From an uncultured Myxococcales bacterium (lineage in GTDB: Bacteria; Myxococcota; UBA4151), in contig CAXGWI010000006.1 of the NCBI GenBank assembly GCA_964013405.1, positions 9,266 through 73,265 of the forward strand: 64,000 nucleotides of DNA, given 5' to 3'. Positions 1-64,000 of the stretch are shown in pieces. Every line of letters starts with the position of its first letter. Positions within the stretch are counted from its first letter, which is position 1. A model generated the notes under the pieces. That model saw nothing but the letters and a program-made list of their open reading frames with translations. It was not told where the DNA came from and did not search any database. A program made the position numbers and the translations under genes.

Positions 1-104
1 AAGATGGCGATAAGTTCGCCGTAAGGGCCCAACCCACTGGCTTTGTCCGCAGCGAATGCGTCGGTGGCAGCAAGAAGGGTGGCGATGAAGAGCGCTGGTC
101 GCAT
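1..104 (-). CDS. 5' end of a gene for an exported or membrane protein (partial, runs off the window)
   Basis: Not in the ORF track. The reverse strand reads ATG at 104: MRPALFIATLLAATDAFAADKASGLGPYGELIAI..., open to the window edge. GGAG RBS upstream, signal-peptide-like N-terminus with AFA-A site. Divergent from gspC. Confidence 0.6.
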   Translation of the reverse strand, partial: MRPALFIATLLAATDAFAADKASGLGPYGELIAI

Positions 105-161
105 GGCTGCAACTCCAATTGATCGCGGCTGCGTTGACATACCCCTGAAAGGAGGTCGACT

Positions 162-195
162 GTCAATATGGCAGCCTCATGCCTGCCATTGTGAC
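162..195. promoter_or_regulatory. Imperfect inverted repeat, candidate enhancer-binding-protein site (UAS)
   Basis: GTCAATATGGCAG (162-174) and CTGCCATTGTGAC (183-195) are reverse complements at 11/13 positions. They lie 53-86 nt upstream of a sigma54 motif, with an AT-rich tract (about 218-246) in between. Confidence 0.45.
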
Positions 196-247
196 CTTTG
201 ACGCATGACATCACAGCTTATCTTATTGTTTTTATGTCTTATTTTTC

Positions 248-263
248 TGGCACGAGCCCTGCA
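248..263 (+). promoter_or_regulatory. sigma54 (RpoN) -24/-12 promoter of the T2SS operon
   Basis: TGGCACG-AGCC-CTGCA against consensus TGGCACG-N4-TTGCW; GG and GC are correctly spaced; 27 nt upstream of gspC, which has an AGGAGG RBS. Confidence 0.7.
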
Positions 264-290
264 GTCTAAGCCAGGTAGGAGGAGGCTATC

Positions 291-1244
291 TTGGATCGTT
301 TGGCCCGCTTCAAGCCCTTAGGACCCTTTCTAGGCCTGGCCTTGATCGCCTATTTGTCGGCTGGGATCGTCACCACCTTCATCGCGGATTCTCGGATGCC
401 CGTCCCCGGCATCCCGGAAGCCTCCAAATCGAAGAAGCGTAAACGACGCAGCAACCGGGGCAATCTGACCGCGCACATCGCCGAACGCAATCTCGCCGGC
501 ACCAAACGAAGTGAGCAGCCAGTTGCAGCCGCAGCCCCCACCGAAGCCGTCGACGATGGCGACTTGGTCAAGTCCAGCATCAACGGCCATGTCATCGCGG
601 TCGTTCGCTTCGAAAATAAGGCATGGAGCGTGGCCCAGATCGAAAACGGGCTGCAGCGCAAAAGCTACATCGGCTACATCGGCGATCGCATGTGGCCCAA
701 TGACAACGCCGGTGCAGACCTGTTCGAGATCCTCGATATCGAAGCCGAGCGGGTCATCATCCGTGAGCTCAGCAACAACAAGCGCTCTTACCTTGAGCGC
801 AAAGAGCAAAAGGGTGGCCCCTCGGCGAGTCCCAGCACGGGTAAAGGAAGTAAGTCTTCCGGCAAATCCGGCAAACGCAGCGAGGTCACCAAAGAGATCG
901 TCAAAGGCATCAAATCCTCAGGCAATAATCGCTGGGAGGTGGAGCAGAAATCCATCGACACCGTGCTCAACAACCTCAGTGTCCTGAGCCAAGATGCCCG
1001 GGTGGTGCCCGATTTCTCCGGCGGCAAACAGCGGGGCTTCAAGCTCTTCTCCATCAAACCCGGTAGCGTATATTCGAAAATTGGTGTCCGCAACGGCGAC
1101 ATCCTGACCAGCGTCAACGGCTACGGTCTCGACAGTCCCGATAAGATTCTCGAGGTCTACGGCAAGCTCAAAGACAGCAGCCAGATCACCGTCGATATCC
1201 TTCGGCGCGGCAAACCCCTCTCCCTTGAGTACAGCATTCGCTAG
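291..1244 (+). CDS. gspC: Type II secretion protein C (TM, HR and PDZ domains)
   Basis: N-terminal TM helix, C-terminal PDZ-like segment (GFKLFSIKPGSVYSKIGVRNGDILTSVNG), first gene before gspD; TTG start with strong RBS. Confidence 0.9.
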   Translation: MDRLARFKPLGPFLGLALIAYLSAGIVTTFIADSRMPVPGIPEASKSKKRKRRSNRGNLTAHIAERNLAGTKRSEQPVAAAAPTEAVDDGDLVKSSINGHVIAVVRFENKAWSVAQIENGLQRKSYIGYIGDRMWPNDNAGADLFEILDIEAERVIIRELSNNKRSYLERKEQKGGPSASPSTGKGSKSSGKSGKRSEVTKEIVKGIKSSGNNRWEVEQKSIDTVLNNLSVLSQDARVVPDFSGGKQRGFKLFSIKPGSVYSKIGVRNGDILTSVNGYGLDSPDKILEVYGKLKDSSQITVDILRRGKPLSLEYSIR

Positions 1245-1276
1245 CGGGCAGCTGGCGTGATTAGAAAGGACCGACC

Positions 1277-3688
1277 ATGAACGGTCTCAAACCCCTTCTC
1301 GTGATGCTGGCCCTGTCCAGCCCTCTCGTGCTCAGCACAACGGCTCAGGCCCAGTCGTCGAAGCGCAAAGGCAGCCGAGGCAAACCGGTCGACTGCTTTA
1401 AAGAGCAGACCTACAAGTTGCCGAAGCTGCTGCAGCTGATGAGTGAGCTCACCCGCAAAAACTTCATCCTCAACGAGAAGTTAAAAAACAAAGAGGTCAC
1501 CATCTACTGCGAGCGCTCCGTCTCGGTAAACGAGATGTATCGAGTGTTTATCAGCGCCCTCGCCATCCATAAACTCACCATCGTTCGGGTGGGCAAGTTC
1601 TACCGCGTCACGGCCATGAAGGACGCGAAAGGCGCGCCAAGCCCCACCTACTTGGGCAGCACCGAAGGTATGCCCTACGACGAGCGACTCGTGACCCTCA
1701 TCCATAAGCTCAAGCACATGGATGCCAGTGTGATCCAGAAGGTCATCAAGTCCATGGTCGGCAAGAACGGAAAACTAGAAGTCCTCCCCCCCCGCTTAAT
1801 CGTTCTCTCCGACAATGCCCTGAACATTCGTCGCTTGCTGAAAGTCATCGAGCATCTCGACACCGAAGGTGGATCCCAACGAATCCACTTCTATGAAGCC
1901 CGCTATGCGGAGGCTCAAAGCCTTGCCGCCAAGCTCAAGGAGGTCTTCGAGGTCGAGGGAAAGAACAAGTCGAAGAAGAAGAGCGGCAGTAAGAAGAAGG
2001 CAAAGGGTGGTGAGACGAGTCCAGACGAAGTGGTTCTCGACCGTGTGGTGGCCGATGAGCGCACCAACCAGTTGATCATCGTGGCCCCCGAAGCCGCCTT
2101 CAAGCGGGCTAAGGACCTTCTCGACAAACTGGATGTACCCACCCCTGATGATGAAGGGGCCATCCACGTCATTCGTCTCGAAAACGCGACCGCAAAGGAT
2201 CTGGCGGGCACCCTTTCTGGCCTCATCACCGGTGTGACCTCCAATCGGAAATCCAAAAGTAAGAAGAAGAGTTCCAGTGGGGGTCGAGCAACCTCCGACC
2301 CGGAAGGCTTGTTTCAAGGGGACGTTAAAGTCAGCGCCGACGAACCGACCAACTCACTGGTGGTGGTGGCCAGCCGCAACGACCTACGGGTCTTAAAAAA
2401 CATTGTGGAGAAGCTGGACTACCGGCGCCCACAAGTCTTCGTTGAAGCAGCCTTCTTAGAGCTCACCATCAATGACAACAGCCAGATCGGGGCCGGCATG
2501 CACACGGGGGTCACCACCCAGGGCACGGACTGGGAAGATGGCGACTTCGAGTTTCTCAAAGATGGCGGCGGTGTCGTCAATATGAACACGGGACTCAATT
2601 CGCTGACCAGCGGCTTGGGTCAAATCGCGAGCCAGGGCCTGGTCGGCACCTTCCAAGGCATGCCCATCCCGGGACTGGATGCCATTCTGCCCGACAACAT
2701 GACCCTGCCGACCTTCGGTATCGTCCTCCAAGCCCTGCAGGGCAATGGGGCCGTCGATGTACTCTCCACGCCCCACCTGCTGACGACGGACAACGAAGAA
2801 GCGGAAATCGTCGTCGGTGAGAATGTCCCCTTTGCTTCCGGTCTCTCCGGCGGGCTCGGCGGCCTGTCCAACCTGCTCGGTGGCGCGGCGAACAGTGGTA
2901 CGGCTTCGGCAGCCTCATCGGCCCTCTCCGGCCTGGGTGGCTTGGGCATTCCCAGCGTCAGCATTCAGCGCCAAGATGTGGCCCTCAAGTTTAAGCTGAC
3001 GCCCCATATCACCAACACGGGCCATGTCCGCATGGAGTTGGAGGTGGAAATCAGCGAACTGGGCGAGATCGAGCCCACCACCCGAAGCCCCAGGACCACC
3101 CAACGCAAACTGAAAACCACCGTGCTCGCCATGGATAACCAGACCATCGTCATCGGCGGACTCATCAGCGACAAACAGACGGAATCGGAAAACCGAATTC
3201 CCATTCTGTCCCGCATCCCCCTCTTGGGTCATCTGTTCAAAAACCGCGAAACGAAAACGGCGAAGACCAATCTACTGATGGTGCTGACCCCCCACGTGGT
3301 TCGAGACCAACAGGACTTCGCTCGGATCCACCGGGAAAAGATGCAGGAGCGCAAAGCCTTGGCCAGTCTCGCGAAGAGGCGCCACAGTTCCCTTCCCCCC
3401 AGCGTAAACTGGCGGCGTAAGATCGGCGCATTTGCTCGCATTGAACGGGTGCTCCAAGACCAAGAGTCCCGGATCGAAAACGGTGGCAAGGGTGACGGTT
3501 CAGACGCTGTGATCACACCAGAGAAGGCCGCGGAAGAGAAGCCTGCAGTCGAAGGGGAATCAGAAGAAGAATCGAGCCCCAAAGAGGGTGAGGCTCCCGA
3601 TGCCGCCAAGGCCGATGAGCCCAGCAAGGACGGGGAAGCCCCCAAAGGCACAGAAGATCAGAAGCCGGCTGACAAGGGAGCCAAGTAA
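1277..3688 (+). CDS. gspD: Type II secretion secretin D
   Basis: N-domains (ADERTNQLII, ADEPTNSLVV) and secretin motifs (RPQVFVEA, LSTPHLLTTDNEEAEIVVGENVP, IPILSRIPLLGHLF, LLMVLTPHVV). Confidence 0.97.
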   Translation: MNGLKPLLVMLALSSPLVLSTTAQAQSSKRKGSRGKPVDCFKEQTYKLPKLLQLMSELTRKNFILNEKLKNKEVTIYCERSVSVNEMYRVFISALAIHKLTIVRVGKFYRVTAMKDAKGAPSPTYLGSTEGMPYDERLVTLIHKLKHMDASVIQKVIKSMVGKNGKLEVLPPRLIVLSDNALNIRRLLKVIEHLDTEGGSQRIHFYEARYAEAQSLAAKLKEVFEVEGKNKSKKKSGSKKKAKGGETSPDEVVLDRVVADERTNQLIIVAPEAAFKRAKDLLDKLDVPTPDDEGAIHVIRLENATAKDLAGTLSGLITGVTSNRKSKSKKKSSSGGRATSDPEGLFQGDVKVSADEPTNSLVVVASRNDLRVLKNIVEKLDYRRPQVFVEAAFLELTINDNSQIGAGMHTGVTTQGTDWEDGDFEFLKDGGGVVNMNTGLNSLTSGLGQIASQGLVGTFQGMPIPGLDAILPDNMTLPTFGIVLQALQGNGAVDVLSTPHLLTTDNEEAEIVVGENVPFASGLSGGLGGLSNLLGGAANSGTASAASSALSGLGGLGIPSVSIQRQDVALKFKLTPHITNTGHVRMELEVEISELGEIEPTTRSPRTTQRKLKTTVLAMDNQTIVIGGLISDKQTESENRIPILSRIPLLGHLFKNRETKTAKTNLLMVLTPHVVRDQQDFARIHREKMQERKALASLAKRRHSSLPPSVNWRRKIGAFARIERVLQDQESRIENGGKGDGSDAVITPEKAAEEKPAVEGESEEESSPKEGEAPDAAKADEPSKDGEAPKGTEDQKPADKGAK

Positions 3689-5388
3689 TGCGGCTCGGAG
3701 GCTTACTTCAGGAGCACTTCGGGCTCAGCGCCCAAGGCCTAGAAGAAGCGCTTCTCGAGCAAGAGGAGCGCGGCGGTCTTCTCGGTGAGATTCTCTTGGC
3801 TCAAGAAGCCATCAACGACGAGCAATTGGGTCAGGCCCTCGCCCTCCAGGCCGAATGCCCCTGGATTGACGATATCCAGGCCGAAGCGATCCCAGACCAA
3901 CTCCTCGATCGGGTCCCCATCGCTTTTGCCCGTAGTCACCGAGTGCTTCCGATTACGGAGACCGATAGTGGGCGCGTGCTCGTGGCCATTACCGACCCGT
4001 ACAACCTGTCGGTGATGGGCGATTTGCGGATGATGCTAAAGGCGCGGGTCGATCTGGCGGTCACCAGCGAAGAGCAGCTGCTGACCGCACTCAACACCGC
4101 CTATGACCGGGCCACCCGATTGGCTGAAGACGCGGCCGAGGGCCTTGAAGAGACCCACGGCGATGACGAAGCCGAGTTGGATATCCAGGACATCCTCGAT
4201 TCCGACGACGAAGCGCCCATCATTCGGTTTGTGAACTCAATTTTAAGCCAAGCCATCCGGGAACGGGCCAGTGATATTCACCTCGAGCCCTTTGAACGAG
4301 AGCTCTCCGTTCGCTTCCGAGTCGACGGTGTTTTGCGCAGCGTCGTCAACCCACCCAAGGCAGCTCAAAACTCGATCATCAGCCGAATCAAGGTGATGGC
4401 GGGCCTCAACATCGCCGAAAAACGGCTACCGCAAGACGGCCGGATTCGCCTCAAACGAGCCGGCCGTGACATCGATATCCGTGTCAGCACGGTCCCCACC
4501 AACTACGGCGAGCGGGTCGTCCTGCGTTTGCTGGATCGCAGTTCGGTCCTCAAGCCCCTCGACAGCCTGGGCTTTGACAAAAACATCCTCAGCCAAGTGG
4601 ACCGACTGATTCGCCGCAGTCACGGTATTATCTTGGTCACTGGACCCACGGGCTCTGGTAAAACCACCACGCTCTACGGCGGCCTGGCCACCATCAACTC
4701 CCCCGACCTCAACATCCTCACCATCGAGGACCCCGTTGAGTACCAGCTGCCCGGCGTGGGCCAAGTGCCGGTGAACACGAAGATCGACCTGACCTTCGCC
4801 AACGGCTTGCGGGCCTTTCTGCGCCAGGATCCGGACGTGATCATGGTGGGTGAAATCCGCGACCTCGAGACCGCGGAGATCGCAATTCAGGCTTCCCTCA
4901 CCGGTCACTTGGTCCTCTCGACCATCCACACCAATGACGCTTCATCGGCTGTGACACGGCTGGTGGACATGGGGGTTGAACCCTTCCTTGTCGCCTCCTC
5001 TCTGGCCGGGATTCTCGCCCAACGCCTGGTGCGCACCCTCTGCCCGGACTGCCGCTTCGAACGGCCCATCACCGAAGGCGAACTCGCCGAGTTGGGGCTC
5101 AGCTCCAAAGAGGCCGGTCGGATGATCAGCGAAGGCAAGGGCTGCGCCAGTTGTCAGGAGACCGGTTATCTCGGTCGAACGGGAATCTACGAGTTGCTCA
5201 TGGTCAGCGATGAGGTCCGGGACCTTGTCCTGTCCAACGCCGATGCCTCAAAGATCAAAGCGGCTGCCCGGCGCCACGGCATGACTACGCTTCGGGAAGA
5301 TGGCGCCGCAAAGGTCCTCGCCGGCATGACCAGTGTGGCTGAGGTCTGCCGTGTCACAACCGAGGAGGCGGTCCTCGACCTGAACTAA
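3688..5388 (+). CDS. gspE: Type II secretion ATPase E
   Basis: Walker A GPTGSGKTT, TIEDPVE, LRQDPDVIMVGEIRD, His boxes TGHLVLSTIHTN, CxxC...CxxC zinc motif. Confidence 0.98.
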   Translation: MRLGGLLQEHFGLSAQGLEEALLEQEERGGLLGEILLAQEAINDEQLGQALALQAECPWIDDIQAEAIPDQLLDRVPIAFARSHRVLPITETDSGRVLVAITDPYNLSVMGDLRMMLKARVDLAVTSEEQLLTALNTAYDRATRLAEDAAEGLEETHGDDEAELDIQDILDSDDEAPIIRFVNSILSQAIRERASDIHLEPFERELSVRFRVDGVLRSVVNPPKAAQNSIISRIKVMAGLNIAEKRLPQDGRIRLKRAGRDIDIRVSTVPTNYGERVVLRLLDRSSVLKPLDSLGFDKNILSQVDRLIRRSHGIILVTGPTGSGKTTTLYGGLATINSPDLNILTIEDPVEYQLPGVGQVPVNTKIDLTFANGLRAFLRQDPDVIMVGEIRDLETAEIAIQASLTGHLVLSTIHTNDASSAVTRLVDMGVEPFLVASSLAGILAQRLVRTLCPDCRFERPITEGELAELGLSSKEAGRMISEGKGCASCQETGYLGRTGIYELLMVSDEVRDLVLSNADASKIKAAARRHGMTTLREDGAAKVLAGMTSVAEVCRVTTEEAVLDLN

Positions 5389-5390
5389 AG

Positions 5391-6611
5391 ATGCCCCTCT
5401 TCGAATACAAAGGCTTCGACGCCAAAGGAAAGACCGTCAAAGGGGTTCGAGACGCGGACTCCGTGAAGGCTTTGCGAGCGCAAATGCGTCGCGAAGGGGT
5501 CATGCTCGCCAGCGTCGACGAAGCGAAAGCCCAGAATGAGAGCGAGGTCGAAGTTCGCTTGGGCAGCGGTCGTATCGACGTCCGAGAGTTGGCCGTGGTG
5601 ACCCGCCAGTTCGCGGTCCTCCTGCGCAGTGGTATTCCCCTGGTTCCAGCCCTGACGGCCTTAGCGGAGCAGGTCGATAACCCCCGGCTGGCCCGAATGC
5701 TCGGGGATGTAAAAACCCGGGTGAACGAAGGGGCCAGTTTGGGCGATGCTTTGGCGAACCACCCCAAGGCCTTCAACACCATTTACGTCAACATGGTCCG
5801 GGCCGGTGAAAGTTCGGGCGCTTTAGACGTGGTCCTGGAGCGCCTCGCCGACTTCACGGAAAATCAGGCGGCCCTCAAAGGCAAAGTCATCGGCGCCCTG
5901 ATCTATCCCCTGGTGATGATCATCGCCGGCGGGGCCATCATGATCGGCCTCTTCATCTTCGTCATCCCGCGCATCTCAAAAATCTTCGAACACGCCGATG
6001 CCCAGTTGCCTTTGCTTACACGTATTTTGATGGGGCTGAGCGAGTTGCTGAGCAACCCCATCCTCGATGGCATTCTGGCGCTGATTGCGGTGGCCGCGCT
6101 GATCCTCCTGCGCCAGTACATCAAAACCGAGGGCGGCCGCCTGCGCTGGGATGCCTTCAAACTGCGCTTTCCCAAGATGGGCGAGATTCACCGCATGATC
6201 GCCATCGCCCGCTTCTCACGAACCTTGGCCACCCTGCTGTCCAGCGGTGTGAACCTGCTGCAGGCCTGTAAAATCGCCCGCAATGTGATGAACAACGAGG
6301 TCTTAGCCCGAGTGGTGGATGAAGCGGCCGTGGCGGTCAGCGAGGGACAAAGCCTCGCTGCACCGCTGAAGAAGAGTGGGGAGTTCCCCCCCATCGTCTA
6401 TCACATGGTGGCCATCGGCGAGCAGACCGGCCAGTTGGAGGAGATGCTCGCCAACGTGGCACGAGGTTATGAACAAGAGGTCGAAGTGAAGGTCAGTACC
6501 CTCACCAGCCTCCTCGAGCCCTTTCTCATCCTGTTTATGGGCGGCGTCATCTTTACGGTGGTGATGGCCGTCCTCACGCCCATTCTGCAAATGAACCAGT
6601 TCATCAAGTAA
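5391..6611 (+). CDS. gspF: Type II secretion inner-membrane platform protein F
   Basis: MPLFEYKG start, MVRAGESSGALD, GEQTGQLEEML, LLEP motifs; three TM segments. Confidence 0.97.
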   Translation: MPLFEYKGFDAKGKTVKGVRDADSVKALRAQMRREGVMLASVDEAKAQNESEVEVRLGSGRIDVRELAVVTRQFAVLLRSGIPLVPALTALAEQVDNPRLARMLGDVKTRVNEGASLGDALANHPKAFNTIYVNMVRAGESSGALDVVLERLADFTENQAALKGKVIGALIYPLVMIIAGGAIMIGLFIFVIPRISKIFEHADAQLPLLTRILMGLSELLSNPILDGILALIAVAALILLRQYIKTEGGRLRWDAFKLRFPKMGEIHRMIAIARFSRTLATLLSSGVNLLQACKIARNVMNNEVLARVVDEAAVAVSEGQSLAAPLKKSGEFPPIVYHMVAIGEQTGQLEEMLANVARGYEQEVEVKVSTLTSLLEPFLILFMGGVIFTVVMAVLTPILQMNQFIK

Positions 6612-6622
6612 GCGAGGTCGAT

Positions 6623-7045
6623 ATGACGAGTACAGACTGCCAAGAACGCCAGCATCGCCGCCGAGGCATGACCCTGATCGAAATCATGGTTGTGGTGGCG
6701 ATTCTGGGCCTCCTAGCCACGGCGATCACCATGGGTGTGATGGGCCAACTCGACGATGCCAAGGTGCAAACAGCCCGCCTTAAAGCCAATGAGATCGCCA
6801 AAGCCATGGACCTCTATAAGATCCGCAACAACGGCTATCCGAGCACGGGTGAGGGGATCAACGCGTTGGTGAATCCGCCCAAGGGCCAAGCCCTGTTCGA
6901 TGAATTGCCGGTGGATCCTTGGGACAACCCCTACAACTACGCCAATCCGGGCACCCATAACAGTCGCCGCTTCGACGTTTGGTCCAACGGACCGGACGGC
7001 GAAACAGGGACGGCCGACGACGTGGGCAACTGGAAGGAAGAGTAA
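6623..7045 (+). CDS. gspG: Major pseudopilin G
   Basis: Prepilin site RRG|MTLIEIMVVV with Glu+5; YPSTGEG, DPWDNPYNY, SNGPDG...DDVGNW signatures. Confidence 0.96.
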   Translation: MTSTDCQERQHRRRGMTLIEIMVVVAILGLLATAITMGVMGQLDDAKVQTARLKANEIAKAMDLYKIRNNGYPSTGEGINALVNPPKGQALFDELPVDPWDNPYNYANPGTHNSRRFDVWSNGPDGETGTADDVGNWKEE

Positions 7046-7051
7046 GTCGAG

Positions 7052-7702
7052 ATGGGTCAACGCCCCGGCTTCACCCTCATCGAACTCACCGTCGCCATCG
7101 CGGTGGTGGGCCTGGTCGTGGCGGCCTTTGCCACCGGCCTGCGAGGACTCGATGACGCCAAAAGCCGAGAGGCGGCCGGACAGGTGGCCGCAGCCATCCA
7201 AACGGCCTTTGACCAGGCAGCTCTCTCCGGCGCTGTCCACCGACTCTCCTTTGAAGCGGGCCAGCCCATGCTGCGCCTGGACCAAGCGGAGGGGTCCTTC
7301 AGCCTCCCAGCCGTGCCTCTTGAAGTCGACAGCCAAGGCAAAGCGAAAGAAGCGGAGAAGGCGGAAAATGAAGAAGAGGGCTATTTGAAGGCCCTCCACG
7401 AAACGGCCCGGCAGGAGCTGGAGCGTTTACGGGCCGGGCCCAGTTGGTCCCCCTTTGATGGGGAGTTGGGCGAAGGGGTCGAATTCAAGGCGCCGGTCAA
7501 GATCCTCGCCTTCTGGACCGACGACTACGAGGGCATGGTGAAGAATGGCGAGGGGGCCCTTTACTTCTTTCCCCGGGGTGAAACACAGGACGCCATCTTC
7601 TGGATCGGCGAGACCGAAGAAGACGCCATCTCCGTGCGCGTGGACGGTCTCGCTGCCCGCATTCAGACTCGCTTCGAGTTGATCAAGCCGGAGGATCCAT
7701 GA
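7052..7702 (+). CDS. gspH: Minor pseudopilin H
   Basis: PG|FTLIELTV N-methylation motif, FFPRGE C-terminal motif, position after gspG. Confidence 0.85.
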   Translation: MGQRPGFTLIELTVAIAVVGLVVAAFATGLRGLDDAKSREAAGQVAAAIQTAFDQAALSGAVHRLSFEAGQPMLRLDQAEGSFSLPAVPLEVDSQGKAKEAEKAENEEEGYLKALHETARQELERLRAGPSWSPFDGELGEGVEFKAPVKILAFWTDDYEGMVKNGEGALYFFPRGETQDAIFWIGETEEDAISVRVDGLAARIQTRFELIKPEDP

Positions 7703-8307
7703 TCCACCGGCGAGCCTTTTCACTCATCGAAGTGGTGGTGGCCCTGGGGATCCTGGGCTTTATGCTCACCGCACTGTTTAGCCTGCAGGCCACCGCCGCC
7801 CGGAGCGTGACCTACAGCCGCAACGTGCAGATGGCGGCACTGCTCGCAAAAGACAAAATGCTCGAGTTGGAGTGGATGCTCCGCAAGGACGGCTTTCGCT
7901 TGGGGGAGGCCGTCCTGTCCGGTGACTTTAGCGATGCGGAAGCCCCAGAAATCCAGTGGTCGGCCGAGATTCGCAAAGTCGAACCCGAGGCCCTGATGAA
8001 TCAGGCCGGAGACCTTGGTGGGGTCCACCCCCTCGCGGCCCAGGCCTTCCCGATCTTCGGTCATCTGGGGAAGATGCTCAGCGAACAACTACGGGAAATC
8101 CGGCTCACCGTGCGCTGGAAAGAGGGGCGCTACGAAGAGGAATTTGAGGTCGTCACCCACGTGGTCCATCTCGGTCGACCCCGGGCGGTGACCCCAACGG
8201 GCCCAGGCCTGCCGGCGACCGGAACGCCTCCCACGATTGGATCGACGGGATCGAGCCCTGCGACAAGGGGTTCCCAAAGCGGCAATAAGGGAAGCGGTAA
8301 GCCATGA
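7699..8307 (+). CDS. gspI: Minor pseudopilin I
   Basis: RRA|FSLIEVVVAL (Ala rather than Gly at -1), LREIRLTVRW motif, operon order. Confidence 0.85.
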   Translation: MIHRRAFSLIEVVVALGILGFMLTALFSLQATAARSVTYSRNVQMAALLAKDKMLELEWMLRKDGFRLGEAVLSGDFSDAEAPEIQWSAEIRKVEPEALMNQAGDLGGVHPLAAQAFPIFGHLGKMLSEQLREIRLTVRWKEGRYEEEFEVVTHVVHLGRPRAVTPTGPGLPATGTPPTIGSTGSSPATRGSQSGNKGSGKP

Positions 8308-8978
8308 AGCGCCGTGGCTTTACCCTGATCGAGGTGGTGGTCGCGTTAGCGATTGTCAGCGTCATCGGACTGGCCCTCTACGGTACCGTAGAGCGAAGCT
8401 TCTCGATGCGTGAAGAGATCTCGGCCCATAGTGAGCGCTACCGACAGGCTTATGTCGCGCTGGAGCGCATGAGCCGTGAGTTGGCCCAAGCTTTTGTCAG
8501 CAACCATGTGAACAAGGCCGACGTCAGCACCCAGACCGGCTTCTACGGCGAGGAGGACGAACTGCTGTTCACTTCGTTCTCAAACACGGTGCTGCGCAAG
8601 GACGCCTACGCCGGCGACCAGGAAACCATTCGCTACCGGCTCGGCCCCGACCCGACCGGCAAAGACGGCACCTGCTTGATGCGCTGGTCCGCAGCTCGGG
8701 TCCTCGAGGACATCGAAGAAGACGACGAAGGCCGGGAGCGAGTCCTCATCTGCGGCGTGAACCGCATGGAACTCAAATACCATGCTGAACGGGAAGATGA
8801 TTGGAGCGATTCGTGGCGGACCGAGGACATCGCCCACAAGGATGTGGATGATGGCGAGGTCCGAGCCCGGCTACCCGATCGGGTTCGAATGAGCCTGTGG
8901 GTCGAGATGCCCGATGGTTCCAGGCGGCTCTTTCGCACGGCGACCACCCTACGATTAACCAAGGCGTTGAACTTCTGA
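8304..8978 (+). CDS. gspJ: Minor pseudopilin J
   Basis: RRG|FTLIEVVVAL, W..W and LPDRVRMSL C-terminal motifs, operon order. Confidence 0.87.
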   Translation: MKRRGFTLIEVVVALAIVSVIGLALYGTVERSFSMREEISAHSERYRQAYVALERMSRELAQAFVSNHVNKADVSTQTGFYGEEDELLFTSFSNTVLRKDAYAGDQETIRYRLGPDPTGKDGTCLMRWSAARVLEDIEEDDEGRERVLICGVNRMELKYHAEREDDWSDSWRTEDIAHKDVDDGEVRARLPDRVRMSLWVEMPDGSRRLFRTATTLRLTKALNF

Positions 8979-10417
8979 TGGCCGGCGACAAGACATCCAC
9001 CGGACTTCTCCGGCCTCGCCGTGGCGTCGCCCTCCTGCTGGTGTTGGCGACCCTGGCGGTCCTGACCACCATCACCACGCAGTTCATCCATGAAACCCAG
9101 GTCCGCAGTCAGATCGCTGCCAACGCCCGGGACTCGGTACGAGCCTACTTCCTGGCCCGCAGCGGCACCGAACTCACCCGCCTCTTGATCGGGTTCATGA
9201 AGCAAAAGCCCTGCCCCATGAGCATGGGGCTCGGGACTCTAGCCAAGGGCAGCCAGAGCGGCCAGGCCACCTGCGAAGACGAGTTGCGGGGGCTCCAGTC
9301 GGCCCTGAATCTACCGCCCCAGCCTTTTTGGCGTATGCTCCCCCTCGACTCCGGGCTTTTTGGTGCCATCGGCGATGGCAGCATGGGGCAGATGCTCGGT
9401 CTGCCCACGCCGAAACTCACCACCGCGGCCATCGACCCCCAGTCCGGCGAGTTGAGTGGCGATGACGAGGGAGACGGGCCCGGCGGCGACGGCCAAGCCC
9501 TCCTCGCCAATCTAGGGGGAAGCTTCTCCGTTTCTATCGATGATGAAGATCGTAAAATCCCGTTGAAGCAACTTTGGAAGGGAACACCGGCCCAGAATCG
9601 GGCCGCCGCCCTCCGCTTGGCTGCGCTGATCTCTGCGCCCCGTTACGATGGTCTCTTCCAAGCGACCAATGCCCGAGGGGAGGATGTGGACCGCCGGGAG
9701 TTGATCTCGACCATTCTCGACTGGATGGATCCAGACACCTCCATCTCCGAGATCGACTTCATGACCGGGCAACGGGTCACGGGAGCCCAAAGCGAAGACA
9801 GCCGCTACGACAAGGAGGCGACGCCCTATCGTAGCAAGAACGCCTCCTTTGATAGCATCGCCGAACTCAAGCAACTCAAGGGCTTTACCGACGAGGTCTA
9901 CGCCGCCTTCGCCGATCAGATGACCATCTACGGCGAGAATCGAATCAATGTCGAAAGCCTCCTGGGAAGCCTGCTGGGCGTCGGCTCGATGAACCCGGAC
10001 CAGGAGGAGACGCCCTCCGCACCGGTTCAATTCCTCACGGCGGTCTCAGTGTGCCTGGCTCCAGAGCAAATCCTGCAAGTCGGCGAGCGCCTCAACCTCT
10101 GGTATTTGGCTTTCAATCGCTGCGTCGCCGCGAAACTCACCGACTTGCCTGAAATCCAGGCCCTTTGCCCACTGGGCGAAACCCCTGGCCTGAGCCCCTT
10201 CGACAACTATTTCGTCAACGTGATGGCCCAGCTCACCGCGGCCGAGGGGCTCGATTTCGATACGAAGGCCTGTCAGGAGTCCATCACGACCAGCTCCCGT
10301 TATTTTAGAATCACCAGCCAGGCCACCGTCGGCCGGGCTGCCCGCACCCTCACATTGGTTCTTCGCTACGCCCCATCGGACGCGGCTGAAGAGCGTTACT
10401 ACTGGCGAGAGGAGTAA
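8978..10417 (+). CDS. gspK: Minor pseudopilin K
   Basis: Start placed at ATG 8978 overlapping the gspJ stop. RRG|VALLLVL (no Glu+5, as in GspK), ILDWMDPD, FDSIAELKQLKG, INV, SRYFRITS motifs. Confidence 0.9.
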   Translation: MAGDKTSTGLLRPRRGVALLLVLATLAVLTTITTQFIHETQVRSQIAANARDSVRAYFLARSGTELTRLLIGFMKQKPCPMSMGLGTLAKGSQSGQATCEDELRGLQSALNLPPQPFWRMLPLDSGLFGAIGDGSMGQMLGLPTPKLTTAAIDPQSGELSGDDEGDGPGGDGQALLANLGGSFSVSIDDEDRKIPLKQLWKGTPAQNRAAALRLAALISAPRYDGLFQATNARGEDVDRRELISTILDWMDPDTSISEIDFMTGQRVTGAQSEDSRYDKEATPYRSKNASFDSIAELKQLKGFTDEVYAAFADQMTIYGENRINVESLLGSLLGVGSMNPDQEETPSAPVQFLTAVSVCLAPEQILQVGERLNLWYLAFNRCVAAKLTDLPEIQALCPLGETPGLSPFDNYFVNVMAQLTAAEGLDFDTKACQESITTSSRYFRITSQATVGRAARTLTLVLRYAPSDAAEERYYWREE

Positions 10418-10420
10418 GCT

Positions 10421-12304
10421 TTGGCTGCCACCGTCGGAGTCATCGATCTTTCCCAAAGTCGACTGCGCCTGCTGATGGCGGAACGGGGGAAGAACGCCCC
10501 ACCGCTCATTCGCGAAGAAATGCCCCTCACCGAGGGGCTTGATGGCCTACCCCAGGCCCTCGCCAAGCTCCGGGAGGCGGAACTTCTCAGCGCCGATCGC
10601 TGGCTGGTTAGCTTGTCGAGCGATCTGTTCTCCATGCACGAACTCCTGCTGCCTGTCCCTGATCTACGCAAAGCCAAGATGGCCTTGGATTTCGAGCTGG
10701 AAGCCGAACTCCCATTCAAGCGGGATGAGGTGGTGGTCTCGACCCGCCTGCGTAAGGTCGAAGGAGGCACAGCCGTCGTCGCCTTGGTGGCGCCGATGGC
10801 CGAGCTCAGCGCCATTGTCGCCGCACTCCAGGCCGAAGGCATCGAACCCACCACCATCGTCCCCAGTTGTATGGGCTTGGCGCGCGCTGATCTGCGCAGG
10901 GGGCCCACCATCGTCATGGACATCGGCGCCACGAGCACGGAGGCCCTGGCCCTTTGCGATGACGAACCCCTGGCCTTGGTGACCATCGATGAGGGTGGCG
11001 ATACGGTGAACCGGGCCCTCGCGGCCAGTCACTACCTCGACGAAACAGAGGCTGAGCGGGTCAAGCGGGAGGAGGGCGCGAGCGCGGAAGGTCAAGCCGC
11101 TCTCGATCCAGCCACCCGCCAACTGGCCCGCCATCTCAGCCGAGGTCTCCGCAGCCTCCAACGTCAACTGGGTTGGCGAGAGTGCACCGTGGTCCTTGGT
11201 GGCGGTGGTGCCTGCACCCCCCAACTGGCCGATCGCCTGGCCGAAGAGATGGGCCAGCCCGTGGATTTGGCCAACCAAACCGATGAGTTGGTCGGCAAGC
11301 CTCTCCAAGCCCTCGCCTGGGCCCCTGAACTGGGCCTCTTGCGGGACTTGCGAGCGGGCACGGTTTGGCAGCCACTCAACCTGCGGGCCGACGGTCTCGC
11401 TTATCAAGGTGGGGTCCTGCGGGCCCTTAAGGCCGTCTCCGGACTGGGCACCTGGGTTGCGGCCCTCCTCGTGCTCCTCTGTGCTCAAGTCTTTGCTGAC
11501 ATCCATGTCCGTTACAATCAGGCCGAGCGCTACGACAGCGCCCGCCAACAGGCCTGCACTCAAATCGCTGGGCTGACCAACAGCACCCACCTTCAGTGTC
11601 TTGCGGCGATGGAGGAGGCCATCGGCGGTACGGGCAAGGACGATATCCCCCGCTACGACGCCCTCGATGTCTATGCAGGCATCTCAGCGGCAGTGCCTGC
11701 GGCTCTTGAGGTCAAAATCGATGTGACTCGAATCGATGGCAAAAGTTTGCGCCTCGAGGGCAGCACCACCGGGTTTCATCAGGCCAGCGAGCTGAACAAG
11801 GCCCTCTCGAAGGCGCCCTGTGTCAGCGAGCTGCGCAGCGACAAAACGGTCAAACAAGGGGCCAAAGTCCGCTTCACCTTCTCCGGCAAGATCGATTGCT
11901 CCCAACGACCTCCAGATCCTGACTTGTTGGCGAAAAAACCCAAACGGGCCGCCCGGGCAAAAGTCTTCGAGGCGAAAACACCCCGGCCGGCCATGAAGAA
12001 AAAACCAACGGCCCCCTTCGAGAAGAAGAAGTCTTTTCGGCCCTCCCGAAAGTCTGACCTTCCCAGCGGCTTGGCAGCCCCTCGTTCCAGCAGCTCCGAT
12101 GACGACTCAGAGGATCAGGACGACGAGGATTTCAAGCCACCGCCCAAACTCAACATCAACTTGCCCTCGTCATCGCCGATGAAACTGCACTTGCCCCAAA
12201 TTGAGAAGGGGATCTCCGGCACCTACGGCGGCCGAGACCCCAGCGATGATGATTCGACCAGTGACGATGATTCGACCAGTGGTAACCAGGAGGAAGAAAA
12301 ATGA
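10421..12304 (+). CDS. gspL: Type II secretion protein L (PilM/actin-like cytoplasmic domain, TM, periplasmic domain, long disordered tail)
   Basis: FELEAELPF, MDIGATST, VLGGGGA actin-like motifs; TM near residue 345; located between gspK and gspM. Confidence 0.85.
   Translation: MAATVGVIDLSQSRLRLLMAERGKNAPPLIREEMPLTEGLDGLPQALAKLREAELLSADRWLVSLSSDLFSMHELLLPVPDLRKAKMALDFELEAELPFKRDEVVVSTRLRKVEGGTAVVALVAPMAELSAIVAALQAEGIEPTTIVPSCMGLARADLRRGPTIVMDIGATSTEALALCDDEPLALVTIDEGGDTVNRALAASHYLDETEAERVKREEGASAEGQAALDPATRQLARHLSRGLRSLQRQLGWRECTVVLGGGGACTPQLADRLAEEMGQPVDLANQTDELVGKPLQALAWAPELGLLRDLRAGTVWQPLNLRADGLAYQGGVLRALKAVSGLGTWVAALLVLLCAQVFADIHVRYNQAERYDSARQQACTQIAGLTNSTHLQCLAAMEEAIGGTGKDDIPRYDALDVYAGISAAVPAALEVKIDVTRIDGKSLRLEGSTTGFHQASELNKALSKAPCVSELRSDKTVKQGAKVRFTFSGKIDCSQRPPDPDLLAKKPKRAARAKVFEAKTPRPAMKKKPTAPFEKKKSFRPSRKSDLPSGLAAPRSSSSDDDSEDQDDEDFKPPPKLNINLPSSSPMKLHLPQIEKGISGTYGGRDPSDDDSTSDDDSTSGNQEEEK
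12245..12280 (+). repeat. 18-bp tandem duplication encoding DDDSTS twice in the GspL tail
   Basis: GATGATGATTCGACCAGT followed by GACGATGATTCGACCAGT (17/18 identical). Confidence 0.9.
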
Positions 12305-12846
12305 GTAAGCTTGGCGACATTTTTCGCGGCCTCAGCCCCCGGGATCAGCGGGCCCTCGGCCTGCTGGGTCTCGTCCTCCTTCTCTTTCTCGGATTTTTAA
12401 CGGTCCGGGGCGTCAATCAAGCCCGCAGCCGCAGCAATGTGGCCCTGACCAACCGCAAGGCTGAACTCAAAAAGGTCATTGCGCTAGCAGCCCGCTATCA
12501 AGAGGCTATCGGCGATAAGGAAGCCTTCAAGGCCCGCATTAAGCGCACCCGAATCAGTCTCGCTTCGCTGCTCGAAGATGCAGGCCGACAAAACCAAATC
12601 GAAATCAGCGACATGAAGAACCAAAGCCCAGCAAAAACCGAAGGGGCGAAGCTGGCGGAAGAGCGGATTCGGGTCACGATCAAATCCATCACGATGGACC
12701 AGTTTGCCCACTTCATCGATACGCTGATGCAGCGGGGACGAGGGGATCTCATCCGCGTTCGAGAGCTCAGCCTAAAGACACAGTTTGAGGACCGAGAGAT
12801 GATCAATGCAGTGTTCGTCGTGAGCACCTGGAAGGAGGCGAGCTAA
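12301..12846 (+). CDS. gspM: Type II secretion protein M
   Basis: LSPRDQRAL followed by a TM helix (GspM-type N-terminus), coiled coil and a ferredoxin-like C-terminus. Confidence 0.85.
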   Translation: MSKLGDIFRGLSPRDQRALGLLGLVLLLFLGFLTVRGVNQARSRSNVALTNRKAELKKVIALAARYQEAIGDKEAFKARIKRTRISLASLLEDAGRQNQIEISDMKNQSPAKTEGAKLAEERIRVTIKSITMDQFAHFIDTLMQRGRGDLIRVRELSLKTQFEDREMINAVFVVSTWKEAS

Positions 12847-13790
12847 TGGCAAGCCTCTGGCAAAAGCGTTGGTTTCGAATCAGCACCTACAGCAGCTTCT
12901 TTAGCTTCGTTTTTCTACTGTCGTTGGTGTTGACCTATCCCAGTTCAGCCTTGGTTGCAGAGATCGAGAACGGCGTGGCGAAAGGCGCGCCCGATGTGAA
13001 AAATCTCATCATCGAAGATGCCTCCTTCTCCGGTCTAGGTCTGCGCCTTGAGAACGTGGAGTTTACCTACGGCAAGGGGGAGATTCCCTGGCGCTTCGAC
13101 AGCTTATGGGTCGGCTTGGCTGGCTTTGGCTTCGATCCAGAAAACCCGGCATTTTCATTGAGTGCTTCGGCCTACGGCGGCCAAGTGGATGTCCAGGTGG
13201 ATGGTGCGATCGTGAAGGCCCAGGTGGCGGACCTCAATTTGTCCGACGTTCTCCCCCTGCAGGATATGTTGGGCCTGGGCATGGGCGGTCGATTGAGCGG
13301 CACGGTCGACATGGATGTCAGCGATCCGAAGCAAAAATGGCGCAAGGCTGACGGCACGGTTGACCTCACGCTTAGCGCCGCCAGCATCGGCCCGGGCAAA
13401 CTGCCCATCCCTGGCTTTGGTCAGCCGCTAACCGTTCCCGAGGTCCGCATCGGCGACCTCCCCTTGGGCCTTGAAGTCAAGGCCGGTAAGGCGACCCTCA
13501 CCCCGATCAAGGCCACCGGAGAACAGTTGGAGCTGGCGGCCAAAGGGGAAGTCACCCTGCAAAGAAGTCTTCGGCTCAGCGCCCTGGATCTCAGCGTTGA
13601 TGCCCGCCCCACCGACAAGTTGAAGTCCACGCAAGAAGGCAAAAATCTCCTCAACGTCCTCGATCGCAAGAGCCCCCTCCTGCCCCGCCGCGTAAAACGC
13701 AACATGAGCAAGAAGGGCTGGCTCGGCATGACGGTATCCGGCCGCATGAGCAGCCCCCGCTTTCGCATGAGGAAAAGCAACGTCCGCTAG
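12846..13790 (+). CDS. gspN: Type II secretion protein N
   Basis: N-terminal TM ending LTYP, beta-rich body (AYGGQV, GRMSSPRF), last gene of the gsp run. Confidence 0.8.
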   Translation: MASLWQKRWFRISTYSSFFSFVFLLSLVLTYPSSALVAEIENGVAKGAPDVKNLIIEDASFSGLGLRLENVEFTYGKGEIPWRFDSLWVGLAGFGFDPENPAFSLSASAYGGQVDVQVDGAIVKAQVADLNLSDVLPLQDMLGLGMGGRLSGTVDMDVSDPKQKWRKADGTVDLTLSAASIGPGKLPIPGFGQPLTVPEVRIGDLPLGLEVKAGKATLTPIKATGEQLELAAKGEVTLQRSLRLSALDLSVDARPTDKLKSTQEGKNLLNVLDRKSPLLPRRVKRNMSKKGWLGMTVSGRMSSPRFRMRKSNVR

Positions 13791-13855
13791 GGATTCCTTT
13801 TGCGGCCCAGGCTCCCATGTCCTAATCCCCGCCGCGAACGGGAAAGGAGTTGGGC

Positions 13856-15910
13856 ATGTCTCGCTGGGTCATCATCAGCCTCCTTCTCGGTGCGTGCACC
13901 AGCTATGAGGTTGAAAAGGCGCAAGATCCTACCCTTCTCAAAGGGAAAGACCAGGCCCTCACCTTTCTCCACACCTCCGACTGGCATAGCCGCCTCTTCC
14001 CCTATCGCTACGACCCCCCGATCCCCCTACAACGCCATGGCTTGTTGCCGGAAAACGCCCCCTTTGGTGGCGTGGCAAGGCTGACCACACTGGTCAAAAG
14101 GGAACGGGCCCAGGCGAGTCGCGTGCTGCATCTCGATTCCGGTGACTGCTTCCAGGGCGCACCCGTGTTTAACGAGTTCGATGGGGAAGCGGAGTTGCGG
14201 GCCTATAATCAGATCGGTCTCGATGGAGCCGTGATCGGCAACCATGAGTTCGACAAAGGCATGACCAACTTCGTCGACCAGGCGGCCCAGTGGGTCCGCT
14301 ATCCTTTACTCGCGGCCAACTATCGGGGCGAGGACATGGCCCGATACGGCAACAAAGCCCTGGCCGATGTGATGCAGCCCTATGCCATCTACAATGTGGA
14401 CGGCATCCGAGTGGCCGCCATCGGTCTGGCCAATTATTCCAGCCTGAACTCCCTGGGAGAAGGGGGGAACAGCCTGGGGCTTCACCCACTGGAAATGATC
14501 GAAACAACCCAAGCCTATGTGGATCTCCTCGCCGAGCAGGCCGACCTCATGGTGGTCGTCAGCCATCTGGGGCTCAGCGATGATGTGGAGGTCATCGAGG
14601 GCTACCACCGCTGGTACCGTCAAGATCAATACGACCGCTTGCCGGGCGCCCCATTCCCCCCCTGCGAACTCGCGGACCGCCCCCTACAGAAATGCGAGCG
14701 GACCGTGGCGGCCCTGCCCAGCCAACGGGCCTGCCCAGAAGAGCCCGTCGAAGGACAACTCTGTGGTTTTGAGGCGCCGGACCACCAGGGGGATGTTCAA
14801 CTCTGGATCCCCGGTGTTCGCGGCGTCGATTTGATCCTCGGCGGGCACCTCCACTACGTCACCAAGCCGCCCCGCCGAGTGGTGGATCGAGACGGCCGAG
14901 TCGTCCCGATCATGCACTCTGGGGCTTTCATGCAGTTCCTGGCCCGCTTGGATGTGGTCTTGCGGGAAGCCACCCGGATGGACCGGCCCGCCTGGTTTGG
15001 CTGGGAGATCGCCAGTTACCGACAAGAACTTTTCGCCGTCGACGCCACCGTCGCCAAGGATCCCGAGATGGAGCGCATCATGGAGCGCTACCTGGTGGGC
15101 CTGAGCCAACGGCTTCGCCTCGACGAGCCCGTGGCCTGGAGTCACGTAGAGGTCAATCGCACCAGCCCCACCGGGGGCGACTCTCCCTTGGGCAACTTGG
15201 TGGCCGATGCCATTCGCATGCGGAACCGTGTCCGTACCGACTTTGCGCTCACCAACTCGATGGGAATTCGGGACAACATCCCCCCGGGCTTGGTGACCTT
15301 GGAGCAGCTCTTTAATGTTTTCCCCTTCGAGAACTCCATCGCCACCCTCTTTCTGTCCGGCGTCGAGGTCCAAGAGCTCTTTGACTTCGTCGCCGCTCGC
15401 AGCGCCGGGCGCGGTTGCCGCTCCCAAGCCCAGATTGCCGGTGCGACCTTCACCATGCGCTGTGATTGCTCTGAAACGGTGGTCGACGGCTGCTGCGCTG
15501 GGGCTGCCGTGTCGGAAACCGGCGGGATGGGTTGCGCCGAGGAGATCATGATCAACGGCAACGCACTCGACTTGGGCGAGAGTTATGAGTTGGCGGCCAA
15601 CGACTACATCGCATCCGGCGGCTCTGGCTTCGAAGTCCTCGAACGCAACACCACCCAGTTCGATACGGGGATCTCCCTACGGGATGCGATGGCTGACTAT
15701 CTGCGCAGCATGCCTGAATGTGATGCCAGTCAGGTTCCAGCGGACCTGCGTCCCGCTTACGACGAGGCGATGACCCGCTACGGCAGCCTGCGCTGTGTAC
15801 CCACAGGCGCCAGTTGCGAAGTTGGCGGGCAGGTCTGCGCCCAGGATACAGACTGCAGCAGCGACGACCGCTGCGTTCAACAACAAGCTCGCATTCTGGC
15901 CCGCCAATGA
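13856..15910 (+). CDS. Lipoprotein 5'-nucleotidase / bifunctional metallophosphoesterase with Cys-rich inserts
   Basis: Lipobox LLGA|C; metallophosphoesterase motifs SDWH, DSGD, GNHEFD, SHLG, GGHLH; 5'-nucleotidase C-domain (SPLGNLVADA, NSMGIR, FPFEN, NDYIASGGSGF). ATG 13856 preferred for AAGGAG spacing. Confidence 0.92.
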   Translation: MSRWVIISLLLGACTSYEVEKAQDPTLLKGKDQALTFLHTSDWHSRLFPYRYDPPIPLQRHGLLPENAPFGGVARLTTLVKRERAQASRVLHLDSGDCFQGAPVFNEFDGEAELRAYNQIGLDGAVIGNHEFDKGMTNFVDQAAQWVRYPLLAANYRGEDMARYGNKALADVMQPYAIYNVDGIRVAAIGLANYSSLNSLGEGGNSLGLHPLEMIETTQAYVDLLAEQADLMVVVSHLGLSDDVEVIEGYHRWYRQDQYDRLPGAPFPPCELADRPLQKCERTVAALPSQRACPEEPVEGQLCGFEAPDHQGDVQLWIPGVRGVDLILGGHLHYVTKPPRRVVDRDGRVVPIMHSGAFMQFLARLDVVLREATRMDRPAWFGWEIASYRQELFAVDATVAKDPEMERIMERYLVGLSQRLRLDEPVAWSHVEVNRTSPTGGDSPLGNLVADAIRMRNRVRTDFALTNSMGIRDNIPPGLVTLEQLFNVFPFENSIATLFLSGVEVQELFDFVAARSAGRGCRSQAQIAGATFTMRCDCSETVVDGCCAGAAVSETGGMGCAEEIMINGNALDLGESYELAANDYIASGGSGFEVLERNTTQFDTGISLRDAMADYLRSMPECDASQVPADLRPAYDEAMTRYGSLRCVPTGASCEVGGQVCAQDTDCSSDDRCVQQQARILARQ

Positions 15911-17175
15911 GATCCTTACTGCCCCTCATCGCAGTGATCGGCTGCTATGAAGCGATCGAGGTCGAGCCGACAAGTCCGGAGCTCGTCTCCACGTTTCAAC
16001 TCACGGTGACCGGGGACACTGAGGATCTCGAAGATCGACCTCGGCTGGAATTTGGTGGGGATGATAGCCGCACGGTGAATCTGTCCATCCAGGCCTTTCA
16101 GCCCGACGGCAGCCCAAGCACAGAGGACTGGGAGGTGGCGGTGACCACCTCCGCCCCCTGCGTCCAGTTAGAGAACACGGAGACGGGTCAGTTCGGCCAA
16201 GAGATCAAGGCAACCCTCAGTGCAGGCACGGCCGACCTAGCCCTCCAACTCCACCATATCCCCGGACCTCTGGAGCTATGGGTCACCTCCAAAGCCCGGA
16301 CAGAAGGCGGCTTCGCTGCCGCCATTTCAACCACCCTCAACTATCGAAATCCGAGCATCCTTGCGCTCCAGTTGCTGCCCGTCGAGCGCTGTGAAGGACT
16401 TGAGGGCCGGGAGTTATCCAACTGCCAACGCAATCGTATCGCCCATGCAGCCCTCGAGGGTTGTGCCATCGAGATCGATCCCGGTGCAGGCCTGGTGGTC
16501 ACTCGGGTCGCAGGGGACGGATTCAACGTCACCGAACGGGGTCGCCCGGTCCAAGATAACTCCCTCTTCGTCTACACCTATAACGCCCCTGATGAGGTCT
16601 TCTTAGGGGCGATACTCGACCATCTCGAAGGCAACGCCACCGAATTCATGGGCGGCACCCAACTGGCGGACACCAGCTATACGCTGCGCCGGGATGACGA
16701 CGGCAATGCGCTGGGTCTGAGCGTGGAGCAATTGGGCGAAGAGTTCCCGGCCACAGAGTTGACGGCCGAGGACCTCAACCGCAGCCCGAGCGGCAATCAA
16801 CGCTGTCGGCGCATCAACCGCGACATCCCACTCAATCTCTCGATGGAGCGTCTCGAAGGCGGCCCTGTCTTCATCGCCGGCGCCGAGGTAGCCTACGAAC
16901 CAGACGATTACTCGCTGAGTTCCTATCTCCAGTATGGGCAGTTCAATATCGCCCTCGGACAAGGGGGGGACAGTCGCTGCATTAGCCTGATGGCCCGCAA
17001 TGTCATGCCCGAATTTGACCCCCGCTTGCCCGGCTGCAGCGGCCAGTCCATCCCCTATATTGAGGGTACCCTTCGAGGCCTCTTCTTCGAGGGCAGCTCG
17101 ACGCCCGCCTGGGTTGTCGAAGCCTACCAGCTCGTTGTCGAGCGCCCCTCTCCCTGTTTGTTGGAGTCCCCATGA
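15907..17175 (+). CDS. Lipoprotein with a YhcR/ExeM-type OB-fold-like nucleic-acid-binding segment
   Basis: ATG 15907 overlaps the upstream stop; MRSLLPLIAVIG|C lipobox; VVTRVAGDGFNVTE...SLFVY...LEGNATEFMGGTQL and later ERLEGGPV resemble the OB-fold of extracellular nucleases. No nuclease catalytic domain recognised. Confidence 0.6.
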   Translation: MRSLLPLIAVIGCYEAIEVEPTSPELVSTFQLTVTGDTEDLEDRPRLEFGGDDSRTVNLSIQAFQPDGSPSTEDWEVAVTTSAPCVQLENTETGQFGQEIKATLSAGTADLALQLHHIPGPLELWVTSKARTEGGFAAAISTTLNYRNPSILALQLLPVERCEGLEGRELSNCQRNRIAHAALEGCAIEIDPGAGLVVTRVAGDGFNVTERGRPVQDNSLFVYTYNAPDEVFLGAILDHLEGNATEFMGGTQLADTSYTLRRDDDGNALGLSVEQLGEEFPATELTAEDLNRSPSGNQRCRRINRDIPLNLSMERLEGGPVFIAGAEVAYEPDDYSLSSYLQYGQFNIALGQGGDSRCISLMARNVMPEFDPRLPGCSGQSIPYIEGTLRGLFFEGSSTPAWVVEAYQLVVERPSPCLLESP

Positions 17176-18878
17176 ACTCTGTGTTGAGCCTCTTTCTGGT
17201 CACGCCGATTCTCTTTCCCTCGGTCAGTACCTCGCCGGTCAACGGCAGTATCGTCGTCGAGGTCGTTAAAGACGAAGAAAGCGAAAAGGCGGCCCCCGAC
17301 CATCGGCGAGGGGGAGAGACACCTCGCTCAGTGGAGGGAACCAGTGGCCGTTTTCTCGACACTCGCCTGACCTTCAGTTGGGGCGACGACAACCTTTTTG
17401 CAGGACCAGGCCAAACCAATCCCAACTCGCCCCGCCCGGACTTTGGTGAACGGCAGGGCGACGAGCAGTTCTTCGACAATCTGAACTCTCGAGACACGGG
17501 CGATGAGACCCGCTCCACGCTGGTGATTCATCGGGCCGATCTGGGCAGCCATATCCCCCGCCTACTCACCGAAGGCGCGCTGGTTGCCCGCTTTGATCTC
17601 TATGCTGACGCCGACACGGGTAAGCAGGGCCAGCTCTTCAAGGACGACGGTAGCTTCCTGGGCCTGCGTTACTATCTTCGAGACACCGGCAACTGTACGG
17701 CAATGCAACTCCTTGCTCGGACCGAGGGCTGTGATCTCGCCTTTGCCTACATCACCGCCTTTCCCTTCGACACCAATCGCTTTCGGGTTGGCTACACCTA
17801 TGATTTATCCTGGGGGGACCCGCGAATTTTTCCGGGTCGCTCCAAAGCGGTTCCCGGGATCAAGTTAGGCCTGCGCCAAAACCGTTGGAGCCTTTGGGCC
17901 GGCGCCAAAAGCGCCCGTCTTCTCGATGAAGAGGTCAATGAGATCGAAGCCCGTTACGGCTATCTTGCGGGCGGCTCCCTGTCGCCGGCGAAAGTCGTCA
18001 CACTGCAGGCAAGTGGGGGGCATTTCGACATGGGGACAAACCCAAACCCGGCGGTCCGCGGTCAACCCCTGGCCACCTGGGGCTATTCGGCTCGGGCCGT
18101 CTACCACCTGGGGACATCCGCTGGCTCGTCAGCGGACTTTGCCCTGATGCGAGACAACCCGCTGCACCGGATCGGTGGCTACCGCTATCGCCAAGATCAC
18201 AGCGGCCAATCCTTCCGAGTGGCCCTAGAGACCAGTCAGCTCATCCAACTGCTTGAGGACCCAGACCGGGCGGGCCAACTCTCGGAACAGCGATCGGTGG
18301 CCTATGCGCTGACCGCCACGGTCCGCTTAGGTCGGCTGTATTTAGACGGCTTTGCCTTCCACCGGGATCTGGGCTTTCTCCTCCGTAACGTGCCCAGCTT
18401 TGTCCCCTTCCAGGCCCTTGCGGGGGCCGCAGACGGCCGACCAGAACGTTTTCTCGCCATGGGAGCCGCCTACGCGCTGCCAAAGAGCCGGCTCACCCCA
18501 ACCTTGATGCTTGGTATTCAAGATCCCGCCCAAATGATCGGTGGTATCCCTGAACGTCTCAGAAGCATCGGCGAGGCTGATCTGCCGGATGCTGGTGGTC
18601 GCCGGGCCGTGGTCGTGCGGGGTGAAGGTGACTTCGATATCCTTCCCCTCAACAGCGCCGGCGAGGTGATCAATCCGGTGCCGATTCTCGCCGCCCGCAT
18701 CGCCCTGCGCTGGGACCTCTCCAAACTGATGCAGACCACTTTCGAAGTGAACTACACCCACGACGAGAACCAGACGGACCTGGTGGATGGTGGCCGAGGC
18801 ATCTCAGAGCGGGTTTTTATCGATCGGCAACTGCGGCAGCGGGTGGGCGTGGGCGTGATTACCCAAATGCGCTTCTAG
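17172..18878 (+). CDS. Putative outer-membrane beta-barrel protein
   Basis: Signal-peptide-like start, many amphipathic Gly/aromatic strands, C-terminal strand VGVGVITQMRF ending in Phe; start overlaps the upstream stop. Confidence 0.6.
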   Translation: MNSVLSLFLVTPILFPSVSTSPVNGSIVVEVVKDEESEKAAPDHRRGGETPRSVEGTSGRFLDTRLTFSWGDDNLFAGPGQTNPNSPRPDFGERQGDEQFFDNLNSRDTGDETRSTLVIHRADLGSHIPRLLTEGALVARFDLYADADTGKQGQLFKDDGSFLGLRYYLRDTGNCTAMQLLARTEGCDLAFAYITAFPFDTNRFRVGYTYDLSWGDPRIFPGRSKAVPGIKLGLRQNRWSLWAGAKSARLLDEEVNEIEARYGYLAGGSLSPAKVVTLQASGGHFDMGTNPNPAVRGQPLATWGYSARAVYHLGTSAGSSADFALMRDNPLHRIGGYRYRQDHSGQSFRVALETSQLIQLLEDPDRAGQLSEQRSVAYALTATVRLGRLYLDGFAFHRDLGFLLRNVPSFVPFQALAGAADGRPERFLAMGAAYALPKSRLTPTLMLGIQDPAQMIGGIPERLRSIGEADLPDAGGRRAVVVRGEGDFDILPLNSAGEVINPVPILAARIALRWDLSKLMQTTFEVNYTHDENQTDLVDGGRGISERVFIDRQLRQRVGVGVITQMRF

Positions 18879-19414
18879 GGTCCCCAGATTCCCAAGCCCT
18901 CTTGGCGGGCGGCCGCTTCGGCCTCCTCATAGGCAAACTGTCGATCAAAGCGCTCGCCGCGAACCCGATAGACTTCGGCCAGGCCCAATCGCAGCAACTC
19001 TTCGTTGAGATCCGATCCATCGGCGAGGCGAAGATAGCAGAGCAAGCGACCAAAACCATCCCGACAAGCGTCGCTGCTCAAGGGGTTCGAGCCACAAGCT
19101 CGGTCAAACTCCAGACCCACTTCGCTGCCGACCCTTCCTTGAGCGTGGGCTTTCGCTGCCTCCGCAAAGGGTTCGGCTGGATCCCCTCGCCGCCCGAACT
19201 CCGGCGTGTCGATCCCCTTGAGGCGCAGTCGGTCAGCGCCAGCCTCCGTCTCGACTTCTAGGGTATCGCCGTCCACCACCCGCAGCACGGTGGCCGGATC
19301 CCGAAAACGCAGCGGCTCTGAGCCGACATCGCCCCCAGTGCCGGCATCAGCCGGAGACAACTCGGCCGCGGCCGAACAGCCGAGCAAAGACAACAGGAGA
19401 AGTAAGCGACTCAT
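18875..19414 (-). CDS. Thermonuclease (SNase-family) lipoprotein
   Basis: Lipobox LLG|C; VDGDT, RLKGIDTPE, DGFGRLL, LNEELLRLGLA, ARQEGLGIW motifs. Confidence 0.93.
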   Translation of the reverse strand: MSRLLLLLSLLGCSAAAELSPADAGTGGDVGSEPLRFRDPATVLRVVDGDTLEVETEAGADRLRLKGIDTPEFGRRGDPAEPFAEAAKAHAQGRVGSEVGLEFDRACGSNPLSSDACRDGFGRLLCYLRLADGSDLNEELLRLGLAEVYRVRGERFDRQFAYEEAEAAARQEGLGIWGP

Positions 19415-19459
19415 GGTGGGTGCCTGCCAGGCCTGAGTGTCCTCGGCAACGTGATGCCA

Positions 19460-20158
19460 CTAGAAGCGATAGCGTTCCGACTCCTGGGCTAAGCGCCTGC
19501 TGAGCCTGCGGGCCTCGGGGATTAAGGTCTCGAGCAAGTGGTGAAACCGGGGACCGTGATTCATCTCCCGCAGATGACAGACCTCGTGGGCGACCACGTA
19601 ATCGACCAGGTCTTCGTCGCAAAGCAGGAGCCGGAGGTTGAGGCGCAGACCGGAGCGGGTCGAGCAACTGCCCCAACGACGGCGCTGATGGGCGATGGTG
19701 ACCGCTGGCATGGGCAGGCCCAGTTGATCACAGAAATAGGCGACTCGGGGCGGTAGGTCCCCCTGGGCTGCCCGGCGATAAAAGGCGACGACGCTTTGTT
19801 GCAAGTCGGCCCGCCGCTCTTGGGCTGACAAGGCCTGGGCCCGGTTGAGCGTGATGATCAACCGATCCCCTTCCCGCCGAGTCGTGGGGCGTCGGGACCG
19901 AGCGCCGCCGGACTCAAGGGAGATTGTGAGCTGCTGCCCAAGATAGCCAAAGGTCTCGCCAGCTTCGTAGTTTCGGGGCCCCCGAGCCACCCGCTCCTGG
20001 GCAATGCGTGCTTGGTGCTTGTCGATCCAGTCACGCCGAGCGTGGAGAAAGTCATCGATGTCTTTTTGCGGCATCCGCAAGGGCGCGCGGACCAAGAGAC
20101 CGCGCTCTGGATGGATCTCCACCGCGAGACTCCGTCGTTTGCTGCGGATGATCTGCAT
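19460..20158 (-). CDS. YgjP/DUF45 (M48-like) metal-dependent hydrolase
   Basis: IIRSKRRSL start, RWGSCS, DYVVAHEVCHL, NHGPRF. Start placed at ATG 20158 (the ORF extends to 20209). Confidence 0.9.
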   Translation of the reverse strand: MQIIRSKRRSLAVEIHPERGLLVRAPLRMPQKDIDDFLHARRDWIDKHQARIAQERVARGPRNYEAGETFGYLGQQLTISLESGGARSRRPTTRREGDRLIITLNRAQALSAQERRADLQQSVVAFYRRAAQGDLPPRVAYFCDQLGLPMPAVTIAHQRRRWGSCSTRSGLRLNLRLLLCDEDLVDYVVAHEVCHLREMNHGPRFHHLLETLIPEARRLSRRLAQESERYRF

Positions 20159-20224
20159 GCTTTCCCTTTGCGCTAGGCCCTCCTTGCGCCTAACAGAGCC
20201 CCCAATCAAGGAAGCCCTTCGCCC

Positions 20225-23200
20225 ATGCCCTCCTTTTCAGACAGCCTCGCCGAGCGGATTCTGGTCATCGATGGCGCCATGGGCACCATGATTCAGGGCT
20301 ACCCCCTCGAAGAGGCTGACTTTCGCGGCGAACGGTTTGCGGACCACAGTCATCCCCTCAAGGGGAACAACGACCTGCTCAGCCTGACACAGCCCGAGAT
20401 CATTCAGGCCATCCACGAAGCTTATCTGCAGGCGGGCGCGGACATCCTTGAGACCAACACCTTCAACGCCAACTCGATCTCCCAGGCCGACTACGCTCTC
20501 GAACCACTGACCTACGAACTCAATCTCGAGTCCGCTCGACTGGCCCGGGCTGCTTGCGAGTCCCAGGGACATGGCTGGGTGGCCGGGGTCTTGGGGCCCA
20601 CCAATCGGACAGCGAGTCTCAGCCCTGACGTCAACCAACCCGGCTTTCGGAATGTCACCTTCGACGACTTGGCGGACACCTATGAAGAGGCCTGTCGTGG
20701 CCTCTTGGATGGTGGTGTGGACCTCCTCCTGGTGGAGACCATTTTCGATACACTCAACGCCAAGGCCGCCCTCTTTGCCATCGAGCGCTTCTTTGAGGCC
20801 CGGGGTGAGCGCATTCCGGTGATGATCTCGGTGACCATCACCGACGCCAGTGGGCGCACCCTGTCCGGCCAGACCGTCGAAGCATTTTGGCACTCCATCC
20901 GACACGTCAACCCAGTGAGCGTAGGGATGAACTGTGCCTTGGGTGCCGAAGAGATGCGCCCTTGGCTCAAAAATCTTGCCCGGGTGGCCGACTGCCCGGT
21001 CTCGGCCCACCCCAATGCCGGCCTGCCCAACGCGCTGGGCGGTTACGATGAACGCCCAGAAGATATGGCTGAGGCCATCGGCCAATGGGCCGAGGAAGGT
21101 TTGCTGAACCTGGTGGGGGGCTGCTGCGGGACCGGTCCTGAACACATCCAAGCCATTGCACAGGCTGTCCAAGGCATCAGCCCCCGCACCATCCCTAGCC
21201 CAGCGAGGCGCTGCCGCCTCTCGGGCCTGGAACCGCTCACCTTCCGCCCGGAACTCAACTTCGTGAACGTGGGCGAACGCACCAACGTCACCGGCTCTGC
21301 TCGCTTCCGCAAGCTGATCAAAGGGGGGGATTATGAAACGGCCCTGACCGTCGCCCGCCAACAGGTCGAAGGCGGAGCCCAGATCATCGACGTCAACATG
21401 GACGAAGGTCTTCTCGACGCCAAAGAGGCCATGGTGACCTTTTTGAACTTGGTCGCAAGCGAACCCGAGATCAGTCGGGTTCCCGTCATGATCGACTCCA
21501 GTCGCTTCGAAGTCATCGAGGCCGGCCTGAAGTGCATCCAAGGTAAAGGTGTCATCAACTCGATCAGCTTAAAGGAGGGCGAGGAAGCCTTCCTCGACCA
21601 AGCCCGCCTGGCCAAGCGATTGGGGGCGGCGGTGGTGGTCATGGCCTTCGATGAACAAGGTCAAGCGGACACCTTGCCGCGCCGCAAAGAAATCTGCGAG
21701 CGAGCCTACCGTTTGCTCGTCGATGCCGTGGGCTTTCCCCCAGAAGACATCATCTTTGATCCCAACATCTTTGCCGTGGGCACCGGCATCGAAGAACACG
21801 CCAACTACGCCATCGACTTCATCGAGGCCACCCGCTGGATTAAGGCCGAGTTACCCCACGCCCTGATTTCCGGTGGCGTGTCCAATCTGAGCTTTAGTTT
21901 CCGGGGCAACAACGGCCTGCGGGAGGCCATGCATGCGGCCTTCCTCTACCACGCATGCCGCGCGGGCATGGACATGGGTATCGTCAACGCAGGGCAACTG
22001 GCCGTCTATGCCGATATCGAAGATGAGCTCCTCGAGCGTATCGAAGACTTGCTCTTCAACCGCCGAGAGGATGCCACTGATCGCCTCCTTGAGGTGGCCG
22101 ACCAGGCCCTGGCTCAAGCCCAAGCCAGTGGTCCGGATCTTTCCTGGCGAGAAGAGGACGTCACCAGCCGCCTTCGTCATGCCTTGGTCAAGGGAATCGA
22201 TGCCTACATCGAAGAGGATGTAGAAGTCGCTCGCCAGGCCGCCGATCGACCTTTGGAGGTCATCGAGGGTCCACTGATGGACGGCATGAATGTCGTCGGC
22301 GACCTCTTCGGCAGTGGCCAGATGTTCCTGCCCCAAGTGGTGAAATCCGCTCGCGTGATGAAGAAAGCGGTGAGTTACCTCCTGCCTTATATGGAGGAAA
22401 GCGGGGACGCCGCGGCCAGCGCCGGCAAGATCCTCATGGCCACGGTCAAAGGCGACGTGCACGATATTGGCAAAAATATCGTCGGCGTGGTCCTCCGTTG
22501 TAATGCCTACGAGGTCATCGACTTAGGGGTCATGGTCCCCGCTGAGACCATTCTCAAACGGGCTGAAGAGGAAGGGGTCGACATCATCGGCCTCTCGGGC
22601 CTCATCACCCCCAGCCTCGACGAGATGGTCCATCTCGCCAGTGAAATGGAGCGACGGGAACTACGGCTTCCCCTGCTCATCGGGGGTGCAACCACGTCGG
22701 CGATCCACACGGCGGTGAAGATTGCCCCAGCCACCGAGAACCCGGTGATCCACGTGCTGGATGCCTCTCGGGCTGTGGGCGTGGCCAGCGACCTGCTCAG
22801 CGACAAGCGGGCCCAGGCCTTCATCGCCGCCAACGAAGACAAGCATGACCGGGAGCGTCGGCGCCATGCGAGCCGCCAAACCGCCGGCAAACTGTTGAGC
22901 TTGGCTGCAGCCCAAGCCAATGCCCCGACCTACGATGAGGCTGGCAAAGGGCCCACCCCCAACAGGGTCGGCCGCCAAGTGCATCTGGATTACCCCTTAG
23001 AACAACTCGTGGCCTGCATCGATTGGACCCCCTTCTTTCATAGTTGGGAGTTGAAAGGTCGTTATCCGGCGATCCTGGATGATGAAAAGCAAGGGGAGAC
23101 GGCCCGCAGCTTGTTCGCCGACGCCCAAGAGATGCTTCGCCGCATCGTCGATGAGGGACTGCTGCAGGCCCAGGCAGTCTACGGCCTGTTTCCTGCAGCC

Positions 23201-23839
23201 CGCCGGGGCGATGACATTCAACTCTTCGATCCCGAATCCGGGGCTGAAACCATGTTGATCCCCTGTTTACGGCAACAACGGGGGCGGAAAAACGCCAACA
23301 ACCTCTGCCTGGCCGATTTCGTTGCTGAAACCGAGGATTTCGTCGGTTGCTTTGCTGTGACAGCGGGCCATGGACTGGACGCGATCGTCGCAGCCTATGA
23401 AGCCGATGACGACGACTATTCCGCCATTTTGGCGAAGGCCCTTGCGGACCGACTTGCGGAGGCCTTCGCTGAACGTTTGCACTTTCAAATCCGCACGGAG
23501 GACTGGGGCTATAGCGATGAGGTCTTCGACAACGAGGCCCTCATCAAAGAGACCTACCGGGGCATTCGCCCGGCGCCGGGCTATCCAGCCTGCCCCGATC
23601 ATTCCGTCAAACCGGCCCTTTTCGAATTTCTCGGCGCCGACGAAATCGGCATGAGCCTGTCGGAAAACCACGCCATGTTGCCGGCAGCTAGCGTCAGCGG
23701 TTTCTACTTCGGCCACGCCGACAGCCGTTATTTTGGCCTGGGGCTCATCACCGAAGAGCAGGCTAAGGACTATGCTGAGCGTCGGGCCATGACCTTAGCC
23801 GACGTCCGCCGCTGGCTCCAACCAAGCCTTGCGGACTAA
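20225..23839 (+). CDS. metH: Cobalamin-dependent methionine synthase
   Basis: DGAMGT, GGCCGT (Zn/homocysteine), GERTNVTGS pterin domain, [10 protein letters not shown]12 motif, [12 protein letters not shown] activation domain. Confidence 0.99.
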
Positions 23840-25050
23840 GGGGCGAGTAACTCGTCAATCTTCGCCTTAAAGTGCTCGAACGGCAGCGCACCGGCGACCT
23901 TGTGTCCATTCAGGAAGAAGTTGGGTGTGCCCCGAGCCCCTACGCGGGCCGCTTCTGCCTTGTCCCCATCGACCTTGGCTCGAATCGCTGGTGATTTCAC
24001 ATCCATACGCCATTGGGCCAGATCGAGGCCAGACACCCGGCCCGCAAGGGTCTCGATTAAATCCGGGTTCAATTGCCGCGAATGCTCAAACAAAAGATCG
24101 TGCATGGGCCAAAAGTAACCTTGAACCCCCGCGGCCTCTGCGGCCCTCGCCGCTAAGTCCGCATGGGCATGAAAGCTCAAGGGTAGGTGGCGAAAGACCA
24201 ACTGGACCTGATCTGGGTAGGCTTCTAGGACCTGCTCCATCACCGCCGCCGCACGCACACAAAACGGGCATTGAAAGTCGCTGAACGAGACGATGGTGAC
24301 CTGGGGCGCCTTGGCGCCGAGGGCCATCGCTCCCTCCCGATGCCGAATCTCCACCGGTCCTTCCGGCTCCGGTGGCGGCCGACGGCGGGCCGGCTTCGCC
24401 TCGACTTCTTTGCGGGCCCCATCAGCGGTCAGCCGATCATAGAGTCCCGCACGCTGGCCCCCATAGTGAAGGTCGACGAGGGCCCGTCCCAAGGCCTCCT
24501 TGACCGCCTCCTCGAAGCGCTCATAGGGCTGGGCCCCAGACATTTTCCGGCCGTTGATGAAGAAGCCCGGTGTCCCCCGAGCCCCCCGGCTCACCGCCTG
24601 CTGCTGCTGGGCCTCGATCCGCTTCTTGAGCGCTGGACTTTCCATGTCCCGCTGGAAGCGGCCTAGATCCAAATTGAGTTCGGCGGCTAAGCGTAAAAAG
24701 AGTTCCTCCCCCAAGTCTCCTTGCTCCTCAAAAAGGCGGTCATGCATGGGCCAGAACTGCCCCTGAAGCCGGGCTGCCTCGGCCGCTAAGGCGGCCGGCA
24801 TCGCTTGTTTGTGAAAGGCGAGGGGGTTGTGGAAGAAGACGACGCGCAGGTCAGCAGCCATCGGGCTCTTCAGGAGTTTTTTGAGCGTCCCATCAGCCCG
24901 CTTGCAAAACGGACATTGAAACTCGCTGACGACCACAAGGGTGACCAGGGCATCGCTGGGTCCAATGCTGGGCTCATCAGCGACCGGGAAGTGGTAAACC
25001 ACTGGATTGGCGCTGGCGAAGACCAACAGCGTGCCGAGTAGATAGGACAT
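23836..25050 (-). CDS. DsbA-family protein with two thioredoxin domains
   Basis: Two FQCPFC sites, HNPL/HLPL.FH motifs, two GTP.FF cis-Pro loops; signal-like N-terminus. Confidence 0.92.
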
Positions 25051-25089
25051 GAGAAAACTCCCGGTGATCTAAGGGGGCATCACCCCAGG

Positions 25090-25122
25090 AAAAACAAAAG
25101 ACCCCCGGCTTCCCAGGGGTCT
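25090..25122 (-). terminator. Rho-independent terminator after the three-domain DsbA gene
   Basis: The minus strand reads AGACCCCUGG-GAAG-CCGGGGGUCU then UUUGUUUUU: a 10-bp stem with one U-G pair, a tetraloop and a U tract. Confidence 0.8.
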
Positions 25123-25156
25123 CTCGTTAAGCTTGCTATGGGGACTGACGAAGCAA

Positions 25157-27175
25157 TCAGCCACCCTTCTTCTTCAGAGCCGCATCAATCTTCGCTTTGA
25201 AGGTCTCAAAGGGAAGCGCACCGGCGATATGTTCACCGTTGATGTAGAAGTTGGGCGTCCCGCGAGTTCCGGTCCGGGTGGCTTCGGCCTTGTCCGCGGC
25301 CACCTTGTCCTTCACCGCCTTGGACTCCCGATCCTTCTCCCACTGGGCGAAGTTCAATCCCTTGATGCCCTTGGCGAGTTCGTCGATCTTCTCCGGGCTC
25401 AGCTGCCGATAGTTGGCAAAGAGTGCATCATGCATCTCCCAGAACTTGCCCTGGTTGTTGGCGGCCTGGGCTGCCCGAGCAGCCAACTCTGCATTCTTGT
25501 GGAAGGAGAGGGGCAGGTGCTTAAAGACGAAGCGAACCTTGTTTCCATAGGCCTTCTTGATCTGCTCGACGACCCGTGCCCCCTTTTCACAGAAGGGGCA
25601 TTCGAAGTCGCTGAACTCGTAAATTGTGACCGCAGCGTTTTTGGGGCCGAAGCCCACATCCATGGGGTGATTCTTGACCTTGACCGGGCCCTTGGGCTTG
25701 GGCGGTGCGCCAGCGGGTCCGCCGCCACCGACACTCTTGCCTGCTTCGGCTTTCGCCACCGCAGCGGCGGCCTTGGCGAGGGGCGTCCCCTTCTTGATCT
25801 CCGCATCAACCTTCTTTAGCTCCGCATCGATGATGGTCTTGAAGCTTGCGAAGGGCATGGCGCCCCGCACGGGCACACCATTGACATAGAAGTTGGGGGT
25901 TCCCCGGGCACCGATCTTCATGCCTTCAGCCTGTTGAGCTTTCACTAAAGTCTTGAGGGCCGGGTCCGCCATGTCCTTCTTGAAGCGGCCCATATCCAAG
26001 CCGATCTTCTTCGCAATGGCGTCGTAGCGAGCCTGGTTCAGGCCGCCCCGAGGGGTCTTGAAGAGCTCGTCGTGCATGGGGAAGAATTTGCCCTGCCGGC
26101 CGGCCGCTTCGGCGGCAATAGCTGCTGCCTCAGCGTTCTTGTGAAAGCCAAGGGGGTTGTGCCGGTACTCGAAGTACACGTCTTTGGGGTAGTTCTTCAT
26201 GATCTCTTCGACGACCTGGGCACCGCGGGTGCAGTAGGGGCATTCGAAGTCGCTCCACTCGATGAGGTGGATCTTTGCAGGCCAGGCGCCTTTACCCCGA
26301 GGGGCTTTGGCGCTAGCCGTGAGGTTGATCCGCTTTTCCGCCGGGCGGCTGGGCCGCTTCGGCTGGGCTTTGGGATCGAATTTATTCTTCGCCCGCACCC
26401 GCTGCGTGGCGCCGTTCTTGATCAACTCGTTGTAGATATTCTCTGGTGCGACGCCCTTGGCCTGCTGAATCTTCGCCAGGGTCAGACCCACCTCAACGAG
26501 TTCTTCGAACTTCGCCAAGGGCTGGGCACCGCTGAGCTTGCGTCCATTGATGAAGAAGCTCGGGGTACCACCGGCACCCAACTTACGGGCCAGGGCTTGC
26601 TGGTCCTTGATCTTCTTCTTCAAGCCCTCGTCTTTCATGTCGGCTTGGAACTTGGCCTTATCCAGGCCCAGTTCTTCCGCATACTTCTCGAGATCGGGGA
26701 GCTTCAGGGCTTTCTGGTTGGCGAAGAGCTTGTCGTGCATCTCCCAGAACTTGCCTTGATTGCCCGCAGCTTCAGCGGCCAGCGCCGCGTTCATGGCGTT
26801 TTTGTGGAAGCTCAGCGGATTGTGGAAGAAGGCAACTCGGATGTCCTTGCCATACTTACCCGTGGTCAGGTCCTTGATGGTGGGCCCAACCTTAGAGCAG
26901 AAGGGGCATTCAAAGTCGCTGATCTCAATAATCGTGACCAGCGCATCCTTGGGACCTTTAACCCGGGCTTCACCCAACTCAACCTTGTAGACCGGCTCAT
27001 CGTTTGAGCAGGCCTTAACCAGCGGGCTGTCGCAGGCGTCAGCGCTCTTCCCGGCGGCTACAGTGTCAGCCCCTGACGACCCCCTGTTCAACTGCGTGCC
27101 AACAAAAACACCCAGGCCCGCGGCCACCAACAGACTAAAAATCTTGAGGCCGAAGCCGCTACTATCTTGCTGCAT
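25157..27175 (-). CDS. Membrane-anchored DsbA-family protein with three thioredoxin domains
   Basis: N-terminal TM; three active sites ECPFC, ECPYC, ECPFC; three GTP loops. Confidence 0.93.
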   Translation of the reverse strand: MQQDSSGFGLKIFSLLVAAGLGVFVGTQLNRGSSGADTVAAGKSADACDSPLVKACSNDEPVYKVELGEARVKGPKDALVTIIEISDFECPFCSKVGPTIKDLTTGKYGKDIRVAFFHNPLSFHKNAMNAALAAEAAGNQGKFWEMHDKLFANQKALKLPDLEKYAEELGLDKAKFQADMKDEGLKKKIKDQQALARKLGAGGTPSFFINGRKLSGAQPLAKFEELVEVGLTLAKIQQAKGVAPENIYNELIKNGATQRVRAKNKFDPKAQPKRPSRPAEKRINLTASAKAPRGKGAWPAKIHLIEWSDFECPYCTRGAQVVEEIMKNYPKDVYFEYRHNPLGFHKNAEAAAIAAEAAGRQGKFFPMHDELFKTPRGGLNQARYDAIAKKIGLDMGRFKKDMADPALKTLVKAQQAEGMKIGARGTPNFYVNGVPVRGAMPFASFKTIIDAELKKVDAEIKKGTPLAKAAAAVAKAEAGKSVGGGGPAGAPPKPKGPVKVKNHPMDVGFGPKNAAVTIYEFSDFECPFCEKGARVVEQIKKAYGNKVRFVFKHLPLSFHKNAELAARAAQAANNQGKFWEMHDALFANYRQLSPEKIDELAKGIKGLNFAQWEKDRESKAVKDKVAADKAEATRTGTRGTPNFYINGEHIAGALPFETFKAKIDAALKKKGG

Positions 27176-27314
27176 TCATTCACTCCAAAGAATCAAAGCC
27201 GACGCCTGCTCGCGCAAGGCGGGCGGCGCTCCATAAGGAGAGGGTGGGCTTGGGTCAACCGGAACCGCCGTTGGCAGCAGGTATTCCGGACCGAAAGCCG
27301 GGCTCGAAAACCGA

Positions 27315-28337
27315 TTACTGGAGCAGCTCGGCGTAGACGTCCAAGTGCTCGACGGCGACCAGCACCCCTTGAACCACCGCATGCAGCGGGTTTTCGGCCC
27401 GCCGCACGGGCAGCCCGTGGGTGACCTCGTGGAGGTGGTCATCAAGGCCCAAGAGGTTCGACCCTCCTCCCGCAAGCAGGATGCCGTGCTCGATCAGATC
27501 GGCGGCCAACTCGGGTGGCGTGTCCTCGAGGACGCTTTTTACCGCACCGTCGATGTCTTCGACACAGCCGCTGATCGCATCGCGAATCTCCGCGCTGGTC
27601 ACGGTGATGCTACGGGGCACACCGGCCCGGATGTGCCGCCCCCGGACATCGATCTCGAGCTCCTGGGACAGAGGATGGGCGCTGCCGATCTTCATCTTGA
27701 TCTTCTCGGCGGTGGACAGGCCGATCATGATTTCATGGCCCTCTCGGATCGCCTGCTGAATCGCGACATCCAAGGCATCCCCGGCCACCCGCAACGTTTT
27801 GTACGCAGCCATGGCCCCTAAGCTGATGACCGCCACATCCGTGGTGCCGCCGCCGATGTCGACGATCATGCTCCCCCGTGGCTCATTGACGGGCAATCCA
27901 GCCCCGATGGCCGCGGCCATCGGCTGTTCGATGAGGTGGACCTCCTTCACGCCGGCTTTGAGCGCTGCATCGCGCACCGCCTTCGTCTCCACCTGGGTGA
28001 TGCCGGCCGGCACGGAGATGAGGATCCGGCTTCTCAGCGGTACCCGGCCCGTGGCCTTACGGATGAAGTGCCGAATCATCTCCTCGGTCACATCAACGTC
28101 GGAGATCACGCCCTCACGCATGGGGCGAATGGCCTGAATCGTCGATGGTGTGCGGCCGAGCATCTCTTTGGCTTCTCGGCCGACGGCCACAACCTGGGTC
28201 GGTCGAGCCCCCTTGCGGATCGCCACCACACTCGGCTCGTCGAGTACGATCCCCTGTCCACGCACGGCCACCACCGTATTGGCGGTGCCAAGGTCGATGG
28301 CGAGATCAGTGGTAAACGGGAATCCCCACCAGGCCAA
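27315..28337 (-). CDS. mreB: MreB-family actin-like protein (stand-alone, probably a paralog)
   Basis: DLGTANT, EPSVVA, DIGGGTTD, TAEKIK, PPELAAD, LAGGG. TTG start 28337 behind GGAGG. No mreC/mreD adjacent. Confidence 0.9.
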   Translation of the reverse strand: MAWWGFPFTTDLAIDLGTANTVVAVRGQGIVLDEPSVVAIRKGARPTQVVAVGREAKEMLGRTPSTIQAIRPMREGVISDVDVTEEMIRHFIRKATGRVPLRSRILISVPAGITQVETKAVRDAALKAGVKEVHLIEQPMAAAIGAGLPVNEPRGSMIVDIGGGTTDVAVISLGAMAAYKTLRVAGDALDVAIQQAIREGHEIMIGLSTAEKIKMKIGSAHPLSQELEIDVRGRHIRAGVPRSITVTSAEIRDAISGCVEDIDGAVKSVLEDTPPELAADLIEHGILLAGGGSNLLGLDDHLHEVTHGLPVRRAENPLHAVVQGVLVAVEHLDVYAELLQ

Positions 28338-28435
28338 AGGCTCGATCCTCCAGAAGTCCAGCCGCCAATTCGAAGACCGGAGCCCTCCTGTCAACGACCC
28401 ATTGGGAAATGTCTAAAGCCTAGCGTAGGAGATAG

Positions 28436-29095
28436 GTGAGAAAACCCATGCCGAATCCTTGGAAAGAGTGGATTGAGCGGGCCCAGGATCTGGGTTTTAC
28501 AGAAGCACCTTCACGCTCCCCTGAACAGATGGCGAGAGCATCCGATTCAAGGCCAGAGCGAACACAGCATCGCGCTGCACAGCCCCCCCTTGAACCTAAA
28601 CCTGTAGGGTTCCTGTCCCACATCTCGGGTCAGGGTGACCCGAACTCCGACTTGGTCATTATCGTAGCCCCGGACCCATCCGACCCCCATGGCGACCCAC
28701 TGAGTGAGCCCGCTGATCTGTTACTGACAGCGATGATCGAAAAAGGTCTCAACGTAGCACGAAGTTCGATCTATATTATCCAACTCACTGATCCTCATGC
28801 CTCGAAGCTTACAGGCTCGATGGCCAGCACAGAGGTTGTGGCGACCCAAGAGCTTCAGAACCACGTCGTCAAACTACACCCGAAAGCGATTCTAACGCTG
28901 GGAATCAAGGCCTTAGATTATGTACAGCCTGGTTCAGATAATATCCATCAGCGACGAGGCCAGTGGTTTGACTACCAAGGTACCCCGACCCTCCCAACCC
29001 ATCATCCGAGCTACCTTTTGAGACAGCCAGAAGAAAAACGTGCCGCTTGGCAAGATCTGCAGGCATTGATCCTTCATCTGGGGTGGTCTCGATGA
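28436..29095 (+). CDS. Uracil-DNA glycosylase family 4-like protein, apparently catalytically degenerate
   Basis: C-terminal half matches UDG-F4 (PKAILTLG, RGQW, PTHHPSYLLRQPEEKRAAWQDL), but motif A GE(A/G)PG is missing and the protein has no Cys. Start may be ATG 28448. Confidence 0.7.
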   Translation: MRKPMPNPWKEWIERAQDLGFTEAPSRSPEQMARASDSRPERTQHRAAQPPLEPKPVGFLSHISGQGDPNSDLVIIVAPDPSDPHGDPLSEPADLLLTAMIEKGLNVARSSIYIIQLTDPHASKLTGSMASTEVVATQELQNHVVKLHPKAILTLGIKALDYVQPGSDNIHQRRGQWFDYQGTPTLPTHHPSYLLRQPEEKRAAWQDLQALILHLGWSR

Positions 29096-29820
29096 TCCTT
29101 CTCTTCTCGCTCATGTTGGCCAACCCCGTCGACGGCCCGACTCGAACACAAATTCAGGTGGAGGCCCTCGGCCAACCAGATCATCGGGGGGAACTGCAGG
29201 CCGAACTGGCTCGGGTGCGCAGTGAACTGGCTGAGCTGCAGGCTGTGGTGGCCGCCATGCCCGATGGCCCGACAAAGGATCAGGAATTGGCCCGCCTGCA
29301 GGAATTCGAGTCGCTCACCCAGCGCCTAAATCAGCGCATCGCTGAATTGCCAACAGCGAGTTCCCCCCCTGAGGCCTCGAAGCCCCCCATCAAGGTGACG
29401 CCCATCGAGATCGTGCCAAAAGACGGGTCACCGGCTCGCCCCCCCCTGCTGTTTCTTGGACTCGGCCTGCTGCTCGGCGTCCTGCTGGCTGCCCTGGCCT
29501 GGCCGCGCATGCTCGACCCCAGTCAGGCGCCTCATGCCCCTCCAGGCCCCGGTCGACTGGTCGTCACCGCCGGCATTTTAGGGGCCCTTGGCCTGAGTCT
29601 TCCCAGCCTAGGATACGCCCAAGATCCCATCTTGTTCTTGTGGATGGCCCTCTCCGCTGGCCTGCTTATTCGTCTCTCGGGTCTTTCCCTTGGTTCCCAG
29701 ATGCAGCGGTTTCTGCTAGATCGCAGCCGCCCTTTGAAGAGGTCCCATGAGCAATCAAGACCAACTGGTTCAAGCGATCACCCAGGAAGTGGAGAAGCGC
29801 CTGCAGGCGATGAGGCCTGA
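29092..29820 (+). CDS. Hypothetical membrane protein (signal, coiled coil, about 3 TM)
   Basis: ATG 29092 overlaps the upstream TGA; heptad-rich segment then hydrophobic helices; the 3' end overlaps deoC by 74 nt. Confidence 0.6.
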   Translation: MILLFSLMLANPVDGPTRTQIQVEALGQPDHRGELQAELARVRSELAELQAVVAAMPDGPTKDQELARLQEFESLTQRLNQRIAELPTASSPPEASKPPIKVTPIEIVPKDGSPARPPLLFLGLGLLLGVLLAALAWPRMLDPSQAPHAPPGPGRLVVTAGILGALGLSLPSLGYAQDPILFLWMALSAGLLIRLSGLSLGSQMQRFLLDRSRPLKRSHEQSRPTGSSDHPGSGEAPAGDEA

Positions 29821-30589
29821 GGCCGAATCCAAACGCAGTTGGCATCAGGAGGATGCGGCCCTACGGAATCGCCGCCAGCGCCCCCTCCCCAAGGTCAGCC
29901 CTGCAGCCAGTGCGGGCACGGATGGCAAGCAATACGCCAAATTGATCGACCACACCCTGTTGAAGCCCGAGGCCAGTGAACAGCAGTTGGCTAAAGTCTG
30001 CCAAGAAGCCCGGGAGCACGGCTTCTACTCGGTCTGTGTGAACTCCTGCAATGTCCGCTTCGTGGCCAAGCAACTGGCCGGATGTGACACACTGCCCATC
30101 GCTGTTGTCGGCTTCCCGCTGGGGGCCCAGCGCCCAGATGCGAAGGCCTATGAAGCTCGGCAGGCCATCCGGGACGGGGCCCAAGAAATCGATATGGTCG
30201 TCAACTTGGGGGCACTGAAGTCCAAAAACTATGCCCTCGTGCTCGAAGATATTCGCGCCGTCGTGGAGGCCAGTGCGCCATTGCCAGTCAAGGTGATCTT
30301 AGAGACCGCCCAACTCGACGAAGAAGAAAAAGTGATCGTCTGCGCGCTGACCAGTGCGGCGAGAGCGGCATTCGTGAAAACCAGTACGGGCTTTAGCACG
30401 GGTGGTGCCACCATCGACGATGTGAGCTTAATGCGGCGGGTCGTCGGTGGCGAGATGGGCGTCAAAGCCAGTGGTGGCGTGCGCAATGCCGCCGATGCCG
30501 CGGCTATGGTCGCAGCCGGTGCGACTCGCCTCGGCTGCAGCAGTTCGGTAGCCGTGGTCACCGGCGGTACAGCCAGCGGAAACTACTGA
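29747..30589 (+). CDS. deoC: Deoxyribose-phosphate aldolase with ~60-aa N-terminal extension
   Basis: LIDHTLLKP, VVGFPLG, EIDMV, VKVILET, FVKTSTGF (Schiff-base Lys), VKASGGVR, GATRLG. Confidence 0.97.
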   Translation: MSNQDQLVQAITQEVEKRLQAMRPEAESKRSWHQEDAALRNRRQRPLPKVSPAASAGTDGKQYAKLIDHTLLKPEASEQQLAKVCQEAREHGFYSVCVNSCNVRFVAKQLAGCDTLPIAVVGFPLGAQRPDAKAYEARQAIRDGAQEIDMVVNLGALKSKNYALVLEDIRAVVEASAPLPVKVILETAQLDEEEKVIVCALTSAARAAFVKTSTGFSTGGATIDDVSLMRRVVGGEMGVKASGGVRNAADAAAMVAAGATRLGCSSSVAVVTGGTASGNY

Positions 30590-30591
30590 GC

Positions 30592-31893
30592 ATGGATGTC
30601 CGCAGTCTGATTCAGCAAAAACGGGATGGTGCTGCGCTGAGCGAAGCGCAGATTCAGAGCATTATCGATGCTTATGTCCGGGGCACCATGGCCGACTACC
30701 AAATGAGCGCTTTGGCCATGGCCATCTTTTACCAGGGCCTCAACGACGACGAACTCCAGGCTTGGACCACGGCCATGGTGAACTCGGGGGTGCGCCTCAA
30801 GATGGCCTCGGTACCTGGGGCCAAGGTGGATAAACACTCCACAGGTGGGGTGGGCGACAAGATGAGCATTCCCCTCGCCCCCTTGGTGGCAGCTTGTGGC
30901 GCCCAGGTCCCTATGATCAGTGGGCGAGGGCTCGGACTCACCGGTGGGACGCTGGATAAACTCGAAAGCATCCCTGGTTTTCAAACCCGCCTCGAAGAGG
31001 CCGACTTTGAACGGGCGGTGGCTGAGAATGGTTGTGCCATCGTGGGTCAAACCGATGATCTCGTGCCCGCCGACCGAAAACTGTATGCCCTGCGAGACGT
31101 CACCGGCACCGTCGCCTGTGAGCCGCTGATCGTCAGCTCGATCCTCAGCAAAAAGGTAGCCGAAGGCATCGACTCCCTCATTCTCGATGTCAAATGTGGC
31201 TCCGGTGCGTTCATGAAAGAGATCAGCGCAGCCCGAAGCCTGGCCACTCGATTGGTCGCCACGGCAAAAGGGCAGGGCCTGCAATGCGGCGCCCTGATCA
31301 CCGACATGAACCAGCCCATTGGGACCATGGTCGGGAACGCCCTGGAGATTCGCGAAAGTATCGCCCTCCTCAAAGGGGAAGGCCCCCAAGACAGTTGGAA
31401 CCTCATCCTTGAACTGGGAAGCCGCATGCTGGTCTACGCTCGGGAGGCCCGCAGCATCGATGATGGCAAGGAACTTCTTGAGAGCGCCCAGCGACGGGGA
31501 AGAGCCCTGGCCCGCTTCGAGGAGATGATCGAGATTCAAGGGGGAAACCCGGCGATCATCGACAATCCGGACCTCTTACCCACCGCCAACGCACGGGTTG
31601 AGGTCAAAGCCGAGCGAGATGGACTCCTGGCCGCCTGGAACGCAACCGATGTGGCCCGGGCCGCCTCCGTGCTTGGCGCGGGCCGGCAGAAGGTCGAGGA
31701 CCAAGTCGATCCCGCAGTCGGCGTCGAGCTGCTTGTGGAACCGGGGCAAAAGATTGGCTCGGGCGATGTGCTTGCCCTGCTGCACGTGAACGACAAAGGC
31801 CGTGCGGAAGCCGAAGCATTGGTACGACAAGCGGCTCAATTCGAAGGCCCGGTCCAACTGCGCAAAGACCGAGTTCTGGACTGGATCGAGTGA
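30592..31893 (+). CDS. pdp: Thymidine / pyrimidine-nucleoside phosphorylase
   Basis: DKHSTGGVGDK, SGRGLGLTGGTLDKLE (Leu where His is usual), ADRKLYALRDVT, SILSKK, LDVKCGSGAFM. Confidence 0.95.
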   Translation: MDVRSLIQQKRDGAALSEAQIQSIIDAYVRGTMADYQMSALAMAIFYQGLNDDELQAWTTAMVNSGVRLKMASVPGAKVDKHSTGGVGDKMSIPLAPLVAACGAQVPMISGRGLGLTGGTLDKLESIPGFQTRLEEADFERAVAENGCAIVGQTDDLVPADRKLYALRDVTGTVACEPLIVSSILSKKVAEGIDSLILDVKCGSGAFMKEISAARSLATRLVATAKGQGLQCGALITDMNQPIGTMVGNALEIRESIALLKGEGPQDSWNLILELGSRMLVYAREARSIDDGKELLESAQRRGRALARFEEMIEIQGGNPAIIDNPDLLPTANARVEVKAERDGLLAAWNATDVARAASVLGAGRQKVEDQVDPAVGVELLVEPGQKIGSGDVLALLHVNDKGRAEAEALVRQAAQFEGPVQLRKDRVLDWIE

Positions 31894-33377
31894 ACCTCCT
31901 CTTTGCGGCGCTGATGCTTGCTGCCCCCCCTGAGGCTGCCTCACCCCCGCCCCTTCCCGCTCCCAGCCAGGTCCTCAACCTGAAGGTCGAGTTGCGTAAA
32001 CTCCACCGAGTCGCCAGCGGCGAAAGCAGTACCAGCACGCCAGTCCCCGTGGCCACCGACCCCTGGCGGCGGGCCGTGAGCGGGATGGGACTCCTGGTCA
32101 TGATCGGCTTGGCCTGGCTCATCAGCACCAAGCGCCGATCCGTCGATTGGCGCCTTGTGGCGGTGGGCGCAGCCCTGCAAGTCGTCTTCGGTCTCATCGT
32201 GTTAAAAACGAGCGGTGGTGAGTGGTTTTTTAGTCAACTCAACGACGCCGTGAACAGCTTTCTCTCCTACTCGACAGAAGGCGCTCGTTTTCTCTTCGGT
32301 AACCTCGTGCAGAACAACATCCCCACGGGAACCCCGGTGGCCGACCCGACCATGGGCCCGGTTTTAGACTTCAATCAAACCGGCTGGGCCAATGCGGGGG
32401 CCTATTTCGCCTTTGGCGTGCTGCCCACCTTGATCTTCTTTTCCAGCGTCATGGGCGTCCTCTACCACCTCGGTGTCATGCAGAAACTGGTGGGCTGGGT
32501 CGCCTGGGTGATGCGCAAAACCCTGCGTACCAGTGGTGCAGAGAGCTTGTCGGCCGGCGGCAACATCTTCCTTGGACAAACCGAAAGCCCTCTGCTGATT
32601 CGCCCCTATGTCTCGAAGATGACCGAGAGCGAGTTGATGGCTGTCATGGTCGGTGGCTTCGCCACGGTCGCCGGGGGCGTCATGGGAGCCTTCGTCCTCA
32701 TGCTGCGGGGCTACTTTCCAGACATCGCTGGTCACTTGATCGCCGCTTCGGTCATGAGTGCTCCCGCAGCCTTGGTGATGGCGAAAATCATGGTTCCAGA
32801 AACCGGCCAGCCTCTGACCCAGGAGGGGGTTGAGCATAAGTTTGACAAAGAGAGTGTCAACGTCATCGATGCGGCCGCTCGGGGCGCCGGCGATGGACTG
32901 ATGCTGGCCCTCAATGTGGGCGCGATGTTGATCGCCTTCGTCGCCCTTGTCGCCATGATGAATGCGGGCTTTGTGGCCCTGGGCGACACCTTCGGCATGG
33001 ACCAACCGCTCACCATGGAGCGTATTCTCGGCTGGATACTCGCCCCCCTCGCTTGGGTCATGGGCTGCGACTGGGCCGACGCCAGTTTTGTCGGCAGCCA
33101 ACTGGGCGTCAAAACCGTGGTGAATGAATTTGTCGCCTACCTCAACTTGGCCGGAAACATGGCCAGCGATCAGCCGATCTCGGGACGCTCCGCGGTCATC
33201 CTGACCTATGCCCTTTGCGGTTTCGCCAACTTCAGCTCCATCGCCATTCAAATCGGTGGGATCGGCGCCATCGCACCGGAACGCCGCAGCGACCTCGCCC
33301 GCCTGGGATTACGAGCGATGATCGGCGGCAACTTGGCAGCTTTTATGACCGCCTGTGTCGTGGGGATGATCCTCTAG
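31890..33377 (+). CDS. nupC: Concentrative nucleoside transporter (CNT/NupC family)
   Basis: FAFGVLPTLIFFSS, SGAESL, FLGQTESPL, GFATVAGG, NEFVAY, YALCGFANFSS. Confidence 0.96.
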   Translation: MNLLFAALMLAAPPEAASPPPLPAPSQVLNLKVELRKLHRVASGESSTSTPVPVATDPWRRAVSGMGLLVMIGLAWLISTKRRSVDWRLVAVGAALQVVFGLIVLKTSGGEWFFSQLNDAVNSFLSYSTEGARFLFGNLVQNNIPTGTPVADPTMGPVLDFNQTGWANAGAYFAFGVLPTLIFFSSVMGVLYHLGVMQKLVGWVAWVMRKTLRTSGAESLSAGGNIFLGQTESPLLIRPYVSKMTESELMAVMVGGFATVAGGVMGAFVLMLRGYFPDIAGHLIAASVMSAPAALVMAKIMVPETGQPLTQEGVEHKFDKESVNVIDAAARGAGDGLMLALNVGAMLIAFVALVAMMNAGFVALGDTFGMDQPLTMERILGWILAPLAWVMGCDWADASFVGSQLGVKTVVNEFVAYLNLAGNMASDQPISGRSAVILTYALCGFANFSSIAIQIGGIGAIAPERRSDLARLGLRAMIGGNLAAFMTACVVGMIL

Positions 33378-33444
33378 ACTGAACAATCTGTGCAATTGGG
33401 CCGACCCATTGCTCTAAGGAAAGAGATCCTTAAGGGAGAAGCCT

Positions 33445-34293
33445 ATGACCAGCCCGGCAGAGATTCTGAGTCTCGTGGAGGCGGCGGCGACCCAGATCCG
33501 ACAGCGGAGTTCGATCGCACCCAAGGTGGCGCTGGTGCTCGGGAGCGGACTGAATATTCTTGAAGAAGGCGTCGATGGCGACCGCATCCCATATAGCGAC
33601 CTGCCGGGCTTCCATGTGCCCACCGTCTCCGGCCACAGTGGTCAGTTGGTCCTGGCCAACCTCAACGCAGTGCCAGTGATGATATTTTCCGGCCGGCCCC
33701 ATCTCTACGAAGGCACCGAGCCCTGGCGCCTCGGCCTCCTTCCCCGGCTCGCAAAAGCCATGGGAGCGACGGCTTTTCTCGTCACCAATGCCGCCGGTGG
33801 TATCCCCGGCAAAGGGGTGCAGACCGGCGATCTCATGCGCATCACTGATCACATTAATCTCCAGGGTAGAAACCCCCTGATCGGTCCCCACGACGATCAG
33901 CTCGGTGCTCGCTTTCCCGATATGGGAAGGGCCTACCACCGAAAGGGTGGGGAGCTCCTCGATGAACTTGCGGCCACCGCCGGCATCGGACTCAAAAAGG
34001 GCGTCTATGTGGGCGTCTTGGGCCCTTCTTATGAAACCCCTGCGGAAGTGCGCATGTATGGGCAGATGGGCGGACACGCGATCGGCATGAGCACGGTGGG
34101 CGAAGTGACGGTGGCGAATCAGGTGGGACTGTGCGTGGCCGGCATCTCCTGTATTTCAAACATCGCTGGCGGTAACGATGGCACCGACGTGCTCAGTCAT
34201 GCAGAGGTCAAAGATGCGGTCGCCGCGGCTGGCAATGACATTCGCCGCCTGATCCGAGACGCTCTGCCGGGCCTAAGCCAACTGGCGCCCTAA
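33445..34293 (+). CDS. punA: Purine-nucleoside phosphorylase (trimeric PunA/XapA type)
   Basis: VLGSGL, GRPHLYEG, TNAAGG, DHIN, GPSYETPAE, GMSTV, ISN (6-oxopurine-type Asn). Confidence 0.93.
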   Translation: MTSPAEILSLVEAAATQIRQRSSIAPKVALVLGSGLNILEEGVDGDRIPYSDLPGFHVPTVSGHSGQLVLANLNAVPVMIFSGRPHLYEGTEPWRLGLLPRLAKAMGATAFLVTNAAGGIPGKGVQTGDLMRITDHINLQGRNPLIGPHDDQLGARFPDMGRAYHRKGGELLDELAATAGIGLKKGVYVGVLGPSYETPAEVRMYGQMGGHAIGMSTVGEVTVANQVGLCVAGISCISNIAGGNDGTDVLSHAEVKDAVAAAGNDIRRLIRDALPGLSQLAP

Positions 34294-34400
34294 AAAAGAG
34301 TGCCCAAAGGGCACGGGCGCGATTGACGAAAATCTGGGCACTCCTGTACCCCCGACGGGTGGGGACCGGTTAGGGAACTGGTCCGCTTTGGGACGATGGG

Positions 34401-35591
34401 ATGAATTTGGCAAACCTCCCGCTCTGGGTTCTCCTTCTGGTCGGTGGACTGATCGTAGTCTCTGCGGTCATGATCGGGATGAAAATCGGGCGCACAAAAG
34501 GATACGCTCGCGGTCGTCGAGTGGAGCGCCGAGTCCAAAAAAGAAAGCAGCGCCGAGCCGCGGCTCGGGCCGAGTCAGAAGTGGAAGCCACCGACATCCA
34601 CGACAGCCAATTGGGCGCAGAACTGCCCAGTGCCGACCTGAACGAACTCGACGTGGATGCGGTGATGCCGGTGGTGCGAGACCACTTAGACGAGATCCTT
34701 CTCCGCCTCGAAGAGGAAGGCACCTACAGCGAAACCGAGACCCGCAAAGAGTTGATCTGGAAGAACAGTGTCCTCGACGCCTACGTGGGCAAGCACGTGC
34801 TTCATCGGCTCGAAGAAGAGCGCCGGGGCAAGGCGCTCATTGCGGGCCAACTCAACATCGCTGATGCCGGCGAATGTACCATTCTCTTTATGGATCTACG
34901 GGGTTTTACCGCGGTCACTCAACAACTGGGTCCCAGCATCACCCCCTTGCTCATCAACTACTACCTCAAGTCCGTCACCCGCGTGATTCACGCTTTTGGT
35001 GGCACCGTCGATAAGTTCATCGGCGACTGTGTGATGGCCACCTGGGGTCTGCCCCATGAGCATCCCACAGGGCCCCTGTCCGCGGTCCAATGCGGACGGG
35101 CCATGGTCGAAGCGGTCGAGACGGTGAACTCCTTCCTCTTTGACGAGATTCAGAAAGCGGGGCTTCGGGTGACCGAGGAAGGGGCTGTGACAAAGAAGTC
35201 GAAGAAGAAGATCGGCGACGATCAAGCGGACTATGAGCGTAAGCTGAAGGGGGTGGCCCAGAAGCTACTCCACCCCTCCATTGGCATTGCCACTGGCCTT
35301 GTCGCTGGCCTGTCCATGGGCGGCCCCGAGCGGCGCTCTTACTCGGTGATCGGCAAAGCCGTGAATCGGGCGGCCCGTTTAGAGGCCGCTACCCGCAAAG
35401 AGAACTGCGACTTGCTTATCGACAACGAGACCTATGAGATCATTAAACAGGAAGGGGCAGCCGCGGACATGAAGCGGGCCGACCTACGAGACCTCAAGGG
35501 TCTTGGCTATCGGCAAGCCTGGCAGTGGAGTCGCTCCACCGTGGGCAGTCTCCACGACCCAGACGCCCCTATCTCGGTAGACCCTCTGTGA
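34401..35591 (+). CDS. Class III adenylate/guanylate cyclase with a single N-terminal TM helix
   Basis: FMDLRGFT, DKFIGDCVMA, YSVIGKAVNRAARLE; the Lys/Ser specificity pair suggests ATP. Confidence 0.92.
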   Translation: MNLANLPLWVLLLVGGLIVVSAVMIGMKIGRTKGYARGRRVERRVQKRKQRRAAARAESEVEATDIHDSQLGAELPSADLNELDVDAVMPVVRDHLDEILLRLEEEGTYSETETRKELIWKNSVLDAYVGKHVLHRLEEERRGKALIAGQLNIADAGECTILFMDLRGFTAVTQQLGPSITPLLINYYLKSVTRVIHAFGGTVDKFIGDCVMATWGLPHEHPTGPLSAVQCGRAMVEAVETVNSFLFDEIQKAGLRVTEEGAVTKKSKKKIGDDQADYERKLKGVAQKLLHPSIGIATGLVAGLSMGGPERRSYSVIGKAVNRAARLEAATRKENCDLLIDNETYEIIKQEGAAADMKRADLRDLKGLGYRQAWQWSRSTVGSLHDPDAPISVDPL

Positions 35592-36616
35592 AATCACTCC
35601 CATTCGCCCTCGTTGGGGCGCTGCTCCTCGCCGGCTGCGCTGCGCCTCAGAAGCCGCCCCCCCGCCGGGAAGCGCCCAGCTTTCCCCCGCTCCCCTCGGC
35701 CCTTCCGGCGCCGCCCGAAGCGAGCGAGTTGCCCAAGATTGTGGACAGCTCCCTGCAGTTCTTCTTCAGCCCCCCGCGCCAAAACGGAAAGGTCCGGGTC
35801 CGGGTTGAGTTCAAGGTCAACGGCTATCTGGAGGCCGATGACCTGGTCGCTCTTGAATTGACCAAGCGGCGACGCCCGGTCGGTCGACGCCTGGAGTGCC
35901 CCCAGCGACGAAGCGCCCGCAGCGGGGTCACCGTCGAATGCACCGCAAAAAGCGACTCTACCGCCGGCGAAATCCCTGTCAGCGCAGGAACCTATGACTT
36001 CCTGATCTCTCTGAAGCGGGAGGGGCGCTATAAGCCGCTGCGCCGAGGGCGCTTCCAGGTCTTTAAGTGCAGCGCGGGCGTCTGCCTCAATCGGGATGGC
36101 ATCCTCGGTGAGCATTGGGCCCACTTCGAGAATCGCAAGGACCCCCGCCTGGTGTTCCGCCTCGCGTTCAAGAGTCGCTCGGCCATGCCAGCAATGCATC
36201 CGGATCCCAAGCGACAAGCCAAGGCAAAAGCGGGGACCGCCGTGGAGACCCTGACCACCACCTGTTATGCGGGAAAAAAGAAGCTCGGGCGGAGCTCCGA
36301 GAGCTTCATGGTTCTCGAGGATGACGGCGTCTGGGTTGAGTTACTGGCCCGCAGCGACCTCTTTCTTCAGGACCTCCAGGATCTGGGGAAGGGTCCCCTG
36401 CGCTGCAAGGTGAATTTGAATGCGAAGCCCTTTGCAGACCTGCGCTTAATTCTCGATGAGGATGGCGGTCTTGTGCCCCACCCGGCGCAGACAGGCGAGA
36501 AGGGACTTCAGAGCCCCTGGTGGTGGGTGAAAGCCTATCGTCCGGGCCGACAGGATTCCCGAGCGAAAGCCGGCGCTCGCAGCATTAAGCGACTGCGGCT
36601 CAACGGTCGCTTCTAG
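35588..36616 (+). CDS. Hypothetical lipoprotein
   Basis: GTG 35588 overlaps the cyclase stop; MKSLPFALVGALLLAG|C lipobox, Pro-rich linker, basic beta-rich body. Confidence 0.7.
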   Translation: MKSLPFALVGALLLAGCAAPQKPPPRREAPSFPPLPSALPAPPEASELPKIVDSSLQFFFSPPRQNGKVRVRVEFKVNGYLEADDLVALELTKRRRPVGRRLECPQRRSARSGVTVECTAKSDSTAGEIPVSAGTYDFLISLKREGRYKPLRRGRFQVFKCSAGVCLNRDGILGEHWAHFENRKDPRLVFRLAFKSRSAMPAMHPDPKRQAKAKAGTAVETLTTTCYAGKKKLGRSSESFMVLEDDGVWVELLARSDLFLQDLQDLGKGPLRCKVNLNAKPFADLRLILDEDGGLVPHPAQTGEKGLQSPWWWVKAYRPGRQDSRAKAGARSIKRLRLNGRF

Positions 36617-37395
36617 GCCAGTTGAATCTGGTCTGCACCGTGAAGGCCGGCCGGATAAATGGTCTGAATCGCGGCTCGGCTGGCCTCAGGGTCATCGGTA
36701 AAACACAGACGGGTTCGTCCGGCGCCGGATCGGGCATCGGGGTACATCCTATAAAGAGACTGGGCCACCGCCTCGCTGGAGTCGATGATGGCGAGGCCTT
36801 CGGGGAGTCGAGCCGCAAGATGGTCTTTCAAGACCGGGTAGTGGGTACAGCCTAGAATCAGCGCCGCCGGCGTTGGCTGAAGCAGATCACTCAAATAGTG
36901 GTCGATCACACCATCGAGAACGACACCCGGGGGCCAGCCCTCCTCGACGAGGGGGACAAAGAGCGGGCAGGCCCGCTGGCGGATCTGGCGACCGGGCAGG
37001 GTCTCATTCAAGGCCCGAAGATAAGCTTGGGAGCTGACGGTTCCCCGGGTGGCGAGCACCAAAATGGGGCCCTTTGAGTGGGCGGCGGCGGCCGCTGACG
37101 CTGCCCCTGCGAGCACCACACCCGTCACCGGTAGAGGCGAACAAGCTGTGCGCACGGCCTCGGCCCCGTAGGCACTGGCTGTATTGCACGCGATCACCAG
37201 ATGGTCACAACCCTGATCCACGAGCCACTGGGCACATTCGAGAGCGTATTGCTTGACCGTCTTTGCGCCACGCCCACCGTAGGGAACCCGGGCCGTATCC
37301 CCCAAGTAGAGCAAATCGGCCCCGGGCAAACGAGCCCGGATAGCCGCAAGCACGGTCAGTCCGCCCACGCCGGAGTCAAAAATACCGATTCTCAC
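36613..37395 (-). CDS. murI: Glutamate racemase
   Basis: FDSGVGG, GDTARVPYG, ACNTAS, GCTHY (both catalytic Cys present). Confidence 0.97.
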   Translation of the reverse strand: MRIGIFDSGVGGLTVLAAIRARLPGADLLYLGDTARVPYGGRGAKTVKQYALECAQWLVDQGCDHLVIACNTASAYGAEAVRTACSPLPVTGVVLAGAASAAAAAHSKGPILVLATRGTVSSQAYLRALNETLPGRQIRQRACPLFVPLVEEGWPPGVVLDGVIDHYLSDLLQPTPAALILGCTHYPVLKDHLAARLPEGLAIIDSSEAVAQSLYRMYPDARSGAGRTRLCFTDDPEASRAAIQTIYPAGLHGADQIQLA

Positions 37396-38696
37396 GAAGG
37401 ACGCCCGATGCAGTGATACCGAAAGCCCATGCGGCCCATCTTCTGCGGCGAATAGAGGTTGCGACCATCGATGATAATGGCTGCTTTCAAACTCGACTTG
37501 ATGCGTTCGAGATCGGGGGCTCGGTAATCGGACCAGTCGGTAAAGATGACCAGCGCGTCGGCCCCCTCGAGGGCATCATAAGCGCCTTGGGCGTAGTGCA
37601 CCCCCGCAGGGAGTTCCTTGCGGGCATTGTCCATGGCCACGGGATCGTGGGCTTGAACTCGTGCCCCCGCCTCCAAGAACGCAGGGATGCAGTAGAGGGC
37701 CGGTGCTTCCCGCATATCATCGGTCTTGGCTTTGAAGGCCAAGCCCCACACCGCCAGGGTTTTTCCCCTAAGGTCCGCACCAAGCACATCGTGGACTTTG
37801 CGAATCAAAATGCGCCGTTGTTCCTGATTGACCTGATCCGTCGCTTCGAGGAGTCGCAAGGGAACACCATGCCTACGACCGGTGTGGGCGAGAGCCTTCA
37901 CATCTTTAGGAAAACAGGAGCCCCCATAACCACAGCCCGCATAGAGAAAGGCGGGCCCGATGCGGGAATCACTGCCGATCCCGAAACGAATCTCTTCGAT
38001 ATCGGCCCCCACTTCATCACAAAGACGAGCCATTTCATTCATGAAGGAGATCCGCGTCGCCAACATGCCGTTCGCCGCGTACTTCGTCATCTCCGCGGAA
38101 CGAACGCCCATGGTTAGCGTCCTGCGCTCCTTACGGTTGAAGGGTTCGTAGAGGGCTTCGAGTTCCTCACGGCTTTGCTCGTCCTCGACCCCGAGAATAA
38201 TGCGATCCGGGCGAGTGAAGTCGTTGACCGCATCGCCTTCCTTCAAAAATTCCGGGTTGGAGGCGACCCGGTGGGCGAGATCACTATGGGCTTCAAGAAT
38301 GCGACGGACCCGATCGGCTGTGCCGACGGGAACGGTCGACTTGGTGACCACCAACTTGGCGTCTGTGGCCGCTTGGGCAATCTGGCGAGCCACCACCTCG
38401 ACGGCTGCCAAATCGGCACTGCCATCCTCGTCTTGGGGCGTACCGACCGCGATCATCACCACGGTGGCATGGCGAATTCCTTCGGCGAGGTCGGTGGTAA
38501 AGAACAGTCGTTCACGAGCCTGAGTCCGCTGGACGATCCGCTCGAGACCTGGCTCGAAAATGGGGACTTCACCGGCCTGGAGGCGCGCTATTTTCTCCCC
38601 GTCGATATCGATGCAAGTGACATGGTTACCAGCGTCTGCGAGGCAAGCTCCGCTGACCAACCCCACATAGCCCGTACCAATGACCGCCAGTTTCAT
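37392..38696 (-). CDS. ugd: UDP-glucose 6-dehydrogenase
   Basis: Start MKLAVIGTGYVG at 38696; KSTVPVGT, SNPEFLKEG, GYGGSCFPKD, GLAFK..TDDMRE, IIDGRN. Confidence 0.97.
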   Translation of the reverse strand: MKLAVIGTGYVGLVSGACLADAGNHVTCIDIDGEKIARLQAGEVPIFEPGLERIVQRTQARERLFFTTDLAEGIRHATVVMIAVGTPQDEDGSADLAAVEVVARQIAQAATDAKLVVTKSTVPVGTADRVRRILEAHSDLAHRVASNPEFLKEGDAVNDFTRPDRIILGVEDEQSREELEALYEPFNRKERRTLTMGVRSAEMTKYAANGMLATRISFMNEMARLCDEVGADIEEIRFGIGSDSRIGPAFLYAGCGYGGSCFPKDVKALAHTGRRHGVPLRLLEATDQVNQEQRRILIRKVHDVLGADLRGKTLAVWGLAFKAKTDDMREAPALYCIPAFLEAGARVQAHDPVAMDNARKELPAGVHYAQGAYDALEGADALVIFTDWSDYRAPDLERIKSSLKAAIIIDGRNLYSPQKMGRMGFRYHCIGRPS

Positions 38697-38804
38697 CCGC
38701 CACCCCTCGTCTGGGCAGCGATAACGGCGGGATAGCCGGCGAGCAAGGTATATGACCCCTCCACGGCGGTTGACAGGCCGGCCTGGACAGGGAAGCAAGT
38801 GAGC

Positions 38805-39761
38805 ATGGCAGTTCTCGTGACAGGTGGTGCAGGCTTTATCGGTTCCCATGTGGCCGAAGCCCTTTTAGCTCGGGGCGAGTCCGTGGTGGTGGTCGACAAT
38901 CTCAACAGCTTTTACGACCCCCAATTGAAGCGCCAGAACCTGGAAGCCATCGATCACCCCCAACTCAAGGTGATCATTGGCGATCTCGCCGATGGAGACA
39001 TCCGAGCCCAGGGACTTGAGGGCGTGGATCGGGTGATTCATCTCGCCGCCAGCGCGGGGGTCCGACCCAGCATTGAAGACCCCGCAAAATACGTTCACCA
39101 GAACCTGATGATTCCCACCTTACTGCTGGAATCCATGCGCACAGCGGGCATCTCGAAGCTGGTCTGGGCCAGTTCCTCTTCCGTTTACGGCGATCACCTT
39201 GAGACCCCCTTTGCCGAGTCCGCTTCCGTGATGAAGCCTGTCAGCCCCTATGCGGCCACCAAAGTGGGCGGAGAGGCCCTCGCGGCCTGTTACAACCATC
39301 TCTACGGCATGGACATCACCAGCCTGCGTTTCTTTACGGTCTATGGCGAACGGCAACGCCCCGAGATGGCCATTCATAAGTTCGCCCGATTGATGATGCA
39401 GGATCGCCCGATTCCCCAGTTCGGGGATGGCAGCACGGCTCGAGATTACACCTATATCGGTGACATCGTTCCCGGTGTCTTGGCGGCCCTCGATCGCTTA
39501 GGCGGCTGCCACGTCTACAATCTTGGGGAGGCAGAGATGGTTCGTCTCGATCGCCTCATCGCCGCCATCGGCCAGGCCATCGGCAAGACACCAGTGGTCG
39601 AGGTCATGCCCCTCCAGCCGGGGGATGTGACCCGAACGAACGCGGCGATCCAGCGGGCTCAAACCGACCTGGACTACCAACCGACCACGTCCATTGAAGG
39701 GGGGCTCGCTCGCTTTGCCGACTGGTTTCTGGCCCGCCCGTGGCTCTGGCAAGACACATGA
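38805..39761 (+). CDS. NAD-dependent epimerase (probably UDP-glucuronate 4-epimerase)
   Basis: VTGGAGFIG, ASSSSVYG, YAATK, RFFTVYG, RPEMA, RDYTYI; divergent from ugd, which makes its likely substrate. Confidence 0.9.
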   Translation: MAVLVTGGAGFIGSHVAEALLARGESVVVVDNLNSFYDPQLKRQNLEAIDHPQLKVIIGDLADGDIRAQGLEGVDRVIHLAASAGVRPSIEDPAKYVHQNLMIPTLLLESMRTAGISKLVWASSSSVYGDHLETPFAESASVMKPVSPYAATKVGGEALAACYNHLYGMDITSLRFFTVYGERQRPEMAIHKFARLMMQDRPIPQFGDGSTARDYTYIGDIVPGVLAALDRLGGCHVYNLGEAEMVRLDRLIAAIGQAIGKTPVVEVMPLQPGDVTRTNAAIQRAQTDLDYQPTTSIEGGLARFADWFLARPWLWQDT

Positions 39762-40471
39762 AGCTAGCCCTCGCTTTTTGCCTAGCGGCCACGCCATCGG
39801 TGGTACCCACAACAGCAGAAACCGGTCGGGACCGGCCTCTCAATTGGGTGGATGCCGGCCTGCTCCTCGGGGGAGCCGCCGGCTACCTGGGCCTGCACAA
39901 GGGCGGCTCCGATTGGGCCTTGATCGATTGGCCTGTGCCCCCAGCTGGCCCCCAGTGGCAAGAAGACACGGTCCCCACCACCGCCGTGATCGGGACCGGT
40001 GTCCTCCTCACCCTTGCTGCGGGCATGGAAGGCGGGCTTGTGGAAGCGGTCGCCATGGCCCAGGCCGGCCTGGTGACCGCCGCGGCCACGAATGTTTTAA
40101 AAATCCTCGTGGGGCGCCCCCGGCCGGATTACGTCGATCGAACCACACGGAGCTATGACAGCCCCGAGACGCAAGCAGAAGAACTCGACGACGCCCGACT
40201 CAGCCTGCCCTCTGGGCACAGCTCCGCGGCTTTTGCCTTTGCCACCCAAACCGGTCGCTGGCTGCATCGAGCCGGTTGCGCCCGGGGCTGGAGCAAAACG
40301 GCCAGGCTCGCTGGCTACGCCCTGCCCTTAACCATGGCCGGTGCGGTGGCTTGGACACGGGTCAGTGACAATCGCCATTACCCCAGCGATGTCTTTGCGG
40401 GTGCCCTTGTTGGTAGCGGCATTGCCTATGGTTTGGACCGCTGGCAGAACGGCGCCGTTGCCTGCCCTTGA
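39758..40471 (+). CDS. PAP2-family phosphatase
   Basis: KILVGRPRP, PSGHS, TRVSDNRHYPSDV motifs; ATG overlaps the upstream stop. Confidence 0.9.
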   Translation: MKLALAFCLAATPSVVPTTAETGRDRPLNWVDAGLLLGGAAGYLGLHKGGSDWALIDWPVPPAGPQWQEDTVPTTAVIGTGVLLTLAAGMEGGLVEAVAMAQAGLVTAAATNVLKILVGRPRPDYVDRTTRSYDSPETQAEELDDARLSLPSGHSSAAFAFATQTGRWLHRAGCARGWSKTARLAGYALPLTMAGAVAWTRVSDNRHYPSDVFAGALVGSGIAYGLDRWQNGAVACP

Positions 40472-40480
40472 GGACAGCCC

Positions 40481-41968
40481 CTAAGCGCTCGCTAGGTCTC
40501 GCTCAGCCTTGCTGAGGTCATTACGAGCGGCCTCCAAGGCGGCCAAGTAGTCTTCGCTGACATCACCGGTGATGTAGCGTCCCGAGAAGACACAGTCCTC
40601 ATAGGTCTCGATCGATGGGTTACCTTCAGTGGCCGCCTGGCGCAGGTCCTCAAGGTCTTGATACACCAACCAGTCGGCGCCGATGCGTTCTTGAATGGCT
40701 TCCACCGTGCGGCCATGGGCGATCAGCTCCCGGGCTGCGGGCATGTCGATCCCATAGACGTTGGGATAGCGCACCGGCGGTGCGGCGGAGGCAAAGGACA
40801 CGGTCTTAGCACCGGCTTGGCGAGCCATTCGAATGATCTCTTTACAGGTCGTGCCTCGAACGATGGAGTCATCCACGAGCAGGACATTTTTGTCGCGAAA
40901 CTCAAGGGAGATCGGGTTGAGTTTTTGGCGAACTGACTTTTTGCGAACCTCTTGGCCCGGCATGATGAAGGTTCGGCCGATATAGCGGTTCTTGATAAAG
41001 CCTTCCCGGAACTTGGCGCCGATGTGATAGGCCACCTGAATGGCGGCGGTCCGGCTCGTATCGGGCACAGGAATGACCACATCGATCTCGTGATCGGGGC
41101 GCTCACGAAGAATCTTCGCGGCCAAGGCATCCCCCATCCGCAAGCGACTCTTGTAGACCGAGATCCCATCCATGATGGAATCCGGCCGAGCGAAGTAGAC
41201 GTATTCGAAGAGACAGGGGGCGTGAACCACCCCATGGTCTGGACAATGGCGATGAACGGCCCCATCGGCCGCGCCAAAGACCACCGCCTCTCCCGGTCTG
41301 ATGTTGTCGACAAAGCTAAAGCCAGAAGCCTCAATGGCCACCGACTCCGAGGCCACCATGTACTCCCGACCTGCGTCCGTGTCCCGATGACCGAAGCACA
41401 GGGGCCGAATCCCATGCTGATCTCGAAAGGCGATCAGGCCGAAGCCCGGAATCATCGCGACCACCGCATAGGCTCCTCGGCAACGGTGATGCAGGCCTTC
41501 AACCGCATGAAAGAGATGCTTGGGCTCGAGGCTTTCAATGCTTTGTTTGCTCAACTCGTGGGCCAACACATTCAACAACACTTCCGAGTCGGAGTTGGTG
41601 TTGAGATGACGGCGATCGAGGGCGAAGAGCTCTTCTTTGAGGGCATCCGCATTGGTGAGGGTGCCATTGTGGCCAAGAGCGATCCCATAGGGTGAGTTCA
41701 CGTAGAGCGGCTGGGCTTCCTCGGTACTGGAACTGCCGGCGGTGGGATAGCGAACGTGGCCGATGCCCAGATTCCCCACAAGTTCCCGCATGTGTCGGGT
41801 GCGGAAGACATCTTTGACCATGCCATTGTCTTTGCGCAGAAAAATACGACTACCTGCGGTGGTGGCGATCCCTGCAGCATCCTGACCCCGATGCTGCAAA
41901 ACCGTCAGCGTGTCATAGATGCGCGTATTGACGGGCTCGGTGCCCATGATGCCGACGATTCCACACAT
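40481..41968 (-). CDS. purF: Amidophosphoribosyltransferase
   Basis: MCGIVG (Ntn Cys), [35 protein letters not shown] loop [16 protein letters not shown]. Confidence 0.99.
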
Positions 41969-42181
41969 GAAATCATCCTTTCCAGGGGGATTGCCCGCTA
42001 CCCTGCCCCTTTGGATTGTACAAGCCTGCAGGCCTAGGGCTCCATCCCGCTGCATGGACCGCTCAATTTGATCGCTAGGCCACCGTCGGGGTCGTTGCCT
42101 CCCCTGACAATGGCTGGCACAAGCAAGTCATAGAAAGGCTCCAGCCTATGACGACCCATCCCCTGGTCGATCGATTCCAGG

Positions 42182-43492
42182 CTATAAGGGCATTTCGCCC
42201 AGCAAAGCATCGGAACCGTCCTTACGCCGAGAAAGGACGCGTAGACGGTAGTCCCCCTCTGGCAGTCCTGACTTCTTCAACTGCTTCTTGATCACATGGC
42301 GCATGACTGCACATGGCCCCGGCCGTGGTAGCGCCACACATTCTTTACCGGCCCGCGCAACATAAAGACCCAGTTGCTTGCGGCCCCGCAACCGAGGAAT
42401 GCGTTGCACGACCTCACCCTCGCTATCGATGATCTGGCTGTGTCGAAGCGGAAAGCCGACTGGCTTCGCGTACATCTTATAGGCTGAGAGCGGGTAGAAG
42501 TCCCTCTGCACGACGGTCAAAGCCAAGGTGCCCAGGACGATTCCCAGTGAGACGAAGGTCATCGGCAAAGGCCAAGGGTTCATGCCCCCAAATACGGTCT
42601 TCCGATCCGGCAACCGAGGCCAGGCCATGAAGATCAACTGAAGGATGATGAGTTCAAGAAAGAGGATATTCTGAAGAACGAAAACGGCGATGTGAAAAGT
42701 GACATAGCCCAAAGGCAACAGCAACCGTGCCCTGCGTGAAACAAGCAAAAGGGGCGCTGCCAGTTCCATGAGCAAAACGACCGTTGCAAGAACAACAAAC
42801 ACCCAGTCCGGCTGAGCCGCCAACTGGATTGCGCCCCCAAAGCCATACTCAATCGGATCGAGCCCGCACACAAGCAAGCGAACCCGGAGGCCATCGGCAT
42901 CAAACCAATTCCAGCCGGCCCCAATGACCTTGGAGAGCCCCCCGCTCCAATACGCGGTGGCTAAGCTCGCCCAGATCAGAAAAACCGCAATACTTGCCTG
43001 GTCTCTCAGGCCCTCTGAGGAGGGCAGGATGGGCTGCCGCCGCGCATCAAGGCTCCAAACCGCTGCACAGGGTGTAAAGAAGAGGATAGCCAGCAACAGA
43101 ATCGGAAGTTGCTCAGAATGATAGAAGATACTGTGCTCTCGTAAGAGCCCGCCGATCAGGATTTGGAGCAACAGGCTAAGCCCGATAGCGCTCCGTGTCT
43201 TGAACCCTAAAGTCACCGCCACCAAGCTAAGAAAACAAATCATTTGCCCGACGAGTAGCGCATTCGGACTGCTCAAGAGAAAGTCATGAAGCGGTGTGAA
43301 TGCAAAGGCCTTCATGAGACCAGAAGGCCGGCGGATCTCTGCTGAAAACTCGGTGAGGATCTGGAGGTCTTCTAGGGGTAAGCCCAGCATCAAGCAGCCG
43401 CCCACCAGAATCCGAATGAAGGCAAGCCGCTTAAGCGTTCCAGCCCGCAAGGCCTGCTGAAAGCCTGCTCGCACTTGTGCTTTTATCAACAC
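42182..43492 (-). CDS. HTTM-like multi-pass membrane protein
   Basis: Multiple TM helices; WSLDA, YWSGGLSK, ELAAPLLL, FHI and YPLSAYKMY motifs typical of HTTM / gamma-carboxylase-like membrane proteins; more AT-rich than its neighbours. Confidence 0.65.
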   Translation of the reverse strand: MLIKAQVRAGFQQALRAGTLKRLAFIRILVGGCLMLGLPLEDLQILTEFSAEIRRPSGLMKAFAFTPLHDFLLSSPNALLVGQMICFLSLVAVTLGFKTRSAIGLSLLLQILIGGLLREHSIFYHSEQLPILLLAILFFTPCAAVWSLDARRQPILPSSEGLRDQASIAVFLIWASLATAYWSGGLSKVIGAGWNWFDADGLRVRLLVCGLDPIEYGFGGAIQLAAQPDWVFVVLATVVLLMELAAPLLLVSRRARLLLPLGYVTFHIAVFVLQNILFLELIILQLIFMAWPRLPDRKTVFGGMNPWPLPMTFVSLGIVLGTLALTVVQRDFYPLSAYKMYAKPVGFPLRHSQIIDSEGEVVQRIPRLRGRKQLGLYVARAGKECVALPRPGPCAVMRHVIKKQLKKSGLPEGDYRLRVLSRRKDGSDALLGEMPL

Positions 43493-43535
43493 TTTGACCT
43501 AGTGCCTCATTGCAGGAAAGCCGCTGGTTTCTCGC

Positions 43536-44165
43536 TCAGCGCAGCTCACAGTTCTGAAGAGCCCCCGAAGCACTTTCCAGAGCCAACTTGGCTTCCCCTG
43601 GATAGCCATCCACTAGCGTAGACCAAGCCCGGTTCATATTCCGCTCGGCAGCGCTCACGCTGGAGATAAACTGAGCATACGCGAGCAGCCCATACTGGGC
43701 GACCAAGCGGTCTTTTTGCGCCACCAAGCCCCCCACGTGCTCCTCCTTCAAGGCCTCCATTCGCTCGCAGATCTCGAGATAGTCGCTGGTCTCGGCATCC
43801 TTAGCGAGACCGGCCAGGTCCTGATGGATGGTTTGAAGCCCGGCGCTCAATGCCAAGATATGCTCCTCGGGCGACAGCGTCGCCACCGCTGATTCGCTGG
43901 ATTCATCATCCATTTCCAACTGGGCGAATCGACGCAGCAAAAAGGCTGCGAAGAAAATGAGGGCGATGCCCAGAGCGAAGCCCAGCCAAGCCCCCTGCCC
44001 CCAGGCGAGTAGCCGAGCTATTTGTGGGTGGTGGCCCTGAGCCACCAAGCCGTCGATGGCGGCGGAAGCGGCTGGAAAAGATGCGCCATACGCGGCCATG
44101 CCCACACCGGCGACCAAAAGAAAGCCGGCATCAACCCGGGCCAAGTTGCGTCCTCGTTGATCCAT
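43536..44165 (-). CDS. Hypothetical membrane protein (2 TM plus helical domain) directly downstream of the OPT gene
   Basis: ATG 44165 lies 1 nt after the OPT stop; C-terminal AAERNMNRAWSTLVDGY segment. Confidence 0.75.
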   Translation of the reverse strand: MDQRGRNLARVDAGFLLVAGVGMAAYGASFPAASAAIDGLVAQGHHPQIARLLAWGQGAWLGFALGIALIFFAAFLLRRFAQLEMDDESSESAVATLSPEEHILALSAGLQTIHQDLAGLAKDAETSDYLEICERMEALKEEHVGGLVAQKDRLVAQYGLLAYAQFISSVSAAERNMNRAWSTLVDGYPGEAKLALESASGALQNCELR

Positions 44166-44166
44166 C

Positions 44167-45900
44167 TCAGGCCCCCTTTCCAAGCAGGTCGATGATCGTG
44201 ATGGCCAAACTGGTCAGGGCTTCACCCACGATCAAGCCCGCAGCAAAGGGCACCACCTTACCACCGAAGAAAGCGCCGCCCCGGCTGCTCTCAAGGCGCC
44301 AACCCACCAAGCAACCGATGCCGTAGCCCAAGGTCACTTCGAAAGGCAGGTACATGGCTAAACCCATCAGCACCCCCAGCCCAGCGATGGGCAAGGCCCC
44401 GAGGCTCAAGCCAATGAGTCCACCGGCCGCATATTTGTCGAGGGGCGCATTGCCGCCGATGACCCCATCGATCATGGCCTGCAAGGCGCCGGCTTGGGGT
44501 GCGGAGAGACAATCACCGCTGCCCTTTTGCAGGCAGGCCGTAGACTCGGGACCAAAGCCGGGCGTGCCGTCGCCGGTGGCTGTCCACAACAAGTAGACGG
44601 TGCCCACAGCAACCACCGGCCCGATCCAGCCCGTAAAGATCTGCGCCAACTGTTGTCGCCGGGGGATACCACCGACCAAATGACCGGTTTTCAAGTCCTG
44701 CATCATGTCAGCGCATTGGCCAACCCCGACGCAAACCGCGACCCCCACGGTGACCGCGACCACCGCATTGCCCCCGGTGATCGCCAACATCAGCGTCACA
44801 CCGATGAGGGCCATACCGGAAAGTGGTGAGATATCGGTCATGCCCGTCGCCTGGGCGACGATGAGTCCAGCGAGGGCCGTCCACAGCACGCCGACCACGG
44901 CCACCGGCAGGGCCATCACCGGACCCACCGTCAGCGAGGAACTCAAGTAAAGCAGCAGCGTCGCGCCGGCCAAGCCGATGGCCAAGGCCCGTCCCGACAG
45001 TTCCTGAGCACCGCCGCCAGCGGCGGTTTTTGCTGCCGAGCCCAAGGTTTTGATGGCGGCACGAATCGCGGGAAAGGCAGCGATCACGCCGGCCAGAGCA
45101 CCACCGATCAAGATGCCGATGCCTGCAGGCCGCAACAACTGACCGTAGAGTTGCCCCCAGACCTCGTCCCCATTGCTGCCAGTAAAGGGATCCGTCCAGC
45201 CAGAGGCGACCGCCATGGGCGCGAGAATCCACCAGGCGAGCACCCCGCCGAAGGCGAAGGGTAAGCCCCCCCGACCCGACAGCATGCCGGCGCCGATATT
45301 CATCAGACTGAGACTGAGCAGGGTGCCCGTGTAGGCGGGAATGCCAAACCAGTCTCCCACGGCAAGAGCCTCAGGAACGGCATCGACCTTATCGACTAAG
45401 ATCTTCACGCCAGCGCTCAACAATGCGCCAAAGGCAAGGAGCTTGAGCTTCTCCACACCGGCACCAGGCGACTTCAGAATGGAGGCCACCGCCATCCCTG
45501 AGGGAAAGCGTAGCCGGTCGAACTCCAGCATCTGCTTGCGCAGCGGGATGATGAACACCACACCGAGAAAGCTGCCGGCCATGGCGGAGAGCACCATGGC
45601 GCCCCAGGAGAAATCTTCGCCCATGAGCAGCAGGGCGGGCAGGGTAAAGACCACGCCCGAACTGGACACGTTGATGGCACTGGCGATCGTCTGGTTGACG
45701 TTGTTCTCGATGATCGTGCCCGTACCGAGGGCCTTGAGAACGGCAAATCCAAGGATGGCGGCAACGGTCGAACCGCCCAGGCCAAAGCCCAATTTAAGGC
45801 CCACATAAACGAAGGCCGCGGTCATCAAGACACCGAGCAATGCCCCCAGGATCATGGCCTGGAGGGTGAGTTCAGGATAGGGGCGTTCGCTGCTGCTCAA
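44167..45900 (-). CDS. OPT/YSL-family oligopeptide transporter
   Basis: PELTLQA, YVGLKLG, IIENNVNQTIASA, IPLRKQM, LRFPSG, DMMQDLKTGHLVG, APQA; TTG start with AGGAGG. Confidence 0.93.
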   Translation of the reverse strand: MSSSERPYPELTLQAMILGALLGVLMTAAFVYVGLKLGFGLGGSTVAAILGFAVLKALGTGTIIENNVNQTIASAINVSSSGVVFTLPALLLMGEDFSWGAMVLSAMAGSFLGVVFIIPLRKQMLEFDRLRFPSGMAVASILKSPGAGVEKLKLLAFGALLSAGVKILVDKVDAVPEALAVGDWFGIPAYTGTLLSLSLMNIGAGMLSGRGGLPFAFGGVLAWWILAPMAVASGWTDPFTGSNGDEVWGQLYGQLLRPAGIGILIGGALAGVIAAFPAIRAAIKTLGSAAKTAAGGGAQELSGRALAIGLAGATLLLYLSSSLTVGPVMALPVAVVGVLWTALAGLIVAQATGMTDISPLSGMALIGVTLMLAITGGNAVVAVTVGVAVCVGVGQCADMMQDLKTGHLVGGIPRRQQLAQIFTGWIGPVVAVGTVYLLWTATGDGTPGFGPESTACLQKGSGDCLSAPQAGALQAMIDGVIGGNAPLDKYAAGGLIGLSLGALPIAGLGVLMGLAMYLPFEVTLGYGIGCLVGWRLESSRGGAFFGGKVVPFAAGLIVGEALTSLAITIIDLLGKGA

Positions 45901-46000
45901 GAGGCCTCCTTAAGGGATGCTGGCTGCCTTCACCATGATCCCAGGGGCTCTGCAAGCACCTTGAAGTTTCTTGAGTTTTTCCAGCGGCGCTCGAGGGCGG

Positions 46001-46930
46001 TTAGCGCTTTGTCGCCGGGCGAGCGGGCCGGCCGGACGGGCCCCGTGGTGGCGTCCTTCCAGGCATTTGCTGCTGGGCCATCGCCGTGATCGCTTGCAGT
46101 TGGCTTTCACTTAACGAGAGGCTTAAACCAAGGACCTTCCCCTGGGGTCTCAGGGTCAAGCTGCGGAGGGCCGCTGCGATCGGTGGCGGCGCCTGAGTGG
46201 TCATGTTGCTGACCCCCATGCTCACCATCATGGACAAGCCCTGCGCCGCGGCCGGCTGGCTGCAGCGCACCTGGGCTTTTAACTCCAAGTCCCGTTTTGG
46301 CGTGATCGTCACTCGAGCCAAGACACCCTCGATGTCCGCGGCAGGATGCTGGGCATTCTCCTTACGCATTTGCTGACGCAGGCTTTTGGGCAACACCATC
46401 CGCATCGCAAGATGGGCGCCGCGCAAGAACGAGGGCAGAGGCTTGCTCTTCAAGCCCCGCTTGAGTTGGGCCCGCATGCCGAGCTCATGGCCTGCGAGAA
46501 AATGCCGGTTGTCGACGATGACCATGCCCTGACCCTTGGGGTCCAACCACATCGTGTGCCGACCTACTTTTTTGGCTTTCAGACCCCCCTTCTGGCTGGC
46601 CAACATTTTGTTCGCTGCAGCCTTCTGGAAGCGGCCCTTGACCAGGATGACCACCTGGCGGGGATCCGGTTGGCTGGATTCGATGCGTGCCCGTAACTCC
46701 ACCGTTTCCAGCGAGGTAAAAAGATCGATACCCGCGGTCTTCAGCTGCTGCCGAGCCTCGGGATTCATGGCCGACTCCATCGCCTGGCGGAGCTGGTCAC
46801 CGACTTGGGGCACTTCCAAGAGGCTCTTAAAGTCGAAAACCACCTGGAGGTTTTGACTAGAAGCTGGTGCTGCGGCCTTTGCGCCGCTCGCGGTGAGTAA
46901 GAGAAGAAGAATTGGGATCAGCTTTCGCAT
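46001..46930 (-). CDS. Hypothetical secreted protein
   Basis: MRKLIPILLLLLTASGAKA signal peptide; start 2 nt after the mutase stop. Confidence 0.7.
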   Translation of the reverse strand: MRKLIPILLLLLTASGAKAAAPASSQNLQVVFDFKSLLEVPQVGDQLRQAMESAMNPEARQQLKTAGIDLFTSLETVELRARIESSQPDPRQVVILVKGRFQKAAANKMLASQKGGLKAKKVGRHTMWLDPKGQGMVIVDNRHFLAGHELGMRAQLKRGLKSKPLPSFLRGAHLAMRMVLPKSLRQQMRKENAQHPAADIEGVLARVTITPKRDLELKAQVRCSQPAAAQGLSMMVSMGVSNMTTQAPPPIAAALRSLTLRPQGKVLGLSLSLSESQLQAITAMAQQQMPGRTPPRGPSGRPARPATKR

Positions 46931-46932
46931 CG

Positions 46933-48648
46933 TCACTCCATGGCCCTTGTCCAGGCCTGCATCAAGGATTGGAGGCGGACTCGAGCTTGGGCTCGGTCCC
47001 CTTCTCCACGCCATTCAAAATAAGTCTTCACCTTCGGTTCCGTCCCTGAAGGACGAACGAGGACACGTAACGCTTCATTTCCCAAGTGGTACCGAAGGCA
47101 GATCAGATTTGCACTGGACCCAGCTAAGGCGGTCACGTGCTCGCCACGCCAGCGTTGTCCGGCCAAGTGGTCATCACGCTGAACCAAGGGCAAGTCATCC
47201 AACTGCGGCGGCGGATGCTGGCGGACATACTCCACCTGCGCGGCCATGGCCTGGGCAGCATCAAGCCCTGTAAAACGGTCGACCAATTGATCCGAGCGGT
47301 GCCGACCATGCCGCTGTTGTAGTTGCTCAAGGTGCTCAAGCAAGGTGCCACCCTGCAGACGCAACTCCTCAGCCATGCAACAAATAGCCAGGGCCGCACT
47401 GACCCCATCCTTGTCGGCCACCAAATCACCAACGCAGTAGCCCAATGCCTCTTCGAAGCCGAAGACAAAGGATGCCTCAGGTCGCTCTCGGGCCGCAGCG
47501 GCGATCCACTTGAACCCCGTCAGTACCTGAACAAACTCCGCATCATAGGCCTCCGCCTGGCGCCCGAGCATTTCGCTCGACACAATGGATGCGACCACCA
47601 AAGGCCGGCTGCCCTCGTGATGCCGGAGACAAAAGTCCCCCAACAGGCTGCCCAGTTCATTTCCGCTCAAGGCCCGCCACCCGCCCGAGGGGTCGGGGAG
47701 CACAAGAGCGAGACGGTCTGCATCGGGGTCGTTGGCAATCAAGAGATCGGCCTGGACCCGATCGGCTTGCGCCAGGGCCAAATCCAGGGCCCCTTCTTCC
47801 TCGGGGTTGGGAAAAGCGACCGTCGGAAAGGCACCATCGGGCCGTCCTTGGGCGGCCACGGGATAGACGGCGCCAAAACCCGCTGTGGCTAAAAGGCTGC
47901 ACACACTGCCCTGACCCACGCCGTGGAGCGCCGTATAAACGATGCGCAAAGGCGACGCTTGCCCTGGCCACCAGGGCGAAGCATCGATCACCGCCCGGTG
48001 ATACTGATCCACATCGGCCTGGCAAAGGATCTCTAGGGGGCCGATGTCTTCACCCACGGCCTCCGGCAGCGCGCAAGGGATCTCAGCCGCCGGTTTCTCA
48101 GCGATGCGATCGATGGCCGACGCGATGGCCCCGTCGACCGGAGGGATGATCTGCGCCCCATGGGCCCAGTAGACTTTATAGCCGTTATCGCCCGGAGGGT
48201 TGTGACTTGCGGTGACCTGAATCGCTGCAGCGGCACCACGGGCTTTCAGGGCCCAAGCGGTGGCCGGTGTCGGAAGGCATCGGTCCCAGAGGAAGACCCG
48301 TATGCCCTGGGCTCGCAGCACGGCGGTCGCTTCGAGGGCGAAGGCCTCGCTGCGGTGGCGGGCGTCGAAACCAACCACAACGCCCCGCTGCCGAGCTTCG
48401 GGCTCTTGGAGCAAGATCTCTGCGAGACCGGCCGTCGACTGGCGAATCACCGCGGTGTTCATCCCATGGGGGCCAGCTCGAATCGGACCTCTTAAACCGG
48501 CAGTGCCAAAGGTCAGCCGACCAGAAAATCGAGCTTGGAGTTCGGCCTCAGCCCCCCGGTCGATGAGGGCCCGTATCTCGTCCTGATCCTGTGGGTCTGG
48601 GTCGCCACCCAGCCACTGCTGGACCTGCTGCATGAGGAGAGGATCCAT
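46933..48648 (-). CDS. Phosphosugar mutase (PGM/PMM, PGM2-like subgroup)
   Basis: FGTAGLRG, TASHNP (phospho-Ser), DPDADR (metal), FEEALG, DKDG, RPSGTEPK. Start placed at ATG 48648. Confidence 0.94.
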   Translation of the reverse strand: MDPLLMQQVQQWLGGDPDPQDQDEIRALIDRGAEAELQARFSGRLTFGTAGLRGPIRAGPHGMNTAVIRQSTAGLAEILLQEPEARQRGVVVGFDARHRSEAFALEATAVLRAQGIRVFLWDRCLPTPATAWALKARGAAAAIQVTASHNPPGDNGYKVYWAHGAQIIPPVDGAIASAIDRIAEKPAAEIPCALPEAVGEDIGPLEILCQADVDQYHRAVIDASPWWPGQASPLRIVYTALHGVGQGSVCSLLATAGFGAVYPVAAQGRPDGAFPTVAFPNPEEEGALDLALAQADRVQADLLIANDPDADRLALVLPDPSGGWRALSGNELGSLLGDFCLRHHEGSRPLVVASIVSSEMLGRQAEAYDAEFVQVLTGFKWIAAAARERPEASFVFGFEEALGYCVGDLVADKDGVSAALAICCMAEELRLQGGTLLEHLEQLQQRHGRHRSDQLVDRFTGLDAAQAMAAQVEYVRQHPPPQLDDLPLVQRDDHLAGQRWRGEHVTALAGSSANLICLRYHLGNEALRVLVRPSGTEPKVKTYFEWRGEGDRAQARVRLQSLMQAWTRAME

Positions 48649-48727
48649 GGCCGCAAGGGGATGGCAGCAACGGGGACTTGTGTAAAGGGCCCGAAACCCG
48701 CAGCATCCGCCAGCCAGGAGGCTCTCA

Positions 48728-49441
48728 TTGAAACGACTTTCCCTCAGCATCATTCTTGTCGTCACTGCCTGCGCCGGCGCCCCCAAAGCCGAAGAGAAAG
48801 CCCCCCAACCGAAGGCCGGTCAGGTTCTGCTCGATGGCGTGCTGATCGAGGCCAAATGGAGCGATGGCGACACCTTTAGCTGGAAGGATCCGGCCAACGG
48901 GGAAAAACGCAAAGCTCGGCTGGTGGGCTTCAATACACTGGAGGATTACGGCCCGGTGCACCGCTGGGGTGAGTGGAGCTCGAAGGAACTTTACGATTTG
49001 GCCTTAGAAGCCGGCAAGGTTGCGGCCGCCCGGGGCTGGGTCTGCGAAGATACGGGCTCCAGTGGGGGTTATGGTCGCAAAGCGGTTCTTTGTGAGTCCT
49101 TGCGGGAATTCATGATCACCGAGGGCTATGCCCATGTCTTGTCCATGGAAGGCCCTGGCCCAACCTACCTCCTGAAAATGCAAATCGCTGCCCAGGAGGC
49201 CGGCAAAGGGATCTGGAAGAAGGGCGTACCAGAAGGCCTGGTCACCAGCGTCCATAGCAGTGATGAAAAGCCGAGCGGCAAAGGCTACAACCGTGTTGTC
49301 AGCACTCGCACGGGGGCCTCTCACATCGAGAACCATGAGAACCGCTATGAGCACTGTCAGGAGGTCTGTCACCAGGGCAGCTGCATGGTCTATATCCCCT
49401 ACAAGCTGCGCTATGGCCCGAAGAAGCTGATCTGCCCTTGA
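48728..49441 (+). CDS. SNase-like nuclease lipoprotein (variant)
   Basis: Lipobox VTA|C; SDGDTF, RLVGFNTLE, GYGR, EGYA, AQEAGKGIW; Cys-containing C-terminal extension. Confidence 0.75.
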   Translation: MKRLSLSIILVVTACAGAPKAEEKAPQPKAGQVLLDGVLIEAKWSDGDTFSWKDPANGEKRKARLVGFNTLEDYGPVHRWGEWSSKELYDLALEAGKVAAARGWVCEDTGSSGGYGRKAVLCESLREFMITEGYAHVLSMEGPGPTYLLKMQIAAQEAGKGIWKKGVPEGLVTSVHSSDEKPSGKGYNRVVSTRTGASHIENHENRYEHCQEVCHQGSCMVYIPYKLRYGPKKLICP

Positions 49442-50520
49442 TCTACGCCCTCTTCCGGCCGCTCATCTTCCTCCTCCCGGCCGAGCTTGCCCATCACCTC
49501 GGCTTGGCTTTGTTGCGCATCGGCCTCTGCATCAAGCCCTGTCGACGCTTGCTGCGGTGGTGGCTTCTCCCCAAGTCCAAGCGCTTAAAAACACCCCTCT
49601 TCGGTACGACTTGGGACCACCCCATCGGTCTCGCCGCCGGTTTGGATAAAGCAGGGGACTGCTGCGGCCCCTTGGCTGCCCTCGGCTTCGGTGCCATCGA
49701 GGTGGGAACCGTCACTGCGAAGGCCCAACCGGGCAACCCGAAACCTCGCCTCTTCCGCCTGCCGAAAGATCGGGCCATCGTGAACCGCTTCGGCTTTAAC
49801 AACCCCGGTTGCGAGGGCATGGCAGCGAACCTGAGGGGTCTGGACCTGCCCTGTCCGCTGGGCATCAACCTGGGCAAATCTAAGGTCACCCCCAACGATG
49901 AGGCCATAGAGGACTACCTCACCAGCCTGCGCTGCCTGGGGGCTCAGGCCGATTACGTGGTGGTCAACGTCAGCAGCCCCAACACACCGGGCCTGCGGGA
50001 CCTACAAGCCGTGGACCAACTACGCCCCCTGTTGAGCGCATTGCAGCCGGTCTGTGGCGACAAGCTTCCGCTGCTCCTCAAGATCGCCCCGGATCTGGCC
50101 GACGAAGACCTGTTGGCCGTGGCCGACCTCGCCCTGGAGCTGCAATTAGACGGACTCATCGCCAACAACACGACGATCGGTCGTGAGGGGCTCAAAACCC
50201 CGGCCCAGGCGGTCGCTGAAATGGGTGCCGGCGGCCTGAGCGGCAAGCCCTTATGTGAGCGCAGCCGCGAGGTACTCCAGATCTTAGCCCGTCGACTGCA
50301 AGGCAAAGTCCCTATCATCGCCGTGGGCGGAATCGAAAGCGCTGAAGAAGCCTATCGTCGCATTCGCCTGGGCGCGTCAGCGGTGCAGATCTACACTGGC
50401 TTCATCTACGGCGGGCCTTTGACCGCGGCCCGGATGGCGAAGCAGCTGGACCGATTGCTCGCCCGAGATGGCTTTGACTCTGTGGCGGCGGCGGTCGGTG
50501 TCGATATGGAGGACCCATGA
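49438..50520 (+). CDS. pyrD: Quinone-dependent dihydroorotate dehydrogenase (class 2)
   Basis: GLAAGLDK, GNPKPRLFRL, NRFGFNN, NVSSPNTPGLR, KIAPD, GGLSG. Confidence 0.98.
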   Translation: MIYALFRPLIFLLPAELAHHLGLALLRIGLCIKPCRRLLRWWLLPKSKRLKTPLFGTTWDHPIGLAAGLDKAGDCCGPLAALGFGAIEVGTVTAKAQPGNPKPRLFRLPKDRAIVNRFGFNNPGCEGMAANLRGLDLPCPLGINLGKSKVTPNDEAIEDYLTSLRCLGAQADYVVVNVSSPNTPGLRDLQAVDQLRPLLSALQPVCGDKLPLLLKIAPDLADEDLLAVADLALELQLDGLIANNTTIGREGLKTPAQAVAEMGAGGLSGKPLCERSREVLQILARRLQGKVPIIAVGGIESAEEAYRRIRLGASAVQIYTGFIYGGPLTAARMAKQLDRLLARDGFDSVAAAVGVDMEDP

Positions 50521-51113
50521 CCGAAATCCTCCAACTGGGCGACCCGCGCCTGCGGCAGCACAGCGAGGTGGTGCCTGCATCGGATTTTGGCAGCGCCGAA
50601 CTCCAAGCGCAGGTCGAGCATTTAATCGACACCATGCGCCAGGCGAACGGCGCAGGACTGGCAGCCCCACAGATCGGTCTCATGCGCCGGATTTGTGTTG
50701 TGGAGGTCACAAAAAACCCCCGCTACCCCTACAAACAACCCATTCCGCTCACGGTCTTTATCAATCCTAAGATCACCGTCCTCGATGAGACGCCAATCGA
50801 AGTCTTTGAGGGCTGTCTCAGCGTGGCGGGCTGGCGCGGCCGGGTCCAGCGGGCCTGTCGAGTCCAAGTCATCGCCCAAGATGTGGAAGGCACTCCCTTT
50901 CAAGTAGAGGCTGAAGGCCTGGCCGCAGGCACCCTCCAGCACGAGCTGGATCATCTCGATGGGCAGTTGTTTGTGGATTTGTTGGTGAACGCCAAAAGCC
51001 TGACAACCTGGGCCAATTACGAGCGCTATCACCGGTCAGACTGGGAACGGGAGGCCGAAAAGATCAACGAGCGCTTTCCCAACGGGCTCGAGCGACTTCC
51101 CATAAACGACTGA
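50517..51113 (+). CDS. def: Peptide deformylase
   Basis: GAGLAAPQIG, EGCLS, QHELDH. Confidence 0.97.
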   Translation: MTEILQLGDPRLRQHSEVVPASDFGSAELQAQVEHLIDTMRQANGAGLAAPQIGLMRRICVVEVTKNPRYPYKQPIPLTVFINPKITVLDETPIEVFEGCLSVAGWRGRVQRACRVQVIAQDVEGTPFQVEAEGLAAGTLQHELDHLDGQLFVDLLVNAKSLTTWANYERYHRSDWEREAEKINERFPNGLERLPIND

Positions 51114-51214
51114 CTGAAGACCATTTTCCCATTCAAATGGCCCCCTCATCCCGAGGGGGTTGGGCTGGGCATCTGATTTGCATCCCAAAGGGATGTGACC
51201 AAGGAAAGCTCACC

Positions 51215-51850
51215 ATGAAGTTCTTTATCGACAGTGCAGATCCCACGGAAATCGCCGAGGCCGAGGCCATGGGCCTCCTCGACGGTGTCACCACCAACCC
51301 GAGCCTCCTCAAGAAAGCAGGGCTAGGGCGAGAAGAGGCCTTGCAGCAAATCTGCGCCCTGCTGACCGGACCGGTCAGTGGCGAAGCGGTTGGCCCCGAT
51401 GTGGACACCTTTATTGCAGAGGGGCTTGCCCTACGGGCCATCGCCGACAACATGGTGGTGAAGCTGCCCTGCAACGAGGCCGGCCTCAAAGCCTGCCGCC
51501 ATCTTTCCGCCCAGGGCATTCCCGTGAACATGACGCTGGTCTTTCAGCCGGTTCAAGCGCTGCTCTGTGCCCGGGCCGGCGCCACTTTTGTCAGCCCCTT
51601 TTTAGGCCGTCTCGACGACATCTGCTCCTCGGGCATGGAGTTGATCAACGAGATCCGGGTGATCTTCGACAACTACGCGCTCTCCACCCAAATCCTCGCC
51701 GCCTCGATCCGCAGCCCGGAGCACGTCAAGCAGGCTGCGCTCTCGGGCGCTGATGTCTGCACCGTTCCTTTGCCGGTCATCAAAAAGCTCCTTCACCACC
51801 CGCTGACGGATCGAGGGATCAAAGCCTTTGAGGCGGATGCAGGACTGTAG
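51215..51850 (+). CDS. tal: Small transaldolase (FSA/TalC family)
   Basis: MKFFID start at 51215, GVTTNPSL, VVKLP, AASIR. Glu in VSGE and Phe in SPF are the transaldolase-type residues (FSA has Gln/Tyr). Confidence 0.9.
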   Translation: MKFFIDSADPTEIAEAEAMGLLDGVTTNPSLLKKAGLGREEALQQICALLTGPVSGEAVGPDVDTFIAEGLALRAIADNMVVKLPCNEAGLKACRHLSAQGIPVNMTLVFQPVQALLCARAGATFVSPFLGRLDDICSSGMELINEIRVIFDNYALSTQILAASIRSPEHVKQAALSGADVCTVPLPVIKKLLHHPLTDRGIKAFEADAGL

Positions 51851-54324
51851 TGACTTCGCCGGCGCCCAGCCGAATGGAACGGATACTCAGCATCGGCGGG
51901 TGGCTGACTCGCTTTAGTTTGATGCTTGGGGCCGCAGCCCTCATTCCTGCGGGCTGGTTCGCACTCTCTTTGTATCAAGAACATCGGGAAGGGTTGCCCC
52001 CCGTCCCCGATCTAGACAACTACCGGCCGCCATCGATCACCCGGGTCCTGGCGGCCGATGGCACCACCTTGGCCGAGTTTGCCGAGGAGCGACGGATCGT
52101 CGTTCCCTATCAGCGCATGCCCCAGCGGCTGGTGCAGGCCTTCGTGGCTGCGGAAGACAAGAACTTCTTCGACCACGACGGTGTCGACCTCAAAGGCATC
52201 GTGCGCGCAGCCCTCGTGAACCTCAAAGCGGGGCGCACCGTACAGGGGGCATCCACCATCACCCAGCAATTGGCCAAGCAGCTCTTGGTTCGGCACCAGG
52301 GTTACAGCAAAGGCCGAATGCGCAGTTTGGCGCGCAAAATCCGTGAGGCGATCCTCGCCCGGCGAATCGAATACGCCCTCGATAAAGAGGAGATCCTCTA
52401 CCTCTATCTCAACGAAATCTATCTGGGTCATGGTGCTTACGGTGTCCAGGCCGCCTCCCAGGCCTATTTTTCGAAGAATGTAGAGAGTCTCAGCCTGGGT
52501 GAGATGACGTTGCTCGCGGGCCTACCGCCGGCCCCCAGCCGGTTCTCGCCCCTAAAAAATCCAAAGTCGGCGCGAACCAAACAAGGCTATGTTTTGAAGC
52601 GCATGATCGAAGAGGGCTATATCAGCCTGGAGGATGCGAAAGCGGCCCGACAGGAAGGGGCCGAAAAGAAGGTCAAAGTTCGCGAAAACCTGTTTCGAGA
52701 CATCGCCCCTTATTTCACCGAGCAGGCTCGACAGGTCTTCGTCGACCAAATGGGTGAAGAGGAGTTGATGCGGGGAGGCTGGACCATTCAAACCACCCTG
52801 GACATCTCCCGGCAGATCAAAGCGAGGACAGCGCTCCAAGAGGGCATTGAGGCTTTGGATCGGCGCATGGGTTATTGGGGGCCAGCAGCCCGCTTCCAGC
52901 CCGAACAAGTGGAGGCAGTGGCCAAGACCTACGCAAAAAATGTCCTCAAGGGCGCACCGGCGAGCCGCGAGCGAGAGCATCTCGCCATCATCGCCCGTAC
53001 CGAGCGAAAAAGAGCCCTCGCCCGAGTCGGCGACGAGCTCCTGCCCATCCACCTCAGCGACCATCGTTGGATGCGCACCGGCCGCCGCCGAGCCTATAGC
53101 CTCCACGACCGTCCCACCGATCTTCGTCGCCGCTTTGAAGTGGGCGATCTGCTTCGGGTACGTTTCGACACGGACCGCAAGGGCAGGGAAAAGCTTCGTG
53201 TGGTACAGGACCCACTGCCCGAAGGGGCCTTGGTCAGCCAGGATTTGCGCACCGACTACGTGGTGGCCTTGGCCGGCGGTTACGACTTTGACCGTAGTCA
53301 GTTTAACTGCGCCTTTCAGGCTTGCCGACAGCCGGGGAGCGCTTTCAAGCCCATTATCTTTTCCGCAGGTCTGGCTCTGGGGGGGCGCATCCGCCGGGGG
53401 GCGCCCGTGGAGACGATCACCGTCACCACCCAGCTGAGCGATGCCCCCATCGTCCGCCACGATTTCTCCACCGGGGTGCGCTGGAAGCCGGCCAACTACG
53501 ACCGCAGCTATACCGACGAGGTCACCCTCCGGCGGGCTTTGATGATGAGCATGAATTTGCCCACCATCGACCTCTTTGAACGGGTGGGCTCAAAGAAGGT
53601 GGTGGAATGGGCCAACAGCATCGGCATCGAGCAGGAACTGCATGTGGATGCGAGCATCGCGCTGGGCAGCCACTGCGTCATTCCTTGGGAGTTGCTGCAG
53701 GTCTACGCCTTGTTCGGCAAAGCCGGTCAACGACCAGCTAAGCGCTTCATCACCCGCATAGAATCCAGTGAAGGCGATGTCTTTGAAGATCGGGCCGATT
53801 ACCGAGACGTCTGGGCGAGCCGCTTTGAACGCGTCGATCGCATGGCGCGCCAGGCCCTGGAGCCCCCAGAACAAGTCATCGCACCGGGCATCGCCTACAT
53901 TATGACCTATCTGATGCGGCAAGTCGTGGACGCCGGCACAGCCACTCGAGCCCGCATCTCTGGGGTCCCCGTGGCGGGCAAGACCGGCACGACCAACGAC
54001 AACAAGGACGCCTGGTTTGTGGGCTACAGTCCCCACCTCGTCACCGGCGTCTGGATCGGTGAGCGCTTCAACCTGCGACCCTTGGGGCGCTCAGAGACCG
54101 GGGGCAGAACGGCTGCTCCCATCTGGAAGGCCTATATGACCGCAGCCCTCGACGGCACCGATCCGGGGGACTTTGGGGTGCCCGATGACATCGAATTTGC
54201 CGAGGTGGACGCCCGCTCGGGCCGCTTGGGCGGCAAAACCCGATTGCCCTATATGAAGGGGACGAAGCCCACCCGCCGAGTTCGGGTCGACAATCAATCA
54301 GCGGGGGTCAGCGACGAGCTCTAG
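51850..54324 (+). CDS. mrcA: Class A penicillin-binding protein 1A
   Basis: Transglycosylase AEDKNFFDHDG, GASTITQQLAK, RKIRE; transpeptidase SAFK, SMN, KTG. Confidence 0.95.
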   Translation: MTSPAPSRMERILSIGGWLTRFSLMLGAAALIPAGWFALSLYQEHREGLPPVPDLDNYRPPSITRVLAADGTTLAEFAEERRIVVPYQRMPQRLVQAFVAAEDKNFFDHDGVDLKGIVRAALVNLKAGRTVQGASTITQQLAKQLLVRHQGYSKGRMRSLARKIREAILARRIEYALDKEEILYLYLNEIYLGHGAYGVQAASQAYFSKNVESLSLGEMTLLAGLPPAPSRFSPLKNPKSARTKQGYVLKRMIEEGYISLEDAKAARQEGAEKKVKVRENLFRDIAPYFTEQARQVFVDQMGEEELMRGGWTIQTTLDISRQIKARTALQEGIEALDRRMGYWGPAARFQPEQVEAVAKTYAKNVLKGAPASREREHLAIIARTERKRALARVGDELLPIHLSDHRWMRTGRRRAYSLHDRPTDLRRRFEVGDLLRVRFDTDRKGREKLRVVQDPLPEGALVSQDLRTDYVVALAGGYDFDRSQFNCAFQACRQPGSAFKPIIFSAGLALGGRIRRGAPVETITVTTQLSDAPIVRHDFSTGVRWKPANYDRSYTDEVTLRRALMMSMNLPTIDLFERVGSKKVVEWANSIGIEQELHVDASIALGSHCVIPWELLQVYALFGKAGQRPAKRFITRIESSEGDVFEDRADYRDVWASRFERVDRMARQALEPPEQVIAPGIAYIMTYLMRQVVDAGTATRARISGVPVAGKTGTTNDNKDAWFVGYSPHLVTGVWIGERFNLRPLGRSETGGRTAAPIWKAYMTAALDGTDPGDFGVPDDIEFAEVDARSGRLGGKTRLPYMKGTKPTRRVRVDNQSAGVSDEL

Positions 54325-54709
54325 GACCGCTCCGCAGACGAGATATCAGACGATCAGCGCGACGAGTCATTCGGGATAAAAGGAGGGCTCGAAAACGAGA
54401 GATACGAATCGCTCGCCCGTTGCGCTCAATGGCGGCGAGCTTGCCGATGGCTTGGCTGCGATCGAACCAGCCGTCATCCTCGTTGCGGTGATCACCTTGT
54501 AGCCGTAGCTGCCCCTCTTGGTGCTCCATCAGGCGATGCAGCAACAGATCGCCCGGGCTCCGCTCGATCAAGACCACATCCCCCCGCCGCAAGGGCCCAT
54601 CGATGGGAACGATTCGAACCAAGTCACCGGCTTTAATCCAAGGCCACATGCTGCGACCTTGGGCGAAGAATCGGATGGGTTTGCCTTCTTTTAGGAGCCG
54701 GGCAAGCAC
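54308..54709 (-). CDS. S24/S26-family (signal-peptidase-like, Ser-His) peptidase
   Basis: GRSMWPWI (Ser), GDVV, LLHRL (His), QGD...D; GTG 54709 behind GGAGG, overlapping the kinase 3' end; no N-terminal TM. Confidence 0.88.
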   Translation of the reverse strand: MLARLLKEGKPIRFFAQGRSMWPWIKAGDLVRIVPIDGPLRRGDVVLIERSPGDLLLHRLMEHQEGQLRLQGDHRNEDDGWFDRSQAIGKLAAIERNGRAIRISRFRALLLSRMTRRADRLISRLRSGPRARR

Positions 54710-55467
54710 GCAGCAGCCTCCAAGGTCTCGACCAGGGCGTCTCGAGGAGAGTCCCCTCGCAAATTCCAATGGACCCGGTAACAGGGGACGTTGTCCACCA
54801 CCCGCTTCACCCAACTCAAATCAGGAGCCAGGTCCTCTGCTTCCAGGCGAACGACTGCGGAAAGAAGCGCTGTTGCAGCATCGGCGGCGGTCACCGGCTC
54901 AATCCGAGGAGCGCGCTCAGACTGGACCGGCATTAAGAGCGCACTCAAAGGGCGACGCTCTAGGTGGTCGGCACGCAATTCCCCGGGAACCACGGTGCCC
55001 TGCAGCCAAAAATCATCCGTTTGGCCGCCAAATCGAATCAGCTCGTCGCCAAGTTGCTCAAGTCCCAAGCGACGAACTAAGGTCGACTTTCCAGCACCGG
55101 AAGCGCCAAGAATCAAAAAGCCACGGTCCGTGCTCAAACAGCAACCAGCCGCGTGGGCGATGCGCCAATCATTGCCCTTACTTGCCGCAGCCAAGGCGGC
55201 AATCACCCCCACAAAATGACTCCAGGGCACCGTCCAGCGGGTGTGAACCCGAGGGTTACGGTAAGTCGTGACTCGAAGAATCCGATCGTCAAAATTCCAG
55301 TCCAGTCGATCGAGAGCGAACTGGTTAGATTGCATTCGAGGGAGCGTCGTTGATCCCGACCGCAGCACGAGGGTCAGCGCCTCTGCTCCGTGGTCACATG
55401 CTTCGGGCTGATACCGGCCGCACCACCGGAATAAGTCGGACAGATCCTCTTCCGACTCGATCTCCAC
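54691..55467 (-). CDS. HPr-kinase-related P-loop kinase
   Basis: AHAAG, Walker A GASGAGKST, LGDEL acidic pair. The true start is uncertain: the frame is open upstream to the TAA at 55519-55521. Confidence 0.85.
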   Translation of the reverse strand: MEIESEEDLSDLFRWCGRYQPEACDHGAEALTLVLRSGSTTLPRMQSNQFALDRLDWNFDDRILRVTTYRNPRVHTRWTVPWSHFVGVIAALAAASKGNDWRIAHAAGCCLSTDRGFLILGASGAGKSTLVRRLGLEQLGDELIRFGGQTDDFWLQGTVVPGELRADHLERRPLSALLMPVQSERAPRIEPVTAADAATALLSAVVRLEAEDLAPDLSWVKRVVDNVPCYRVHWNLRGDSPRDALVETLEAAACLPGS

Positions 55468-55518
55468 AGAAAGGTCCGACTGAAGAAGGAGTCGATTCGA
55501 AATGGTGCCGATACCCTT

Positions 55519-55650
55519 TTACTTGGACTCGCTAAGAAGCACGTCCTGAGTAAGCTCTTGCTCGCTGATCACCTCAGGCCGAAAATAAGGAACCCGCTCT
55601 TTGGTGGGTAAGCGAGGCGCACGGCCCTCCTCTTTTTTCTCTTCTGCCAT
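55519..55650 (-). CDS. 43-aa RiPP-precursor-like peptide with a YxxP leader motif
   Basis: Below the ORF-track cutoff. GGGAG RBS, then ATG 55650: MAEEKKEEGRAPRLPTKERVPYFRPEVISEQELTQDVLLSESK*. Sits in the same operon as a PqqD/RRE gene. Confidence 0.8.
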   Translation of the reverse strand: MAEEKKEEGRAPRLPTKERVPYFRPEVISEQELTQDVLLSESK

Positions 55651-55662
55651 GTCTAGACTCCC

Positions 55663-58600
55663 TTAATGTCGAATATTCACGTAGCCGCCACCGGAACGAA
55701 CCGGGAAGGCGAGGTCAGGTTTTCCATCCAAGTTCGCATCGGGCAAACACACCCCATGGACGGCGCCACTGGTGTTTGCGTCGAGCCCAGTGCCCACACC
55801 GTAGGTCTTCGCCAGGGTTGTGATCGCACTGCCAAAGTATACATAGCCCTCGTTCGTCGCCCCAGTGAGGAGATCCATTTTACCATCACCGTCGATGTCA
55901 CAAAGACTCGATTCGTCGATTTCGTTAAAGCTGCTCGATCCGGCCGGCGCGGTGATCACATGATCTCGCGCTCCACCCAATGCAGGGCCACCCTCCCAGA
56001 TCGAGATGGCTCGAGTGCAACAACCATTACCGGCCAAGATATCCGCGGTGCCGTCACCGGCGACATCGCCCACAGCAAGATAAAATCCGGTTTTACCTTC
56101 GCCGCCGCCCGCACCGGCAAGCAGAATCACGCCCGCACTCTGATAGGTGTAGGCACCATCTGCGATCGGCCCGGGAACCACGACGAGCTCCCCGACGTTG
56201 CCATTGGCTTCTTCACCGCCAATAATGAGGTCGCCATTACCGTCGCCTGTCACATCTCGACCCGCGTTCAACGACGTACCAGTCGACGAGAAGGGTCGAC
56301 CTGTCACCGTCACCGCGGCATCCGCATCACTACGATTTTGGGTCAGGATATCACCATCCCAAACCCAGGTCTTACCGGTGGAGCTGTTGTGGCGCCAGGA
56401 GGAGGCTGCAAGGTCAACGGTTGCATCACCCACAAGAGAGCCACCGGCCGATAAAGAGTAACCAAAGCGGTCACCAGCGGTACCCGTGATCGTGATGCTT
56501 GGATTTGCCGCCAAGCCCGCTCCGGAGCCGTTGTAGATGAAGATCTTGCCATCACCATCTCTAGGTGCGGAGACGACGAGATCATCAAAGCCGTCACCGT
56601 TAAAGTCTGCGGCCGTGCAATCGCTGCCGAATCGGCCGCCACTTGCCGTTCCAAAGCGGGTGATTGGAGTGAGATTACTCAAATCGTCTGCACCCATGAA
56701 GATGATGGCGCCGCCCACCTGGGAGCCGGCGGGCGCAAAGCTGCGATCGGTCACCACCAAGTCACTGCGACCGTCGTTGTTGAAGTCACCACGACACGCA
56801 CGCTGGGCGAACTTATTCGTATTGCCCGTAATTCCGCTGGCTGCGTAGGCTGACAGGGTCAGACTAAAGTCGACGGAGAGCGTGCCGAGATCCGACGTAT
56901 TGCCTAGGTCATCCGTTGCCTGACCTGCGAAGAAGACCTGCTGGTCAAAGGGCAAACCTGTCACCGAGACCAAAAGATTTTGGCCGGCACCTGCCGGCGT
57001 CATCTCAGCGTTGATAACGGTCGCATTACCGAAATTGTTGGCATCGATAGCAGCCGAGCTATGGCGTAGACTGTAAGACGTCACCGTCCCCTGATCGAAG
57101 TCGTCGCCAGGCTCAGTCCAATTGATATCCACACTGCCTGCACGGTTGTTCACATTGGCACTGGCCAAGCTCATCGCATCTGGCTTCCCGACGTCGACAT
57201 TCGCCACCAGCTGCGTTGTCGCTGTGTTGCCGTTGGCATCAGTGGCCGTCACCGTCAGCGTGTGGTTCTGGTTCGTCAAACGAATATCAGTGATCACGTT
57301 ATCGGTATCGCCGGCCACTGCTTTCGTTTGCACATCGCCGTCCTGATCGCTGTTGACCACCAGGGTGCCACCGGCCGCACCACCAACGGCGACCGTAATA
57401 CTGGTGTCTAAGCGCAGATCGCCGGCATTGTTCTCGTGCACTTCATCGTCATCATAAACATAAGTGACCGGACTGTTGGCTGGATCCGTAATCTCCACCG
57501 TAGGAGCCACCGTATCTACGATGGCGTTAATAGCAACTTGCGTCGTGTTGTTCTGAGCGTCGGAAATCGAGGCACTCACGCTCACCGTTCCTTCGTCAAC
57601 GGTCACCCCAGCAAAACTGACCGAGGCCCCATCGCAGTTCTCCTCGATGGCTGCTGCCCCCCCTACCGTAAGGCTGACGGGACGACCGGCAGCATCGCAA
57701 CTGAGATTAAAGGTGTACTGCATGCCGGCCGCGCCGTCCTCGTCATCTCCCGCATTGAGGCGTGCCGGATTGGCCGCTGGTCGAGTAAATGCCAGACTTG
57801 GCGCAGTCAGATCCACGCTCACCGTCACTGCCGCGGAGGTCGTGATGTTGCCGCTGGCATCGCTCACCACGGCAGTGAGAGTTTGGTCGGCACCTTCTAG
57901 CAACGTACAGGTCAGACTGAGTTGTCCCCCATTGGTCAGCCCAGTACAACGTTCGCCACCCAAACTGCTACTAAGGGAAACCGTACGCCCATTGCCAACC
58001 TGGGTTGCAGTCACCGGAATGATCACTTGAAGGCCACCGGTATCGTCATCTGCATCGTCTTCGTCAGCACAGGTGCCATCACAGGGTGTTTGGTCGATCG
58101 AGATCACGGGAGCAATCGAGTCAACATTGACGGTCACTGACGTGGCCGTGGTCGTATTGCCGACTTGATCTGAAACCGTAGCGCCCAAGGTGACCTCACC
58201 CTCCGGCAGCGTCACCACGCCAGCCGCTGTCCCCGCGGCAAGAGCGATATTCTGGAGCGGTTGATCGTTGGCTGTGAAGTTCACCTCCTGGCCGGTCTCC
58301 GCACTACTACTTGCGCGGATCGTGTATTGCATCCCGTCCGAGACGTTATCTTCATCGACGGCGTTGTTATCCCCGCTGACCAGTAACAAGGCGCCGTTTC
58401 CAGGCCGGCTAATACTCAATGTGGGGGCCGTAATGTCGACGATCAGACCGAGTCCAGCGCCGGGATCATTGGGGTTCCCCGCAGCATCGGAAGCACTCAC
58501 AGTCAAGGTCTGGGTTGCTTCCTGCAATGTGATGGCGGCGCTGTGTGCCGCTTCATCCGCGACCTGGCCCTGGGCAAGCAGAGTCTGGGGTTGAGGAAAG

Positions 58601-61600
58601 TCAGTAAAGACTTGATAGGTGCTACCCACCCGAGCGCCCGTAAGGCTGAAGGTAAAGGTCCCCTGCCAGCCAGCGGCGTTGTCACCATCCTCAGCGGCAT
58701 TAAGGAGCAGTCGGCCCCCTGATGATGCGCCATCATCACCGGCGATGGCGAGTAAGCTCAACTGCGGTGGCGTGGAGTCGACGGTAAACTGAACCGAATC
58801 AGTCGCTGTATTGATACCATCACTTGCGGAAACAGTGAGCGTGTTTGCACCTTCTTCGACGGTGATATTGGCGATCTGAATAGTAGCGCCAACCACTTGC
58901 CCCTGACCGATGGCTGTTGCGTTGTTGTTTGGGTCGCCATTGGCATCGAAGACATAGATCGTCGCACCGTTCTCGACCCCCTGAAGATTGGCGGTGATAT
59001 CGACTTGGTAACCGACTACGCCCCGGTTTGAATCCTCTCCCGCGTTGTAGACATTGCCCTCAATGGGACGAATAATCTCAATCGCTGGCTCACTACCATC
59101 CACGGTAATGTTACTCGCCTCGGCACTGCCGGTGTTTCCGTTGACGTCCACTGCATCGAGACGAATGGTGTGATTGCCATCGGTGAATGTCAGTGGCGGG
59201 AAGGTCAGATTTCCTTGGGCGAGTACGCTGACTCGCTCGTCCCCATTGTCAAAGAGCGTTGCCTGAGAGCCCGGGGCAAACCCGTCAACATCAGCCTGCA
59301 CACGATACTGGAGGTTCTCAGCAACCGCGTCGAAGTCTTGGTCACTCCCCAAGGCCATCCCGTTGTTGAGGTTGTTGAAGCTTACAGTCGGACCCACTCG
59401 ATCCACCGTCAGCGTGACGACCGCCGAACCGGCGTTCTGCGCTGCATCGGCCGCCGCCACTGTCAACTCCACGGAACTGTCGGCATCGTTGACCTCGTCG
59501 GCCAGCGCCACATTGCTGAAGCTAAAGGTACAGTTGGCAAAGCCACTGGAGTTGTACTGCCCGTCGACGTTACCGCCCACGGCCGTGAGGGTTGCCGTCG
59601 GGTTGAGGCCATCCACTGTGCAGGTTTGTTGGTCTTCCGCCAGGGCACTCACCGTCAGGTTCTTGCGGTAGTTACCCCCCTGGGTGGAGTCCGCATCGAT
59701 CGCCAGGTTGTAAACGTTGCCGTCAGGCAGCCCCGCAAAAGCGAGAGCCGGTGCGGTACGATCGATCACGATGGTGGTCGCTGATTGGGTGGTGACCGGC
59801 TCGGGCACACCTTCCAAGGCGCAGGAGGCGGTCAGTACCCAGGCTCCTTCCACCTCGAGGCGCAGGGCATCCCAGTTCAGGAAGCCGTTGGCATCCACGC
59901 TCGCATTGCCCGTCACATTGGTCTGACCGTTGAGGGCTGAGACCTCACAGGCGGTGCCCTCGGGCAGATTGGAATTGCCGCTGACCGGCACCGCTGCCGC
60001 ATTGGTCCTAAAGCCATCGGCCGGGCTCAGAATCCGAACAAAGCTGTTGCCCGTGACCACCGTTAAGACGCGCTGAACGACCGTTTGGTTGCCCGCAGCA
60101 TCCGAGACTGTCACCTCAAGCCGGTTGGGTCCGTCAGGCAACAGGATGCCATTGCCTTCATTGGTGAACTGGGCCAGCAGTCGGGCCGGATCACCCGTCG
60201 ATACGGTCACCGCGGTCAGGGGCTGTCCCTCGTTCAGGCTGAGACTCACCTGGGTGCCTTCCGCCTCGTTCGCCACTTCCACTTGAAAGGCGTATTGGAA
60301 ACCGTCGGCCGTGTTACCGGTCCAGTCCAAGCTTGGATCCAACTGGGCATCGAGGGTGGTGCCCCCCTCCTCGAGGGCCCGTTCCGGGTTCCCCTCTGCC
60401 CCATCAAGACCCGCAAGCGTCAACTCTGGTGCAGCTGAATCCACGGTCACCGTCACCGGTGCCGCCGTCGCCGTGTTGCCACCGCTGTCGCTCACCGAGG
60501 CCCCCAGTACGTAGGTGCCATCGCCCCCTTGACCATCGGACAGATCAAAGCCTTCGATGAAGGTGCTCGCCCCCTCGACCACCACAGGTACCGGGTCGAG
60601 GACCCGGGCGTTCTCACCGACGGTGATCGTAATCTCCTGGCCCGCTTCCGCATTGGCCACAGCGATTTCGAGATTCACCACCGGGCTTTGTAGCGCGCTG
60701 TTGTCCCCAGGACTCAAGAAGCCGATGGTCGGCGGGTTGCCGTCCACACTCAGCACACGGGGCGGATCTGAGACCGCCGAGTTACCCGCACCATTTTCCG
60801 TCGCCACACCGGCCCGGAGCTGCAGTTGACCATCATTGAGCGTCACCGCCACGCTGGCTGCCCCCTGGGCATCCAGATCCACCAAGGCGGAGCGGATATA
60901 GGCGCCACCGAAGGCCCCTTCGGCATCGGCATAACGATATTCGCAGTAGGCCTTGGGATTGCGCTCAGAAATCGCCTCGAAGTTGTCGACCGAAAGGCGA
61001 CAGAGCACCTGAAAGCCCTCGGTGAGATTGTCGTGGTCATTCTCGGCGAGCAGCGTGCCGTCTTCGGCGGGCGCCACCATCGTCACTGTCGGGACCACCA
61101 TATCCACGGTCACGGTCCACGTGAAACTCGCCAAGTTGCCCGCCTCGTCGGTCGCGCTGGCACCGAGGGTCTGCTCCCCAGAGCCGAGGGCCAAGGTGGT
61201 CTCAACCACACCGAACTCGTTGGCCGTGACCAATCCCCCCTGGGCATTGCCGTTGACGCTCATCTGCACGCCGGCCACATCGGCGCCGTTCTCAAGGCGC
61301 AACTGAACGAGGGCCTGGAGGCCATTGACGGGGTCGCCGTCCTGATCATCCGCAACCCCGAGGATGGCTTGGTGGGCCGGTCGAACGAGGGTCAAGGTCG
61401 GTGCCACGGTATCGACCACGTGGTACTGACGCAGCGCCCGACCGTCATTCTTCTCGCCGGCACCATCGCTCAAGGTGATGTCAAAGGCCTGACTGCCCTG
61501 GGGCAGTTGTAAACGGATCGTTGCCTCACCGTCCGAATCCAAGGTCCCGTTGGTGGTACCGGCCTCGCCCAACACAGCGACGCCGGCGATGGAGCCTGCG

Positions 61601-62466
61601 CCGCAGTTTGTGGAGTTGATGATCAGGTCCACATCGGCCACCTCAGGGGTGTCGGTGACGAGATCTGCAGCGGCGAGAATAGGCCCGCCGTTCCGAGGCG
61701 CAACCACGTTCACGATGCAAGCGCCGGTGTCGACGGTGAAACTCACCGAGGCGGTCCCTTGAGCCTCGTTATTGACGGTCACGCTGGCCTCAAGCTGAAC
61801 CGGCCCCTCAGGGAGGTTCACCTCTGGAAAGACAACGGCGCCGTTGTTGTCCAAGGTGCCGTCCACCGTCTGGTGGGCACCGGTGACGAGCAGGCCGACC
61901 GATTGGCCGGCTTCGACCCCCTGGCCATCACAGCGGACATTCACATTGTACTGCATGCCTGCACTGTCCGAGATATCGTCGCTGGCACCGAGGGTCGTGT
62001 TGGAGGTGAGATCTACAAAGCGACAGCGGGGGCCGGCCGGCGTTGTCACCGTATAGCTCGCCTGAACCGTGACGGTCTTACCGTTGTGGGTCACGCTCGC
62101 TTTCACCGTGTTGTTGGCCGAGGTCGCCCCGCCCTGCGGTGCCACCAGGGTAAAGTCGGCAAAGGTCACCTTGCCGCTACTCACGGTCCCCGATGCGGAG
62201 GAGTTGTTGATGGACTCGTTCTCGATATCGACCGTTGCGCCATCCGCATTGCCGGCCCTTAAGACCAAATCGACTTGTAGACCATTGCTGGGGTCGTTGT
62301 CCTTGTCAGCGCTCAGATCCAGGCGGGAGCCCGGCGAAGGCGACAAAAAGGCGAGGCTGGGCTCCATCACCGGCTCATCATCGCAGGAGCAACCGCTCAA
62401 ACCACCCAGTGCAACCAGGCTAAGACCGACCCAATTTCGAATACTCAGGGACATCATGTCCTCCAT
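55663..62466 (-). CDS. Giant surface lipoprotein: tandem bacterial Ig-like repeats, FN3-like domain, seven FG-GAP repeats
   Basis: Lipobox LSG|C; repeated L..G...L.(A/V)...D..GN......V.VD...P units; WTEPGDD...YSLRHS FN3-like domain; seven D.(N/D)GDG..DL-type blades at the C-terminus. The real start is probably ATG 62454 or 62457 behind GGAGG. Confidence 0.92.
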   Translation of the reverse strand: MEDMMSLSIRNWVGLSLVALGGLSGCSCDDEPVMEPSLAFLSPSPGSRLDLSADKDNDPSNGLQVDLVLRAGNADGATVDIENESINNSSASGTVSSGKVTFADFTLVAPQGGATSANNTVKASVTHNGKTVTVQASYTVTTPAGPRCRFVDLTSNTTLGASDDISDSAGMQYNVNVRCDGQGVEAGQSVGLLVTGAHQTVDGTLDNNGAVVFPEVNLPEGPVQLEASVTVNNEAQGTASVSFTVDTGACIVNVVAPRNGGPILAAADLVTDTPEVADVDLIINSTNCGAGSIAGVAVLGEAGTTNGTLDSDGEATIRLQLPQGSQAFDITLSDGAGEKNDGRALRQYHVVDTVAPTLTLVRPAHQAILGVADDQDGDPVNGLQALVQLRLENGADVAGVQMSVNGNAQGGLVTANEFGVVETTLALGSGEQTLGASATDEAGNLASFTWTVTVDMVVPTVTMVAPAEDGTLLAENDHDNLTEGFQVLCRLSVDNFEAISERNPKAYCEYRYADAEGAFGGAYIRSALVDLDAQGAASVAVTLNDGQLQLRAGVATENGAGNSAVSDPPRVLSVDGNPPTIGFLSPGDNSALQSPVVNLEIAVANAEAGQEITITVGENARVLDPVPVVVEGASTFIEGFDLSDGQGGDGTYVLGASVSDSGGNTATAAPVTVTVDSAAPELTLAGLDGAEGNPERALEEGGTTLDAQLDPSLDWTGNTADGFQYAFQVEVANEAEGTQVSLSLNEGQPLTAVTVSTGDPARLLAQFTNEGNGILLPDGPNRLEVTVSDAAGNQTVVQRVLTVVTGNSFVRILSPADGFRTNAAAVPVSGNSNLPEGTACEVSALNGQTNVTGNASVDANGFLNWDALRLEVEGAWVLTASCALEGVPEPVTTQSATTIVIDRTAPALAFAGLPDGNVYNLAIDADSTQGGNYRKNLTVSALAEDQQTCTVDGLNPTATLTAVGGNVDGQYNSSGFANCTFSFSNVALADEVNDADSSVELTVAAADAAQNAGSAVVTLTVDRVGPTVSFNNLNNGMALGSDQDFDAVAENLQYRVQADVDGFAPGSQATLFDNGDERVSVLAQGNLTFPPLTFTDGNHTIRLDAVDVNGNTGSAEASNITVDGSEPAIEIIRPIEGNVYNAGEDSNRGVVGYQVDITANLQGVENGATIYVFDANGDPNNNATAIGQGQVVGATIQIANITVEEGANTLTVSASDGINTATDSVQFTVDSTPPQLSLLAIAGDDGASSGGRLLLNAAEDGDNAAGWQGTFTFSLTGARVGSTYQVFTDFPQPQTLLAQGQVADEAAHSAAITLQEATQTLTVSASDAAGNPNDPGAGLGLIVDITAPTLSISRPGNGALLLVSGDNNAVDEDNVSDGMQYTIRASSSAETGQEVNFTANDQPLQNIALAAGTAAGVVTLPEGEVTLGATVSDQVGNTTTATSVTVNVDSIAPVISIDQTPCDGTCADEDDADDDTGGLQVIIPVTATQVGNGRTVSLSSSLGGERCTGLTNGGQLSLTCTLLEGADQTLTAVVSDASGNITTSAAVTVSVDLTAPSLAFTRPAANPARLNAGDDEDGAAGMQYTFNLSCDAAGRPVSLTVGGAAAIEENCDGASVSFAGVTVDEGTVSVSASISDAQNNTTQVAINAIVDTVAPTVEITDPANSPVTYVYDDDEVHENNAGDLRLDTSITVAVGGAAGGTLVVNSDQDGDVQTKAVAGDTDNVITDIRLTNQNHTLTVTATDANGNTATTQLVANVDVGKPDAMSLASANVNNRAGSVDINWTEPGDDFDQGTVTSYSLRHSSAAIDANNFGNATVINAEMTPAGAGQNLLVSVTGLPFDQQVFFAGQATDDLGNTSDLGTLSVDFSLTLSAYAASGITGNTNKFAQRACRGDFNNDGRSDLVVTDRSFAPAGSQVGGAIIFMGADDLSNLTPITRFGTASGGRFGSDCTAADFNGDGFDDLVVSAPRDGDGKIFIYNGSGAGLAANPSITITGTAGDRFGYSLSAGGSLVGDATVDLAASSWRHNSSTGKTWVWDGDILTQNRSDADAAVTVTGRPFSSTGTSLNAGRDVTGDGNGDLIIGGEEANGNVGELVVVPGPIADGAYTYQSAGVILLAGAGGGEGKTGFYLAVGDVAGDGTADILAGNGCCTRAISIWEGGPALGGARDHVITAPAGSSSFNEIDESSLCDIDGDGKMDLLTGATNEGYVYFGSAITTLAKTYGVGTGLDANTSGAVHGVCLPDANLDGKPDLAFPVRSGGGYVNIRH

Positions 62467-62744
62467 CAGGACCCGTGGCCCGCGAGTAAACCCCGCCGGC
62501 TCAGGTCCTCTAAAAATCGCTCAAGGTCTGCGGTGGCCACCTCGGGCCCGACCGCAAATGCTTCGGTAATCGCTTCGACGAGATCGGTGAAACTCATCCG
62601 ACCATCCAAGCGTTCATAAATAAATGCGCCCACCGGGTTTAAGACGCGCATCATCGCTTCGTCAGACTTCACCACGATCATCTCGCCATCAAAGCGCTCA
62701 AAACTCGCCATCTGGCTACGCTGTGGAAGGTTGGTCTGGCTCAC
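62466..62744 (-). CDS. PqqD-family RiPP recognition element (RRE) protein
   Basis: FDGEMIVV...VLNPVGAFIYERLDG...LVEAITEAFAV...ADLERFLEDLSRRGLL, the classic 3-strand/3-helix PqqD pattern. Start placed at GTG 62744 (the ORF extends to 62816). Confidence 0.93.
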   Translation of the reverse strand: MSQTNLPQRSQMASFERFDGEMIVVKSDEAMMRVLNPVGAFIYERLDGRMSFTDLVEAITEAFAVGPEVATADLERFLEDLSRRGLLAGHGS

Positions 62745-62812
62745 GTGCGCTCGCGCGTCCCCGGGTTTAATTAGTGCATGCCCAGGCAGATTGCCCGAGG
62801 CCCCAAAGGCTG

Positions 62813-63874
62813 TCAAAGACTAGAATCGTCTACCAAGGCCTGTCTCACCTCCGCCTCTAGTTCACCCTCGCCCGGTGTTCCAGACCAAAGTCGACGCACT
62901 CGTCCGTCGCCGTCGATGAGGGCGAGGGTCGGATAGACGGTGATACCCACCTGGCCGCCCCAACTGTTGGCCCCCCGACCATCGACGAAGATCTCAAGCC
63001 CGGGACGGTAGCGCTGCTGATAACTTTTAAGTTTGGGCAGCACCGACCCCCGACCATCGGCGGCATCACGACTGATGAGCACCACCCGAAAACGGGGGTC
63101 AGTGATGGCTTCGTCGAGGGCTTTGAGGCGAGGAAGCAGGCGCTTACAGCTACCACACCAGGTGGTGAAGAACTCCACCAAGGTCAGGTGGTCCGCCAAA
63201 TCATCCGGGGAAAATGAGCCCCCATCGAGCCGCCGAATGGGCTGGAGGCGGCTCGCCACCTGATCGCCGCTCGCCACGATCTGGCGCGTCGTGGCCTGCC
63301 GGTGGGCTGGATGCACACCGCTGGCGATCAACACAGCGAGGCAGACCCACAGCAACCGATGAAGCCACTGGCTACGGTGCCGCAGCAAAAAGCCCAAGAG
63401 CAGGCCAAAAGCGATGATCCCCAGCGCCATGAATTGGGAGGGACCAAGAGGCTGGCGCAAAAGACCACCAAGGCCTTGATAAGGCAGGGTATCGATCCAG
63501 CCGGGGTATTGGCCGAGTCGACCAAGATAAAAAGCGCTCAACAGCAGATGATAAACACTGGCCGACAGGGCCACAACCACCGCAGCCCCCTGCCACAAAC
63601 CGATACCGTCGGTGGCGGCTGAAGCGATCTTCATTGGCTGCCCCTGCCGCCAACGGCGAAGCAGCTGGACGGCGAGCCCTAAACTGAACAGCAAGATCAG
63701 TTCGGGAAGCAAGCCGCTGACCCACTTGTTCAAAAGACTCTGGCTCGGTCCCTGCCAGTCCCGCCGATAAAGAGGGAGGGTCGCTCCGACCGCCACGGAC
63801 ATCAGTCCCAGGCTCAGGAAGCCAAGTTGGGGCCAGGGCAGCGCGGGACGCGCCTCGTCTTCAGGCTCGGTCAT
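62813..63874 (-). CDS. Membrane-bound TlpA-like thioredoxin
   Basis: About five N-terminal TM helices, then LVEFFTTWCGSC and VYPTLALID..G motifs. Confidence 0.85.
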   Translation of the reverse strand: MTEPEDEARPALPWPQLGFLSLGLMSVAVGATLPLYRRDWQGPSQSLLNKWVSGLLPELILLFSLGLAVQLLRRWRQGQPMKIASAATDGIGLWQGAAVVVALSASVYHLLLSAFYLGRLGQYPGWIDTLPYQGLGGLLRQPLGPSQFMALGIIAFGLLLGFLLRHRSQWLHRLLWVCLAVLIASGVHPAHRQATTRQIVASGDQVASRLQPIRRLDGGSFSPDDLADHLTLVEFFTTWCGSCKRLLPRLKALDEAITDPRFRVVLISRDAADGRGSVLPKLKSYQQRYRPGLEIFVDGRGANSWGGQVGITVYPTLALIDGDGRVRRLWSGTPGEGELEAEVRQALVDDSSL

Positions 63875-63948
63875 CGATAGCCCTTTATTCCCTTTTGCAC
63901 TCCGGGACCACCGGCTAGGAGAACCACCGTTCGGGAGTGCCTAAGGCC

Positions 63949-64000
63949 TTGGAAATCATCGTCCAAAAATACGGGGGCTCGTCACTGGCAACCCCCGAGC
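63949..64000 (+). CDS. lysC: Aspartate kinase, 5' end (partial)
   Basis: TTG 63949 gives MEIIVQKYGGSSLATPE..., the aspartokinase N-terminal KYGGSS signature; runs off the window. Confidence 0.85.
   Translation, partial: MEIIVQKYGGSSLATPE

Follow-up and report, generated by a model that had tools for sequence, protein, structure and literature searches.

Introduction

RiPP pathways are known for producing antibiotics, cofactors and signals. The Y-x-x-P motif is a leader motif of lasso peptides, and the substrate of lasso kinases is a C-terminal serine. In the part of PMC8498205 drawn on here, HPr-kinase homologues phosphorylate a precursor serine in lasso pathways, B1 RREs bind the leaders, and the kinase of the paeninodin type acts on the linear precursor. 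A second relevant combination is the SynChlorMet cassette of ScmC (TIGR04249), ScmD (TIGR04248) and the rSAM-SPASM proteins ScmE and ScmF, on which our literature search found no paper. As defined by its NCBIfam names, it includes neither an S26 peptidase nor a giant protein. The HPr-rel-A system (TIGR04352/04355, with the PqqD protein TIGR04353) includes a nucleotidyltransferase. Among signal-peptidase homologues, SipA serves streptococcal pili, and in quinoprotein amine dehydrogenase the propeller protein is the partner of QhpC. RRE-bearing rSAM enzymes can also modify proteins, the examples in the part of PMC13692751 drawn on here being QhpD/QhpC and CrpC/CrpA.

Here we describe a six-gene cassette of a marine bacterium, located in a window of 64,000 nucleotides, by which we mean the whole stretch of DNA that was analysed. 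The cassette resembles phosphorylated lasso clusters of the paeninodin type in its stand-alone PqqD-type RRE, its P-loop enzyme of HPrK fold and its Tyr-x-x-Pro leader. Unlike these clusters, it has no lasso cyclase, B2 protease or ABC exporter, the peptide lacks a C-terminal Ser, the putative leader peptidase is S26B-like, and a giant surface-protein gene is interleaved. With the SynChlorMet cassette it shares an RRE whose best match is ScmD and a kinase whose relatives match ScmC, but all scores from the window are below the curated cut-offs and the genome lacks rSAM/SPASM enzymes. A PqqD protein next to an HPrK-related P-loop protein is also found in the HPr-rel-A system, whose models, however, score only 14-39 bits against cut-offs of 200, and the cassette has no nucleotidyltransferase. 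The peptidase shows the SM-P, HR and GD...D motifs and the S24/S26 fold of Sec11, SipW, archaeal signal peptidase I (S26B) and SodX, but it is a protein of 133 aa without a membrane anchor, is encoded within a peptide-tailoring set and has relatives that are sometimes fused to a GNAT or HPrK-like domain. Maturation of the quinoprotein amine dehydrogenase subunit, in which a small leader-bearing peptide is tailored in the cytoplasm, loses its leader and joins a large exported propeller protein, serves as an analogy only: no sequence relation is shown, no cofactor chemistry is evident, and the tail of the window peptide has no Cys.

Gene order and borders of the cassette

An ORF check of the window confirmed the six closely spaced genes of the original prediction, all on the minus strand and in intact order: membrane thioredoxin, PqqD/RRE, a 2267-aa Ig/FG-GAP lipoprotein, a 43-aa peptide, an HPr-kinase/ScmC-like P-loop protein and an S26 peptidase. 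The family calls for all six were likewise borne out by Pfam, structure and profile matches (Table 1). The stop codon of the giant gene is followed by the start of the peptide gene after 12 nt, the peptide stop by the kinase GTG after 51 nt, and the kinase and peptidase genes overlap.

Table 1. Positions of the cassette genes and their neighbors in the window.
Feature	Coordinates	Strand	Evidence
Convergent class-A penicillin-binding protein (PBP1A), downstream border	51850..54324	+	Pfam Transgly 2.8e-63, Transpeptidase 7.2e-22
Soluble peptidase of the S26B group (Sec11/archaeal type, Ser/His)	54308..54814	-	Alignment A5, profile match, structure model
HPr-kinase/ScmC-like P-loop protein (P0005), 258 aa from GTG	54691..55467	-	AF2 model and Foldseek, family profile
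43-aa peptide resembling a precursor, with Tyr22 and Pro25 invariant in a basic leader and a short tail that varies	55519..55650	-	Intact ORF with RBS
2267-aa lipoprotein, many Ig-like domains and C-terminal FG-GAP propeller	55663..62466	-	Pfam Big_13 2.6e-21, FG-GAP 6.6e-21
Stand-alone PqqD-type RiPP recognition element (RRE)	62466..62816	-	Pfam PqqD (PF05402) 1.7e-15
Membrane-anchored TlpA/ResA-like thioredoxin, 353 aa	62813..63874	-	Pfam Thioredoxin, Thioredoxin_8, AhpC-TSA over cut-off
5′ end of divergent aspartokinase-like (AA_kinase) gene, upstream border	63937..64000	+	Translation matches AA_kinase N-terminus beside the G001 cassette

These genes form one bounded operon between the divergent aspartokinase-like gene and the convergent PBP1A gene. 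The window ends with the contig, but since its last nucleotides already encode the N-terminus of the aspartokinase-like protein, no cassette gene is hidden past the edge. The corresponding neighbor in the same-genus relative G001 (L016:7481-8596) matches AA_kinase (Pfam, 9e-48). The same divergent gene borders the cassette in G001, G003 and G005, and a penicillin-binding protein gene also adjoins it in G001 and G003.

The cassette proteins

The thioredoxin protein scores 38.4 bits with Pfam Thioredoxin (cut-off 23.5) and 32.1 with AhpC-TSA (cut-off 26). Four or five hydrophobic segments, with transmembrane segments at 17-35, 54-72, 97-115 and 146-164, precede a thioredoxin domain with the CxxC motif WCGSC. 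It thus has both the fold with CxxC and the membrane tether of TlpA/ResA/DsbE thiol-disulfide oxidoreductases; scores with NCBIfam equivalogs are far below cut-off. The RRE covers Pfam PqqD (PF05402) in full (model positions 1-67; 57.5 bits, cut-off 23.4), its nearest NCBIfam model being ScmD (4e-13, below cut-off). Its true start is probably ATG 62711, giving 81 aa, because the upstream extension holds a stop in G001. According to a genome search, this is the sole PqqD gene of the genome.

The lipobox of the giant lipoprotein is LSGC, and its orthologue in the other genus is 42% identical. The peptide gene downstream of it is preceded by GGGAG 8 nt ahead of the ATG, and the ORF is intact with an RBS in all six class loci. 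In an alignment of 24 sequences (A3), M1, Y22 and P25 are invariant and basic residues precede the motif, whereas the tails are wholly different. The peptide therefore shows the features by which RiPP precursors are recognized: a conserved leader, a hypervariable C-terminal core and adjoining tailoring genes. The tail beyond the conserved leader comprises only 4-5 residues, which is odd for a product; it ends in Cys in G005, the class member that retains an rSAM/SPASM gene. The small-residue rule of signal peptidases fits the junction residues in some members only.

For the kinase, the AF2 model (pLDDT 75, with 60 poorly modelled N-terminal residues) indicates an HPrK/PEPCK-type P-loop fold. 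Best Foldseek matches were HPrK/P (1knx, E 1.2e-4) and PEP carboxykinase (6asn, 2.2e-4), with probability 1.00 and TM 0.3-0.5. The Walker A motif is GASGAGKS, and 18 sequences share invariant R102, H105, G121, S123, G126, K127, G140, D141 and E142, of which we take H105, D141 and E142 to be equivalent to the HPrK/P catalytic residues. P0005 is far below every curated cut-off (TIGR04249, TIGR04352 and TIGR04355 were tried), its only match being HprK_rel_B with 14.3 bits against 200, and the canonical HPrK/P equivalog TIGR00679 has no match at E 0.001 in the whole genome. The family profile nevertheless reaches HprK_rel_A/B and ScmC proteins. When 24 single-domain proteins from more distant relatives were compared with these models, 23 matched HprK-related A/B or ScmC best, and atlas neighbors carry PF27840 ScmC. 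The predicted HPrK-like fold was thus upheld, but the protein is nearer to ScmC/HprK-related proteins than to the lasso kinases it had been likened to. By analogy, its chemistry is likely ATP-dependent Ser phosphorylation. Its true start may lie upstream of the GTG, up to 55518.

The peptidase likely starts at GTG 54709. Residues S20, M21, P23, H58, R59, G72, D73 and D79 are invariant in 18 sequences (alignment A5). The family profile matches SEC11A (1.2e-13), and the motifs align with those of the human protein. In Foldseek searches with the model (pLDDT 89), SpsB, SipA (4n31), LexA and SEC11C were the best matches. The S26 assignment of the original prediction was right as to family and is now narrowed to the Ser/His Sec11 type. 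Scores of the window protein are borderline or low (Peptidase_S24 23.0 vs 23.3, sigpep_I_arch 24.2 vs 51.85), while the G005 orthologue passes Peptidase_S26 (29.7 vs 22.9); sigpep_I_arch and the Ni-SOD maturation protease (SodX) are the nearest NCBIfam models. With Ser at residue 20, no hydrophobic segment that could serve as membrane anchor was found (top 19-residue hydropathy 0.91), and a hydropathy scan revealed no transmembrane segments or signal peptides in RRE, kinase or peptidase. The terms "S26", "S24" and "signal peptidase" do not occur in a review from 2023 on the proteases that remove RiPP leaders.

Conservation in the class and phylum

The cassette is found at the same place in all six genomes of the class, and because the full order is syntenic in 6/6, this order is more than chance. 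All six, which represent two genera with 34-42% identity, have undamaged genes for RRE, kinase and peptidase, with the catalytic residues kept. Between window and G001, dN/dS is 0.08 for the giant, 0.10 for the thioredoxin, 0.12 for the RRE and 0.22 for the kinase, indicating purifying selection; the value for the peptide is 0.70 over 43 codons. In G005 the kinase and peptidase genes are separated by one for an rSAM/SPASM protein, and S26-GNAT fusions occur in G002/G003 and at distant loci. The window lineage, whose cassette also lacks an exporter, is a stripped branch without rSAM, GNAT or EamA. The thioredoxin gene is kept in G001, G003, G005 and G150 and, among the loci compared, only in the class and G150.

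We surveyed 54 further loci of the phylum, outside the class, that harbor an HPrK-like gene, several of them on cut contigs; an RRE is present at 39, an S26-like peptidase at 37 and an rSAM gene at 27, and since the loci are related, such counts overstate their independence. At 24/54 loci from eight families, a same-strand ORF of at least 900 aa ends just upstream of the kinase gene; 20 of these 24 are at least 1500 aa, and 20 of the 24 loci have no rSAM gene, so that a missing rSAM is a normal state. Compared to the G000 background (70/1517 genes of at least 900 aa, 7/1517 of at least 1500 aa), giants are enriched about ten-fold and eighty-fold, respectively. The position between RRE and kinase is taken either by a gene for a giant propeller-bearing surface protein or by an rSAM/SPASM gene, the two being nearly exclusive (20/4/23/7, with 20 loci having a giant without rSAM and 23 an rSAM without adjacent giant). 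In these 23 compact loci the trio of RRE, kinase and peptidase occurs with Y-x-x-P peptides, so the giant is not required for the trio as such. A small ORF with the invariant Tyr and Pro lies beside the kinase at 29 of 39 RRE-bearing loci vs none of 15 without RRE. Eight of 12 giants from distant loci share the Ig/FG-GAP architecture of the window protein; others are of different kinds (NHL, PQQ-like propeller with beta-helix, C25 peptidase, RCC1-EGF). An EamA gene follows the peptidase at 16 giant-type loci elsewhere.

Natural fusions of rSAM/SPASM with HPrK-like domains (P0072, P0140; L065, L077) and of HPrK-like with S26 domains (P0124; L062) tie the parts of the cassette together, as do PqqD+ScmC-fold and S24+ScmC clusters. 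The association with an adhesin is thus genuine and found repeatedly, and loci without rSAM make up a common branch rather than a lone remnant. The search for relatives in which RRE, kinase, S26 and peptide genes flank giant surface proteins thus came out in favor of the original prediction, and relatives neither always carry rSAM nor always lack adhesins. The "minimal" cassette of that prediction is, however, no unique oddity. It belongs to a large family, about half of whose loci (27/54) have rSAM/SPASM genes; the interleaving is kept in eight further families (at least nine in the phylum carry the layout), and relatives add GNAT or EamA transporter genes.

Model and alternative explanations

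We give somewhat better than even chances to a complete conserved operon in which the RRE binds, the kinase modifies and the S26 peptidase cuts the Y-x-x-P peptide, the product working with the giant lipoprotein. The PqqD-type RRE is predicted to bind the invariant leader. The HPr-kinase/ScmC-like enzyme would then phosphorylate, or otherwise ATP-activate, a Ser/Thr beside the leader-tail junction, as analogy suggests, and the soluble peptidase likely removes the leader. The predicted cleavage site lies behind Q-D and the conserved [VA]-L-[ALV] next to it; cutting there would leave the short tail, which starts with Ser in the window. This product may act with the giant as ligand, partner or signal, and the membrane thioredoxin would serve the disulfide-rich exported protein.

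That the trio and its peptide merely share an operon with an unrelated thioredoxin-adhesin module is unlikely: the trio does occur without a giant, some giants are of other kinds and the thioredoxin is rarely kept, but the interleaving across families, the enrichment of giants and their near exclusion of rSAM from one slot speak against it. We find it quite improbable that the locus is a decaying remnant that has lost its rSAM/SPASM, GNAT and exporter genes, whose core has shrunk to a few residues and which makes no product now. The rSAM gene in G005, the GNAT fusions, the EamA genes, the short tail and the peptide dN/dS would fit such decay; intact enzymes in two genera, their dN/dS of 0.12-0.22 and the 20 rSAM-less giant loci do not. 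Very improbable, too, is that the trio has the giant as its target or chaperones its assembly, with the small ORF as by-stander or regulator. The RRE and peptide genes indeed enclose the giant gene at 24/54 loci or more, the peptidase model resembles SipA, and RRE-bearing rSAM enzymes can act on proteins (PMC13692751, in the part drawn on here). Yet the 23 compact loci pair the trio with peptides, peptide ORFs follow the RRE, the three trio proteins have neither signal peptide nor transmembrane segment although the giant lipoprotein is exported, and the catalytic Ser/His are retained, unlike in a pure chaperone.

A lasso- or SynChlorMet-type system that draws its missing enzymes from other parts of the genome is hardly credible, even though the Y-x-x-P leader and stand-alone RRE recall lasso leaders and the RRE is nearest to ScmD. 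As the original prediction had it for the window, no rSAM/SPASM, lasso B2 or nucleotidyltransferase partner was recovered: SPASM PF13186 has no match in the 94%-complete genome, where the rSAM protein closest to the G005 enzyme matches just its N-terminal half, with 28%; there is a single PqqD gene; Transglut_core3 reaches 19.6 bits, below cut-off and on another contig; and the only NTP_transf_5 gene has an unrelated context. A Pfam search of the cassette genes found no Asn-synthetase-like cyclase. We therefore rejected a lasso system, as no cyclase or B2 accompanies the RRE in the cassette, and a SynChlorMet system, as its two rSAM/SPASM maturases are missing.

The complete operon points to an undescribed peptide system, probably one with a tie to the cell surface; our literature search found no paper describing the cassette. 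It follows RiPP logic, with a leader and its RRE, a tailoring enzyme and a protease for the leader, but combines components whose association has not yet been described: an enzyme of HPrK/ScmC type that is not part of a lasso pathway, and an S26 peptidase that is soluble and of the Sec11 type. More specifically, and tentatively, since we hold it to be unlikely, the peptide could be encoded in cis as the special partner of the integrin-like giant. After tailoring in the cytoplasm by the HPrK-like kinase, guided by the RRE, and by the soluble Sec11-type protease, it would become a ligand or plug of the surface-exposed FG-GAP propeller, or one of its small subunits. If so, ribosomal peptides destined for a surface receptor and not for use as antibiotics would form an undescribed class throughout the phylum, and a single family of leaders would have taken two alternative routes, one in rSAM-type and one in giant-type loci. 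The interleaving offers a testable handle on the function of giant adhesin-like proteins and on what may be a peptide and its receptor encoded by the same operon. The large-genome relatives with this layout are likely cultivable myxobacteria.

Organization of the cassette

ORF reading combined with Pfam and NCBIfam searches bore out the original prediction of a six-gene cassette: six ORFs lie on the minus strand at 54308-63874.

Genes of the cassette, with family scores and cut-offs in bits
Feature	Position	Strand	Length	Domains and matches
Thioredoxin protein		minus	353 aa	C-terminal thioredoxin domain (Thioredoxin 38.4, cut-off 23.5) with WCGSC; four strong hydrophobic segments N-terminal of the domain
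PqqD domain protein (RRE)		minus		Pfam 57.5 (cut-off 23.4); nearest NCBIfam model ScmD, 49.4, below the cut-off of 100
Giant lipoprotein	55663-62466	minus	2267 aa	Lipobox, Big_13 Ig-like domains, C-terminal FG-GAP repeats
Small ORF		minus	43 aa	No family in Pfam or NCBIfam
P-loop protein (kinase-like)		minus	258 aa	Generic AAA matches only, plus HprK_rel_B at E 0.016
Small peptidase-like protein		minus		Peptidase_S24 23.0 (cut-off 23.3); nearest NCBIfam models archaeal-type signal peptidase I and Ni-SOD maturation protease

No Pfam or NCBIfam family matched the membrane part at the N-terminus of the thioredoxin protein. Domains of the giant lipoprotein contain paired Cys residues. Within its FG-GAP region, residues 2173-2215 match TcdB_toxin_midN in Pfam below the cut-off (20.5 vs 24.8 bits), which probably reflects shared repeat features only. 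The RRE gene probably starts at ATG 62711, because the same-genus relative G001 has a stop codon in the longer reading, and the peptidase gene probably starts at GTG 54709.

The window runs to the contig end, leaving 126 nt upstream of the cassette. Here, 63937-64000 on the plus strand encodes the first 21 residues of an aspartokinase-like gene, which is divergent to the cassette in G001 and in the class genomes G003 and G005. The cassette is therefore whole, with no gene hidden past the contig end. Downstream follow convergent genes for a class-A PBP, transaldolase, deformylase and dihydroorotate dehydrogenase. At 8 kb from the cassette, beyond housekeeping genes, lies a gene for an oligopeptide transporter of the OPT family (44167-45900, minus strand).

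Conservation within the class

The class comprises two genera with six genomes between them, and each genome carries the kinase-like gene. By tblastn, the order of all six genes is the same in G001, G003 and G005, and likewise in G002 and G004 as far as their short contigs reach. Across genera, the cassette proteins share 34-42% identity. Comparison of the window with G001 gave dN/dS values of 0.10 for the thioredoxin, 0.12 for the RRE, 0.08 for the giant and 0.22 for the kinase gene, and of 0.70 over the 43 codons of the peptide. In the same comparison (G001 locus L016), dS drops along the operon (54691-63874) from 1.98 for the thioredoxin gene to 0.71 (RRE), 0.73 (giant), 0.28 (peptide) and 0.17 (kinase), and the peptide-kinase spacer is identical at 49 of 54 positions. 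This fall toward the 3′ end suggests recombination or constraint at the nucleotide level.

Some members differ from the window. In G005, a radical SAM (rSAM)/SPASM gene (Radical_SAM 4.6e-24, SPASM 1e-13) separates the kinase from the peptidase gene, and the peptidase is fused to a GNAT domain in G002 and G003. The G005 thioredoxin gene (8710-9832 of locus L019) is read in two overlapping frames, 8710-9258 and 9221-9832, owing to a frameshift or an assembly error.

The small ORF resembles a RiPP precursor

In all six class loci, a small ORF comes after the stop codon of the giant gene and has a Shine-Dalgarno-like site. The middle of the encoded peptide is conserved as Tyr-x-x-Pro-x-Val/Ile, followed by Q-D-[VA]-L. 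The tails are of the SESK type in the window and G001, of the SGF type in G002 and G003, and 12 residues long in G004 and G005; each opens with Ser or Thr after [ALV]. The tail of G005, the class member with an rSAM gene, ends in Cys.

For the wider phylum, ORFs of 25-90 codons containing Y..P were collected from the 700 nt upstream of each kinase gene, with loci lacking an RRE as control for chance ORFs. Such an ORF was present in 29 of 54 loci: 29 of the 39 with an RRE and none of the 15 without. In an alignment of 24 peptides, Met1, Tyr22 and Pro25 are invariant, basic residues precede the Tyr, and the C-terminal parts are unrelated. In the large-genome family f10 the tails are 13-mers with two Cys, and multi-Cys tails ending in Gly-Ser occur in rSAM loci. 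Judged by its sequence, the small ORF shows the leader/core pattern of a RiPP precursor. A protein atlas search with the peptide gave no lead (best score 0.81). Translation of the peptide by read-through of the giant's stop codon was rejected, the two being in frame in only three of six class loci, which is chance level.

The kinase-like protein and the peptidase

The kinase-like protein stays below the cut-off of every curated equivalog, and no canonical HPrK was found in the genome. Its AF2 model (pLDDT 75; 83-95 for residues 100-250) gave 14 matches with E of 0.001 or below, the best being HPrK/P (1knx, E 1.2e-4) and PEP carboxykinases. Invariant residues include a Walker A motif, His105 and Asp141-Glu142. 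In the protein atlas, the protein adjoins clusters that carry Pfam PF27840 ScmC and are commonest in Myxococcota; its structural neighbors in other phyla include a PqqD-fused and an S24-ScmC cluster.

A profile of nine family members matched 3822 cluster representatives with E no higher than 0.001, 11 of them at 1e-30. We ran 36 of 150 listed representatives against NCBIfam. For 23 of 24 distant single-domain relatives, the best match was HprK-related kinase A/B or ScmC, all under cut-off, and three such relatives also matched the true HPr(Ser) kinase model. Fusions were found among the representatives: P0072 and P0140 join rSAM/SPASM to an HPrK-like domain, and P0124 joins this domain to an S26-like peptidase. 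Single frames in the phylum likewise combine HPrK-like and S26-like domains (L062 9359-10693, genome G157) or HPrK-like domains and rSAM (L065 2291-4240, G187; L077 350-2299, G074); L065 also contains an ABC exporter. In the PDB, a sequence profile of the family found only generic P-loop matches, a contig search for related loci keyed on the P-loop returned one irrelevant locus, and a word-based homologue search gave only five matches. Based on the model and these relatives, the protein has an HPrK-like fold, is related to ScmC and is a candidate kinase.

In five of six class loci, the kinase frame is open directly after the peptide stop codon and in the same frame (window 55468-55518; L016 17009-17062). 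The GTG start of the window is GTT in G001, which offers no ATG, GTG or TTG around the conserved N-terminus; in-frame ATT and ATC codons are conserved. The kinase may be translated from a rare start, by re-initiation or by read-through.

In 18 peptidase sequences, Ser20, Met21, Pro23, His58, Arg59, Gly72, Asp73 and Asp79 are invariant. With these motifs in register, the profile matches human SEC11A and SEC11C at 1e-13; its matches to bacterial SpsB and LexA are weaker. The model (pLDDT 89) resembles SpsB, SipA, LexA/UmuD and SEC11C. No hydrophobic segment was found in the protein, which is predicted to be a soluble S26B-type (Ser/His) enzyme, in contrast to membrane-bound signal peptidases.

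The RRE, kinase and peptidase recur beside giant genes

Of 301 genomes of the phylum searched with a profile, 80 had matches. Around 54 of the 55 best of 91 non-class hits, about 19 kb were taken (a 1.9-kb G142 contig was left out and 36 weaker hits were excluded), and stop-to-stop frames were scanned with HMMs from the class genes and seven Pfam-confirmed rSAM/SPASM genes. The resulting counts are descriptive, since loci are related and several contigs are cut: 39 loci have an RRE, 37 an S26-like peptidase, 27 rSAM and one (G150) a thioredoxin gene.

A giant was scored where a same-strand frame of at least 900 aa stops no more than a few hundred bases upstream of the kinase gene, a criterion that misses loci with the giant one gene further away (e.g., L096, L057 and L061). 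Giants were found in 24 of 54 loci from eight families, 20 of them with 1500 aa or more. By a greedy gene call, 70 of 1517 genes in the window's genome reach 900 aa and seven reach 1500 aa. RRE and S26 accompany the giant in 21 of the 24 loci. Giant and rSAM genes almost exclude one another: 20 loci have a giant alone, 23 an rSAM gene alone, 4 have both and 7 have neither.

Eight of 12 giants tested carry Big_13 plus FG-GAP in Pfam; the other four have NHL/teneurin-like repeats, a PQQ-like propeller with beta-helix, or a C25 peptidase. L055 encodes an RCC1-EGF protein. In 16 of the 54 loci, each of them giant-type, a gene for an EamA/DMT transporter comes directly after the peptidase gene (e.g., L056 10822-11763 and L080 7490-8422); the window cassette has none beside it. 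No part of two such loci reaches any NCBIfam cut-off. An HMM of the G002/G003 GNAT tail found no distant match; Pfam and NCBIfam place GNAT domains in the peptidase ORFs of L066 and L080. In large-genome relatives, as at L076, L080 and L086, the genes run in the order RRE, giant, peptide, kinase, S26-GNAT and EamA.

A predicted peptide pathway and its alternatives

The genes of the cassette, their folds, order and conservation are established. By analogy, the cassette would work like a RiPP pathway, with predicted chemistry. The RRE would bind the Tyr/Pro leader and pass the peptide to the HPrK-like enzyme. This soluble protein would spend ATP on a Ser/Thr near the junction, and the soluble S26B enzyme would take the leader off. 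In relatives, the next step would be acetylation (GNAT), cross-linking (rSAM) or export (EamA) of the product. The giant lipoprotein and membrane thioredoxin would be the exported-side parts, and the steady interleaving of the genes argues that peptide product and giant protein work together. Less likely, the cassette could be a relic, the trio of RRE, kinase and peptidase could act on the giant itself, or the trio with its peptide and the giant could be mere neighbors.

Another alternative holds that lasso or SCM partners are hidden elsewhere. Lasso systems have a cyclase and B2, unlike this cassette, which is therefore not assigned to them. Nor is it a SynChlorMet cassette, since these contain rSAM/SPASM and here such a gene is lacking and scores stay below cut-off. 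No radical SAM gene was noted in the window, and no SPASM domain was found in the genome (94% complete); the nearest match there to the G005 rSAM is a 28% match in the N-terminal part. Transglut_core3 appears only below cut-off and there is one PqqD gene. A search for a nucleotidyltransferase partner yielded only one NTP_transf_5 gene (contig C34, region 9770-13883, L109), among ApaG, SRPBCC and a 922-aa RCC1/DUF4215 repeat protein, surroundings that are no peptide cluster.

Literature searches found no paper on the RRE + ScmC-like + S24/S26-like trio, its Y-x-x-P peptides or its tie to giant propellers, and none naming SynChlorMet, or ScmC together with radical SAM. The papers found on HPr kinases and RiPPs deal with lasso peptides or are unrelated, and the one found on PqqD, HPr kinase, signal peptidase and FG-GAP deals with lasso leaders; the "S26" matches in PMC10288494 and PMC13692751 are figure numbers.

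Occurrence in marine sequencing runs

Marine metatranscriptome contigs (15 pieces in X1 and three in X13, at least 99% alike) align with portions of the giant gene, and one of them extends to 55646; no contig maps to 54000-55335 or to 62350-64000. Coverage of the locus is equally patchy in a DNA run from that sample, and DNA may contaminate RNA libraries, so neither transcription nor co-transcription can be inferred from these contigs. Marine metagenome runs from several studies contain DNA near-identical to 54000-64000, as does a marine metatranscriptome library.
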